The position numbers and the translations under genes were made by a program. A model generated the notes under the pieces. It did no database searches, was not told the DNA's origin, and worked only from the letters and a program-made list of their open reading frames with translations. Of a stretch of 64,000 nt of DNA, positions 1 to 64,000 are shown one piece after another; the stretch's first letter is position 1, and the number at the start of each line of letters is the position of its first letter. The DNA lies in NCBI GenBank assembly GCA_038496445.1, contig JALMLS010000015.1, positions 558,001 to 622,000 of the forward strand, read 5' to 3'. This stretch comes from Trichosphaerium sp. ATCC 40318. Lineage: Eukaryota > Protista > Tubulinea.

Positions 1-601
1 TTTTGGTTTTTAACTACTTGTAAAATACTACGTACCACCGCCCTTTTGGATATGGTAGCGAAGGATGAGTGTCCAAATCATACCAAGGATGAGTTTGAGC
101 TTTTTATCGACGATATCTGCCGTACGCGTTAATTATAAGCGCGTAGTGCGTATAAACCACGTACCTTCTGGACCGATACCAACAAGACGGATTCCTTCGT
201 CGCTGATAAATTGAAGAGCGAAGTTGTTGTTTTCAAGCTTTTGTACTCTGATCCTTGGCTTTTTGTTGTATACACCACGATTAATTTGCTTTGCTACGGA
301 AATACCGTAAGTTCCAAAACAAGAGGTTAATAGTGTCAAACGTACCTGAGATAAGCTCCAAAAGGTTAATGAGGTTGATACCGTCTTCAAAATCATTTTG
401 AAGGTCGGCAATCTTTAAACCGCGTTCCAAAAGGAATGTGTTGCACCATCTGGTGAACGTCTACAAGAGGAGTAAGATACTACAAATACTAGCGTCGGAA
501 AAGTTTTCGCCCAAAAGCTGAGCGCAGAATCTACAAAAAGCCTGTACCCTCTTTTGGATCATAACCCATGCGGCAACGTCTGTTTTTTCACCCCAAGACA
601 T
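1..601 (-). CDS. Filamin/ABP-120 (gelation factor)-like actin cross-linker, 5' exons (CH1 domain); runs off window start
   Basis: Spliced translation MSWGEKTDVAAWVMIQKR|TFTRWCNTFLLERGLKIADLQNDFEDGINLINLLELIS...KKPRIRVQKLENNNFALQFISDEGIRLVGIGPED...LKLILGMIWTLILRY. This matches the ABS1/ABS2 motifs of the filamin/ABP-120/alpha-actinin actin-binding domain. Confidence 0.9.
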
Positions 602-679
602 AATGAGTATAAAGGTAGGAAATTACTAATTAAAAAAATCAGTTTACTTTTGTTGAAAGTTGCAACATCGTGCAAGCCG

Positions 680-1120
680 TTTACGTTTGAAATATTTGAA
701 ATACATTGAACTACTTATGTTTGAATGCTGGATATGTTTGCGTGATGCTGAACGTTGATATAAAATAACATAAAACGTGATATGGTGTTGAGGAGGTAGT
801 AGCAAGTGTGAAAAGATACGCCGGCCGGCGAATCTATTACGATAAAGGTTTACAGTCAAACTTTAGCATGTGTACGGATCAATCTCGGCGTGCCATAATA
901 GGACGGTTTGAAAGCTCTAGCAGGTGCGAGAAAGTGGCAGTTTATGAAACACATTGGTAAGGTGTACTACCAGATTAGAGTGCTTTTGCTCTAGAGGGAG
1001 TATATAAGTTGAACTGGTGAGATGCTAGCATTATGTTTGGCGGCGCAAAGAAATACGCTTTCATGTATGTCTACTTTACAAAAGGTTCTATCTTGTTAGG
1101 AGTTGAAGATATTACTGAGA
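680..1120 (+). pseudogene. Decayed LRR (F-box/LRR family) relic
   Basis: Short frames LKYLKYIELL and DGLKALAGARK (about 901-930) resemble the GIKALxGVHTI repeats of 52388-53197. No intact ORF. Confidence 0.35.
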
Positions 1121-1126
1121 TATTTT

Positions 1127-1889
1127 GTTGCTCCAATGATGACACCCACACTAATGCTTCCATTACAGTCATCTGCGAAAACTAAAAGAGACAGACTAAA
1201 TCACAGTTAGAATACAAAGAGAATTGTTGTACATTGTTAAGTTGTCATGGCAGAATGGAAATTGTACCCTGTTGTTGATCGTTGTTGTTGAGTTTCAACA
1301 CATTCATGATTTGTCGCGTTTATGTTTTCCTCTCCAATGATACATGGACTCTCAATAGCTTTGATGACATTATCAGATGATGTATCAACTCCAGATATAT
1401 CAATGACGAATGAACTGTTTGGTTGTATCACTAGGCATCCTAGATAGCAGCAATTACACGTCAATAGTTAAAAAAAGCAGTAAAAATATTGCTTTAGCAT
1501 GTACAGTAAATAGGTATTTGAAGAGTACCTTTAACAGTCAATGTGGCACTTTCTTGATCACCAAAGACCAATACAACATCACCATTGTTTATAAAGTTAC
1601 CTTGGTGTGGCTATCTTTTTTTTCTGTATCCTAACCCTTTTTTTTTTTAGTCGCACAACCTGGACAAAGAATCTATTAATTTTGACGCTATGTTTCACTT
1701 TGTCCGATAACAGCAGGAACAAGACAGAATTCTGTGACGCTTATTTACGACGCGTCGGTGATGGTCAAGCAAGCTGCCTTGCAAAGTAAGGTGTATTAAA
1801 GGTGCGTTGAAACAAAACCATAAAACATTATCCTGTTTTTACCTGCTCCTGTTTACTATTACGTATCACGTGATTAATGTTTGATCACA
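1127..1889 (-). repeat. Inverted, internally deleted duplicate of the 29.08-32.39 kb locus (upstream segment fused to 3' exons/introns of surface-protein paralog D)
   Basis: 1127-1604 is the reverse complement of about 31902-32390, introns included. About 1645-1889 is the reverse complement of about 29082-29346. Confidence 0.9.
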
Positions 1890-2165
1890 AGCTTATCAGT
1901 AACGTACCAACATTGCGTTTTTACTGACCCATTGTGAAACCAACTTGATAACATTCCTTCTTTTTTACTGTGCCTCCAGTGCTGCTTCTCAAGCATGATT
2001 ACTTATTGCACATTGTACCTTTTTTCTTTATATACAAAAGCCATTCGCATGTTTTTTTTAAGTAACCATGTTTTCATTGCTGCTTTGATAATGCAATTCG
2101 AGGTCTAAAATCAATAATTCCAAGTATAATCTCTATGGGAAGCTCTTGGCGTAGGTAGTCGTACC
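1890..2165 (-). pseudogene. F-box-like + MORN repeat relic
   Basis: Minus-strand fragments ELPIEIILGII (F-box-like) and KKEGMLSSWFHNGSVKTQCWYV (MORN_2-like), broken by stops. Confidence 0.55.
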
Positions 2166-2309
2166 CTAAGTTGTCGTTCTATCCAGTGATAACTTTTAAA
2201 CTATATTTGACAACTTAACAGACAAGAGAATGGTACTCTTTTACAAAAACAAAACTTTGGTCGAATAAATCGAGTATTTATTGGGGTGTAATGCTTGGTT
2301 TACAAAACA

Positions 2310-3091
2310 TTAACAAGTGACATCTGCGCACTGTATGTACCAACCACGATCAGAGTACAGTTGAGTTCCAACACTACAGCATAGTTAATAAAGCGAAGCA
2401 TAAGTAGAATGGTACCTATAAAATGATCTGTATCCAGTTATGAACTCCGAGTTTGGACAATCAAAGTTACCAGATCCATAGAAACCAGGTATGAGGTTGT
2501 ACACATCTAAACGAAAGTTGAGTGAACAAAAAGATTCCAGCGCAACAACATACAATGGTAAGTCCTTGGTCCTGTCACACAAGGTGTGTTCGCAGTACTA
2601 CAACACTATGATTAACAATAGCAAACAAGCGAACATAAGCAGTACCCACAAGTGATTTGATACTGTCTATCATTCGCAGCAAGGTCCCAGTCATCTGCTT
2701 TAATATCTACAAAGAAAATAAACTTCCTTATGATAGAAGAGAATCTTACTTGTGGTTACGTATCCGTCAGGACACTCATGAACAAAACTAGCGCTCAATG
2801 GTGAAAGAAAGTTTGAATTAGGTCCATCAAAAACAACGCCATTGTCCTCACATCTCCATCTCCATAGACGCGTGCCGCCTACTAGGTAGCCAGTTTGAAG
2901 ACCGCTCATTCCACCTATTGGACAGTTTCGTGACCAATCAATGAAGGCATCAGTAACATCGCCACCAACTGAGGGATATGAGACACAGAACCTAAACAAA
3001 CTTGTTAACCACTCACTTTACTATACAGACAAGAAGAGTACACTATAGCTATGAATAACGTAAGGACTATGAAGCGAATGCTGTTTGCCAT
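2310..3091 (-). CDS. Secreted dermatopontin/hemagglutinin-amebocyte-aggregation-factor-like protein (5 exons)
   Basis: Signal peptide MANSIRFIVLTLFIAIV, then three repeats: CPIGGMSGLQT..TRLWRWRC, CPDGYVTTNIK..NDRQYQITC and CPNSEFITGYRS..SDRGWYIQC. These fit the dermatopontin repeat pattern CP..G..S..DRxWxxxC. Confidence 0.7.
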
Positions 3092-3599
3092 TTTGACTTG
3101 TTGTTTGTTCGATCAATAGTTCAATATTTTAAACTTACACGCGCATGCTCAGTTCATGTGAATTCAAATATTTGTATGTCAAAGTTTCTACGTGTATACT
3201 TTTCTGGCTTCCCACGTGATGTGAAGAGGCAGTAATTATTTTTTTCATAGTTGGTAGCGTAGGTAGTTGTGTTACACAATTTCATGTGAATGTACAAGTG
3301 TTTCATTGCGTGTATGTTTTCAATACTGAACTCTAGAGATCAAACGAGGAGAATAAACCCTCCGGCTGACCCAGATATTCACGTAATCACGTTTGTTTCA
3401 AATTCACGTGAACAACCTACATACCATTCTGTTAATTCCAACAAACGAAAAAAATGAGCCTTACCTAAAAAAATAGTAATAACACTCTGGGTGTTATTTA
3501 ATCAGAAACACGAAGCTACAAGTTTATTATTTCATCTTTGGTTTTTTGTTCAAAGATAACTTAACTCAACACGTGTTTTCAACTATTCTTCCGTTACAC

Positions 3600-3840
3600 C
3601 TAACATCTCTAAGGCAATATCATGAACGCGGCATGCCAATGCCTTTATACCCATCTGTTATCAAACCGCGTCGATCAACTTTGATAATGCCATCGTCTGC
3701 TATATTTGTATTACCTAGAATGATAGCCAAAGCTTTGACTCCCTCACCTGTTCATCTGTTATAAATTGACAGCTGTCTAAGATAATAGTATGTACAGAAG
3801 TCAAGGACTTCAAACCTTCATCTTGTTATTCTCCCTTGTC
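3600..3840 (-). pseudogene. Decayed LRR relic (same family as 52388-53197)
   Basis: DEGLKSLTSVHTIILDSCQFITDE, GEGVKALA and NIADDGI fragments with frameshifts. Confidence 0.7.
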
Positions 3841-3984
3841 GTTTGGGTAGCAAAGAGTTCTGGAATCTGGCAAGTTTTTTCTGGTCGGCCTGTTTTGATA
3901 TAATTTGTTACTTAACTTACATATTGTTTTCATACTGTGCCTAACATCGTTTTCTATGCACTATATTTCACTGTTGATGAATCA

Positions 3985-4535
3985 AATGACCATATTCATC
4001 CATTGTTTGTACTCACCATTTAACATACCATTAATATAGGTTGTTTGTATTACCAATTGACCATCTTCATATCATTCTTTGTAATCACCGCTTTCTTTAC
4101 CATCTATGTAACTAGTTTGTACTGCAAGTGGTCCTTCTTCATGCCATTCTTTGTACTCACCATTAATTTCGGTACTAACACTCTTTATTACGTCTATTGA
4201 GATGCCCATTTTCATGCCATTCTTTGTGCTCGCCATTAGTTTCACCATCAAAGATATGTTTCATGAGCTTTCCACTCTCATACCACCTTTTAGTCACCAC
4301 GTGCTGACCATCTTGCATCATTGTGTAATTTTAAACAGCCGCCATCATACCAAATACCTAGGTTGTCATTGTAATGTGTTGGTTGCTGCTGTTTTAGAGA
4401 GCATATGGAACTTTGCAAATGTCTCTTTGTTAAAAGTACATAAATAGCGTTGAATGTCTTTGGGAAGGTCAAGGAGAGTACAATGATTATTTGTATTGTT
4501 ACACCTTTTGTATGCGTTAATAGCAAACACTTCAA
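3985..4535 (-). pseudogene. MORN_2-repeat relic
   Basis: NGEYKEWHEEGPLAVQTSYIDGKESGDYKE*YEDGQLVIQTTYINGMLNGEYKQW. The in-frame TGA falls at a Trp position. Confidence 0.75.
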
Positions 4536-4609
4536 CCAACATAATCTATCTATAACTGACAGTCATGTGGGTCAAACAATACAACACTAATCCCTTATTT
4601 ATTATGCTG

Positions 4610-6404
4610 TCAACTATGAGAAACACAATGCAGTATAACTTGTACTAGATCACCAAACGGACTATCATCATATTGAAATATAGACGTCATATAAGAGTTT
4701 TGATTAACCTACAATACAACATGTCAAGTTAATACATCAACTGACGAAAGATACGTGACGTACTTGTGCAACACCTCTAATTGAAAAAGGAATGGAAGCA
4801 GGGTACGTTTCATTGAAAGCAAGCTTTCCTATTACTAAATATCAGCTTGGCAATAGGTATGGTTAACACGTGACCATTTTGGTAGACGCCAGCGAGAATG
4901 CTGCTGTATGGACCATTCACCATTGAATAAGTTGCAAATGGAGAGCCTGCACCTTTATACTGTACAGCACCTGGATAATTTGTACCAGTTCTATCGCTTG
5001 GGTATTTTGTTTGATATATCCTGATGAATGAAGTTATTGTAAGTTTCAGTGAAGTTTCGTTCGCTTACAATTTTCCTGATGAGGTGTAAGCGTTGTAGCT
5101 ATTAGTTCCATCACAAAGAACAAAAAAATTTCCTGTTTCTGGGTTTACAGCAACATGTGGGTTACTGCAAAGTTGTGGTTTTGGTGTACGCCTATAAAGG
5201 GTCTAAACGAGGGCAAATATTGAAGAAATAACGTGCCATTGTTCAACACCTTTTACATTAACTGATAAAATTTGTTCAAAATCAATAGCAACGATCAAGT
5301 TGTTTGATATTGGATTCCAAGCAACGGAGTAAGAATTGACCTGATCATTCGTTTTAGTCCATGAAACACGCTTATTTACCAAATCAAATCCGTGGAGAGT
5401 AAACTGTTCTCCTTGATATAGAACACCTGTGGGCGATAAATGAAATGACGAGAAAAAAACGAGAAAAAAATTATCAATACTGATTTCATACCAAAACAAG
5501 CTGTTTCCATGCATACTAAAGGATCCCATTCAGAACCTGAAAAAGTAGGTTTCGTCCACAAAGGAATCTCAAATGTATAAACGAGTGACATAGATGAAGT
5601 GTCAAAAGCAGAAAAGTTGCCGTCTATCAGCAAATAAATGTGTTCTCCGTTTGTAGATAGAGTAGGTCCAGCAGCAAAGTTAGTCTTTTGTTTAATGACT
5701 GTAGAACTAACTATGCTTCCTGAACTAGCTGAAAGCTTGTACATCTGAAGTTGATTACCGTGATACCTTAAAAAAAGTCAAACAATACACCAAAACACGT
5801 GATAAGAATCTCAACGTGACAATCATCGTGGCACATTCAAATGATTTCCTGTGTGGGTTTTTACCACGTGATTCAAATAACTTTCGGACATAAGACTGTT
5901 TGCTTAAAACATACCATACTGGCACGTATATCGTATCAGAAGAGTCGATAGCCATATATTTAATATCAGCAACTAAATTAAACGTGATTCTGTAATTCTG
6001 GCTTCCATCCACCTACGAAACGCTGTTAATACCATAAACACGCTTATATTGATACTGTGTACCCCATTATAGCTCGTAAGATAATTGACGTTGTTAGTAT
6101 CTTGAACCATCATTATAATGTTACCCTTAGAGTCCACAGCTGGTGGTATTAAAGACCCATTACCAACCTGAGATGTTGGTTAATTTAATGGTAAAACAAC
6201 GTGACATTTCGCCAAAAGTTTTTTTGTCCAAAAAAAACCTACACCAATGTCCCACTTGCCACAGGGTTTGAGTCCTTCAACGTAACGGAAGTTTGTTCTT
6301 GATGCGTCTGCGTATGGCGCGTTCCATTGATCAGATGTTGTGAGTGCGATTAACGAAGCGAAGAGTACTAAGTATTGAGCGAATGTTACAAAACGAAGTG
6401 TCAT
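4610..6404 (-). CDS. Secreted PQQ-like/BamB-type beta-propeller protein (multi-exon)
   Basis: Signal peptide, QWNAPYADASRTN N-terminal motif and repeated blades (PPAVDSKGNII, MAIDSSDTIYV, PTLSTNGEHIY). One GC-AG intron at 5192-5236. The 3' end is approximate. Confidence 0.65.
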
Positions 6405-6651
6405 TGTACAAATCCGTGATGTAACTGCTTTCCTTTACGCTGTCAACACAAGTCAAAGCTTTAATGAAAAGTTCTAAAATAACATGTGACATAACAATCC
6501 AGAGTCGCTTATCTACTTTTTATACTTGTTTTAAAAAGTGTGTCGCCCAAAAAGGGCGAAACATAGTAGAGATAGGCTGTAGAAATCAAAAAAGTCAACA
6601 CTTTATTTTTTTTTTGAGCTCAAATTGGTTTATCGTGGTTTACTGACATAC

Positions 6652-8327
6652 TTATTCATCGCTAGGCCACCTATACAAAAGTTATTATGAGCCTAAACGA
6701 TCACAAAACCCCGACATACCATTCAGCTGGGATTTCCATCTTGTTGAACTCAGCAGGAGATGAACATAAATCAACAAGACCCTTTGCAAAAGTCTAAAAA
6801 AAATAAATCAGATTTTGTTACAAAAGAATTCTGCTGTTGACATAGATATCTATCTTGTCAATTTTGTACCTTATAGTGTTCTGCACCATGATGACCTTCT
6901 AAGCTATCAGGCGTAGTCCATACTTCATACAAATAGAAGATAGCAGTATCGCCATTGATACGTTTGATAAATGTGCTAAAAACGCATAAGAGTTAAAAGG
7001 CTTTCCGAAAAAGAAAAATATGACATACTGGAAGCAACCATCTTGAGCCTTTGTGGCTTCAAGATATGTTCGAAGAGATGCCATGAATCCTTCTTGGTTT
7101 TCAGATTTTACAGTATATTTTTGAGATACAACTGTGTAAGCTTCATCACTCTCACCCTCGCCCATGGCCTATTTCAACATTAGTAACAAATCAAAACAAA
7201 GTTTTTTCTTTTTTCTCTCACCTCATCTGGAGTGTCAAGTACAATCTTTGCTTTACTCAATGCATTAACAAGACGTTCAAGTCTACGAGGAAGAAGGTTA
7301 ACACCATGAAGCAAAGCACAAGGCAAAACAATAGCGTACCTAGAAACTTGTTTATCTAAACCTTCCGATCCGCTTGCTGGTGGAACCTACGCTCAAGTTT
7401 TAACATAAAACCAATGGAATACGCTCCAAAAGGTCAGCTTGCGTGCAGAGCGCCGCTTTTGAAGATCTTTTGATCTTTAGAAAAAAACGTACTACTTGTT
7501 GCTCTACTTGTTCTGGTGGTAAATTGGACGGTGTCATTTCCTCCAAGCGTTGTACAGCAACATCTATATTGAAGAAAAACAATTAACAAATTGTTATTGT
7601 AAGGTGGTCTTTTTAATCGTGATTTACCCACTGGTTGATGCAACGCTTCGATTTGAAGCAAGAACTCCTTCAAGTAAAAGCGTATCTTGAACTGCTCAAA
7701 AAAATTCTTTGTAAAGTACGTCTACAACACAAGTTAGGGCCTAAAGTGCGCATGGCAAGTTAACTGACTAACCTTGTTTGTGTGTTGTAAAACATTTGTT
7801 ATTGCGCTGTGAGTGTTTTCGAGGCTTTCAAACAACGACTGATAAGCTTCATAGCCTTGTTTGAAGTACTCATGAAGCTCCTTCAAATCAATATTTCTAA
7901 AAGCTTGTTATTATTGGTTTGTACGCGATTTAGGAGTACGTGGACTTGTCAGTATCAATTGAATTAAATAAGTAATGCAAATCTGCTTTACTTAGATGAT
8001 TATCGCCAAAGTACGCACAAAACTCGTCCAGAGAAAGTTTACCGTCGTCTAAACAAATTAATAAGCGCTAAACAGATCGCAACCGAAAATGGCCTCAACG
8101 CAGCGTTGGATATACAGTGCTGTGTTAAACGGAATCGGAAAACCGGTAACGTACCATTTTTATCTGCTCTGCGAAATACATCAGCGAATAACTCTTGAGC
8201 ATTCTGTTCTCCGGTAGCTATCCCATGTTAACGTAGTTTAACATAAAAAAGACGTACGCAACTCAGAACTAGAGCGTTCTAACGCACTGCCTCCAGATAC
8301 TACTGTCTCAGGTACTTTATCAGTCAT
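6652..8327 (-). CDS. NECAB: NECAB-like protein: N-terminal EF-hand pair + C-terminal ABM domain
   Basis: IFADVFRRADKNDDGKLSLDEF, EQFKIRFYLKE, SLRTYLEATKAQDGC, FYLYEVW and C-terminal IPAEWW parallel animal NECAB1-3 motifs (RRADKNDDGKLSFEEF, EQFVTRFLLKE, FPASWW). Confidence 0.85.
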
Positions 8328-8622
8328 GTTATTGTGTATACAACGAACTGAAAAAGCAGTAAGTCGCTGCAATTCTACAGGTGTCAAGCCGCTTCACAAA
8401 GGTTCAAAAACAGCGCACGTAGGGAGAAAAACAAGCACAATACTAGTATTATACTACCACGAAACCAAAGTCGTGTACGAAACCCTGCAACCAGGAAAGA
8501 GCCCACTGATTTCTTTTCAGTGCACAAGTAAAGTATCACGGTGGCTCCAATTTTGGCGTAAAAGAGTTTATTTAAGTAATTGTATGTACATTTTACAAGG
8601 TCTCTACCACGTGTGGTTTTGA

Positions 8623-9167
8623 TTATCTGAATTTGTTTGTGCAAACGTTCAATACAGCTTCATTAGTAACATCGCTTTTTCTGCCTGCTTGCATGCTTAC
8701 TGAGATACCCTAGAACAAACGGTTAACATTGATAAACAAAATACTTGCAGTACAACTTACTTGAAAGAGTGACTTTAAATACATTCTGGTGCATGTATAC
8801 AGCATTCTATGTTTGACTCCAGACTTCATAGGGCACCAATAGAGGAATACTGTCTTGGATCTTTTACCGTCTGAGCCAAGGTCATACTTGTATGAGAACA
8901 AGACATATCTAGGTTCATTTTCTGGTAGCTGTTCAACAAGTGTTTGCCAATCATCACCCTCTGCTCCCTTTGTTTCAATGACGACACGTGAATGATTATC
9001 AGTGAGCTTGTATACAATGTAAGGACTTCCTTTGCCCATCTTGAATCTATAAGGTCGGTAAGGAAGAAGACGAGGATTGAGTGATGAAGAAAGAAAAAAA
9101 AGACGCACTTTTCAAATGCTGGGAGGCAGTCTTCATCTAGTCGTGTTTGGACTTGTAGTACGCTCAT
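8623..9167 (-). CDS. ADF/cofilin family protein (3 exons)
   Basis: CLPAFEK|FKMGK..YIVYKL..LPENEPRYVLFSY..KTVFLYWCP..VKHRMLY is an ADF-H domain. Confidence 0.9.
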
Positions 9168-9396
9168 GATGTGTTGTTTGTTGTTGTTTTAGATTATGTT
9201 ATCAGATGAGATAACTTCCTATCCAAGATGCGGAAGTACTTTGAGATAATTTTCGAAGCAAAACTTACAAAGTACTCAAAAAAATAGCCGAAAAATATTT
9301 TCACTGAACAGGCAATATTATTGATTAAAAAATTATGAATTTCTTCAATAAAAAGAGACTCTGTTCTTGATTTTCCGAAGTGCGTAACATCGTTTA

Positions 9397-11180
9397 TTAC
9401 ACAAGCCAGAATTTTTCTTGTCTCTTGTAGGCCCATTCGCAGTGCCCGTCATCATTTATGCAGCAATCTTCTTCTTGCCTGAACTCAATGGTTCTTCCAC
9501 CAAACTCAGGTACAATGACTCTTGCTGCAAGTTCAATAGAAAACCAGGTTTGTGTCCTAACTTTAATCTCTCCTCGCACTGGAACGCCGCCCTTTTAGTT
9601 GTTAAACACGAAGATCACATGCCATGACAAAAAGTAGATGAGAAGGGACATACCTGCATATCTGTCAATCCGATAGTAGGTCCAGCAGAATGACCTACGT
9701 GAAAGTAAGTTTACATTAAGAAACACAGAAAATGTACCCCAATCGCCAATTGGATGAGTGTACACGAGTCCAGATATGCCTTCGTCTTCCATTCTATCAA
9801 GAGTGGTCTTCAGAATATCGTTTCCAGTTCTGCCTACACACATGTTAAAGCGGGTGGTAAATGACTAGTCACCTACCTGGTTTTATTTCTTCAACGAGAA
9901 TATCTTGCATTCTGTTACTTTTTAGTAGCCCTTCTTTCAATCCACGTGGAGCGTCTTGTTCTCCGTCTCTAAAGTATAGAGTTTTGTTGAGATTACAACA
10001 CCTAAAGCTTGGGAAAATCAAATATCTTACCGTAGTATATATCCCATGTGCTGTGTATCTGTTCTTAGTCCCATTGCAATGATACCAAAGTCGCACCAAA
10101 TGAGATCACCTGAAACAAATATATGATGGAAGTAAGGCTAGAAATCTCACCGTCCGCTTTTACCTTTCATTATTACATCGCTTGGAATAGGACCATTCCT
10201 TCCTATGATACCAACACTTGGTTGAAACCATACAGTCAATCCTATAGCTTGTACTTTATCTCTAAACCACCAAATAACATCTTGAGTCGTTGTAACACCT
10301 TATTAAATGTGTTAGTGTTGCAGTAGCAACGTAAAACATTCTTCACCTGGAGTTATAACTGCTTTAGAAAATCCTTCTTCGATTATGGTATGGACATTTT
10401 CCATCATCTGCTTGTATCGACTCAACATTGATGGCGGCTTCAATGCACTACAAAAATCGTAAGATACAAGGGTAAGTTTGTTTGCGTAGTACATGAAATT
10501 CACAGCAAGCAACGGTTGGTAAACAACACGTGAAGCATATTCACCTACGAAAAAAATATCGTAAGTAAGAAATTCCATGTGTACGGTTACTAAAGAGCGT
10601 GGTATCTAAAGATAAAGTGACGGCGTTTACACCATACCTAGTTCTGTCATTAAAATTTCTTTTTGACCTGAATGAAGGCCATCCGCGAAAGCAATTACGT
10701 TGTCAGTGTTTAACGCAATATTCTGAGGATTAACACGGTCTAGTGTATCACGAAGCTCTATCCACATTTGATCTGTAAAGTTTACAATGGTTTGGTGTTT
10801 AATAACATCGTTCTCAAAGTAGTGAAGCATAAGTGTGCGTCGACGCGCTGCGAATTGAGTCTAAAAGTCATAATCAGCAACTTTTGGTTTTTGAAAAAAT
10901 ATCACGTGCTGGAATCTTCATACTCCAAAATACAGTATCCTCTGCATGCTCTTGCATTAATAGAAGCCATGTACTAATACCATACTCCTTCATTAGAGCG
11001 GGTAAAGTGACATCAAGTCTATTTTGTTTGTGACTATTACAATTAGTGATCTTAGAGCTCGTAGTACCTTTCAGTAAGCCATGATTGCTGTTCTACTGCT
11101 TGTTGACGTAGCGGTGGTAATGGAACATATTGTTGAGCTAAAACTGTCGCTAGCGCTGTAACGTACAGCACCCACAACAT
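9397..11180 (-). CDS. Secreted M24 family Xaa-Pro aminopeptidase-like metallopeptidase
   Basis: Signal peptide; metal-ligand motifs GDLIWCDFG..RTDTQH, YTHPIGDWGH, WFSIEL and RQEED. Confidence 0.85.
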
Positions 11181-11443
11181 TTGTCGGCAAAATTGATAAA
11201 GCTGACTTAAACGAACTGCCAAAATCGAATGTGTACTGTTTTACGCGTGTCTATGCCCTCCCACACGTATTATTGCGCTTTCCTTAAAAGTAACTTGCAA
11301 GTATACGTTACTTTGCAGTCGTATCCAGTAGAGTATCTAATACAACCCTATGCATCGTATGGGATATGTGGATACTGTTTTAGTGAGAGTGTACTAAAGA
11401 CAGTTGATTGGCAATTTCGCATTAATTTCAATAAATACCTGTC

Positions 11444-14400
11444 ATGAGCGACTTGGCGCGTAGGCTGCTTGACATCTTTCCTCAGACGCTAAGCGCAAAT
11501 GATGCAGCGAGACAGCAAGCCGAAAAGGCCCTACATGATTTTTCTGAGATGCCAGGTATTGTAGCATAGGCCCTACTACTGTGAAAGTATATTGTATACG
11601 TCTAAACTAAGTTTTAGGGTTCGGGAAGGCGTTAGTCGAGATCTTTGTTTCTGGCGGGCAAGTTCCTTTACAATACCGTCAAGTAAGCATTCACAATACT
11701 TTGGCCACTTCTAGGCAATTTCTTACGCCAAACGTAGTTTGCGGGAATTTATCTAAAAAAGTTTATCACTGAGCACTGGAGCAATATTGCGAATAAATTC
11801 AGGTATCCAGAGATTCAAGACGCTGAAAAACAAAAAATAAAAGAAATGTTACCACAAGCTATTGGCGACCCAGAAAAAAAGATAAGAACAACAGCAGTAC
11901 GTAGTTTACGTTAACTCAAAAGTGGAAAAAAGAAAAACTTGTGTTTACCGCCAAAAAGGCAATGGTTGTTGCTAGCATTGCTGAATGGGATTGGCCAAAA
12001 CGCTGGGATGGTGTTGTAAAACACTTGGTACAAAGTTTGAAATCAAACAATCCAAACATGGTCTTGGGCGCAGTCTCGTACGTTAAAAAAGCGAAAGAAA
12101 CAAATCTGCAACGCTTTTAATTTTTTTGTGACGTTTTGGACTTCTTTGTTCGTTTTTTTTTCTTGTTGTTTTCGTCAGACGCTTACCACGTGTTTAGTTG
12201 CCTCGATTTTCTTGCAACAGGTGATTATCTTGCTTCTCGTCAGATACCACCTCTTGTGAATATTGTATTCGATCCTTTATTGTCAATACTCAGCGAACAA
12301 GTACGCTTTTGTTGATTTTTTTTTAATTTTTATTAAACTTGCTGATTATTTGTTCTTATAGCAAGCACATCCTCAACTCGTAGCTCCAATGTGGCACGTT
12401 ATGACTGGTATTTTCAGATGGTTTGGTGCATTAGACAAAGATATGCCAGCAGTTGTTATGCAACGACAAGAGTACTGGTAAGATATTTTTTTAATTGGAA
12501 AGAAACAAACTTATTACACGTGACATAACCTGTTTGTCTTTGGCAAGTTAATGACAATTCTTTTTTAGGACAAAATTAATGACTTCATATTTACAACGTG
12601 ATGATATGTCTAATGCTAATTTGGAGATTAAAATCCGAATTATGCAGGTACGTAATAAAACCTAAAGAAGAAGTTGTTTCTTCCAATGATTCGTTCTTTG
12701 AAAAAGCGAGTAATGATTTGCCTTTAGATTATCACGTACTTGATGAAAGATGCCCCTAAAATAGCAAAACCTTTATTACCTTTTTTCATGCCTTACATTT
12801 GGCAAGATTTGGTAAAAGCGCTTCCAGTGTACGGCCAACACTTCTTTTTTTTTCTGAAAACAAAAAAGTATTTGATTTCGTGGAGACGTTCGCGTATAAC
12901 CAATATAGCCACCTTACATTTAATTTAGATATATTAAGACATTTGTTAATGGTGATACAGAAACAAGTGGAACATTTACTACATCTACAGGCGTAAGAAT
13001 AATCACGATCGTCCCTTTTAAAGATTTTTGTTCAAAAAAGGAAGTTACTAATTATATCTTTTTTAGCAAGAATTGAGCTTTGACAGCTATGTTCTTATGA
13101 TCTTAGAAGTACTTCGTATGACTGCTGTCCGCCCTCAATTTAGAAAATTGCTTGGTGCAGAGCACTTAAGCGAATTGCTCGTTCTTATGGGTGGATACAT
13201 GCAAATTACAAATATTCAAGCTGAAGAGTGGTCTAGCGACTTTAATAGATTTGTTGAGGAAGAAGATGATGAATTAATGGCTTACACTGTTAGGTATGTA
13301 ACATTTTACAACACTAACAACAACGAACAAACGCAACAGAGCACACATCTTGTCAAAAAAAAACCAATTCGGACGTTTTTGATTTATTGTTTTATTAGAA
13401 CGTCATGTTGTGCTCTTGTTGGTCAAATTATGATGTATTATGGACCACAAATGTGGACTGTATTGGCTGGCGTTATTGATAAACAGCTAAAAGTAGCACA
13501 ACAACAAAGACAATCAGGTTTCGGTCAATGGTGGAAACTAACAGAGTCACAAATAAGAATCGTAAGTCAGCTGACCAACTTATCACTCTTGCAATTTTTA
13601 CGCCGGCTATTTCTTTTTCTGTACGTAACATTTCATTTAATTATGTTATTTAGGTACACGCTGCTGTCGAAACTGTAGAAGGCCCAAAAATACCTTTTGA
13701 TGTCAACGGATTTGCATCACAAATTTTACTTCCTACAATCAGCTCTAATGCTAATCCACTTATGGTCGGAGGTGCAATGTGGTGTGCTGCAGCAGTTAGT
13801 AAATGGCTTGGAAACGAACAAATTATTCCTTTTGTCCAAGCAGCCAACGTACGTATTCTTGACGTCTGGATGTCACCAGAGTTCTGGTGTATATTTTTTT
13901 GGTTTTGTGTATTCTTTTACTGACTTATTGTTTAATAGAATGCACTTACATCTCCTGACACATCTTATCTACTAAAGATATCAGCATGTCGCGCTTTTTA
14001 CTTTTGGTCTAAACGTGCAGTAACAAACAATAGTGCAAACCTTTTTGACCAGGTACTGTTTCCTTTTCACTAATGTCATCTCCCATTTGATATCTTTCTT
14101 TTGCTTTGTTTGTATTTCTAAATGGCGTCCTGGTGTAACTTGTTTTTTTCTTCGTAGGTTGGTGGTTCCGTATTACCTGCTTTGCTTGAGTTGAGTGCAA
14201 AAGCAAATGATAATGTTCTTCAACTTGTTCTTGATGCTGCTATATATGTCATGAAGACATCACCTTCTGCAGTTACAAAATATGTAGAACCTGTCACAAA
14301 TCACTTGGTAGAAGTTTGGAAGAAGAACCAGAATGATTCTTTACTTACAATCACAATCAAGGTACACAGAAATAAAGAAGTAACAATTTTAAGCGACATT

Positions 14401-16571
14401 TTTCTTGCAAAAAATCCAAAGCAAGTTTTGGCTTGGAGGCGGCTTTATTTATCGTTTATAATTCTTATATGATTTACTAGGATGCTGTTGCAGCTATGGC
14501 TGTTGTACATCAAGTTATACCACAACTTCAAAAGAGCCTTTATCCAGTCATTTCTGATATAGTTAATTCATCAAACAAAGAAACAATCCTTTCTGGAACA
14601 ATGCACACAGCCATCGTACGTTTTCAGTCATATTTTTTTAGGACATTCTTGCAGTGGTTATGGCGAATTCACAGTGGCCAGTTCCTAATGAATATATGAC
14701 CTTGTTTGCTAGAGTATTAGGGTTACTACTTACATCGCAAGACAGCAACGTTGTGGCATCTAGTATTGACTGTAGTATAGTATTCATATCGTACGTGCTT
14801 TTTTTTTGCATACGTTTTATGATTGTCCACTTGTTACTTCATCATCCGCTTATTCTCTTGCCTAGTGGTTGTAAAACACAATTACTCAACTGGAAGGTAG
14901 GAAATGTACCTTTCCCAAGAGTTATTTTACAGATTATCACAAACCTACTAAACCCTTCAAACCGCGAAACACTCGCACATTCAGTTGGTACATAATTTTC
15001 TTTTTGAGGAAAATCTATTTGTAATGTCTTATCCTCCAATCCTTATTCAAGTTGTTATGGTTTCTTTACTGACACTAGTTATTTCTTTAGGTAACTTAAT
15101 TATTAAAGTATTTAAAGACCTGGTAAGCTGACTACGATAAAAGAATTTCATCGTTAAAAAAACAAAACCTAACACGACTCGTCTTTTCAAAATGTTCAGC
15201 TGTGTACTAAAGTATGTTATTTAGGGAGAAGGTCTTGGTCCTGATACTATTGGTGCTATTATGCAATCTTGTATGCAACGCCTTATGACTGCTAAAACAC
15301 CTACATTGATCCAACAAATTATCATTGTTTTTGCAAAGATGATATTGACTCACACTCAAACTTGCCTAAACCTACTTGTCAGCATGAACCTACCAGGAGA
15401 GGGTAATGGCTTACAATTTTTAATGACTAAGTACGTTTAAACGATAGATGCTCGTGCACGCGTGTACCTTCAACCAAAAACAAAAAAAAGCCACACGTGC
15501 ACGAGAAGTAACTTCACAGAAAAATGCACAAGTTTTTCTAAAGTTAGTAAGTTATTAACGGCTTCTGTTTTAGATGGACAGAACTTCATACAGAGTTCTC
15601 TGGTGCTTATCATATTAAGCTCAGTACTGTGGCTCTTGTCACTCTTATGCGAGATGCTGATCCTCGTCTTGAACAAATTGGTGTCAAAGGAACACCAAAT
15701 CCAACAGCAGGAAGAACAACTAGATCAAAAGCTAAAGCAACTATTCCTCTAATTCCACTTCGTGTTAAAATTTTTAAAATATTGGTTATGGAGTTCTTAT
15801 TGGTTCTTGAAGAAGATAACGCACCTGCTGGTACGTTAAAATATACATGGGCAGTACTACTGTAACCCAAAGGCTGTAAAACACAAAACCCATCCTGAGT
15901 TTATGAATATTTTTCGCTTATGATTTCCTTAGATTTATCCTCATCTGATGATGAAGGTGAATTAGATTTAGGATCTATTCCTGATGCAGCTGATGTTTTC
16001 TTGAGTGTTGGTACTTTTGATAATATTGTAGATGTCGGATATGGTATGTAATCGTGCCTTCGTTGTTGTTCTTTTTTTTTTCTTGTTTTTCGATGGTTTT
16101 ACGGTTTGGTTAATATTTTGTCATAGGTAGCTCTGATCCAGCAAAGGCAGCATTTATGGCATCAAATTTGTTTAATGAATTGATTGATGGTAAATTCAAG
16201 TACGGCGCACAACTTCACTCGGTTGAAACCCAAGTTTAAGTACTTATACTTTACACCTAGTGATGACTTGTATGTTGAAGATATTATCGACCCAGAACTA
16301 AAGAATGATCCAATCTACAATATAAATTTAAAGGTAAGCAGCTTATTCTTTATCTTTTGTTCGTTTTTTGATTCCCTGGAACACGTGACACGTAACACGT
16401 GCACGAACCGCACAACTTTATCACCTTTTTCTTCTTTGTTTAATTCTTTCATAGGAATACCTCATCAACTTGTTCCGTGAAGAATCACAAAACCAACAAA
16501 CATTCCCACGTTATGCTGCAAGTCTCACAGACCATGAACGTAGTTTAATCCAAAAAAATTGCTTCCAATGA
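11444..16571 (+). CDS. IPO9: Importin-9 (Kap114-like), more than 20 exons
   Basis: IBN_N region (RQQAEKAL..AGIYLKKFITEHW), IAEWDWPKRW, FVEEEDDE, GRTTRSKAK and acidic C-terminus DPELKNDPIYNINLKEYL. Confidence 0.9.
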
Positions 16572-17149
16572 AATGGGAAAAAAGAAAAAGAAACGAAAGA
16601 TTGAAAGAAAAACCTCTCAAACGCCACAGGGATCCCTGTTATCAACACTTTTTTGTAGACCAAAAAACCTGATAAAATGAGGTGTACCTCTTATGTAAAA
16701 CAGAATGGATTATCAATCTAATGTCTTAGTTATACCTGCATGTTTCCAACAACGATTTTATTATGCAACGTGTTTTATGTAACGTGGTGAAGGCGTTAAT
16801 GAAATGCAGCTTGATTAATGAAGTGAGTTCTCAGAATACGGGGTTTCCTCTGAAGCAGTCATGAAATGTTCCGTGTTACAGATACATCTAGCTTTCATAG
16901 TCTAGCGAGATGGTACCTTAACATAACTTATAAGTTAACATCTGTTTTAATGCCAACGAGATAGTGAGTGGTTTTTTTTCGGCTATTTTCACGTTCTTGT
17001 TAATCTACAATACCGTATTGGTGGCTTGTTGAACGATACGGAGTACCAAATACAGAAAGATTACTTAAAGATTGTTTAAGTTGTAGGTATTATTAGCAAT
17101 ACCCGTGAAACGAAACGTTATTGCTTCAAACAAGCAAAATAGTGATAAA

Positions 17150-17704
17150 ATGAGTCTATTGGAGCTTCCTGTGGAGCTACAGCTTGATATGATGGACTCG
17201 AACGTTAATGCATACATTCTATGGCCTTTACTATCAAAACAAGCGGCATTATGCTCAAGGTTTGATAATTACTTGAACAAACGAGGTAAATGGCTGAGAT
17301 TTAGACGTGGCAAGAAAGTAGCACAAGTTTCCTATTTTAATGGTAAACAAGAAGGAGAAGGAAAATGTTTCTATCAAAGTGGTCAATTACGAAGTCAGTG
17401 TACATATGTTGGAGGAGTTAAACATGGTGAAGAAAAGCGGTGGTTTAGCAATGGACAACTTAATTGTCGTATATTCAATGTGCAAGGTCAGGGTCATGGA
17501 GAAGCAAAATTCTTTTGGTTGCACAATGGGCAATTAAAAAATCACAGTTTTTATGAAAAAGGTCTGAAACAGGGAGAAGATAAATGTTGGTTTGAAAACG
17601 GTCAACTAGAAAGCTTGTGTATTTATAACAAAGGCTATAAAAAAGGTAAACAGATGTATTGGAGCAAAAGTGGTGAACAAAGAAGTGTAATGTGGCTGTC
17701 TTAA
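17150..17704 (+). CDS. Intronless F-box-like + MORN_2 (YwqK-like) repeat protein
   Basis: MSLLELPVELQLDMM followed by 4-5 repeats such as NGKQEGEGKCFYQSGQL, GVKHGEEKRWFSNGQL and GLKQGEDKCWFENGQL. Confidence 0.8.
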   Translation: MSLLELPVELQLDMMDSNVNAYILWPLLSKQAALCSRFDNYLNKRGKWLRFRRGKKVAQVSYFNGKQEGEGKCFYQSGQLRSQCTYVGGVKHGEEKRWFSNGQLNCRIFNVQGQGHGEAKFFWLHNGQLKNHSFYEKGLKQGEDKCWFENGQLESLCIYNKGYKKGKQMYWSKSGEQRSVMWLS

Positions 17705-17719
17705 TTAAGTTGACTTTCA

Positions 17720-17790
17720 ATGACTCTAGTAGAGTTGCCATTAATAAATAATGTTGACGACTAACGCCAGCGATTCTGTCTGATATGTAA
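17720..17790 (+). pseudogene. Short F-box-like relic directly after the MORN gene
   Basis: MTLVELPLINNVDD*RQRFCLICK echoes the N-terminus of 17150-17704. Confidence 0.35.
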
Positions 17791-17978
17791 GCTATATATA
17801 CTTGTAACTTATGTAGATAGACTTAAGTTCAATACCAGTTCTTTGGGGGTATCCCATTTCACAAGCACTGATATTTTTCAAATAAAGTTAACAACAACTT
17901 GTAGGCGTTTTTAATCATGCAATAGCATGTTATAGATTGATTGCACATACATTATTTTCTGTATTATTTGCTTTGTCC

Positions 17979-20499
17979 TCATCTCAAGGACCAAGGTAAT
18001 ACTGCTTTTCTGAAAGGAGGTAAAAAGAATGCAGCAACAAAGAAAAGGATGATCAACTAAAGGAAATAAGAAAGTGAAACATTTTAATAAGTTACCAATA
18101 CGAGTCCACCAACAGTCGCCCCAACAATGATAAGCAGATCACGTCTACTAATACCTCCATTGCAATTATTTGTATTTAACAGTGACAGACTAAATCATGG
18201 ATTACAAGTATACACATGGTAAAATGGAATGAGTACCCTATTGTTGAGTGTCGTAGTCGAGTTTCAACACATTCAGGAGTTGTCTCGTGATTTATCAGTT
18301 CAACGTTTTCGACTCCAGTGATACATAGACATGCAATGGCAATTATAATAGAATCAGAGGATGTATCAAGGCCAGATATATCAATGACGAATGAACTGTT
18401 TGGTTGTATCACTAGGCATCCTATGAAAGCGATTAAGGTTATCCAAGTTAAACCACAAAGAGTTTAACTAGAGTACCTTTTATCAATAAAGTGCTATTAT
18501 CATCTTTAATTACTAATACAACATCACCATTGTTTGTAAAGTCACCTTGAACAGTTGTAGGATTATCAATTATTATGAGTACATTAGGATTCACAACAAT
18601 GTTGCCATTGAACAAACATATATCCATTGTACTGTTACAATCAACGCAATTACCATCAACACACTCAATTGTTGGTAATGTTGGTGCTGCTATATGAAGG
18701 TGAGTTAATGAGGGCAGTTTATGTTTTTCCTTGACTTACAAGTAGGTGTTATGGTTGGTGCTTGTGTTGGTGCTGTTTAATGTTAGAAGACCGGTTGCTT
18801 AATCATTATAACAGACGTACGAAGGCAATTAAATAACATTGTTGAGCTATCCAACAAGAACGCGAACTGCTCTCCAGATATAGGAACAGCAAGTACCTAC
18901 AAACAGCGTATTACTAAACTGCTGATGTGTTTGAAGAAGAAGAAGAAAGAATGACTTACAGTAATAACACAATTATCACTGTCAAACAAACCCTTAACAC
19001 TGCTGAAACCAACCGAGCCACTTGGTGCTTCTATTGATGGACTCTAAAGAGTTTCATTAGTTCCTATTTATTGGGTTTTCTAGATGACGTACAAAGCTGT
19101 AAGGGTAATCCATAAAATCTACCAGAAAAGATTGTTTGACTGACAGAAAGATTGGGACAAAAGTGGATATATAATTGGGCAAAACGCCAACAGGATCGAA
19201 TATGTCTTCAGCGAAACTTGTTTCTGGTGTTGAAATATTCATTGTTGTACAATCGTGAGTAATGGAGTATAGCAGATATGTTCCAAATTGATCAAGAGAT
19301 TGTAACAATAGTGAATTGTCAAATTGGTTGTAAGTCAGACTTATTTCTTCCGGTGCTACACTGAGTGACAGAATACCAATATCAGACTGTTATTGGCTGT
19401 TAGTATAATCGTAGATAGAGGCGCAAAGAGTTATAGCTTACAATGTCTGTGTTAACTATTGCCTTGAATAAGATTTGAGTTAGATTGTCTGGGTTTTGAC
19501 TTGCAAATACAAAACAGCTTTCTGTGACAGCAAGTGCTGCTACCTTTGTTGGTATGTCAACTAGTGTTGTATAAAATTAGTTACAATCAGTACAAGTCCA
19601 ACATACTTGGAGGAACTACAGTTGTATTTGGGTGATCATACACAATAAATATATTAAATTGTAAGCCACTTATACAACTTACTACAACCGCCTCGTTATC
19701 TTGTTGAAAGTCTTTAGTCATGAATAGTTTCGATACAATATAACGTACACTCAAAGGCTGATATAGATTCACGTGGTACACGGAGCAATATTTTTGTCTT
19801 TGTTCGATCCGAAGTCAATGTCTTGAGTAACAATTAATGCGTTACTATAGATGTGTCCCGTACTTTGTTGTGTAGATGTGGTGTCAAATAAGCCATAAGC
19901 AAATCAAAAGTATCTTCATAAACGATTTGAAACTCGTTGTTGCCGGGTGATGTGTGCAAGTTGTTCGGTATTTTGATATCAATATTTGTGCCTCCCGGAA
20001 TGAATAATGGTTCAAAACTGCGCGTTCCGTTGTGCAACTCTAGAGAGCCAAAGAAGATTAGCACATTGAAAAATTTCAGAATTTGAAATTTGTCTGTATC
20101 GCACGTGCCATCTGGGGAAAGTAGAACAACAGATAACCCAAATCCACAAACGAACGTGGTACATAACTCTGTACAACCACAAATCAGAAAATAAAAGCAA
20201 CCTTAAACAAAAAAATGGAAATGGAAAAACGTACCCGCTCTAGCAGCGTAGACATAGTAAAGTTCGCCTGTTTCCATGCGTATCATTGCGATTTCTGGCG
20301 AACCGTCATTGGAAATCGTAGATTCTCCCATATTATCTACCACCGTCACGTTTGTAATATCAGTAGGTGGAATAGGGAGCGTAACTGTTCCAGCAACAGT
20401 AATAACTAAAAAAAACAAAATTATGAGATAGTACGCCTTTGCTGTATTACCTGGCATAAACGACAGCACAGCCACCACTGTGACGATTGAGGCTAACAT
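17979..20499 (-). CDS. Type I surface protein family, paralog A
   Basis: Signal peptide, AMIRMETGELYYVYA, GTRSFEPLFIP, short P/T stalk, Cys-rich membrane-proximal domain, TM, tail RKAVLPWSLR*. About 13 exons. Confidence 0.8.
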
Positions 20500-21144
20500 G
20501 TAGCGATACTAGCGCTGTTATAACAGCGTTGTAGATAATTAAATGAGACCTGTAAGGCTATCTTTACCGTACTACCTCGTAGTAATATTACGGTTTATGT
20601 ACTCATAAAAAACCACCACGCGTGTGATTTACCCGATGCAAATGAATTTTTTTTGAGGTAATTAAAGAGGTTTTGTAACAGACGCAAGTGCTAGAACTAG
20701 CAAGAATTGTCTGATTTGTGTGAAATTCACCATTTGGCACTTAAAGAAGAGTACTTGGCTCAATAGATGTTACTAACTGACAAATACAATGACAGTATCA
20801 CATGATTATCATACTGGTTTATCGGGAAACCCAAATATGTAGAACTTTGACATTTTTTCGACTTTTTTTTCGACATTTTAGTACACCGGTTTATCTTTCC
20901 GAAATAAAAGCGAAAGCACCTGATATAATTTATTATGTAACTAATATATCTGGAAAGTAAGGATCAATTTAGTTATTATTCTGTACCAACGTGTTCAGCT
21001 GTTATAACATTAATACGAACTTACATGCGCCCACTTTCGCTTCTTAGCTGGGCGATAGATACAAATGCTACAACTTACAGATCAATTTATTTTCGCGATA
21101 GTACATGCTTAGATAGTACACCCTTTTCTTTGTTGGAGCATATA

Positions 21145-23813
21145 TTAGTACCCTGATTCTTCTGTTGTTCTCAATGTCCAAGGTAGGATTGACTTTCTTA
21201 CAGAAGGAATAAAGAATACAGAAAAGAAGAAAACGACTACAACCTATAAGAAAAAAGTAAGAAAAAGAAAGACGGGCTTGTTTTACCAATGCGATTGCAC
21301 CAACAGTTACTCCAACAATAATACCTACATTAACACTACTACTACTATCACTACACTTTTCTGTGAGAATCAAAAGAGATAGACTAAATCATAGTTAGAA
21401 TACAAAGAGTCGGTGTTGTTTTAAGTCGTAGGTAGAATGGAAATTATACCCTGTCGTTGATCGTTGTTGTTGAGTTTCAACACATTCATGATTTGTCACG
21501 TTTATGTTTTCCTCTCCAATGATACATGGACTCTCGATAGCTTTGATGACAGTATCCGATGATGTATCAACTCCAGATATATCAATGACGAATGAACTGT
21601 TTGGTTGTATCACTAGGCATCCTACACAGAAATTACCCTGGAGCGGCAGTTATGTGACTTGTAGGACAAAGTCGTTCCCAGTTTATATGAAAATTACCTT
21701 CTACTGTCAACGTGGCACTTTCTTGATCGTCAAAGACCAATACAACATCACCATTGTTTGTAAAGTCGCCTTGAACAACGGTGGGATCACCAAGCGTTAA
21801 GATAACTTCAGGGTTCACAACAATGTTGTCATTAAACGAACACATATCCATTAAACTGGCACAATCAAGGCAAGTACTGTCAACACACTCAATTGTTGTA
21901 TTTACTAATGATACAGGCGCACTTGCTTAATACCAGTTTTAGTTCAGTTACTTTTGTAAAGATTGACGTACGTGCAGCTGTAGTAGGGGTTGCGGTTGGA
22001 GTCACAGGTGCTGATGTTGGAGTCACAGGCGCTAATGTTGGAGTCACAGGTGCTCTTGTAGGTGGTAGCGGCTTAGTCGCTAATAATGGCAGACGTTAAC
22101 ATTTGATAAAAACAATGTACAAGTTACGTATGCAGTCAAAAAGATGTGTTGATGTATCCAAAAAGAAGACATACTGCTCTCCAGAAGTTGGTACAGCAAG
22201 TACCTACAAACATATGAGATAGAGACCAAGTAAACAGTAAGAATTACTTACAGCAATAATGCAATTATCACTATCAAACACTCCTTTTGCTGTGATGAAG
22301 CCAGGAGAAGCGGCATTTACGCTTATCTTTGGATCCTACAACTCTGGTGAACAAGTTCTTGAGCACATTTGGTATAGACGTACCACACTTTCTGGATAAG
22401 AAGAAAGGTCCAATTGAAAATCTTGTGATACTTGATAGATCGAAACAAAGGAAGATACTTGATTGGGAGACACAGCAACAGTGTTGAAAATAACGTCATC
22501 TTGTCTAACATCTATTCGGCTCATGATCACTGAAGCACAATCATGAGTAATGGAGTACAAAAAAAGACCTCCAGAGGCATCAAGAGATTGAAGAAATATT
22601 GAATTGTTGTATTGGTTATACGTCAGAGTTACTTGAATGGGTTGTTCGTCTAGTGATAAAGAACCAATGTCAACCTATTGTTCAGATGTTAGTATGTTCA
22701 ATCCAAAAAGCCAAGTTGAGTTATATTGCATACAATGTCCGTGTTAACTATCGCCTTGAATAAGATTTGAGTTAGATCCTTTGGGTTTTGACTTGCAAAT
22801 ACAAAACATTCTTCTGTCACAGCAAGTGCTGCTACCTTTGTAGGTATTTCAACTAGTATTGTATTAATTAGGTTGCAACCTACGCAAGTCCAACATACTT
22901 GGAATGATTACAGTAGCTGTTGTGGGATCGTTGTATACAATGAATATATTGTACAAAAAGCCTGTTAGGCTTACTGTAATACCACTTACCACCAAGTCCT
23001 CGTTATCTTTTTGAATATCATTTTTAGATTTTTTCAGGAATAGCTATTTAATAATGGAACGTACACTCAAGAGTTGATATAGATGTAATTGCTTCTGTTA
23101 ATGTTTCACTCTTTGTTGGATTTAATGTAATCGTCTTAACAACTTGTGAGTAATACGGATATTGAGCTGTTTCATACTTTGTTGCTTAGATGTGGTGTCA
23201 AATAATCCACTTGTAAGTTATTACCCCTTTTGGAAACGACTTGAAACTCGCTGTTTCCTGGCGATGTATGTAAATTATTGCACAGTGTGAAAGTAACATC
23301 ATCGTCTGCAGCTCCAATGAATAGTGGCTCAAAACTCCGTGTTCCGTCGCGCAATTCTAAAGCACATAAGTGTATTTTAAACTTTTTTTTATACGTGCCT
23401 TTTGGCGAAACGACAACAACTGCAATACCAAAGTCGCTGATTAACGCGGTATCAACCTCTACAAAATTACACTCAGGGTTTAAAATAACAACAAACAGAT
23501 CCGGGTGAACTTGTAGAACAAGAGACAAATAAAAAGTTTAACTAAAACTGAACTTGGTACACGTACTCGCTTTGGTAGCATACACATAGTAAAGTTCTCC
23601 AGTTTCCATGCGTATAGTAGCAATATCTGGAGACCCATCATTAGAAATATCCTTTGACATTGTTATATTGACCGCGTCAATAAATGGGACGTCATTAATA
23701 GTACCACCGGCAATAGTACAAACTAAAAGGATTAAATTATGTATTCCTCCATTTCGCCGCGTACCTGGCATAAACAATACTACAATCACGAATGCGTTGA
23801 TTAATGATAGCAT
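21145..23813 (-). CDS. Type I surface protein family, paralog B
   Basis: Same exon series and motifs; stalk of PVTPTxA repeats; tail RKSILPWTLRTTEESGY*. Confidence 0.8.
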
Positions 23814-24269
23814 TGTAGTAAAAAAGAGCTTTTCACAAAGTGTTACTGAAGTAAAGTACAAAAACAGGTGCTAATGAACAAGAAGTTAAAAAAAACGTGT
23901 TTCCAAGCGGTTTAATACGTTGTAACCCAAAGACTTACTTAATTAAGAAAAAAGAGCATTCACGTGATTTAAAAAAATGTTCGTTCGCTTGCCTAAACCA
24001 CTCGACTGGTGTGATATTTTTTTGACGAGATATGCCAAACAAAGTAAAAGTAAAACTATTTTCTTATTGTAAGGGCAGCGCCCTCTAAGTTTATCACATT
24101 TTCTTATTTTCTGATTTTAAACCATTGAGCGTGACTCAGTCACGTGCTTTAGAAAATTACCCTTCCATTAACAGTAATTTAAGTTTGTGTTGCGTTTTTA
24201 ATTTCATCGTTACATGACGTTTTAAACAATTTTGGTAGCGCTCGCTTTTTTTCTGTACAATGTAGTTCA

Positions 24270-26808
24270 CTATGTAGACTGATGCTTGTTTCTCAAAGAC
24301 CAAGGTAATACCGCATTTCTGAAAGGAGGAATAAAGAATGCAGCAACAAAGAAAATGATGATCAACTAAAGGAACAAAATAAGAAAGAGAAACCATGAAA
24401 AAGAAAACAGGTTGATTTACCAATACGAGTCCACCAATTGTCGCTCCAATGACGATACCCAGAGTACTACTACTTCCACTACTGCAGTTATCTGTAAAAA
24501 CAAAAAGATCGAGGCTAAATTGCGGATTACAAGGTAGAACGTTAGAATTGAAAGTACCCTGTTGCTGATTGTTGTTGTTGAGTTTCAACACATTCATGAT
24601 TTGACACTTTAATGTTTGCAGCTCCAATGATACATGGACACTCAATAGCTTTGATGACAGTATCAGATGATGTATCAACTCCAGATATATCAATGACGAA
24701 TGAACTGTTTGGTTGTATCACTAGGCATCCTACACAGAAATTACCCTGGAGCAGTTATGTGACTTGTAGGACAAAGTCGTTCCCAGTTTATATGAAAATT
24801 ACCTTCTACTGTCAACGTGGCACTTTCTTGATCTTCAAAGACCAATATAACATCACCATAGTTTGTAAAGTTACCTTGAACAATGATAGGATCATCAATT
24901 GTTACAACTACTTGAGAGTTCACTTTAATATTGGCATTGAACGAACACATATTACTGCTGCAATCGAGGCATGTACTATCAACACACTCGATCGTTGTAT
25001 TTACTGGAGCTAAAACTGTACTTAGAAAACGTGTCTGATACTCCGGCCAATACTTACGTGTAATTGTGGTTGGTGCCAGAGGTGGTACTGTTGGTGGTAT
25101 CGATGCTGGTATAAATAGTATTAACAAATTATTCAGTTAAGGTAACTAACGTATGCAAGCGAACAGCTGTGATGTTGTATTTAATAGCAACACATACTGA
25201 GAACCAGATCCTGTTACAGTGAGTACCTTTTAAAAGATTAGCTAGTAAATCCTAAAAGTAACGATCAACTCACAACAATGACGCAATTGTCCCTATCGAA
25301 TACACTATGTATTGCTTGAAATCCAGGAGTTGCGTCAGGTGATATCGCTGTAGGACTCTAAAAGGATAAGAACCCGTTAATAACATGTAATTTCTTCGAA
25401 GGGCGTACATATCCAGGGGGATAAGTATCAAAGTGCAAGTCACCCGCCATTGCGGATATCTGGAAAATAACAACAAAAGAAGATACGCCACTCGGAAGAA
25501 CATCAACAGCGTTGAAAACAGTGTTTGTCAACACACTTTCTGGTGGAGAAATATCCAGTGTTGTACAATTGTGGTTGATAGAATAGCTCGTTAGTAATGT
25601 GTCTGATTCATCAAGCTCTTGAAACAATAGTGTATTGTTGTATTGATTGTACGTAAGACGTATTTCTGCTGGTGGTACACTGAGTGACAGAATACCAATA
25701 TCTTCCTGTTTTTGTACGTTAGCATTTTCAAAGCATATTTAACATTAAGTTGCGTACAATTTCTGCGTTAAGTATTGCCTTGAATAAGATTTGAGTTAGA
25801 TTGTCTGGGTTTTGACTTGCAAATACAAAACATTCTTCTGTCACTGCAAATGCTGTAACGTTTGTTGGTATTTCAACTAGTGTATTAATTAGGTTAACTT
25901 AAACAAAGCCAACTTACTTGGAGGAACAGTTACGTCAGAAGTATTTGGGTCGTTGTATTCAATAAATACATTGTAAAAAATAAGTGGCGGCGCTGTTCTT
26001 GTTGTGATACCACTCACCACCACGTCCTCATTAACTTTTTGAAGTAACGTTTAGTTTGACATAATTAGTCTAGATAGAATGAAGCGTACGCTCAATAGCC
26101 GATAGAGACCCAAGTGGCTCAGTTAGCAGGGATTTTCTTCTTGAAATGTCAATAGAAAGCGTCTGGAAGGGAAAGTGTTAATTGGACTGTGGTGCTTTTA
26201 ATAGTACTCCGTCACGTACTTTGTTTAAATTTGGTGTCAAATAGTCCACAAACATTTCACCAGCCCCGCTTTCATAAACAATTTGAAACTCGCTATCACT
26301 TGGCGCTATGTCGAAGTTGTTTGGTATTTTGAAATTGGAAACATCTGGAATGAATAGAGGCTCAAAACTGCGTGTTCCAGAGCGCAACTCTAAAATCCCA
26401 AAAAACCACGTTAGAATTTTCAGTGTTTACAATAATTTAGTCACGTGCCATCTCTCGACACTACAGTAATCGCGACTCCATTTTCATTAGAAACTAAAAA
26501 TGTAAATTAAACTCGACTTGTGTCGTTTTCTGAAGTTGATGTTCGTACATGCTTTAGACGCGTAGACATAGTACACTTCGCCTGTTTCCATGCGTATCGC
26601 CGAAACTGAAGGAGAGCCCACGTTTGAAATAGTAGGTGTTAGCGTCAGGTACGTTGTATCAAAAAATGGAGCTTCAATAACAACCCCTCCTGCTATTGTG
26701 GCAGCTACAAAAAAAGCAGTGTAAGAAAAACAGATTATTGGACAGCTGTGGTGTTTTACTTGGCATAGACAATAGCAAAATCGCCAATATGATGATTTCA
26801 GCCGACAT
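24270..26808 (-). CDS. Type I surface protein family, paralog C
   Basis: Same exon series and motifs; tail ends PWSLRNKHQST*. Confidence 0.8.
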
Positions 26809-27080
26809 TTGGCAAGATTGGCGCTTTTGTAGAGGTGTTTTTTGTGTGAATCCCTTTACGAATTCGTTATTACAAGGGTAATGGTAAACGAGTCCAAATT
26901 AGTCTGTGACAGTTTCAATTAACAAACGCTTTGTCACGTGATAAGCACAGCGAAACTCTTTAGCCGAAAGTGTCTTCACATACCGAACTAAAGTTTATTT
27001 TATTTATAGAAATACAGTAGCGCATCAACTAAACCACACAAATGGTTTTGGAAAATTGGAGATTGAAGCAAAAAAAAAGT

Positions 27081-29020
27081 TTATGGATTAAGTTGTAGCA
27101 TTTGGCTTGAGCTTCTGTAAGTTACTCTTGCTGCTTCACGGAGTACAGATCTTGATTTTTTTACTACGCCAGGTGTTGCATAACTCTAGGTGATAGAGTG
27201 AGAACCAGCAAGCTGAACGTCAAAGAAAAAAATAGAAACAAAAGAAGTCAATCGACTATGTACTTTACTTGATGGCGTGTAATACGTGCGATCCATCAAA
27301 ACCATAAGGTATGTAAAAAAATAGAAAACGAAGAACTATGATTTTTTGAAGAGCGTGTTAAGAGGAAAAAACCGACGCACCTCAAACTTCGTCGATACAT
27401 CTTTATCATCACAATTCATTTGTTTTTCCATATAGTCTTTAACAATATTCTTTGCCTCTTCGTCATAATCAAATTCAATATCAATAATACGTTTCAATAG
27501 AAAGAGGTTATCTCTTAGAGTCATAAACATAACTGTAGCAAGAGAAACAAAATCCTTTAACACATGTTTTTCAATAAATTTACCCAAGTTCGCATCAAAC
27601 TTAGGAAATGCAACCAGTTTACCAAGTCCTTTTCTTTCTGTCTTACCACCAACGTATCCACCTTGATCTATCCGTATAAGATAGTCTTTATTACCTAAAA
27701 ACAACAGACATAAGAAAAAGAAAAGAAAAAACAGAACGTTGACAAGCTTGATTGTTTTGACAAGTAAATCACGTGCCTCTGTTGTTTACAAGAAAATTGT
27801 CTTTGTGGGCGTCTCTTATCCCAAATGAATAAACAAACATTAGAGTAGCAGCCATTGACCTCAAGAAGGTCTTGTCTATACCATTGCCATAGCTTAGCTT
27901 ACTGTTATTAACAGCCTTTGCTTTTCGCCGTAAATAGTCATAAAAGTTCCCTGAATTATCGAGAAATTCAATAATACCCCAAGCGTCATTATGTGCAATA
28001 ATCTTAAAGCAACCAAGAGAATCAGACATACCTAATCTTTTTTTAGAGTCATATTAAGGATAAATCACGTGAATCTATTTAGAGAAAGATTGACGTGTTT
28101 AGTACCAATATCTCTAAGGATTTCTCTTACTGCATAATTAACTGTACTTAACGCTGCATCTGCTCTCAGGTCGTCTTTTTTAAATATAATCTTGTGAGAT
28201 GGTCTTCCAGCTGAGAAACATTCTAGTAAAAGCGGTCTCTTTCCAGAGTCAAAAAGCTTTAATGGAACAATCTAATACCAAGTCATTTTTTACAATGAAA
28301 ATAACGAAAAGTGGAGTACTCTACCTTCTGTAGTTTACACCCAGTTATCGGACATCGTATTTGCTTTCCTTGACAAAATTTTTTTGATGCCTGAAGGGAA
28401 TCTGACGATTTCTACCAGCAGGTTAGTCACAAACGAACTCAAAAGTTTTTCAAAATAATTTTTCAGCAAAAGTATTTTGATACAACGTACAGCGAGTTCA
28501 GAAAAGAAATTGAGCGTCTCATCTATTTGCGTCTCAACCCGTACATTTGTAAAATTATTTTTAATCCCAAGTTCACGTAATAAGTAGCTCAATACCCTAA
28601 ATCATTCGTAAAAACATAAAATAACCAAAAACAAAAGCTTTTGTCAAAAAAAAATGAACAAACTTGTTTTTTTTGTTGATTTAGGTTGTCAGTACCATCG
28701 CTGATTTTCTGTTAAACCACATGTGCGATCAAAACCCTCCACGTGACTCATTGGAAATTTCCCCTAACGAATTGTGTTTGTATGTGCCAAAATGTCAAAA
28801 AAACGGCCGTACCTCGACCGACTCGTTAGCGCTTGGCTGATAGGACAAATATCAGTATCGAACTAAACTACAGTGACTAAGAACACACCTTTTTTTCAGC
28901 ACCTCTTGAGTTTCGTGCTCTAGATAATGACCTAGCTTGAGATTTCGAATCTAAAGTACCATAACACCATTCTCCATGATAAGACGTTACAGTTGGTGTT
29001 TGACCCATAAAAATCGCCAT
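27081..29020 (-). CDS. Minimal, divergent PI3/PI4-kinase-like catalytic domain protein
   Basis: LFDSGKRPLLL, IIFKKDDLRAD, WGIIEFL, GIRDAHKDNFLV and IRIDQG occur in PI3K motif order. Both ends are approximate. Confidence 0.75.
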
Positions 29021-29797
29021 AGCTTTTGGGTCACGAACTAGCGAAGGTTCGAACACTTTAATAGAAAAATAAGGTGTCACGTGTGATCAAATATTAATCA
29101 CGTGATGCGTAATAGTAAACAGGAGCAGATAAAAAACGAGGCTAATGTTTTTTGGGTTTTTTTCAACGCACCTTTAATACACCTTACTTTGCAAGGCAGC
29201 TTGCTTGACCATCCACCGACGCGTCGTAAATAAGCGTCACAGAATTCTTTCTTGTTTCTGCTGTTATCGGACAATATTATTTTACACAAGTGAAACATAG
29301 CGTCAAAATTAATAGATGCTATGTGTCTAGGCTGTGCGACTAAAAAACACAGTTTAGAAACCGAAAAAAAACCAAAAAACGAAACAAAAAAAGAAAACTA
29401 CCAACCGACACATTGGTTGAAATAAAAACACGTGAAGTGTATCGTTAACGAAAACAATACAAGAAAAAAGATTATCATACCTCCATCGAACCATTTGTGT
29501 AAATAACTATCGCACCTTCGTGCTTTAGGTGAAGCCATGCTACCCAAGGGAAGGATACGGCGCGTGATAGAAGTACAAAAATATAATAATAATTATGTCG
29601 TAATTTTCGCCAACAATCAAAAAAAAGAAAAGTCAACAGACATTCGCGATATCACGTGTTTTGGAAAAAAAATCAATTACCAAGTGCGTACGTTAGTGTT
29701 AGCTTTAGTTTTCCGTTCTACACATGGATATTGCTCCAGCTATAACATTTGAAATTCTAATTGTATTTTTTTTTCCTAGTTACGCTAATATCGCCAC

Positions 29798-32554
29798 ATG
29801 TTAACAGTTGGAAGCCTGTTGGTGATTATATTATCTTGTTTGCCGCGTAAGGTATTCCAAATTTAATGGTTCTTATACTCGTTTTAGTTTCTACTTTAGC
29901 AGGCGGAGGCGAGCTCCTTGCTCCTTACACTAATACCAAAAATGTGACAGAAACAAACGATCTTAGCAATGAAGGAAATCCAGACATGGCTGCCATACGC
30001 GTGACAACAGGCGAACTATATTTCGCTTACGCTACCCAAGCATGTGCGCAATTGTAAATCACACTTCCATCTTTACCCGTAAAAAGCTAAGAATTGTTCT
30101 GTGAGACTAACTGCTTTGTTTCTTCCAAAACAAAAAAACAAAGGCAGTCATGTTTTGTTTTGAACAAGAGTGCTTTGATGACTTTATAGTAATTTAATTG
30201 CCTAGTAAGGTCTCTCGTTGAAATTGGTAGTACGATCGTTGTAGTTTCGCCAACCGGCACGTTTTATTAAAATTGTAATTACTTATTGTGTTCATCTAGA
30301 GTTGCAGACAGGAACACGCAGTTTTGAGCCACTATTCATTCCAAACGCTTTTAATGTTAAAATACCAAACAACTTGCACACATTGCCTGGTGATAGCGAG
30401 TTTCAAATTGTTTATGAAAATGGGGCTGACTTGTTTTTGGATTATTTAACTCCAAATCTAAACAATAGAGTACTTCCAGAATAGCTGAGTTTATGTAAAC
30501 TAACGGCCTTCGAGACAATATCTTTGGACATATCAAAGAGGAAACTGTTACTTGATAAACTTGATTCTCTCTCGGTCATTGAGTGTACGTTATACCCTAT
30601 CATTCTCCCAAGTCAAACTAAATGATTTTGATTAGATAATGATGACGTGGTGGTAACTGGTATAACAGAGCTCGCAACTGAAATCGTTATAATCACTGAA
30701 TACAAGGACCCAATGACACCTGATATGGTAGTTCCAGGTATGCTCTTTCAATACCATAGCTCAAACCACTAAACACAAATAGTTCCCATAGCATCAAATG
30801 TTTCAGCGTTAGCTATTGTAGAAGATTGCTTTATACTTGCGAGTAACAAACCAATGGATGCAGATGAAGTACTAATTAGAGCAGTTGTTGGCACAAATGT
30901 GGTACTGTTTGCGAGAACTAGCAGATAGTTAATACATCTTTTACATAGATTGATATCGACACTGTTACACTTGATACACTGGCAAAACAAATAATCCTTA
31001 CATACAACGAATTGAACAATACATTATTACTTCAAATTGTGGATGTGGATAGCATACTTTATCAATTCGCTATTACCACAGATTGTAGTACTATGGATGC
31101 AGCCAGTGGTGCATTCGTTGACGCAGATGGTTTATTTAGTGGTGTTGAGGTTTTTCCTAGTAACGAAGCTACATTCATTACACTGTTCCAATTAGGGAGT
31201 GTCAACTTTTTTCAAGTGGCACTATATCCTTTTACAGTGGTAAGGTCTTAACATGTTAAACCAAACTTTATTGAATATCTTTTTTTAGGTTAGTTTTGTA
31301 GAAGTTCCTGGAGCTGCTACTGCAGTAAGAAGCTTGAAAGGTGTTTTTGATAGTGACAATTGTGTTGTTAATGTATGCCATTCCTTTCTTTTTCTTCATC
31401 TCAAACACAGTTTTGAACCATTCAAGTCCCACAGAACCAAGACTCTTGGGTTTTTTTACAATCTAATGCTTTTTAGATGCTTGTTGTATCAGGCAATGGA
31501 GATCAGTTTGTTTTTTTTTTGACACCAACTACAGGCGCTCAACTTATTTTCATTTGCACCAGTGAGTATATAGTTTAGTTTACAATGAGACAGCTTTAAC
31601 ATTACTAGAAACTCAACCAGCGCCGCCAACAGCAGCACCAATGATACCAAGCACATTACCGCCAACACTTGCACCTTTGACATCACCGGTAACGGACGCA
31701 CCAACTACAGGTAACAACCATTCTAGTTCATACTTTTTATTGGTCATTTGAACTAAAGCTGTATCATTAGTAAATACAACAATTGAGTGTGTTGATAGTA
31801 CTTGCCTTGATTGTGCCAGTACAATGGATATGTGTTCGTTTAATGACAACATTGTTGTGAATCCCCAAGTAGTCGTAACAATTGATGATCCCACCGTTGT
31901 TCAAGGTAACTTTATAAACAATGGTGATGTTGTATTGGTCATTGACGATCAAGAAAGTACCACATTGACGGTTGAAGGTACTTTTCACAATACCTATGTA
32001 TATTTTACTGTTTATGCTAAAGCAATATTTTTACTGCTTTTTTTAACTATTGACGCATAATTGCTGCTGTGTAGGATGTCTAGTGATACAACCAAACAGT
32101 TCATTCGTCATTGATATATCTGGAGTTGATACATCGTCTGATACTGTCATCAAAGCTATCGAGAGTCCATGTATCATTGGAGAGGAAAACATAAACGTGA
32201 CAAATCATGAATGTGTTGAAACTCAACAACAACGATCAACAACAGGGTACAATTTCCATCTGCCCTGACAACTTAAAACAGTGTACAACAATTCCCTTTT
32301 GTATTCTAATCTATGATTTAGTCTGTCTCTTTTAATTTTCACAGACGACTGTAATGGGAGCATTAGTATGGGTGTCATCATTGGAGCAACTGTTGGCGGA
32401 CTGATATTGGTAAATCAACCTATTCCTGCTTTATTCTTATTATTATTTCCTTTAGTTGATCATCATTTTCTTTGTTGTTGTATTCTTTATCCCTCCTCTC
32501 AGAAAAGCAGTGTTGCCTTGGTCTTTACGAAAAGCACGCCAAAGAGAAACTTAA
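29798..32554 (+). CDS. Type I surface protein family, paralog D
   Basis: Spliced frame open in the exons checked: MLTVGSLLVIILSCLP, AAIRVTTGELYF, GTRSFEPLFIP, P/T stalk, Cys domain, TM, tail RKAVLPWSLRKARQRET*. Confidence 0.8.
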
Positions 32555-33027
32555 TACAAAAAAAGTCTATGGTCATCATTCTTCAGTCCACTTTAACGCA
32601 CCTGGACAGATTCATCACCAATTTTGCTTGTTTTATGTAACAAATCAACATGTTCAAACTAAACTTACAAGTATTTATCCGTGACATTGTTATTAGTACT
32701 TTATGAGGACGGGTTTATTATTGTGTGTTTTGGGTGTTTTTTTGCACATTCTTTCTTTACCTTCTTTTAGCTTCCCTACATGCACTGCAAACGCGGCTTT
32801 ATCAGGTAAAACCTCTTGAGAAATAAATAAAGTTCACGTGATTGTAACTATAAAACAACTTTCACATTTTGAACAACATAGTGGAGCACACTGGCGTGTT
32901 TTGCAATGTGAAGAAAGTTGTGACCTTCCTTATTGGACCATAGTAACAAGCAAGTAGTAAGTAGCTCTTCCATTCTAAGGGTACGCCAACAACTTTCCAT
33001 GATTCTAATAGTTGTTCCTAGATCGCA

Positions 33028-36000
33028 ATGTTGACAGTAAGAGTCTTGTTGGTGATTGTATTATCATATTTACTGCGTAAGGCCTTCTAAAATAATGACT
33101 GTTGTTCTTATTCTGTTTAGTTTGTACTTTTGCAGGCGGACCTCGGCTCAATGTGCCATTCACTAACACCAAAAACATGACAGACTATGTTGACCTTATT
33201 AACCGAGGAGCACCAGAAATGGCCGCCATTCGCTTAAAAACAGGGGAACTATATTTCGTTTATGCTTCTCAAGGAGGTGCGCAACTTTTCAGACAGCATT
33301 AATCAATACAACATTGCTTTTTCAACCAAAAAGGAAGTCTTAGAGCCAGATTATGTATGCAGTCCACTTTTAAAACAAAATTATTTTGATGTTGAAAATA
33401 GTTTTTTATGATTGACGCTTGATTAAATAGTAGCCATACATACTTTAAATAATATATAGAAATTATGAAACATTCACAAACAGTGATGTAGCGTACAATG
33501 ACTCTAAAAAATAGTTCAATTTTGTGCCTTTTTAAGCATTGTTTAGCTAAGTCATACTTATTGCACGCATTATCAATTATGTTTTCATCACTTTGAGTAG
33601 GTGTCAATGATCGCATTTAATAGCCTACAAGAATGTTATTGAAAAGTAAACGCACAATAAAGTGCCTCAAATGTGGGAGTTTGTTGAATGATATTTGATG
33701 AAACAAAAGGTTTACTATTCTACACTGATGTTATATGTGATGTTCTACACTATTCTTCATTTTAAAATGAGTATATGGCGTAGTGGTGCCACTATGATCA
33801 ATTGTAAAAATACACATGCCAATAGCAATTGCATCAAAAGTACTCACTTACATTTTTTTTTCCCCAAAGTTATCGGGCAATCAATTTTACATCTCAGGAA
33901 TTGCCTTCAATATACTCATATGTGTTGCAAGTGATGTATTTTAGCTGGCACTTTTTTGCGTTTTAAAAATGGATCAGTTTTCTACATCTGGAATTTTTCG
34001 TAAAACCAATATTAAAGGCTAGGGCCAAAACGGTCCAAACTGCGAATATGTAGAAATAGAAGTATATGAGCTGTTTATGTAGTTTAGAGAATATCGATGG
34101 CATCGCCTGGCATTATACCTTTTTTTTGCCTTATTATTTTAAACGGCGTTTTATGCTCGAAAACACATATTCCACGCATGGGTAACACTTATAAAGTATT
34201 GTTCTTTGATTTTAAAGAGCAATTAAATTTTTTAGCCACTAAACGCTGTAAAACCCTTATAACTTCAGTTCCTACGTATTTTGAACTATTAAAAGGCTGT
34301 GTTAATGCGCAGGCATCATGAAACCGTGTTCAAGGAGTTTATGTTGCTACTTTCCTTTTAAGGCAAAAAGTTCTTGCTTAAAAGTAAGTACTTGTTTCCG
34401 CGCTTACAACGTAATTTTATGCTCTCACACTCCACCACCTTGTTTAACAGCACCTTTTAAAGCCGATAAGAGCATGTGGAATGCTTACGTAATCTGGCTC
34501 TAGTAAACCCTCGAATCCAGTGTGGATAAGTATGTGTTAATCATATAAAATATGGGCGACTATCCCCCACAGTGGATCAAGGGTTCTGTCTCTGTTTTTT
34601 GTTTTAGGAGGTTGTAATATTTGCCTAGCAAAGTCTCTTGTGATGGAGGTTCAATTTGGCACTACGCTCGTTGTACTTTCACGAACTGGCACGTGTGATA
34701 TAAAATGTGTACATACTCATCGTTGCTATTATAGAGTTGCAGACAGGAACACGCAGTTTTGAGCCACTATTCATTCCAGACGCTTTTAATGTTAAGATAC
34801 CAAACAACTTGCACACTTCGCCTGGTGATAGCGAGTTTCAAATTGTTTATGAAAGCGGCGCTGATGTGGTTGTGGATTACCTAACTCCAGATCTAAACAA
34901 TAGAGTACTTCCAGAATAGCTGAGTTTATGTAAACTTACTGCCTTCAAGACAATATCTGTGGACATCTCAAAGAGGAAAGTGTTAACAAGTGAAAGACTT
35001 CAATCTCTTTCTGCCATTGAGTGTACGTTCCCTTTATCAAAACGCAACTCTGTCAAACAACAACACTTCACGTCAAAATTTAACAGATTTTCAATTAGAT
35101 AAGAATGACGTTGTGGTAAGTGGTATCACAGGATCCGCGCCAGATTATAATGTACACATCTTCTCTGAATATAATGATCCAATGAAACCTGACATGAGTG
35201 TTAAGGGTATGGCTTATTCTCTATAAGTATTAAACTAATGACCGTGTTTAGTAGCAATTGGATCGAGCGTTGCATCAGTAGCTGTCACAAAAGATGACTG
35301 CACAATATTCGCAAGTCAAACAATAAGGGATGAGGATGAAATTTTGATTAGCGCAGTTGTTGGCACAAATGTGGTACTATTGTACAACTAGATTGTGCTT
35401 ACTAACATTATTTATAGACTAGTCTAGGCACTGTTGTACTCGATGTAATAGCACACCAGATAATTCTTACATACAACGAATTGAACAATACATTATTGCT
35501 TCAAGTTTTGGATGCTCAAGGAAAACTGTCACAAACTGCTATTACTACCAATTGTACTTCTATGCAAATAGCTTCTGGTATGGATCTTACAGCAGATACC
35601 TTATTTAGTGGTGTTTCTGTGTCACCTAGTAACATAGCTTCTTTCGTTACGCTTTACAAAGTAAGAAATTCCGAACTATTTCAGCTCACTACATATCCTT
35701 TTTCTACGGTACGGCTGCTTCTACAGTACCATCGAATTCATTCAATAATACCTTTTTTAGGTCCCTTCAATTTACATTCCTGGGCGTGCCACTTCGCTAA
35801 GAGTGTTAAAAGCTGTTTATGATAGTGACAATTGTGTTATTAATGTGAGTAGTTTTTTGAGTTATTTATAACAACCTTCGTTCTTGGTTTGTTTTATGTT
35901 TCTAAGCGCTTGTAGATACTTCTTGAACCAGATAATGGCGATCAATTAGTTCTTTTTTTGGCGCCCTCTGTAGATGGTCATGATGTTTTCATTTGCACAA

Positions 36001-37031
36001 GTGAGTTTCATGTGATTCAAAATTCGTTGTTTTAGCCTTCAGCAATAAATAGTTTTAACCTATGCTAGAAACCGATCCAATACCACCAACATTGGCTCCA
36101 ACAAGTGCGCCAATGTCCCCAACAAGTGTGACAGTGTCGCCAACACGTGCTCCAGTACAACAAACCACTATTGCACCTTCAAAACTTCCTACAACGGAAG
36201 TACCAACTGCAGGTAAGAACAACAGCTTGGTTTTCGTATCTTTGCTATGCGCCAGGGATCTCGCACTGATAATTTATCATAGGAATTGCGCCGGTTTCGC
36301 CAGTAAATACAACGATTGATTGTTTTAACAGTACTTGTCTCACGTGCAACAGCTCTACAACGGACGTGTGTTCGTTCAATGACAACATTGTTGTGAATAC
36401 TGATGTTATCATAATAATTGATGATCCTATTACTGTTCAAGGCAACTTTACAAACAAAGGTAATGTTGTATTGGTAGTTAAGGATGACGACGATGCTGCA
36501 TTGAAAGTTGAAGGTACTTACTCCATAATTTTACTTGTATCACGTGTTAAAGATATTGTACGCTATTGACTTATATTTGTTGTCTAGGATGCCTAGTGAT
36601 ACTCCCGAACAGTTCATTTGTCATTGATATATCTAAAGTGGATACATCATACGATAGTATCGTCAAAGTTATTAAGAGTCGATGCATCATAGGAGCAGAA
36701 AATATAAAAGTGACAAATCATTACTGTGCTAAAACTAAACAACAACAATCCACAACAAGGTATGTACCTCACTAACTCTCTTCTTGAGTTTGTAACCTAT
36801 GATTTAGTATTTCTCTGTTAATTATCACAAAAGATTGTAAAGGAAGTGACAACAAAGGTATCATCATTGGCGCAATTGTTGGCGGACTCATATTGGTAAA
36901 TTGTTGCATCGATTTGTATGTTTTTTCTAATTGTTTTCTGACAGATTATGTTTGTTTTCCTGGCTATTATATTCCTTGTGCAACGTGTAAGAAAAGCGGC
37001 CGTGCCTTGTTTTGACAGAACAGCAAGCTAA
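33028..37031 (+). CDS. Type I surface protein family, paralog E (intron 2 expanded by a transposon)
   Basis: Same exon series. Intron 2 is 33277-34628 (1352 nt) versus 162 nt in paralog D, and the frame is maintained across it. Confidence 0.78.
33343..34500. mobile_element. Degenerate cut-and-paste DNA transposon, 25-bp TIRs, TA target duplication (IS5/PIF-Harbinger-like affinity tentative)
   Basis: Left end GAGCCAGATTATGTATGCAGTCCAC (33343-33367). Reverse complement of right end GAGCCAGATTACGTAAGCATTCCAC (34476-34500). 22/25 identical. TA flanks at 33341-33342 and 34501-34502. Confidence 0.85.
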
Positions 37032-38092
37032 ATACTGTAGTGTTCCAAAATACAGAGCTACTCGTCAAGTAAATACGCAACAAATAATAAACAAGACCAT
37101 TCCTCGTTTGCTAATTCTTTGGATTTGCCTACCACTTAATTTTACTGAAATAGTAACACGTGACGTTGAAACTTGACCATCTTTTTTTGTCAACAGGTTG
37201 AAACTGAAATACAAGCATGTGTTTCAGTTGTTATCTGTACTACACTTTCTATCAATACAGTTTGAAACAAAAAAAGGGTGATTGCGTAGCATGCCACGGG
37301 TGTCCTTCTCACAGCAGTGAGAAAGGACGGTTGGGGGTTGTTTGTCTTTATTGCACTTGCAATTCAGACATGGCGAAATACGAAGTAAAGCATTGCCTAC
37401 AGCACTAAATCAGAAATTGTTGCCAATAAATAGATGATGGTATACCATTAATTACGAAGTAAAGATATTTCTCTCGAAGTATTAATCATGTTGTAAAAGG
37501 AGCGTTCTGCTACACATTTAAATTGATTGAAGAAGCATCTCTACTTAGCACCCATTAGTAATAGAAGAACAAATAACTTTTAACCAAACAGATTTCCAGA
37601 TGAAAAAAATTGTGGGAACAAACAGTTCAGTTTCTTTTGCTTTGTTTGCAGCATTATTGTGTCACTAGTTTTAGTCCTATTGACGTTATTTTTGGTCAAG
37701 ACGTTGATGAATCATCTTCAGTTTAATCACTGTAGCAAGCTTATACAATGGTGTACTACGATATAAACCCATTTGATGAGATTTGCTTTCGGAATGCTCT
37801 TTGAACATGTTTTACGTTAAAATCTTGCAATCTTCCTTTCAAGATATCAACTGAAAAAACCCTCATTTTAAACCCCAGCAAGAGCACCTGGAAGCGGTAT
37901 AAAGCGAACTTAAGTAGAGTTTAAGTCAAAAAATTCTCGATTGTCAATGCAAGCTTCAAGTCCTTGAAATCGATTTCCCTCCCAGTCATCATATAGATAT
38001 GATTCCAGTTAACACTACCAACGAATTACAATGAGTTAAACCGCGCTATGCTTGAGTTGACTTAACAGAAAACAATATTCATTGTTTTGCAA

Positions 38093-38687
38093 ATGTCATC
38101 GTACGATACATGTCTAAAATGTGGTAACCGAGTTACGACATCATATATTCCATACAAAGGCAAATTCTATCACGAAGAATGTTTCTGGTAACGTAAAAAT
38201 TAATCACATGTTTCGCAAGCCAACAAACGTAAAAAACGCTAACCAACTGCGCCAGTTGTGCAGAATGCAATAGTCCATTACTTGGTGTCCATAAAGAAAT
38301 TAATAATACGTTAGTATGCCTATCGTGCTTTAATAGAGTACATGCGCCTAAATGTGCGGTACGCACGTGTCAAACCTCGAAACAAATCGACCAACCAAAA
38401 AAACAAAAAAATTACCGGCTTTGCATTAAACGTATCAATAGACATGTGGAGTCACAATTTCTGGTAAATACACTATACTGGCAGGTATGAAAACACGCTA
38501 TTGTCATATCTTAGAACTTACATAACACTTAACTGCGCTATCTCCAATAGGTAAGAACTATCACCTGGCTTGCTTCAAAGACGAACTTCCAACGTGTTTC
38601 AAATGCAGAAAAGAAATCAAACGTGGCTATGAATATGTACTAACAGATAACACGTACCATATGTGGTGTGCTCCAAATCAACAATAA
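38093..38687 (+). CDS. Small LIM-domain protein (4 exons; absent from ORF track)
   Basis: CLKC..FYHEECFCCAEC..VCLSC|KCATC..YHLACF..TCFKC..YHMWC zinc-ligand spacing. Confidence 0.85.
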
Positions 38688-38784
38688 ACACCTAATTGCA
38701 GCGCAAAGCAAGCTCCAATAATAGTCTCACTGAGCATATTGCGAAGCATTCAAAGCAGTCAGAAGACATTAACGGAGACATGTG

Positions 38785-41391
38785 TTAAGTAAATGTTACC
38801 ATTGTCTTTACTTGCTGTGGTTTATATCTAAACAGTTGCTCTGGGTTTGTGTATCCTGGAGCGGCAACCACAGAGTCATAAATTTGCGTGTACGCTTCAC
38901 ATAAACCAAGCGCTACTTGACTTCTTAAATCGCTTCTATGATTCTCGTCTAGCAGTTGGTCTAGCGAATAAGCGCGTCAGAAAGAGTTTGAAACTAACGC
39001 ATAAACGTGTTGTTTTTCTTTGCTTACCGGCTATAGGAAGTGTTACTTGTGTTCCTAAGTGTAACAGGAACGATTCAAACTTCTCCATTGTCTTTTTTAA
39101 GTGTTCGGCTGACATTCCGGGTTCTTCGCATAATGACTTCTCTTGTGCCTCTCCAGTTTGAATGTAGTTTATAGTAGCAAGCTTTCCTGCTAACCCAGAT
39201 GTGTCGAGAAGCTTTGTTGTTTGATAGTATACTAATTCGCCCAGACTAGCGTTTATCTTGCCTAAAAGAGCTGTTAAACGCTGAAGAAAATGAAAACAAC
39301 GTAGATTTTATAAAAACCAGTGGAGGACTTGCGTCTACTCATAAAAGCGCGTAGAGGTGCTACCACACGCTTGACAAAACCAAAAATAATTATTTTTGTA
39401 CCAAGGATCTCCTTGTATTTTTTATGATCAGGTAGTTTCCTGACGAGTAATTCGATGAGATGTAAACAATTCATCAAGTATACAGCACGTTCAGACTCAG
39501 AAAGAGTAGATCCGCTCTTTGTAACAATTTGAATTATTGGATCAACCAAAGCATCAACAATCATCATAAATCCAGAATCTTGCTTTACAGAACCCATACT
39601 TTCCTTGCTGTGTATGCGTATAACCTAAAAATTAGAAATCATAAGAAAACCGTCCATTAAATGAGACAAGGACAACCAACAGTAACTTTTTTTCAAAAAA
39701 GGCGGCGAGTTGGTACGCACAGATTCAAGTCTATTTACGGCTTCATGTATCTCATGTGAAGGTGAAAGGTCTTTTGGTGGTACTGGTGGAGATCGTAGCA
39801 GCTGTTCTGTACGTTCATGAAGACAAGAGTAAAATTGTTCCATAGCAAGTTGCTTACACCTACAAATAAGAATAAAATGAGAATGTCAAGTGTCAAAACA
39901 AAATTAGACATACTCTCGAAATGTTTTTTGAAGAGAATTAGGGCCACCAACAATAGTGATGAATTGTTCATCATAAAAATTAAAAATATTAGCTAGCTGA
40001 TAGAGCACCAAGACATCTTTTTCTTGCTGTAAAACAGGCTCAACACGTTTTTTAAAAGGAACGCCAGTGTTTTCGATAGCCGTAGTTAAAATAGCTGCAC
40101 GCTGTTTGGTGTGTTCAGGATCATCTTTTGGCCAACCAGACATGACATCATTGACAAAACTTACTTCTTCAGCAAGTTGTTGATGAATATGTGCAGCCAT
40201 GTCAAGAACATAACGAACAGGATCATGAGATGTCATGTCAATAGGCCTATTGCCTTGTTTTTCACCACCTGTTTGCACGGCTTGAAGAAAAGCAGCTACA
40301 ACTGCAGTTCGTCTAACACCAGATATACGTTCAACACAATAACTGAAGGGAATAAGTAAGGTTCACACATAGCAAAAGAAATTCTGTAGCTACGCACTTT
40401 CTTAGGACAGGACGGTGTCGTAAGTTCCATAAAGCAGTTGGAAATAATTTGTTCATTACAGGTACTTCTCTACTCATAGTCCCACATTGTTCGCGCACCC
40501 ATCTATTAAATAATGAGTTGCTAAAATAACTCTTTTAAATCTTGATTACCTGTACAGTTTCTTGTATGCATGGTCTAAGTGTTCTGACATTGATGACATT
40601 ATTTCTAGTCCAGCTGTCTGATGCTGAGATCTTAGTAATTGTTTACACTCTGTATGTATAGTTTGTGCGCGTTCTAGCGCTTTAAAAAACTCCTGAACGT
40701 ATTGGTTATTTTTTGCTATGAATTTCAACAAAAAATAAAAGCACTGGTTGTGTCTCTATTGACGCACGTCAGTAATATCTCCCTGTGTAAGAGCAAGTTT
40801 TTCTTCCTCCTTTAAGCTATATTTGGCCAAGAAGACATCAATGACTTCGCTCTGCCAAGCATTTTGTACACTGATAAAGCGTTAACACAGTAATGATTGA
40901 AACGTCGCTTGCCTGTCCTGATGTAGCTTTTCAGCCTTGTCAAGAAGCAGTTTCGATTTTTCTTTAGTGGACGACAAGCGATTCTCCATTTGGTTCACTT
41001 TTCAGGCGGTTAGGGCTGTTAAAAATAATACCAAAGCGTACGCGTTTGTGACATCCCTTTCACTTCTGATTTTACTTTATTTAGTTCCTAACGCACTTTT
41101 AACGCGAATGTAGTTATACTTGTAACGTACAGTGTGGATGCCTCTGAAAACTTCTAAAAACTCTTGATTTACTGCTATACATCTTCTTTCTACTTGATCT
41201 CGTAGATTCCAGCGAGAAGACAGCGTATTCTCACCATAAAACGAAGAAAGGTTGGATAACGCGCTAACAAATTCTAAACAACGTAAATACGTCAACCTAT
41301 ATTTTTTAGCCGTACCGGCGTCTTCTGTGTTTATTGATAACACTTTATTAATTTTACGCGACGTAAACGTCGTAGATGACACTTTAGCCAT
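38785..41391 (-). CDS. COG6: Conserved oligomeric Golgi complex subunit 6
   Basis: SRKINKVL, FYGENTLSSRWNLRDQVERR, RPIDMTSHDPVRYVLDMAAHIHQ, PPKDLSP, VYLMNCL. The last codons are approximate. Confidence 0.92.
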
Positions 41392-41540
41392 AATAGTACT
41401 ATTTACAAACGCTCATGAGCTGCACACGTAGACTAATGCCTTAACTGCAGTTAAGGTGCTAACCCATTTCAAATAAACAAACGAGAACATAGAACGCAAC
41501 AGCAGAAACCATAATATACGCTCTGGGCGTTAAGAACGCG

Positions 41541-42661
41541 ATGGAAGACCGATTACAAGTACTACAACGACAAGCTAAAGCAAACGGCAATCCATACACT
41601 GCAGACGCGCCAAAGCAAAGTGACGATATAACTGACGATACATTCGGTAATAGCGATAAGATTACAAAGTTATACGAAATGGTAACGGCTACGAATGCTA
41701 AAATAGAGAAGCTGGATGCTCTAGTAAGATCTATCAACGATTTGATTACATCAACAGAGACCAGCAAGTACGGAACAATTATTTATGTATTTCGGACAAA
41801 CAATTTCAGTTTCAACGAACTAACACGTGTTAGAGCGGGTAGGAAGCAGCAAGAAAAAGAAGCAAACATCAGATTTGAGAATGCGTTCCTTATGGTTAAA
41901 GATATTAGGAAATCAATAGATAAAATTTCTAGTCCGGCTAAAGGAGACACTGAGACTGAAATACGTATGAAACAAACTATTTTGATTGGTTTTAAAGCTA
42001 AGATCCGGGAACACTTGGATTCTCTCGCTGAGGCACGTGATTCTTTTTTTTTTTGTTTCATTTTGATGGCTCTTTAGAAGTCTTGTTAACTCTATCGTAG
42101 CTTCGTATACAGTCTTCTGATAAGCAAAAGTCATTAAAAGAACATTTGAAAACAGTACAAGGGAACAACACCGATTTTGAAGAATCAGATTCTGAGTTAG
42201 AGGAGCTCTTTACTAGCAAAGCTCAAACAGCTCCTACAGGCATTGTACGTTATTGAAGGTATGAATTTTGTATTAACAGATTTACATAGTACGCACAGGA
42301 GTATGTCAAAGATAAACAGAAAGAAGTTGCTCGAATTGAAAAGCGTATTATTGAGCTATTTCAATTGTTCGAAGTAATGGCTACTATGCTTGATGAGCAA
42401 TCAGAATTGCTGGATACAATTGAATATAATGTACGAGTTCTTTCTATTACTTTAGTTGTGACGTGTGCTTATACCAAGTAGATGACTAATTTACAAGAAA
42501 ATACAACCGAAGCAACAAAAGGCATAAAAAAGGCATGGAAATACAAGAAGAGGCGAAGACGTAAAAAGTTCTGGATTATTGGTGGCGTTATCGTTGCAGT
42601 TGGTAGCGCATTTACAGTGGGTACACTATTATTACTAAAGAAGTTTGCTTGTATTGGCTAG
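41541..42661 (+). CDS. Syntaxin (Qa-SNARE)
   Basis: MEDRL N-peptide, SNARE motif EVARIEKRIIELFQLFEVMATMLDEQSELLDTIEYN, basic juxtamembrane KKRRRRKK and C-terminal TM. Confidence 0.85.
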
Positions 42662-42901
42662 TTAAAGAGAGCCCAACTTGTAAAATAATAAAACTCTGTC
42701 AAGTTTTAAGACTCGGAGATCGGGCAATCTATAACATTGTTTTTACGTTTTTCTCATTTTGGTATTTACAGTACTAGTACTGTACACTTCACAGCTCCTA
42801 TTTCGTTGTATAGTAACTCAGTGCCAACTGACTTTACATATTCACAGAAAAATAGGATTTGCTTGTCAAACACTAAAACTAGCATAATTTATCTTTCAAA
42901 C

Positions 42902-43267
42902 ATGGCTAACACCTACTTGACTATTGGCGGAGTTTTAGCTTTTGGCACATCACTTTTACATACTTTTGGCGGACAACAAGATCTAGTTAACCCATTAATG
43001 CAATCTGCAGACATACAACATGGCGTTAAAGCAATGTTATGGTCAGCTTGGCACATGGTTACATTGACTCTATTTGCAACTTCCTATGTAATGCTCAAGA
43101 ACGCTTATAATCGTAAAGAAGAGTCACGTGCAACGCTCAAGTTCTTGGGATGGATGTACTTAATGTACGGAGGGTCATTCATTGTTTCAAGCATTTGGCA
43201 TGAAACTTGGGCTCTTCAATGGGTTTTATTAATGCCAATTGGTGCTTTTGCACTCTTGGGTGCTTAA
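42902..43267 (+). CDS. Intronless 121-aa four-TM membrane protein of unknown function, bacterial-like
   Basis: Clean ORF with four hydrophobic helices and motifs LHTFGGQ..VNPL, WHMVTLTL, QWVLLMPIG. AATAAA downstream. Confidence 0.75.
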   Translation: MANTYLTIGGVLAFGTSLLHTFGGQQDLVNPLMQSADIQHGVKAMLWSAWHMVTLTLFATSYVMLKNAYNRKEESRATLKFLGWMYLMYGGSFIVSSIWHETWALQWVLLMPIGAFALLGA

Positions 43268-43507
43268 AAAGAAGAAAACCAGTCTGCACACGTGATTAAC
43301 AATATAAATAAACTGTTTGTTAAAACAGTTGTACATTTCGTGTCACAATCTAAATGTCAAGCAAGTTGTAATCCAATAAATCTCACTAGCTTCAGTATAT
43401 TCATGGATTGCAGCATACTGTTTTTCTAAGTTCACATTGAGACTTGTTATGTTTATGGAAGTGTGTACTAGCGCTTATTTGCGTATTTTCAAATAAATAC
43501 ATGCGAA

Positions 43508-45100
43508 ATGGCTGCTAAAGATCACGCAAAGTTGTCAACTGTTGTTATTACAGACGACACGGGTAAAGAAATCTATAGGGCTATTCGTAGATCAAAAGAA
43601 CTTTGGGATAACGGTTTTCTGTTTGGATCTGATGAAAACGTTTGTTGTATTGCTGTACCTCCTCACCCTCTCGTAAAACCTGTCCACGCACAATATTACA
43701 TTGTTGCGCGAGGTCATCACTCCTACGCCAAAGTTAAGGTGCTGAATACACGTTAATACTATCACAGTAGTTTTCTCATTCGTTCTAAGACCTTTGAAGA
43801 TGATACAATGGTCATGTACACTAACACAAAAGCCAAATTTCCCAAAGACTACGGACAACGCGTTAAAGATGCGTTGTCTAGTATATACAAGGGATGGAGC
43901 ACCAGGTTGACAACAACACTCGGTCCTTACACCGTATCAATCGGTGAGAAGCGGGTAATAGTTCAATGCAAGGAAACGACGCTCAAATTACTCTGTTTCA
44001 GGTACAAATACCTCTTTAACGAACTATAAACCAAGTATTCTTCAGAGCAATCAAAACGGAGCTGCTAGGCGACTGTAGGTTCGACAAGGAGGTTTTTCAC
44101 TCAATGCCACATGAGTTAGTACAAGGTGCGTTGCTTTAAGGGCAGAAAGTGTATTATTTAGTTTTCTCAAGTTTCTTTTTTTAGGACTTGTAAACAAGTT
44201 CTCGTCAAAGTGGAAGATTAACGAAAAAAACGCCCCCTTTCTTCTAGGCCCAAATACACATTCCTTGTGCTTGTACGAAATGTTTAATTCTGAAATCCTT
44301 CATCCATAAAATCGTACTCAAAGTGAGTGCGCGAAGCCAAAAACTCGTAACTTTGTGGTTAGAAAATTCGATAATTTTTGGCCTGTTACCACCTCCAAGA
44401 TAGCTGTCAAAGGATATTTTTTATTTACGTTGTAAATGACCTTACATAGCACTAGTGATGGTACTCATGGGTGGATAAAGGCTTCTACAATTCAACATTT
44501 TCAATTGTGTAAGAATTTAAAACACTTAGATGTTGAGTCTTGCAAATACTTGCAAGATAGTAGGTAAGTTCTATGTATAATGAAACAAAACTTAATTAAT
44601 ATAGCAACGGTTGGGAAGTAATTGTTAAATCATGTCCTGCATTAGAAACTGTAGCAGGAAGTACGAAAAAATCTAAGAAAGAAATAAGAAACTAACTCGG
44701 TTTTTTTTTTAAAGCGAAGATGGCCACTTTCCCAAAACTTGCTGTCTCTATCATACTTACACTTGAAAAACTAAAAGTTCTTTGTTGTGGGTGGGGACTT
44801 GATAAAGAAAGTCTAAAGTATCTATCACTTAACTGTGGTAACCTCGAAGCAATTGATTTGGCACGTTCGAAAGAGTTAGATGATGATATTGCTATTCAGA
44901 TTTTGAAGACAAACACAAAGAAACTAAAGATACTGAGACTACAGTGGACAGGTGTTCAGCATACACTAGGATTGAGAACGCGTTTATATGCCCATGAGAA
45001 TAAGATTAAAACAGAATGCCAAAATTATTGGTGGAGAGATGTATTCGGTAAAGGTTACCTTAACAACAGATATTATGGTGATGATGATGACTATGACTAA
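43508..45100 (+). CDS. Multi-exon protein with C-terminal RNI-like/AMN1-type LRRs
   Basis: CKNLKHLDVESCKYL, SCPALETV, NCGNLEAIDLARSKELDD, KKLKILRLQW. Confidence 0.6.
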
Positions 45101-45601
45101 AATTAGAGCAACAACAACCTTAGTATAACTCATTATTCAGTAAACACGGTTTTGTAAAGGACGTGTGGAAGTCAATATTTCTTTTAGAATAAAGCCTAAA
45201 TTCATCAAAGTGTAAAATAAGTTAAGTTCATAGTAATAGTGCAAGCAGTGTCACGTGGTTTGAAATAAGTTGTAGTGTAAAAAGTGAGCCTGTCAGGTTA
45301 GACAGTGGCTTGAATTACTATTAACACTGCACTACTTCTTTGTCGTGAAATCATTAGTAGCACTAAATACACTGAGCTGGAATCGCTTCAATATTTTTTT
45401 TAGCACAACAGTACTGCACCACCTCTACGCCTAGTACAGCTGTAGACGTCTTCCTACTCCAGTTTGTGAACAACAATTGTTTTACACAAAAACACCTACC
45501 CAGGATCTTGATAGACTTATTCGCTTGACCTGTAACTGTTGTGGAACAGGTTTAAGTCACTAGCAAAGAAGGTGTATTTTCTGTCAACAAGCGCTAAACA
45601 A

Positions 45602-47098
45602 ATGACCGATATCTTACGTAAGCTCTATGACTGCTTTCAACTGCGTTACACTAATAATGGCGAATAGGAAGGCTGGACAACGGATTGGCAGTGCTTGACA
45701 TTTCGTCATTTTCTACGCAAAACCAAGACGCTCAGAAGAAAGTAGCTGCTTGCTTAAAGCAAGGTACAGCACTAAAACCAGCTAAATAGCACTTTTATCT
45801 TGAAACTTACTTCAGTTTTAGAGATGGAGGGAGTCGGTGCTCTATGGATTACTGGGACTGGTATTGATCAGACTGTAGTCAAGAAAATGTTTGCTGAAAC
45901 TAAAAAATTCTTTCAAATGCCTCTTGAATACAAGAAAAAGCTTATTACGAGCGCCAAGATGGGTCGTGGTTATATTCCTTTCGAGACTGAGAACGCCAAT
46001 AAATTTGCGGTACCGCTAACACATCAATTATATCCTACAGCTTATTTACAAGGTGTGACAAGCCACAAACTTTTGTCGACAAGCTTTTAACTGTTTTTGT
46101 ATAAAACGTCACACTGAAGACTTAAAAATGGTCTGACAGCGCTATTAAGTGCTAATACACGCGGTTTCAATATTTTATTTTACATAGAAGCTGCAATGAA
46201 GAACTTTAACTGGCTTTTTTTATTCTTATTTTGTGAAAAATAGGGTAGAGACGGATTCCCAAATGACCCTATTGAGAAGTTTGGTATTGGTCCTTTACAT
46301 GTTCCAAACGAAGAAATGTTCACGTGTGATGAGATTAGTTGGTTCTACGATGATAACGTATGGCCAGATAACCCTCGTTTTGAACTTGCTTGGAGGGACT
46401 ATACTCATGCAATGAGAAATCTCTTGTTCGTTATTTTGAGGTACGGTGACTATCTGTGATGGTAAAACTAATTGCCATGAATAGAATAAGCGGTATGGCT
46501 TTAGGTATAGATGGAGAAGAACTCATAAAAGCACACTATAATGGACCTTTCTCATTGAAAGGACTGAACTACCCAAAAGTTGAAAATCCAAAAGAAAAAC
46601 AAGAAAGATTCCCTGAGCATACAGATGGTGGTACTTTTACAATTCTATCTATGAGTGATACAAAAGATTCATTACAGGCAAGAGATGTTTCAGGAAATTG
46701 GGTACGTTAGAACTTCATTAAAAACCAAAAAACTTCTATTTGCTTATTCTGGTTTTTCCGAAACAAACAGATCTCTGCTGACCCAGAACCGGGATGCTTT
46801 TTTCTCAATATTGGTGAAATGATGGCGCGTTGGACTAATGATAAATGGAGAGCAACGCCACATCGTGTAAGATGGCCATCAGTTCCTAAGGTAACCGAAA
46901 ACAATGGAGTACAGTGCTTTTCTTAGTTCTTACTTGTTTTTTTAGGAGCGAATGTCTTTTGCGTTTTTTGCTCTCCCTCGTCCTGATACATCTATTGATT
47001 GTATTATACAAGGATCTGAAAAGAAAAAGTATCCTTCTATCACTATGAACCAAATGTTGAAAGAACGGATGGCTGGTTTAGTGGCAACTAAAAAATAA
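45602..47098 (+). CDS. 2OG-Fe(II) dioxygenase, isopenicillin-N-synthase-like (DIOX_N + 2OG-FeII_Oxy)
   Basis: FFQMPLEYKKK..RGY, HTDGGTFTIL (HxD), NIGEMMARWTNDKWRATPHRV, RMSFAFF (RxS). Confidence 0.92.
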
Positions 47099-47324
47099 CG
47101 GAAAAATCAATAAATCAACTCAGAATTGTTATGAAGGTTTTATTATCATGGATGATACCTCTAAATACCAAGACTGTTATCTCATAACATATTACTTTTA
47201 AGCTTCAATACGACTTTCTGTCATCCCTTCTAAAAACACGATTGGAATAAAAACACCAATTTTGTAGTATCGTTTTAATGGTCTTTTCTCAGCTTCTTAA
47301 CAAGTATCTTACAATAATTTTGTG

Positions 47325-48419
47325 TCAATATGATTCATCAGCAAAATCCAAGGCTCCACTATTTGTTGGAGATGAAGTAGGTTTACAAAAATCATCATAA
47401 ACGCAAACCAATGGTCTTAATTCATCACAACAATCAAAGTTATTATTTGACATGTCACAATTTATCAAGCTTGGTAATTTAAGAATCTCAAGTGGAATAC
47501 AACCATCAAACTGATTATCATTAACAGCCTATACATGCAAACACTAATATTAGCAAGTAAAGAAACCTTAAGAACTCCAAAATTCACAGAAAAGTTTTAC
47601 CACGTACCAATATCCTCAAAGATGTCATGTTTCCAATTGTACTGGGTATTGTGCTGTTGAGTAAGTTTTGGTACAGATTCAACCGTGAAAGAGCGGATAA
47701 GTTACCAATACTGTCGGGTAGGGAACCTAGTTTAGTACAGTATGGTAAGCACTTGAACATTGCACGTGTACTTACCAACCAAGTTGTTTTCAGAAAGATC
47801 CAACACTTGTAGCTTATTGAGTTGTCCAATGAATGATGGTACTTCACCTTGTATCTTCGATGATTGCAACGTAATCTCGACCAAATCAGTTGCATTAAAA
47901 GAAGAAGGTATAGAAGTGTAAAAGTCATTATGATCCATATAGATTTGTTTTAGTGCTCTTGGAGCGAATGCATTGTCAAGAGGGCCAGATAGTTGGTTGG
48001 ACGACAAGAAAAGTCCGCTGAGTTTGCTTAGAGAGCCAAAAGAACGTGGAATGCTTCCTGATAAGTAATTACCTTTAGAAACACGTTAAAACGTTATAAA
48101 ACACGTGACATTTGAAGGGAAAAAAGCGTTGTACAATACCACTTAGATCAAGCTTTTGAAGCTCTGTAAGGTCTCCAGTTGATTCTGGTATGTATCCTTC
48201 CATTTGCGCGTTTTGAAGCGAAATAGACACCACGTGACTATTTTCACAGCGTATACCTGTCCAAGTGCATGCCTTGCTAGTGTCGTTTTTATTCCAATCG
48301 CTAGGTAGTCTTTGTATTGATGTTATAAAATCCAGTAAAGCATTTATCTCAGTACTAGGAAGCGCATAAACGTCAAGAGTATAGGCGTATACAATGACAA
48401 TAAATAGTACAAGCCTCAT
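47325..48419 (-). CDS. Secreted plant-type LRR protein (LRRNT cap + LxxLxLxxNxLxGxIP repeats)
   Basis: Signal peptide, EINALLDF..W..ACTWTGIRC cap, NYLSGSIPRSFGSL and GSLPDSIGNL. No clear TM found. Confidence 0.85.
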
Positions 48420-48524
48420 TTAGAAAAACCGCTTTGCAATGTAACTTAAGACTGTTAAGTACTGGTGCATACAAAGTAAAAATTGACAGTGCAATAAAAA
48501 AGTATCCAAACTCGTCTTTATTTA

Positions 48525-51500
48525 CTAGATATTCAAGAAAAATTCTATTTTGTACAGATAGAACGCAATAACTAAAAGAAAAGTAAATAATTGACCAAAA
48601 AAAGGTAACACTAAAAATAAACTACTCAAAGATATACACGCTGCTACTACCAACAACTAGCTTCTATGTAATGTATTTTACGTACCAACCCAACATGCTA
48701 CACCAAGTAGGTTTGAACCAACTAGATTTGTATGTGAAGTTGTAGCTTTGAAAGAAAACGGGAAGAAACCTAGCGAAAAAAAAATAGGTTAGCAACCAGT
48801 CCTCAGATAAGTTTATCATAATTTCTTTTAACGTACCTTGAAACACCTCATGAGAGCAGTATATTAGTATTGAGTTCATACCAACATATATAACAGGTGC
48901 ACCATTCCATATTTTATAAACGTCCATAATAAGGTAACAAAAACTCAACAAGATGTTGGCAGTGCCAGACATAAGTAAAATAAATGAAGGTGACCTAAAA
49001 AGAATATGTTAAGCTCTACCCTCTATATTGATGCCTCGTTAAAGTGAATAAATTCAATCACACATGGAATGATATGGATCAAGGCTCACAGTGGCCAGTA
49101 TCGCATGAAAAGGTAAACAGAAAAAAAGAGGAAAAAACATAAAGGAATGGTACCATAGATTTTTGTTAATAGGTATAAACCCACCATTCTTCTTTGCTTC
49201 GCAAAGGATTATTCCAAAAATACATTGAACTAGTCCCCAAAATAGCCATCTTACTATACGATGTTTATGACCTGAAAATAGAAATAAGGCATATGAACAA
49301 GCACTTAGAAATTGTCAAAAGAACTTCCAGTTTCCGAAGAGAAATTTGTTTACACTTTCGTGTTTTCTCAGATCACTAGATACTCTATATAACTACATGT
49401 ATATCACGTACTTTTATAAAATACTAATATTCTACCAGAAACAACACCAAGCCAGCACAAGAAAATAGAAGTGAGAGTACCAACAGTGCCCTAATGATAA
49501 AAAAAAATATGTAAGTACTTTGCTTCTTAAAGGAAATACTCGTTTGCTTTTTGTGTTTTTACCTCTGGATCATATGCTCCTGTTTTATATGTATCTTTAC
49601 ATGTTGGATCACCATAAATATGGTGAATTCCAAAGAGCTTCTTGTCAATATAAAAGTGTGAACCGCCAGTACATTTTTGATACTTTCCGTTATCACCTAA
49701 TCCTCCTGGTCCCAAATACCCTTCAAAACAATAGTTAAATACAATTCCGTATGTACAAGGAAAAAAATATAAAGCTGTAGAAGCAGAAGCAACAATCTAC
49801 TTGCAAAAACTTCAACAAAACCAAAAGGTTCACAGCGTACCTGTTTTACACCCTTTAACTGGTACAAGGAAAGACAAGAAAAACCACAAGCTGAATACAA
49901 CTAAAGCAACACCCCACTGATACAAATAAGGTAATAGATCGGCGAACATACCATTACGCTAAGAAGTTGATCAACAAAACAAAAAAGCACGTGTCCAAAA
50001 GCAATAATGAAAAGTTTTTGGGCTTTTCCATCAGTTCTAGATAACCCTTACCCCTCTTGAATAAATTTCCGAATCGTCAGCTTCAGTTGAATTAATACGA
50101 AGCACATCTGTGCCACGCTTACTACAATAATAGGTGAGTAATTTTTGTTTTTTCTTTAAAAATCATCTTACCGTAGTCTTGGGATAAACAAAATGATAAG
50201 TGAAATCACGCCATATGATACAGCAAATCTTCATTAATAGTATGTTAGTATCAATAGTAGAAAGGAGAAAAATCTTTCGAAAATGGACAGTTATACAAGT
50301 TTTTTAAGTATGTTTTTTTTTTGTTTGTACATGTACCTTTGTAATACTCCAGGTACACGACAATTATTTAGATCCCAACAATTATTAATAACAATTACGC
50401 CAAGACCAAATAATATTATAACTCTAATTATACAAGTCAGTACCAACGTAAAATAAAAATAAAAGAAGACAATTATTAGTAATCAGAATGTTCGTTACCG
50501 TCTCACTACTTTGTAAGCAAAGAATCGAAGAGACCGCCTTTTTGTTTCATAGCTTCTAAAAGACAAAGCCATGGCTACACCCATTATCCAAATAAACCAA
50601 GGAAATACTAAATCAGCGAACGTTAAACCATTCCAACTATTAAAAAGTAAGTTAAAGATAAGTAAGTTTGACTTCTAGGACATACACTGAATGATTGAAG
50701 TACCAATAGCCACCTCCACCATAGTTTACAAATATCATAATAACAATAGAAAGTCCTCTAACGGCATCTAGAGACTTAACACGTCTGAAAAAAAAATAAG
50801 AAAATGGTGGCAAAAGGAAGTATTTTTTCTTCAAACAAAGTATACAAATAAAACTAAGCCCTTACCCTCTTTTTTTCGGTTTTCTGCTATCCTATGTACA
50901 CATAACATGAGTTTACAATACTCAATGATAGATTGGATACTACGTACCTTGCCGTCATGTGTATCCTCCAATTCATTCGTCACAATGAGCGAGTGTTGAT
51001 TTCGTTTCGAATTGAATCTACGCATCAAGAATATCACTAAGAAGTGTCCAACTACCCATAATATAGCTACACCAGCCAGTACAGAAATACCAACTACCAA
51101 AGGAACCCATGTCTTTCACTGTCAAGGAGAGAAAACATTTTGATTGTTGAAAGTGAACCAAAAGAAAATACGTAAAATTTTGGGATACACGTGTCGGTTT
51201 AGTGGTAACTGATACATCGTAGGCCAACCTTTGTTCTTTGTTTTTAATTTCAAGACTATAATATCGAATAAGAAAGTACTATAACAGGCGTAATGGTGGC
51301 ACTTTTTGTCGCGTTTTTTCGAAAAATGAGAAAAACATAAAATCGCGTATTCTAGCGTTATAATTATTGTACCAGTATTTTCCGTATTCCCCAAAGTTGT
51401 ATGTGATAGTTAGGGAGCTGTTACCACTTTTAATGACTAATCCGTATGGAAAAGTCGTAGATACGACTATTGGTTGCGGTTTCTACCCCTATTAGCATTC

Positions 51501-51807
51501 TATATGCTTATATACGTACTTCTGATGACCAAACTAGCGGTTTTAGACATTTATAGCAATTTGTAGTGACACCGTATATTTGTACTATAAAGGCGCTGTC
51601 GTTAGCGATTTTTGAGCGTCATGTAGACATTAAAATTCATGTACCAGGTAACGCTGCAGAATTGATAAAACCAACCATAGCCTGGTCCATACCAAGCGTC
51701 TTGTTAACTTGGCCATTATAACAGTCAGTTTGTGCATTCGAAAAAGCAACAAATGCGCATGCGATGTATATGATGCTCCAAGAGATTTGCGAGCGGTTTA
51801 ATACCAT
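48525..51807 (-). CDS. HGSNAT: Heparan-alpha-glucosaminide N-acetyltransferase
   Basis: [69 protein letters not shown]. Confidence 0.93.
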
Positions 51808-52387
51808 TTGTGAAGTGGTTTAACCGCTTAAATCGTAGTAAAGCCAAGAACTACGTTTCACAAATTTAACGTTGACTTCGCCTGACAAAAAAAACGTAAA
51901 TGTAAGTTTTTCGCTATTTAAAATAACTTCGAGTAGCAGAATACTTAAAAAGAATCTTAGTCATCAAAAGTTGTGTTGAAAACGAGTGTAAGAATTAGGT
52001 GGTAATAGTTGAAAAATGTGCTATTTATTGTTTCTTATTTTAATCTCGCATTAGAGGCCTTTGTTTGTTTTTGACATTATCTTTTGACAAAATTTCCCAT
52101 TGATCTACCGTCATTATAACCAACGTTTTTGATCGTTGATTCTGGAAACGCAAATCCAATGGATCACGTGACTGGAAATTTTGTTATTTTTGGTGTAATG
52201 GCTCAGTTAGTGTAAACACTGGCGATTGCCAGTACGTTGAAACGAAATCTCGTTACTTTTCAATATAAGATCTCTTCTTTAACTAGAGAAAAAGCAACAG
52301 AAGATGCAATCGCGATGCGGTATCTTCATTAAGTTAGTATTAAATAACGTGATGTATTATCTAGTGATTTTTAAATAAAAATAAAAA

Positions 52388-53197
52388 TCATTTATTTACA
52401 GTGCGTGGGTAGCAGTGCTTGCCCAAATACTGCATTGTTTTCGTTGTTATGATACTCCTTACAGCCTTAGTTCTTTGTAGCATATCAATGACACTGTACT
52501 GGACTCTGAGACAATATCTTATATCTATTGTATCGGCACCACTTAACGCCATGATACCATCACCTGTAATCTTCCAACATTTGAACAGGTTTATGGTATG
52601 TACTCCTTTGAGAGCTTTAATACCTTCATCAGACATATTTGAACAGAAAGAAAGATCGATATCATGAACACCTGCCAACATTGCAACACCTTTATCTGTT
52701 ATTCTGTTACAATTTCCAAGGTTAATAGTATGAACGCCTTTAAGATGTTTGATCCCTTCATCTGAAATGTTACCACATTCACACAAGTTCACTGTATGTG
52801 CTCCAGATAGATACTCACACCCCTTGTCTGTAACAAAAGGGTGAACAGGGCTCCCTATTGGTACAAGAGAAGGCAAAACAGCTGAGCTAGTAACAGCTCT
52901 GTAGAGCACCGTATTTTGTCCACCCCTGAAGTACTTAATGCCTTCAAGTGCCATCAGAATATCATCTGTAGGTCTCGGGCAATACACGTGCGCTGTTTTA
53001 AGAATATAGGGATACTTCGAAAGTAATTGAGCAGACGGGAAAGAAGTTATGTTAACTGTTCTGTAACCAACGTAATCATGTATTAGATCTCTAAACACTG
53101 TATTCGCTTGCGCTGAATTACATCTATCTCTATCGCTTAAATAGTTTAGAATCATGACATTGATTTCATTGGGTACATCTGCAAGCGTGGTATCCAT
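52388..53197 (-). CDS. Intronless F-box + LRR protein
   Basis: LADVPNEINVMILNYLSDRDR F-box, then about 22-aa repeats ITDxGIKxLxGVHTIxLxxC. Confidence 0.85.
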   Translation of the reverse strand: MDTTLADVPNEINVMILNYLSDRDRCNSAQANTVFRDLIHDYVGYRTVNITSFPSAQLLSKYPYILKTAHVYCPRPTDDILMALEGIKYFRGGQNTVLYRAVTSSAVLPSLVPIGSPVHPFVTDKGCEYLSGAHTVNLCECGNISDEGIKHLKGVHTINLGNCNRITDKGVAMLAGVHDIDLSFCSNMSDEGIKALKGVHTINLFKCWKITGDGIMALSGADTIDIRYCLRVQYSVIDMLQRTKAVRSIITTKTMQYLGKHCYPRTVNK

Positions 53198-53679
53198 GAT
53201 TAAGAGTGTTTCAGAATGAATTAAGTCACTATGCGGTTCTTGGTTCTCGTTTCAGCAAATGCTGAACAGCTTTGCGTGTGATACGTACTTACCAATCCGC
53301 ACGTTGGTTCGCTATGCCAACCAGACAATACTTAAGGTTTAGGACCTACTTATACGGCACGTAAGTTGTTATGTGGATGATAAATTTACGGTGCCTATTT
53401 TCTGCATTACCTGACAATTCAAAGAACTGAACAAGTTCGCGTCTCACAATCTTAGTGAAAATGAACATACTAGTGATAAGATAATGCTTCAGAGGTGTAT
53501 CCTCAGTAATACAGATGGTATGTAATGAAACTAATCTGTTTAAGGCTTAAAAACCAAAACTTTTCATTGTTCAGGAAGTGAACTATTAATTAGAGCAATC
53601 CCAACAATGCTGTTCATAACATCTTGCTTGTCTATAAAGCAATACTGGGCCACCAGGTGTCTTTCAATCCATACTGAAC

Positions 53680-53900
53680 CTAATTACTCAACATCTTCTC
53701 TTGTGATCTGGCATTTGTAACCAACCGGACAGATTTAAGAGACTTTAAAGATTTCAAAACTCAGCTTGTGACAGTTGGACAATGCTGAAGTTCCAAGTGT
53801 TTGAGATTATCCAGGTTCTTCAAACTATCGTCTGTTAGATTATCAAAAAAACCCAAGTGTGAGACTTTCAAGGTTAACCAAGTCTTTCAAACCTGATCCT
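53680..53900 (-). pseudogene. LRR relic
   Basis: LVNLESLTLGFFDNLTDDSLKNLDNLKHLELQHCPTVTS* with stops and no start. Confidence 0.6.
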
Positions 53901-54625
53901 GTCTTCTCATTAAAACACACTGTGAAACGGGCTTTATTGCTTCAGCTGCTTTTTCTTTTAGTGCGCTATGTTGCTGCGTTGCTTGCGTGTAGCGACTGAC
54001 TTAAGTTAATAAGCGAACATAAAACCAATGACGATGATTGTAGCTAAAAATAAAACACAACCTCATGAGAAACTAGGCAGTGTTAACGAAGATGCGAAAA
54101 AGCTTACGAATGATTATCGATAATCTCATTTTTTTGCTCATCACTATGAGCATTCAGTACATTGTAACAAACAACAAATATTTGATTAACTTATCTATTT
54201 TATCGAATATGATGCATGGAAATTAGTCAGGTTATGAGTAACGACGAACAGAAAACGTGATTGATAGTTTGTAGCCACAAATACAATCTCAGGTAGTTTT
54301 GGTCCGTGATAAGTGCGGCTGACGTAACAGAGTATGATCTACAACAGTCGTTTTGACTGCACCATGTAGAAGATTTGCCATCAGCTAAATCAAATCTATA
54401 ATTATATCACGTGCATACTAAGGAAATTATAAGAATTGAGTTTTAAAAAGCAAAGAAGTTTCCTCGACTTTTCTTATAAAACCTCGCTAGTTTTCAAAAG
54501 CTAATTGCTATTTTTTGTCTAGCAACAAGAATCTTATGTACATCATACGTTTGAGACAGGAACTGAGGGCATATTAATCACTGAATGAAACTACCTCAGT
54601 AAAAACTGTTCATAAAAAAAAAACG

Positions 54626-54943
54626 ATGAACGAAACAGCTGTTGAAGTAGTATGCTCATGTACTAATGGTAGTACTGATTCATCAACACTCGCAATTGTA
54701 GCTATTGTACTAAGTTTGTTGTCCATTGTAATATCTACAATGATGGCAGCTTCCGCTCTACAAAATAGCGACAGATCATTTGTGCTAGCTTTCTTAAGCG
54801 CTGGAAGATTCGATTTTGACAAGTTTAAGGGCATAATAGACGACTCGTTTGTAACAAGATTATGTTCTACTCTTTTTGGATGTTTCCAAACCAACACTAT
54901 CACATGGATGAGGCTTATCAACAACTCCAAACTTGATGTGTAA
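54626..54943 (+). CDS. Single-exon 105-aa orphan with one TM helix
   Basis: ATG in A-rich context, hydrophobic LAIVAIVLSLLSIVI, AATAAA just after the stop. Confidence 0.5.
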   Translation: MNETAVEVVCSCTNGSTDSSTLAIVAIVLSLLSIVISTMMAASALQNSDRSFVLAFLSAGRFDFDKFKGIIDDSFVTRLCSTLFGCFQTNTITWMRLINNSKLDV

Positions 54944-55099
54944 ACTCTGAAATAAACAGTTCAAATGTAACCAAAATTTCAAAGTTACCTCATTTTTTGT
55001 ACCGATGTTACCTCTCCCAGTCCGAAAAAGACACGTGTAGCTTCTTCCTAAACTATATGACATTTGTGGGTTTTGCCACAAACACCACGTACTGTAGGA

Positions 55100-55480
55100 A
55101 ATGGGAATTAGGCGCTTATCCTGCAGAACTCCAAGCATAATATTGTACCAACCAAACACAATGAATTTCTATGTATTCTCATCTTAAACAACTTGCGGGT
55201 ACAAAAAAAAATAAGTTGTCCTGGGTGTCACCAAAGTACAGATTAAAGCTTTAGCTGGTGTTTACAGTCTTATCTTATACAATTGTAAAGTGCTGACAGA
55301 TGAAGGGATTAAGGCTTTAGCTGGTGTTCACAAAGTAAACTTAAGGGTTGTTAAGGTATCACAAATGAAGGCGTTAAAGCTTTGGATGATGTTCATACTA
55401 TTGATCTTTCATTTACAACCATTGTAGATAAGTGTATCAAGGCTTTGTCTGGTGTGCACACTATTGATGTAACTGGTAAT
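55100..55480 (+). pseudogene. LRR relic (same family as 52388-53197)
   Basis: IKALAGVYSLILYNCKVLTDEGIKALAGVHKVNL / ITNEGVKALDDVHTIDLS / IKALSGVHTIDV, frameshifted. Confidence 0.8.
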
Positions 55481-55868
55481 CAACACATTTCAAATTTAGT
55501 TCTTATTGTATCTTTTGATTTTTCAACTTTCGCTTTTCGCATTTAGTCTTTATGGTAAAGGAGCGACATGTTTCATTGTATGTACTATCGCAAATAACAG
55601 AGTTGGCTCTATTGCCATCGGTGGCGGTACACAAGTTGTTATGGAGCGCAGTACTTAATCTAATGGTAGAAACGGTGTTTTTAGACAGCTGTTGTGCTTA
55701 TTTCACCTGGTATGCGTACTTATCAGACAAATTCACCTTCTGTAGTAGTTGATGTGGTAGCATAGGGTACACCAAACATGAAACAAATCGCAAGTGAAAT
55801 TGATTTGATGGATACAAACTGAACAACTAAAACCAAGTCTTTCTGTTCATAATGCTTCATTTTTTAGT

Positions 55869-58800
55869 TTATAAACAAAGTGTAAAAATAGTCCCAACAT
55901 CTTCCAACATTGATAAAACATCATCTGCACCAATTAAGCGTTTCTCTAGACAATCAACATCGTCATTAAAATTTTCTGATATATCATTATCTTGAGCAAT
56001 CTTCTTTAAATCTTTTAAGATAATACCAATCTTTGCAATATCTGATTTTTTTCTTATTTCATCCTTCAATAATCTTTCAACTTGAGACTTGATATCCATC
56101 ATTTGAATCTCATAGTACCTACATGTGTCACATTGATTATTTATATTGATGGACGTTCATTTAAAAAAGCATAGGAAGAAACTTACTTCTTAGGGTATAA
56201 GTCACGTGACATGTCGAGTACTATTGAAATACACTTACTTCTTTCAATAACGAACCCATTCTGATATAATTCTATAGCTGTTGTAACAGCGTTATTCTCT
56301 TGACAAATTGTTAAGGTATCAACAGAACAACAATTGAATCCGGCTATTATCTAAAAAGACATGTTACTAAGAGCAATGGGTACAAGCAAGAAACATTAAT
56401 CGAAATCTATGTCAAACCATTTGCAAAATCAACAGAAATTATACATTACGCACCACAGAAGTGGTGCTGGCAATGAGGTGTAATGTTTGATGTTGTGGTA
56501 ACAGATTGACGGCGGGAAATTATTGTTGCGTACACCGTATAACGTTTTTTTCCATTCTTGTTTTTTAGTGTGCTTTTTTAGTTGTTCAATCAGCTTACGT
56601 GGATTACGACACCAATCAAGACTTAGTAATTTTCTTAGAGCCATTTTCATATTATCCACATTTCCTTCTTTCTCTGCTGCTTTCTTTTCCAAGAGATTAA
56701 CAATCAAGAAGGAAAACAAAGGTATTAGCGTACTACAACAAAATCAGGAACATTCCTTGGTATGCTCGATGGTGCATCCTATCACAAAAGTAGTTTTAGG
56801 ACAATGAAATTTTTTTACGCTTTCTTGTCATCTGGCGAAATCACGTGACTAAGATGTCAACGCATTTCCGCTGAAAACTCAAAAGAATATGAAAAATGTA
56901 CATACCATCAAAAACTGACAACATGTCTTCAACGCTATTTGTATGGGTAGTTTCTTGGCTAATAAAACCTAATGGGTTTTAGTACAAACCATAAGAACTA
57001 AGGAAATCAATAGCACAAGTCATACTTGACCAATACTGTCCAGATTTTTGAACCAACTTTGAATTTCTTTTTGTTTGTTAGTAAGTTGTTTGACTAAGTT
57101 ATCATCTACGAGTATCTGATGTATAGCCTCAACTTTAAAATGAGTCAATTTAGACTCTTCATAGTTCTTCATAAACAAGCCAATAACAACAGGATCAGAA
57201 AGTAAAATGATACATCTTTTCATACATGATAAAGTGTTTGCGTATAGATGATATCCTTTAAATACCTACAACAGTTTAACAGTCTCATTGGTACTACAAG
57301 CTTGAAAAATGAAATTTTGTTATCATATCGTACTTGTGCCATTATGAGACATAGTTCGAAGTCCAGTATTGTTTTTGATTGTACTTTAGAATACAGGAAC
57401 TGTTTAATATGTTGAACCGTTTTACCCCTTTTTTCGATATTTGTCAAAGTTGCTGTTACAAATTTTGTTTTTCTATTCTTGCTGTCTGTATCAATGTACA
57501 CCAAATACTGTAAAAGTACCTCCAAAGTATCTAAACTATATTCTTGATATTTAAACGCAATATTGATGACTTGTTTAATAAATCTGGAACATAGTGGATG
57601 AAGAGGAATAAGTTCTTTCGTAGCAACTTTTTTTAAAAATCCCAACACATCAACGACTTGTGCTGTTGTAAGTCTCCGTCTATTAACAAGGCCCATTATA
57701 TAGTTCAAAGTTAATTCTAAGTCTACAATTCTTGATTCCATTACACAAGGTATCTCAGGGGATATAACTAAGATAATCGCATTACAGAGAATCTAAACAA
57801 AACTGTTCAATTTTTTTGTAGTAAGAAAAAAATAGGAAGCTTTTTTTTGTCACCATACCTGTACTAATGGTTCTACATTCGCACAAACAACTTCAAGCTG
57901 TTTACAAACCCCAAGAGCATCTTTGGGATTTGAAATTGAGAAAGCTTTAAGAAGTGATTCGACAGATTCATCAGAATCCAAAGCCATAGTAATTTGTAAA
58001 TGAGGTAAGTTAGCCTCTTGACAAAATGAAATATACTCTTACAAGAAATGTCAGATACAAGGAATAATTAATAGCTATTACCTTTAATCTTATTCATACG
58101 TTCTAATACCTTTAAATAAATCGCATACAATGGTCGTAGCTTGATCTTAAGTAACCCAGACACAGTCAAAACTTGACTTGTTTCCTTCCGAAAGATCATT
58201 AGTAAACTTGGTCTTTACTTTTAGTTATTGCTTTTTATCATACACACCTTATGTAAATAACGAAGCGCTAATATGGAGTGTGTGAACTTCCATCGTGACA
58301 CACGTTTCATCCATGGTTCAATGCCATCAAGTTTTATTACATCTGTCTCGATAGCGTAAAGCAAATTCTACAATTAAACCAATTAAGATACCAATAACAA
58401 TAACAATTCCATACTTCGGCGAGAACAATATCGGCAGCATCTGTAACATCTAACCATTGGCACTCATCAACATGAGCCGTTAAAGTAGGTAGTGATCCTA
58501 CAAGAGACTCACATATACTATAAAGAAGGTTTAAACCTAAAGAGAATAAATTCATTTTCCAAAAGTAATCAAACTTCATGACATACCATGATTTCTGGCA
58601 CTTGTAGCCAAATCGCTAGTATCCATACACCTTAATAGGCTTATTGACTTCGACAGCATAGGTAAATAATCTTGAAGGTTTGTAGTCATACTCTTCACAT
58701 AAGTCTTCAAATGACGTCAGCACGTTTTTTTGTTGACATGAGAGTTGCTTACTCTGAGAGGAACAGGCTTCTCGTACGTAGCTTCAACAGCTCTAATAAC

Positions 58801-58890
58801 GTCTGAATTAGATAGAGTACCATCATTCATAAGATATTGAACAACACGTCTCATTTGAGAGTCATGAGTTGTGCCTAAAATGGAACCCAT
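55869..58890 (-). CDS. Large multi-exon alpha-helical protein of unknown function
   Basis: Chain of minus-strand exons with GT-AG borders starting MGSILGTTHDSQ (possible N-myristoylation). No recognisable domain. Confidence 0.6.
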
Positions 58891-59539
58891 TGAAATTTCT
58901 TGTTCTTTCTTTATGTATTTTTCTCCCCACCAACTACTTTCGCTGTCTTCTAAACGCGTTTTTAGTTCTTTTTAGGCATCGAATGAGCAATTTAGGACGT
59001 TAACGTTGTATGTTAGGAAGCACAAAACGTTTCGCGCCAAACTAACCTGGAATAAACTCGAAACACTTCAATATCGCTTGACTACATAGCTCTTCTTGCC
59101 CAGAGGCAATATCACTAAGTTCTATATCGGTTGAAGTTGATAGTAACTAATATACACTCTCAGGGCGTTTACATTGTATTCTAGGAATCGTACAGCATCA
59201 TTAGATCCTTTGAAGCGCTTTGGATTAGATACGCCACAATCTGTCGCTTTACGCTTCATCACAGTATGTTACACTCGCTATAAGGTTGTTAACGAATTTC
59301 ACTTAGGCTTAACTCCAATAGCCCCAACTTAACACCGAAGATTTTTGCTTTGGCTAAAGTATATGCGCATGTGACAGGTTTGAGAAGAATTCTACCATTA
59401 GATAGTGTATTGCAACCAGGTACTGAATACAGTGAACGACAGGTAGTACAATATCATTTTATTACAGGTATCTTTTCCCTACTGAACAATACAGTAAATA
59501 GCGCTATGTTGCTGGGGTTTTAAAGAATTCTTTTACAAT

Positions 59540-60570
59540 CTAACTTAGGACCGCTTCCTCTCGTTGATAGTATACATCACTTCTAAAAATATATTTTGTT
59601 CCTTTCGTAACATTTGTACCACAGTGAAGTAACCCTAAAAGTATTGATTAGTTTATAATACATCAGGTAAGTATAATGTTAATTAAACAACACTTTGTTG
59701 GAAGTAAGAAAACTGCAAAAAAAACGTAAGTAAATTTTTTTCTGAAAATAACAACAAGCAATCAGTATTAGGTCTCATTGTACTACTTTGGCAAAACTGT
59801 TGTTCTCAACCAGTGTAACGTACCTTCTCTTTCACCTTGTAAAAACATTACAAGTAATCCAGGTTCAGGTGTAATATCGTGAGTAATCTCTTTGGAATAC
59901 TCATCAATAAACAAAGTGTGACCACCTTCAAATCCACCGTTCAAGTATATCATAAACGTGAACATACTGATAACGTCGTTTCCCAAAGTCCTTGGATAAT
60001 CATGATGTACATTAAACATCATATTAGGTTTATCATATTTAACTATACGCAGATCTGGATTCAAACCAAGACGTTTCCATTTGAATTTTGTTTTGCTATC
60101 CTGAAAAAAAAGTGTCAGTTACTGGCAACATGCAAGTCCATTCATAGCTAACAACGTACCGTCATTGGATCCGGTTCCTCTAATGTTTTAGGAATTAAAT
60201 GCTTTACTTTATCCCAAACCTAAGGGAGTTAGAACGTCGACGTCAGCTACAAAATGAATCTCCTCAGAGAAAAATTTGAAAAAAGTGACCGGTCGTACCC
60301 AAAGCGACAAAGGTACATCCCTGAATTCTTTACGCCAACACACGCGATAACCAATATCGCACATTCTAAACCCCTTTTTTAACTGTTAGGTCATGTATTA
60401 GTAATTAAAATATTGTTTACCTTCTTTTCAATGCCCTGGATAAGCACAGTGCTCTCTTGGGGCGAAAGCAAGTTCGGTACTACCCATGAGTTGTCTTTGA
60501 GCAAAGTCTTCTTTACGGCTTTTCCTGTTGTATCTGCGTTTTCCAGTCTGTCTTTTATATCCTCCCACAT
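59540..60570 (-). CDS. Prolyl-4-hydroxylase-like 2OG-Fe(II) oxygenase
   Basis: GLNPDLRIVKY, FNVHHD (HxD), TFMIYLNGGFEGGHT, LLHCG..VTKGTKYIFRSDV. Confidence 0.9.
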
Positions 60571-61185
60571 GTTTATCGGTTGTAAATTTTGGTATACTGT
60601 TCGTAGCGCGATTCAGCAAACTACAGACTTTTGAAGAAAATCTGCAAAAAAACGGCGTATTCTCACCAAGGAAAGACGATGAAGCTCATGAACTCAGCGC
60701 CAATGAACGACGAATTCGTCTATTTCAACGAACAAGTGGCCTCATGCTACCGTAGTACTCTAGCGTATTAACACCTTAGCAAACACCATTACCAACAAGG
60801 ACAGTATTGTAGGCGAATAACAAAAACAGCAATGCCGTTTCTTGTTTCAGAGATTCTGTTCTTAGCTTTACGCAACTATCACTAAAATGGGAACACCATT
60901 GTACATCTACAACAGCCTATGTTGATTGCATTATTCAGAGTGCAACAAATATTTCAAACAACACAACGTGTTTACGGTTTATAAAATATTTCGCACGTGA
61001 TTAGCATATTCTTTGATCACTGAGTCAATCTTTTTGCCAAACCGGTTTTTGCCTTTTTTAGGCTTGGAAAATCCAAAAAAAAAATAAAGACAACTTGCGC
61101 ACGAATAAATACACCCTTATTTTAGTTAACCCACTTTCCCTAATCTACCAAGAATTCTTTTACAAAAACTAAAAATCCTTCTTTT

Positions 61186-62484
61186 TTAAGATAATTTATC
61201 CAACTCACGTATAAAGCTATCAAATTTTTCTCCTTTTTCTTTAGTTGGGTTCAGTTGCACTGACTGAGTCAATAAATTCGTCAAACGATCACCTAAGTAT
61301 CATTAATAAGCTAAATCAATAATACCCATCTTATCTTATCAAGCAAAACGCAATGAAGAGCAAGAAAAAAAGCAAACAAGTAAAAAAAAACCTTTTTGGC
61401 AGTTTTCGCTATAGTTGACGTACCTAGAATAGCAACTACTTTCTTTTTATTTTCAGCTGCTTCAGAAGCAAAGTAACGTATCAAAAATACCAAAAACTCA
61501 GCACATTTTGACCTAAGTAACGTTTTTAGTAAGTGGGCGAAAAAATATTTTCAAAAGAACTAGAAACACCCAAAAAAATCCCTCAAACGCTCAACAAAGT
61601 CTACAGAACACTCTCACTGTGTTGAAAAAAATAATCGGAAAAAATCAAATCTCCAACGAAGTACTCTGCGTGTCGCGATTATTTATAACGCACATACCTT
61701 ACTTCCTTTTTAGCAGTCTTAGATCTCAATAAAGCAGTGACTCTGTGTATGCCTTTGATTTCGCGAAACATCTTTTGTAATATTGGTGAATCTACTAGTA
61801 TAGATAGTAGCGCATCGATGGCGGCAACTTGAAGGTTTGGTGTCGCGTTATTGTCTAGTACATCAAGTAACATCTAAAATGGCGTTATTTTAGATATAAA
61901 ACGTCACAACGCTTTGTTATTTTTTTTTCTTGTTACCTGTATAGCTTTATTATCTTGAGCCACATTTTTACTGGGGAAATGAATCAAACATAAACCTATG
62001 TGCGTTTGATCGTTAGTTTCGCTTAAAACGCTGTTAATGACTGTTGTTTACCCTGTAGAAGCTCCAACGCTATGAGGATTTCCTGTACGTGCTCTTTTGT
62101 TAATGTACCACCTGATTGCATCAACGGATTTAACACGCATTCAAATATAACGAATGCAGCTATTCAATTGATTAACAAATCGCAAAATTTGGTTCTAAAT
62201 AAATTTAGAATGTGCGAAACGCACCATTTTCTTCCTCTACGTCTTGTAGGCGCAGAAAGAAGCGCAGATTTTCTTCCCGTAACTCTTTAACAAACTGCAA
62301 AAGCTCGCTCAACCCTTGTTGGCGCAAGTAAGAAAACTTGCCTCGTATCTAGCAAGGTATAAACCTCCTTATTTACAAATAATCGATTTTGTACCTTCGC
62401 AAGAAACAAATTTGTCTTAAAATGCATCTCCCGTATCCGACGGTCGGAGTTTAGCCATTGAAGATAGTCGGAGAGTTGCGACAT
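61186..62484 (-). CDS. Cdc14 SIN-component family protein (S. pombe Cdc14 type, not the phosphatase)
   Basis: FFLRLQD, ALELLQGLCLIHFPSK, LLDVL..LQVAAIDALLSILVDSP..FREIKG, KCAEFLVF. Confidence 0.75.
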
Positions 62485-62669
62485 TCCTTCTGCACACCTT
62501 GAGCAACCCAGCACTTAAATATATTCATTTTCTCGCTTAAATCTTTCCCACAGATTTAGAACGATAGCCAAACGTCACCACAAAATGACAACTAAAGTAC
62601 TTATTTAAATTTGGTTTATAATTACAAGACATCAAGTGTCAAAAAGAGTAAGAAAACATTTGGCAACTC

Positions 62670-63612
62670 TCAGTGCCTTCGTTTCTTTTTATAGTTGTAG
62701 CTAGTATCATAATAGTCGTAATTATCATAGTCATCAGAGTAATCATCATACAGCTCGTCATCTTCTTCGATAATATCGTCGGCAGAGTATCGAATATTTG
62801 CTTCCCTACGAACCTCAACTAAGTGGCCGCTATCCCAAAATTTCGTGCATTGCGTGTCAATCGAGTACAATTTTTCTAAAATTTCGTCTTGGTTGCTAAT
62901 CATTCCGTCAGCCAAGAATTGACGCCTGTATACACCCAAAGTAGCTTTAATATCTTTCATTGCTGTAGCGTCCTCGCTCGTCCAGTTGTTAGAACGTCCA
63001 AGCGTTGCTGCGCTTACTTCGTTAACACGTTGATGTAAACGCGACACTTCTTCTAGAAAATACGTGGCGTCAAGACATGACAGGTCCGCAGGCGTGTCTG
63101 CAAAATAACAAATGTTTAGTGAATAAATCAGGCCATTTAGCGTACCTTCTGGTTTTGGTTTGCTTGGGACGTTGAAATAATGCTTTTCATTCCCATGCGT
63201 TACAAATAAAAATTCACCATTACATAGCGGCTAAATTGCGGTTAATGGACTCTGTTCGCTGTATTTAGTGTATTCGTACGCAAGTCAGCTTTGATTGCGC
63301 CCATCGAGAAATGCAGCCAAAACAAAATTTGTGTGAGCATTGTAAATGAGCCACAGACGCAGGCGATATCGCGCCAAGACATATCGCACAAGTATCTGCC
63401 TTTGTTGAATCAACACTTGGCTCTAACACCTGTACTTTGCTAGTAGCGAGCATTGTGGTGAAAAGAGCCACAGCCGAAGGCGCCAAACGACTCTGAAACT
63501 TTTTGCAAATCTGTTGAAGGACTTTTTTTGAATTAGGACACAACAAATCAAAGAAGTGACACCATTCAACGATCGTACCGCTTGATTCGAAAATAACCCT
63601 TTGGACTGCCAT
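62670..63612 (-). CDS. C3HC4 RING finger protein with acidic/Tyr-rich tail (start may be 63453)
   Basis: CAIC..CSHKFCFGCISRW..TC|PLC spliced across an intron; C-terminal DDY-rich stretch and KKKRRH. Confidence 0.8.
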
Positions 63613-63630
63613 ACTTGCGAAGTACGGACA

Positions 63631-64000
63631 ATGGAGCTACAAGGGGGCGAAATAGGCCCAGGGACTGAAGTACGCGTACTAGATGAGCGCTAGCTCATTG
63701 TTATTAAGGTTTGGGTAACAGCTGGTAATAAAAATGTTTTGTACCTGCGAGGAACAGTAAATACACTAGCCGATGGAAAAGCGCTTGTTTCAGTACCTTC
63801 CGATGATGGTGAAGAGGTACTAGCTTGGGCCAACTGTTTGCTGATAAATAATTGCAGGAAGTTGAAGTTGATGTAAAAGATATGTGGATGGCAAACCCAC
63901 GCATGCTGGAAGGTATTAATGACCTTACACATCTATCCTTATTGGTACGGTTTAGCTTTTTTTGCCTGTTTGGTAGCGTACTACTTTGCCGCGCATACCA
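63631..64000 (+). CDS. Myosin heavy chain, first exons (runs off window end)
   Basis: MELQGGEIGPGTE|VWV..|..MANPRMLEGINDLTHLSLL: N-terminal SH3-like region plus the NP..EG..DLT.LS.L start of the myosin motor. Confidence 0.8.

Follow-up and report, generated by a model that had tools for sequence, protein, structure and literature searches.

An orphan cluster of five predicted membrane glycoprotein genes around a kinase-like gene in Trichosphaerium sp. ATCC 40318

Introduction

Protists and fungi have mucin-stalked type I surface adhesins and sensors, a general architecture class in which a signal peptide and a globular head are followed by a Pro/Thr/Ser-rich repeat stalk of variable length, a transmembrane (TM) helix, and a short tail; these proteins also form tandem arrays with concerted evolution. 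Because protist genomes commonly contain tandem arrays of lineage-specific surface glycoproteins, finding such a locus is not in itself surprising. Here, we describe a cluster of five paralogs (genes A to E) in a 64,000-nucleotide stretch of DNA from Trichosphaerium sp. ATCC 40318 (the window). A to E are like the mucin-stalked proteins both in domain order and in their clustered, concerted evolution and differ from them in the head and in an 8-cysteine membrane-proximal module, which have no sequence similarity to any described family.

Another close system is Dictyostelium TgrB1/TgrC1, clustered single-pass surface glycoprotein genes that were diversified by duplication and gene conversion and that include a divergent junction (PMC12745789). 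Clustered single-pass surface glycoproteins, duplication with gene conversion, and a divergent gene junction are all found in the Trichosphaerium cluster as well. Tgr proteins, unlike A to E, are composed of Ig-like IPT/TIG and E-set domains, and their polymorphism and signaling tails are documented, whereas the tails of A to E have 10 to 17 amino acids (aa) and the family is known here from one genome window. In Pfam scans, neither the major exons of B nor exons 4, 8, 12, and 13 of any of the five paralogs matched a TIG or Ig family, even with E values of up to 10 allowed. Since no exon has an IPT/TIG match, A to E do not belong to the tgr family, in agreement with an earlier sequence-only reading of this DNA.

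Gene models and cluster layout

Five places in the window matched pieces of the gene B exons co-linearly (tblastn, E values of 1e-5 to 1e-44). Gene models were built by spliced alignment and manual curation and are predicted splice models; they gave five co-linear paralogs with intact reading frames at 17979 to 37031, of which A to C are read from the minus strand and the other two, D and E, from the plus strand. The bounds proposed for the cluster proved exact, position 17979 being the last base of the A stop codon and 37031 the last base of the E stop codon.

Gene A (17979 to 20499, minus strand, 598 aa) has exons at 20499-20451, 20405-20235, 20168-20109, 20039-19864, 19821-19749, 19699-19607, 19560-19442, 19386-19093, 19043-18960, 18896-18821, 18772-18740, 18689-18477, 18420-18237, 18189-18096, and 18056-17979. 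The exons of gene B (21145 to 23813, minus strand, 631 aa) lie at 23813-23765, 23722-23567, 23458-23399, 23356-23178, 23134-23065, 23006-22899, 22852-22734, 22674-22384, 22335-22252, 22203-22128, 22079-21972, 21925-21698, 21621-21450, 21383-21287, and 21243-21145, and those of gene C (24270 to 26808, minus strand, 600 aa) lie at 26808-26760, 26704-26549, 26493-26449, 26389-26220, 26162-26090, 26034-25918, 25876-25758, 25705-25409, 25357-25274, 25226-25151, 25105-25058, 25009-24803, 24729-24558, 24514-24421, and 24365-24270. Gene D (29798 to 32554, plus strand, 618 aa) comprises 29798-29846, 29888-30043, 30206-30256, 30300-30469, 30515-30584, 30636-30737, 30783-30901, 30949-31239, 31289-31372, 31477-31561, 31609-31710, 31759-31977, 32075-32246, 32322-32409, and 32456-32554, and gene E (33028 to 37031, plus strand, 639 aa) comprises 33028-33076, 33121-33276, 34629-34688, 34735-34904, 34950-35022, 35099-35206, 35252-35373, 35418-35708, 35761-35844, 35916-36000, 36069-36212, 36283-36513, 36588-36759, 36808-36895, and 36945-37031.

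The common exon structure attributed to the cluster was thus confirmed: all five open reading frames are intact, have 15 exons and identical intron phases (1,1,1,0,1,1,0,0,0,1,1,1,2,0), and encode products of 598 to 639 aa. Intron 3 is GC-AG with the donor GCACGT in all five models (A, 20108-20040; B, 23398-23357; C, 26448-26390, all minus strand; D, 30257-30299; E, 34689-34734, both plus strand). Introns are 39 to 162 nucleotides (nt) long throughout A to E, apart from intron 2 of gene E (33277 to 34628, plus strand), which has 1,352 nt, is unique in the window, and contains no convincing coding stretch. No 8-mer is common to the five upstream regions.

Protein architecture

In each of the five products, hydropathy analysis showed a single signal-like segment at the N terminus and a single TM segment at the C terminus (peaks at residues 1-24/28 and about 553-629). 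Between them lie a beta-rich ectodomain of about 400 aa, a stalk encoded by exon 11, and an 8-cysteine membrane-proximal module of about 150 aa; of the 12 cysteines invariant across A to E, the ectodomain contains 4, and exons 12 to 14 encode the other 8. Conservation within the ectodomain is strong in the exon 4 motifs GTRSFEPLFI, EFQIVY, and DYLTP. The stalk is 12 to 49 aa long and 65 to 83% P/T/S/A. In gene B, a 21-nt tandem repeat (21995 to 22054, minus strand; 2.9 copies, 92% matches) encodes 7-aa units of the stalk, and a matching array lies in the stalk of gene E (36098-36156, plus strand; 2.8 copies, 78%). Each protein carries 6 to 11 N-X-S/T sequons. The TM helix has a small-residue face (G-A-T-V-G-G), and the basic tail of 10 to 17 aa carries RKxxLPW (RKAVLPWSLR-like; the E tail is RKAAVPCFDRTAS). 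All features of a type I membrane glycoprotein with a mucin-like stalk (signal, single C-terminal TM segment, repeat stalk, sequons) are present. Hydropathy, composition, and the spliced open reading frames agree in this with the sequence-only reading, which had listed a signal peptide, a P/T stalk of variable length, a Cys-rich proximal domain, a TM helix, and a short RKxxxP(W) tail.

Divergence, selection, and gene conversion

Ectodomain identity is 56% for A-B, 53% for A-C, 52% for B-C, and 61% for D-E, falling to 42 to 44% across the arms. In B-D, the ectodomains are 42% identical (dS, 1.11), whereas the Cys modules are 92% identical (dS, 0.17). A variable distal part and a constant proximal part had been proposed for the whole family; the contrast is strong in B-D but not general, the Cys module being 66% identical in D-E (ectodomain, 61%) and 67% identical in A-B (ectodomain, 56%).

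The B-D contrast, with its low proximal dS, and the near-identical introns point to gene conversion among B, C, and D. Within B, 171 nt (21558 to 21728, minus strand) equal C 24833-24666 with one mismatch, from the last part of exon 12 across the whole of intron 12 into the beginning of exon 13; intron 12 is identical between B and C at 73 of 76 positions. A tract between the arms is 101 nt long and identical in inverted orientation (D 32140 to 32240, plus strand, equal to B 21556-21456), and B and D share 98% of exon 13 at the DNA level and 100% at the protein level. A further 478-nt copy, fragment F (1127 to 1604, minus strand), is 92% identical to D 31902-32390 and runs from within exon 12 through intron 12, exon 13, and intron 13 into exon 14, most of which is included; truncated at either end, it is a dead relic. 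Judged from these tracts, the supposedly constant, stalk-side half is kept alike largely by gene conversion among B, C, and D and fragment F.

Across the ectodomain, dN lies below dS, with omega at 0.2 to 0.8 in every window; values above 1 are confined to exon 3, with its 20 codons, and to a single A-B window that covers the TM helix and tail. A to E are under purifying to relaxed selection. The locus had been read as diversified, with per-exon dN/dS across paralogs as a check, and this comparison found no diversifying selection.

Searches for relatives and fold

No Pfam family matched above its cut-off in single-exon scans of the major exons of B or of exons 4, 8, 12, and 13 of all five paralogs, which bears out the earlier statement that no known domain is recognized in the ectodomain. 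An HMMER profile search of 1.84 billion protein representatives, the full library being searched with exon 8 only, found no real relative of that exon. Its three matches (a diatom ADP-ribosyltransferase repeat protein, a BspA-type LRR protein, and an ENA protein) are artefacts of short matches summed on repetitive proteins. A word search with the exon 8 alignment was blank; the method is blind to full-length proteins from an exon-sized query. Metagenome contigs (exons 12 and 4) and viral contigs (exon 12) gave no confirmed match to a related locus, and PDB profile searches of exons 4, 8, and 12 returned nothing usable. The family, without detectable relatives in these searches, is best read as lineage specific ("orphan"); its orphan ectodomain is new, and the kind of locus is ordinary.

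AlphaFold models of single exons were of low confidence (pLDDT of 59 for exon 8 and 47 for exon 12), that of exon 8 being a low-confidence beta meander. Its only Foldseek matches, Sm-like beta meanders, were rejected at E values above 0.1. Profiles of the exon blocks compared with each other revealed no internal repeats in the ectodomain and thus no set of four to eight related blades (best hhalign probability, 6.3%). An absence of sequence repeats is compatible with a propeller fold; neither this comparison nor the exon 8 model, however, supports the beta-propeller suggested earlier for the ectodomain.

In the proximal module, exon 12 of four of the five paralogs faintly matched the beta-flower family (PF21786, Bflower_3; best E value, 0.0018, about 15 bits) at no more than 15 to 20 bits, far under the gathering score of 34, and exon 13 did not match Bflower_3. 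The exon 12 profile also hit the designed propeller Tako8, a match that we rejected because it sums short, sub-threshold repeats of which no single stretch passes alone. Both matches suggest repeated beta-hairpin motifs in the proximal module.

The kinase-like gene between the arms

The interval between C and D contains a single gene model, a kinase-like gene at about 27336-29540 (minus strand) of about 9 exons and about 450 to 490 aa, in a rough model with an uncertain 5' end. Exon 27772-28053 carries GIRDAHKDNFLV at the catalytic loop (DRH replaced by DAH), exon 28068-28271 carries IIFKKDDLRAD, and exon 27339-27785 carries IRIDQGG (DFG replaced by DQG), all on the minus strand. As a single-exon query, 27772-28053 matched Pfam PI3_PI4_kinase at an E value of 3.3e-4 (21.1 bits against a cut-off of 27.1) and Vps34 structures in the PDB at an E value of 0.003; exon-by-exon searches found no match for the remaining exons. 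In the alignment with Vps34 (class III PI3K, the closest solved structures for the PI3K/PI4K catalytic domain, PF00454), ySfGIRDAHKDNFLV pairs with YLLGVGDRHLDNLLL in the catalytic-loop region. By eye, IIFKKDDLRAD and IDQGG fall at the positions of the lysine/DDLRQD and DFG motifs of PI3K/PI4K. The DRHxxN and DFG motifs of PF00454 read D-A-H-K-D-N and D-Q-G here: the Asp, the Asn, and the metal-binding Asp are retained, and the Arg and the Phe are replaced. Unlike in PI3K, no C2, helical, or other accessory domain was detected, and the gene is much shorter.

The description of an atypical PI3K-like kinase as the only gene between the arms thus held as to its being the only gene; its PI3K-like nature is weaker than stated, with one sub-threshold exon. 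Likewise, the two arms are opposed as described, but the kinase-like gene is oriented as A to C, and the divergent junction is that between it and D.

Discussion

We consider the locus to be, with fair probability, a lineage-specific family of type I membrane glycoproteins for adhesion or recognition. The N-terminal domain would bind an external ligand, e.g., substrate, prey, a partner cell, or matrix, and the stalk, probably O-glycosylated, would space it from the membrane, its length shifting by gain or loss of 7-aa repeats. With 10 to 17 cytosolic residues (R-K-x-x-L-P-W) and a small-residue TM face, the proteins cannot signal alone; the products of A to E would be adhesins or would relay a signal via a partner that associates with their TM helix or tail. 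One inverted duplication may have left copies to either side of the kinase-like gene, clades A/B/C and D/E then arising by tandem duplication; repeated gene conversion, also between the inverted arms, would homogenize B, C, and D in their 3' halves. For the kinase-like gene, the simplest reading is that of a bystander.

Other readings were weighed against this one. The earlier reading as a recognition locus would, for self/non-self or kin recognition on the pattern of Dictyostelium tgrB1/tgrC1, have ectodomains under balancing or positive selection, with the matching of strain-polymorphic alleles deciding fusion or cooperation. Duplication and gene conversion are typical of recognition loci (PMC12745789); the clustering of the surface proteins here, ectodomains diverged to 42 to 61% identity, and a head-to-head junction would fit. 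Such a locus is improbable, however, as omega never exceeds 1 over a useful length of ectodomain, no exon has an IPT/TIG or Ig domain, and the head-to-head pair is the kinase-like gene and D, not two receptors. Membrane-anchored extracellular enzymes on a stalk (polysaccharide degrading or wall remodeling, for example) in place of binding proteins are unlikely, if slightly less so: the beta-rich ectodomain with its conserved exon 4 motifs could form an active site, and the proximal beta-hairpin motifs faintly resemble beta-flower and propeller repeats, but no exon matched an enzyme family in Pfam or PDB sequences.

The position of the kinase-like gene, the sole gene inside the cluster and separated from D by a divergent intergenic region of about 260 to 400 bp, together with receptors that have no signaling domain of their own, could point to a module in which tail-less receptors signal via the neighboring PI3K/PI4K-like protein, the linkage being kept for co-regulation. 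We give this little credence: it is a single instance at one locus, the five upstream regions have no common motif, the kinase match is sub-threshold with deviant catalytic motifs (DAH, DQG) so that the protein could be inactive, and inverted plus tandem duplication accounts for its position without a function. Equally doubtful is the bolder proposal that the ectodomain, of about 400 aa, represents a new fold or family in a rapidly diversifying recognition receptor, with the proximal module kept uniform by conversion for docking one signaling partner, possibly the PI3K/PI4K-like protein; if true, it would be a new kind of recognition system, for self/non-self or for prey, in a protist lineage that is poorly sampled and probably marine.

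Returning to the adhesion or recognition family that we prefer, the evidence as it stands makes A to E a clean example, from an unsampled lineage, of an orphan family of surface proteins, useful for genome annotation and as a structure-prediction target. Were it a recognition system, it would be an independent example of single-celled eukaryotes building variable receptors, the docking half being held constant by gene conversion.

Other features of the window

Rfam and tRNA scans of the window were empty. A cofilin exon in the window had no word matches among 5.8 billion proteins; in solved structures, its closest relatives are actophorins and fission-yeast cofilin. For an F-box/LRR gene in the window, the best relatives are MMETSP transcripts and marine metagenome open reading frames, at 37% identity.

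Five intact paralogs lie clustered in two arms, A (17979 to 20499), B (21145 to 23813), and C (24270 to 26808) on the minus strand and D (29798 to 32554) and E (33028 to 37031) on the plus strand. They encode secreted, membrane-anchored proteins with a very short tail, which are probably glycosylated. We favor, with modest confidence, the reading that they form a family of surface adhesion or recognition glycoproteins.

Matching pieces of one copy to the window (tblastn) gave five co-linear sets (E values, 1e-5 to 1e-44). The D model was built by hand from sequence, the other four copies were aligned to it with a splice-aware dynamic program, and junctions were then curated. Joined translations served to check the models, align the proteins, assess hydropathy, and compute dN/dS; database searches and fold predictions used single exons. 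The window is eukaryotic nuclear DNA (G+C content, about 36%), which we do not regard as human, with compact genes and, throughout, very short introns (39 to 162 nt). Most introns begin with a donor of the GTACGT or GTAAGT type, often with a CTAAC-like branch site close before the acceptor; acceptors in this style lie upstream of 25705, 19386, 22674, and 35418, for example. Ordinary genes surround the cluster, encoding cofilin/ADF, COG6, dioxygenases, a RING protein, and F-box/LRR and MORN_2 proteins.

The five genes share a 15-exon structure with identical intron phases, and each has an intact open reading frame of 598 to 639 amino acids, free of internal stops, with dN below dS in both the ectodomain and the Cys module. 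The sequence-only reading had described this arrangement and common exon structure correctly, and its limits were exact: 17979 is the end of the A stop codon and 37031 the end of the E stop codon. A GC-AG intron with donor GCACGT occupies the third position in each gene (A, 20108-20040; B, 23398-23357; C, 26448-26390; D, 30257-30299; E, 34689-34734); since all five share it, this intron must predate the duplications and has been retained. Gene E is intact apart from its long intron 2 (33277-34628, plus strand; 1,352 nt, about 10 times the usual length), which is unique sequence in the window and yielded no convincing open reading frame or coding content.

The proteins align end to end and have the layout first proposed for them, from signal peptide through variable P/T stalk and Cys-rich proximal domain to helix and short tail. 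A hydrophobic signal sequence (exon 1 plus the first part of exon 2) precedes an ectodomain of about 400 amino acids (exons 2 to 10, four invariant cysteines), a stalk (exon 11; 12 to 49 amino acids, 65 to 83% P/T/S/A), and a module with eight invariant cysteines (exons 12 to 14). The stalks of B and E contain 21-nt tandem repeats. The transmembrane helix is divided between exon 14 (...GATVGGLIL) and exon 15 (LIIIFFVVVFFIPP...), and the tail in A to D is R-K-A-V-L-P-W-S-L-R plus 0 to 7 residues; that of E is more diverged. In such a protein, the head would bind an external ligand, and the stalk would act as a spacer whose length shifts by repeat gain and loss. Through the eight-Cys module and the small-residue face of the helix, the proteins may assemble with one another or with a partner, and signaling, if any, would require another protein.

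Ectodomain identity separates two clades that correspond to the two arms (A-B, A-C, and B-C, 52 to 56%; D-E, 61%; cross-arm pairs, 42 to 44%), a pattern that fits one inverted duplication with tandem duplications afterwards. The proposed contrast between variable distal and constant proximal parts is striking in B-D, C-D, and B-C (Cys modules 92, 83, and 81% identical, with low synonymous divergence) and small in D-E (module 66% versus ectodomain 61%) and A-B (67% versus 56%). For B-D, dS is 0.17 in the module versus 1.11 in the ectodomain, and exon 13 matches exactly over 101 nt despite the inverted orientation. B and C agree at 73 of 76 positions of intron 12. They also share a 171-nt tract with one mismatch that covers the end of exon 12, the intron, and the start of exon 13. 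Smaller patches of this kind occur in exon 7 and intron 6 (A, B, and C) and in exon 4 and intron 4 (D and E). Because dS is low and introns are nearly identical, the pattern of variable head and "constant" proximal half reflects largely mosaic gene conversion, not only differential constraint.

A further copy, F (1127-1604, minus strand; 478 nt), is a dead fragment, 92% identical to the exon 12 to 14 region of D (31902-32390), introns included. It lies about 28 kb from that segment, ends inside the transmembrane-coding part, and is flanked on either side by unrelated DNA. Beta-rich-looking open stretches occur upstream of it at 2703-3017 and 5206-5777 (minus strand); one scanned part, 5379-5777, had no Pfam match.

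In 40-codon windows, omega was 0.18 to 0.80 for D-E and 0.18 to 0.75 for A-B, except in the last A-B window, over the transmembrane helix and tail (1.06). When exons were compared whole, omega reached about 1 in exon 3 (20 codons) only, and there in some pairs. The dN/dS comparison that had been suggested thus does not indicate diversifying selection, and with five paralogs from one genome and dS saturated for most pairs, it is a weak test.

Exon-by-exon scans found no Pfam family match, in agreement with the initial impression that the ectodomain holds no known domain; the sole recurring signal was a faint Bflower_3 in exon 12 of four of the five copies (best E value, 0.0018, far below threshold). 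An exon 8 profile (five sequences, 97 positions), run with HMMER on a library of 1.84 billion representatives that stand for about 15 billion proteins, gave three matches, each a sum of short matches on highly repetitive proteins; neither the family's own proteins nor any relative was found in that library. A word search, which is blind to full-length kin when the query is exon sized, was blank. No match was confirmed when JGI metagenome contigs were scanned with patterns from exons 12 and 4, or viral contigs with one from exon 12, and PDB profile searches gave nothing usable. AlphaFold models of single exons were all-beta with low confidence (pLDDT, 59 and 47); a Foldseek result on a single-exon model was meaningless. 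The suggested beta-propeller is unsupported, since hhalign between exon-block profiles found no internal repeat (best probability, 6%).

Three other readings were weighed against a surface adhesion or recognition family. That the proteins are anchored enzymes is improbable; exon-by-exon Pfam and PDB searches matched no enzyme family. Kin recognition is also unlikely. The likeness to tgr-type loci is one of outline only: Pfam scans of the exons found none of the domains that define Tgr proteins (PMC12745789), in keeping with the earlier remark that this appears to be a different family. Lineage-specific surface proteins with mucin-like stalks, encoded in tandem arrays, form a common class; the locus belongs to it and stands out by domains without detectable relatives.

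A receptor-kinase module would join the family to the one gene between the arms (about 27336-29540, minus strand), which has the orientation of A to C and lies head to head with D. The PI3K-like kinase reported there comes down to one 94-amino-acid exon, which matches PI3_PI4_kinase below the cut-off (E value, 3.3e-4; 21.1 bits versus 27.1) and the catalytic-loop region of Vps34 structures (E value, 0.003). Its catalytic loop reads DAHKDN for the expected DRHxxN, the next exon has DQG for DFG, and exon-by-exon searches with the other exons found no match. Divergent PI3K/PI4K-like, possibly inactive, is a fair label; adjacency is the sole evidence of a functional link to the receptors, and we give the module little credence.

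A single-exon MORN_2 (YwqK-like) gene (17150-17704, plus strand; MORN_2 E value, 3.9e-12) lies just past the 3' end of A, its N terminus F-box-like by eye before the MORN_2 repeats. A cofilin/ADF exon (8761-9045, minus strand; Pfam E value, 1.9e-23) has amoebal actophorins and fission-yeast cofilin as its closest solved relatives and shares three 5-residue words with none of 5.8 billion library proteins, so sequence databases must cover the source lineage poorly. A putative surface protein unrelated to A to E (47587-48419, minus strand) has a signal peptide followed, by eye, by a plant-type LRR N-terminal cap and leucine-rich repeats. The one hint of habitat, pointing to a marine microbial eukaryote of a little-sampled lineage, comes from a single-exon leucine-rich-repeat gene (52391-53197, minus strand) with an N terminus F-box-like by eye, which has its best relatives, 37% identical, among unnamed MMETSP transcripts and marine metagenome open reading frames.
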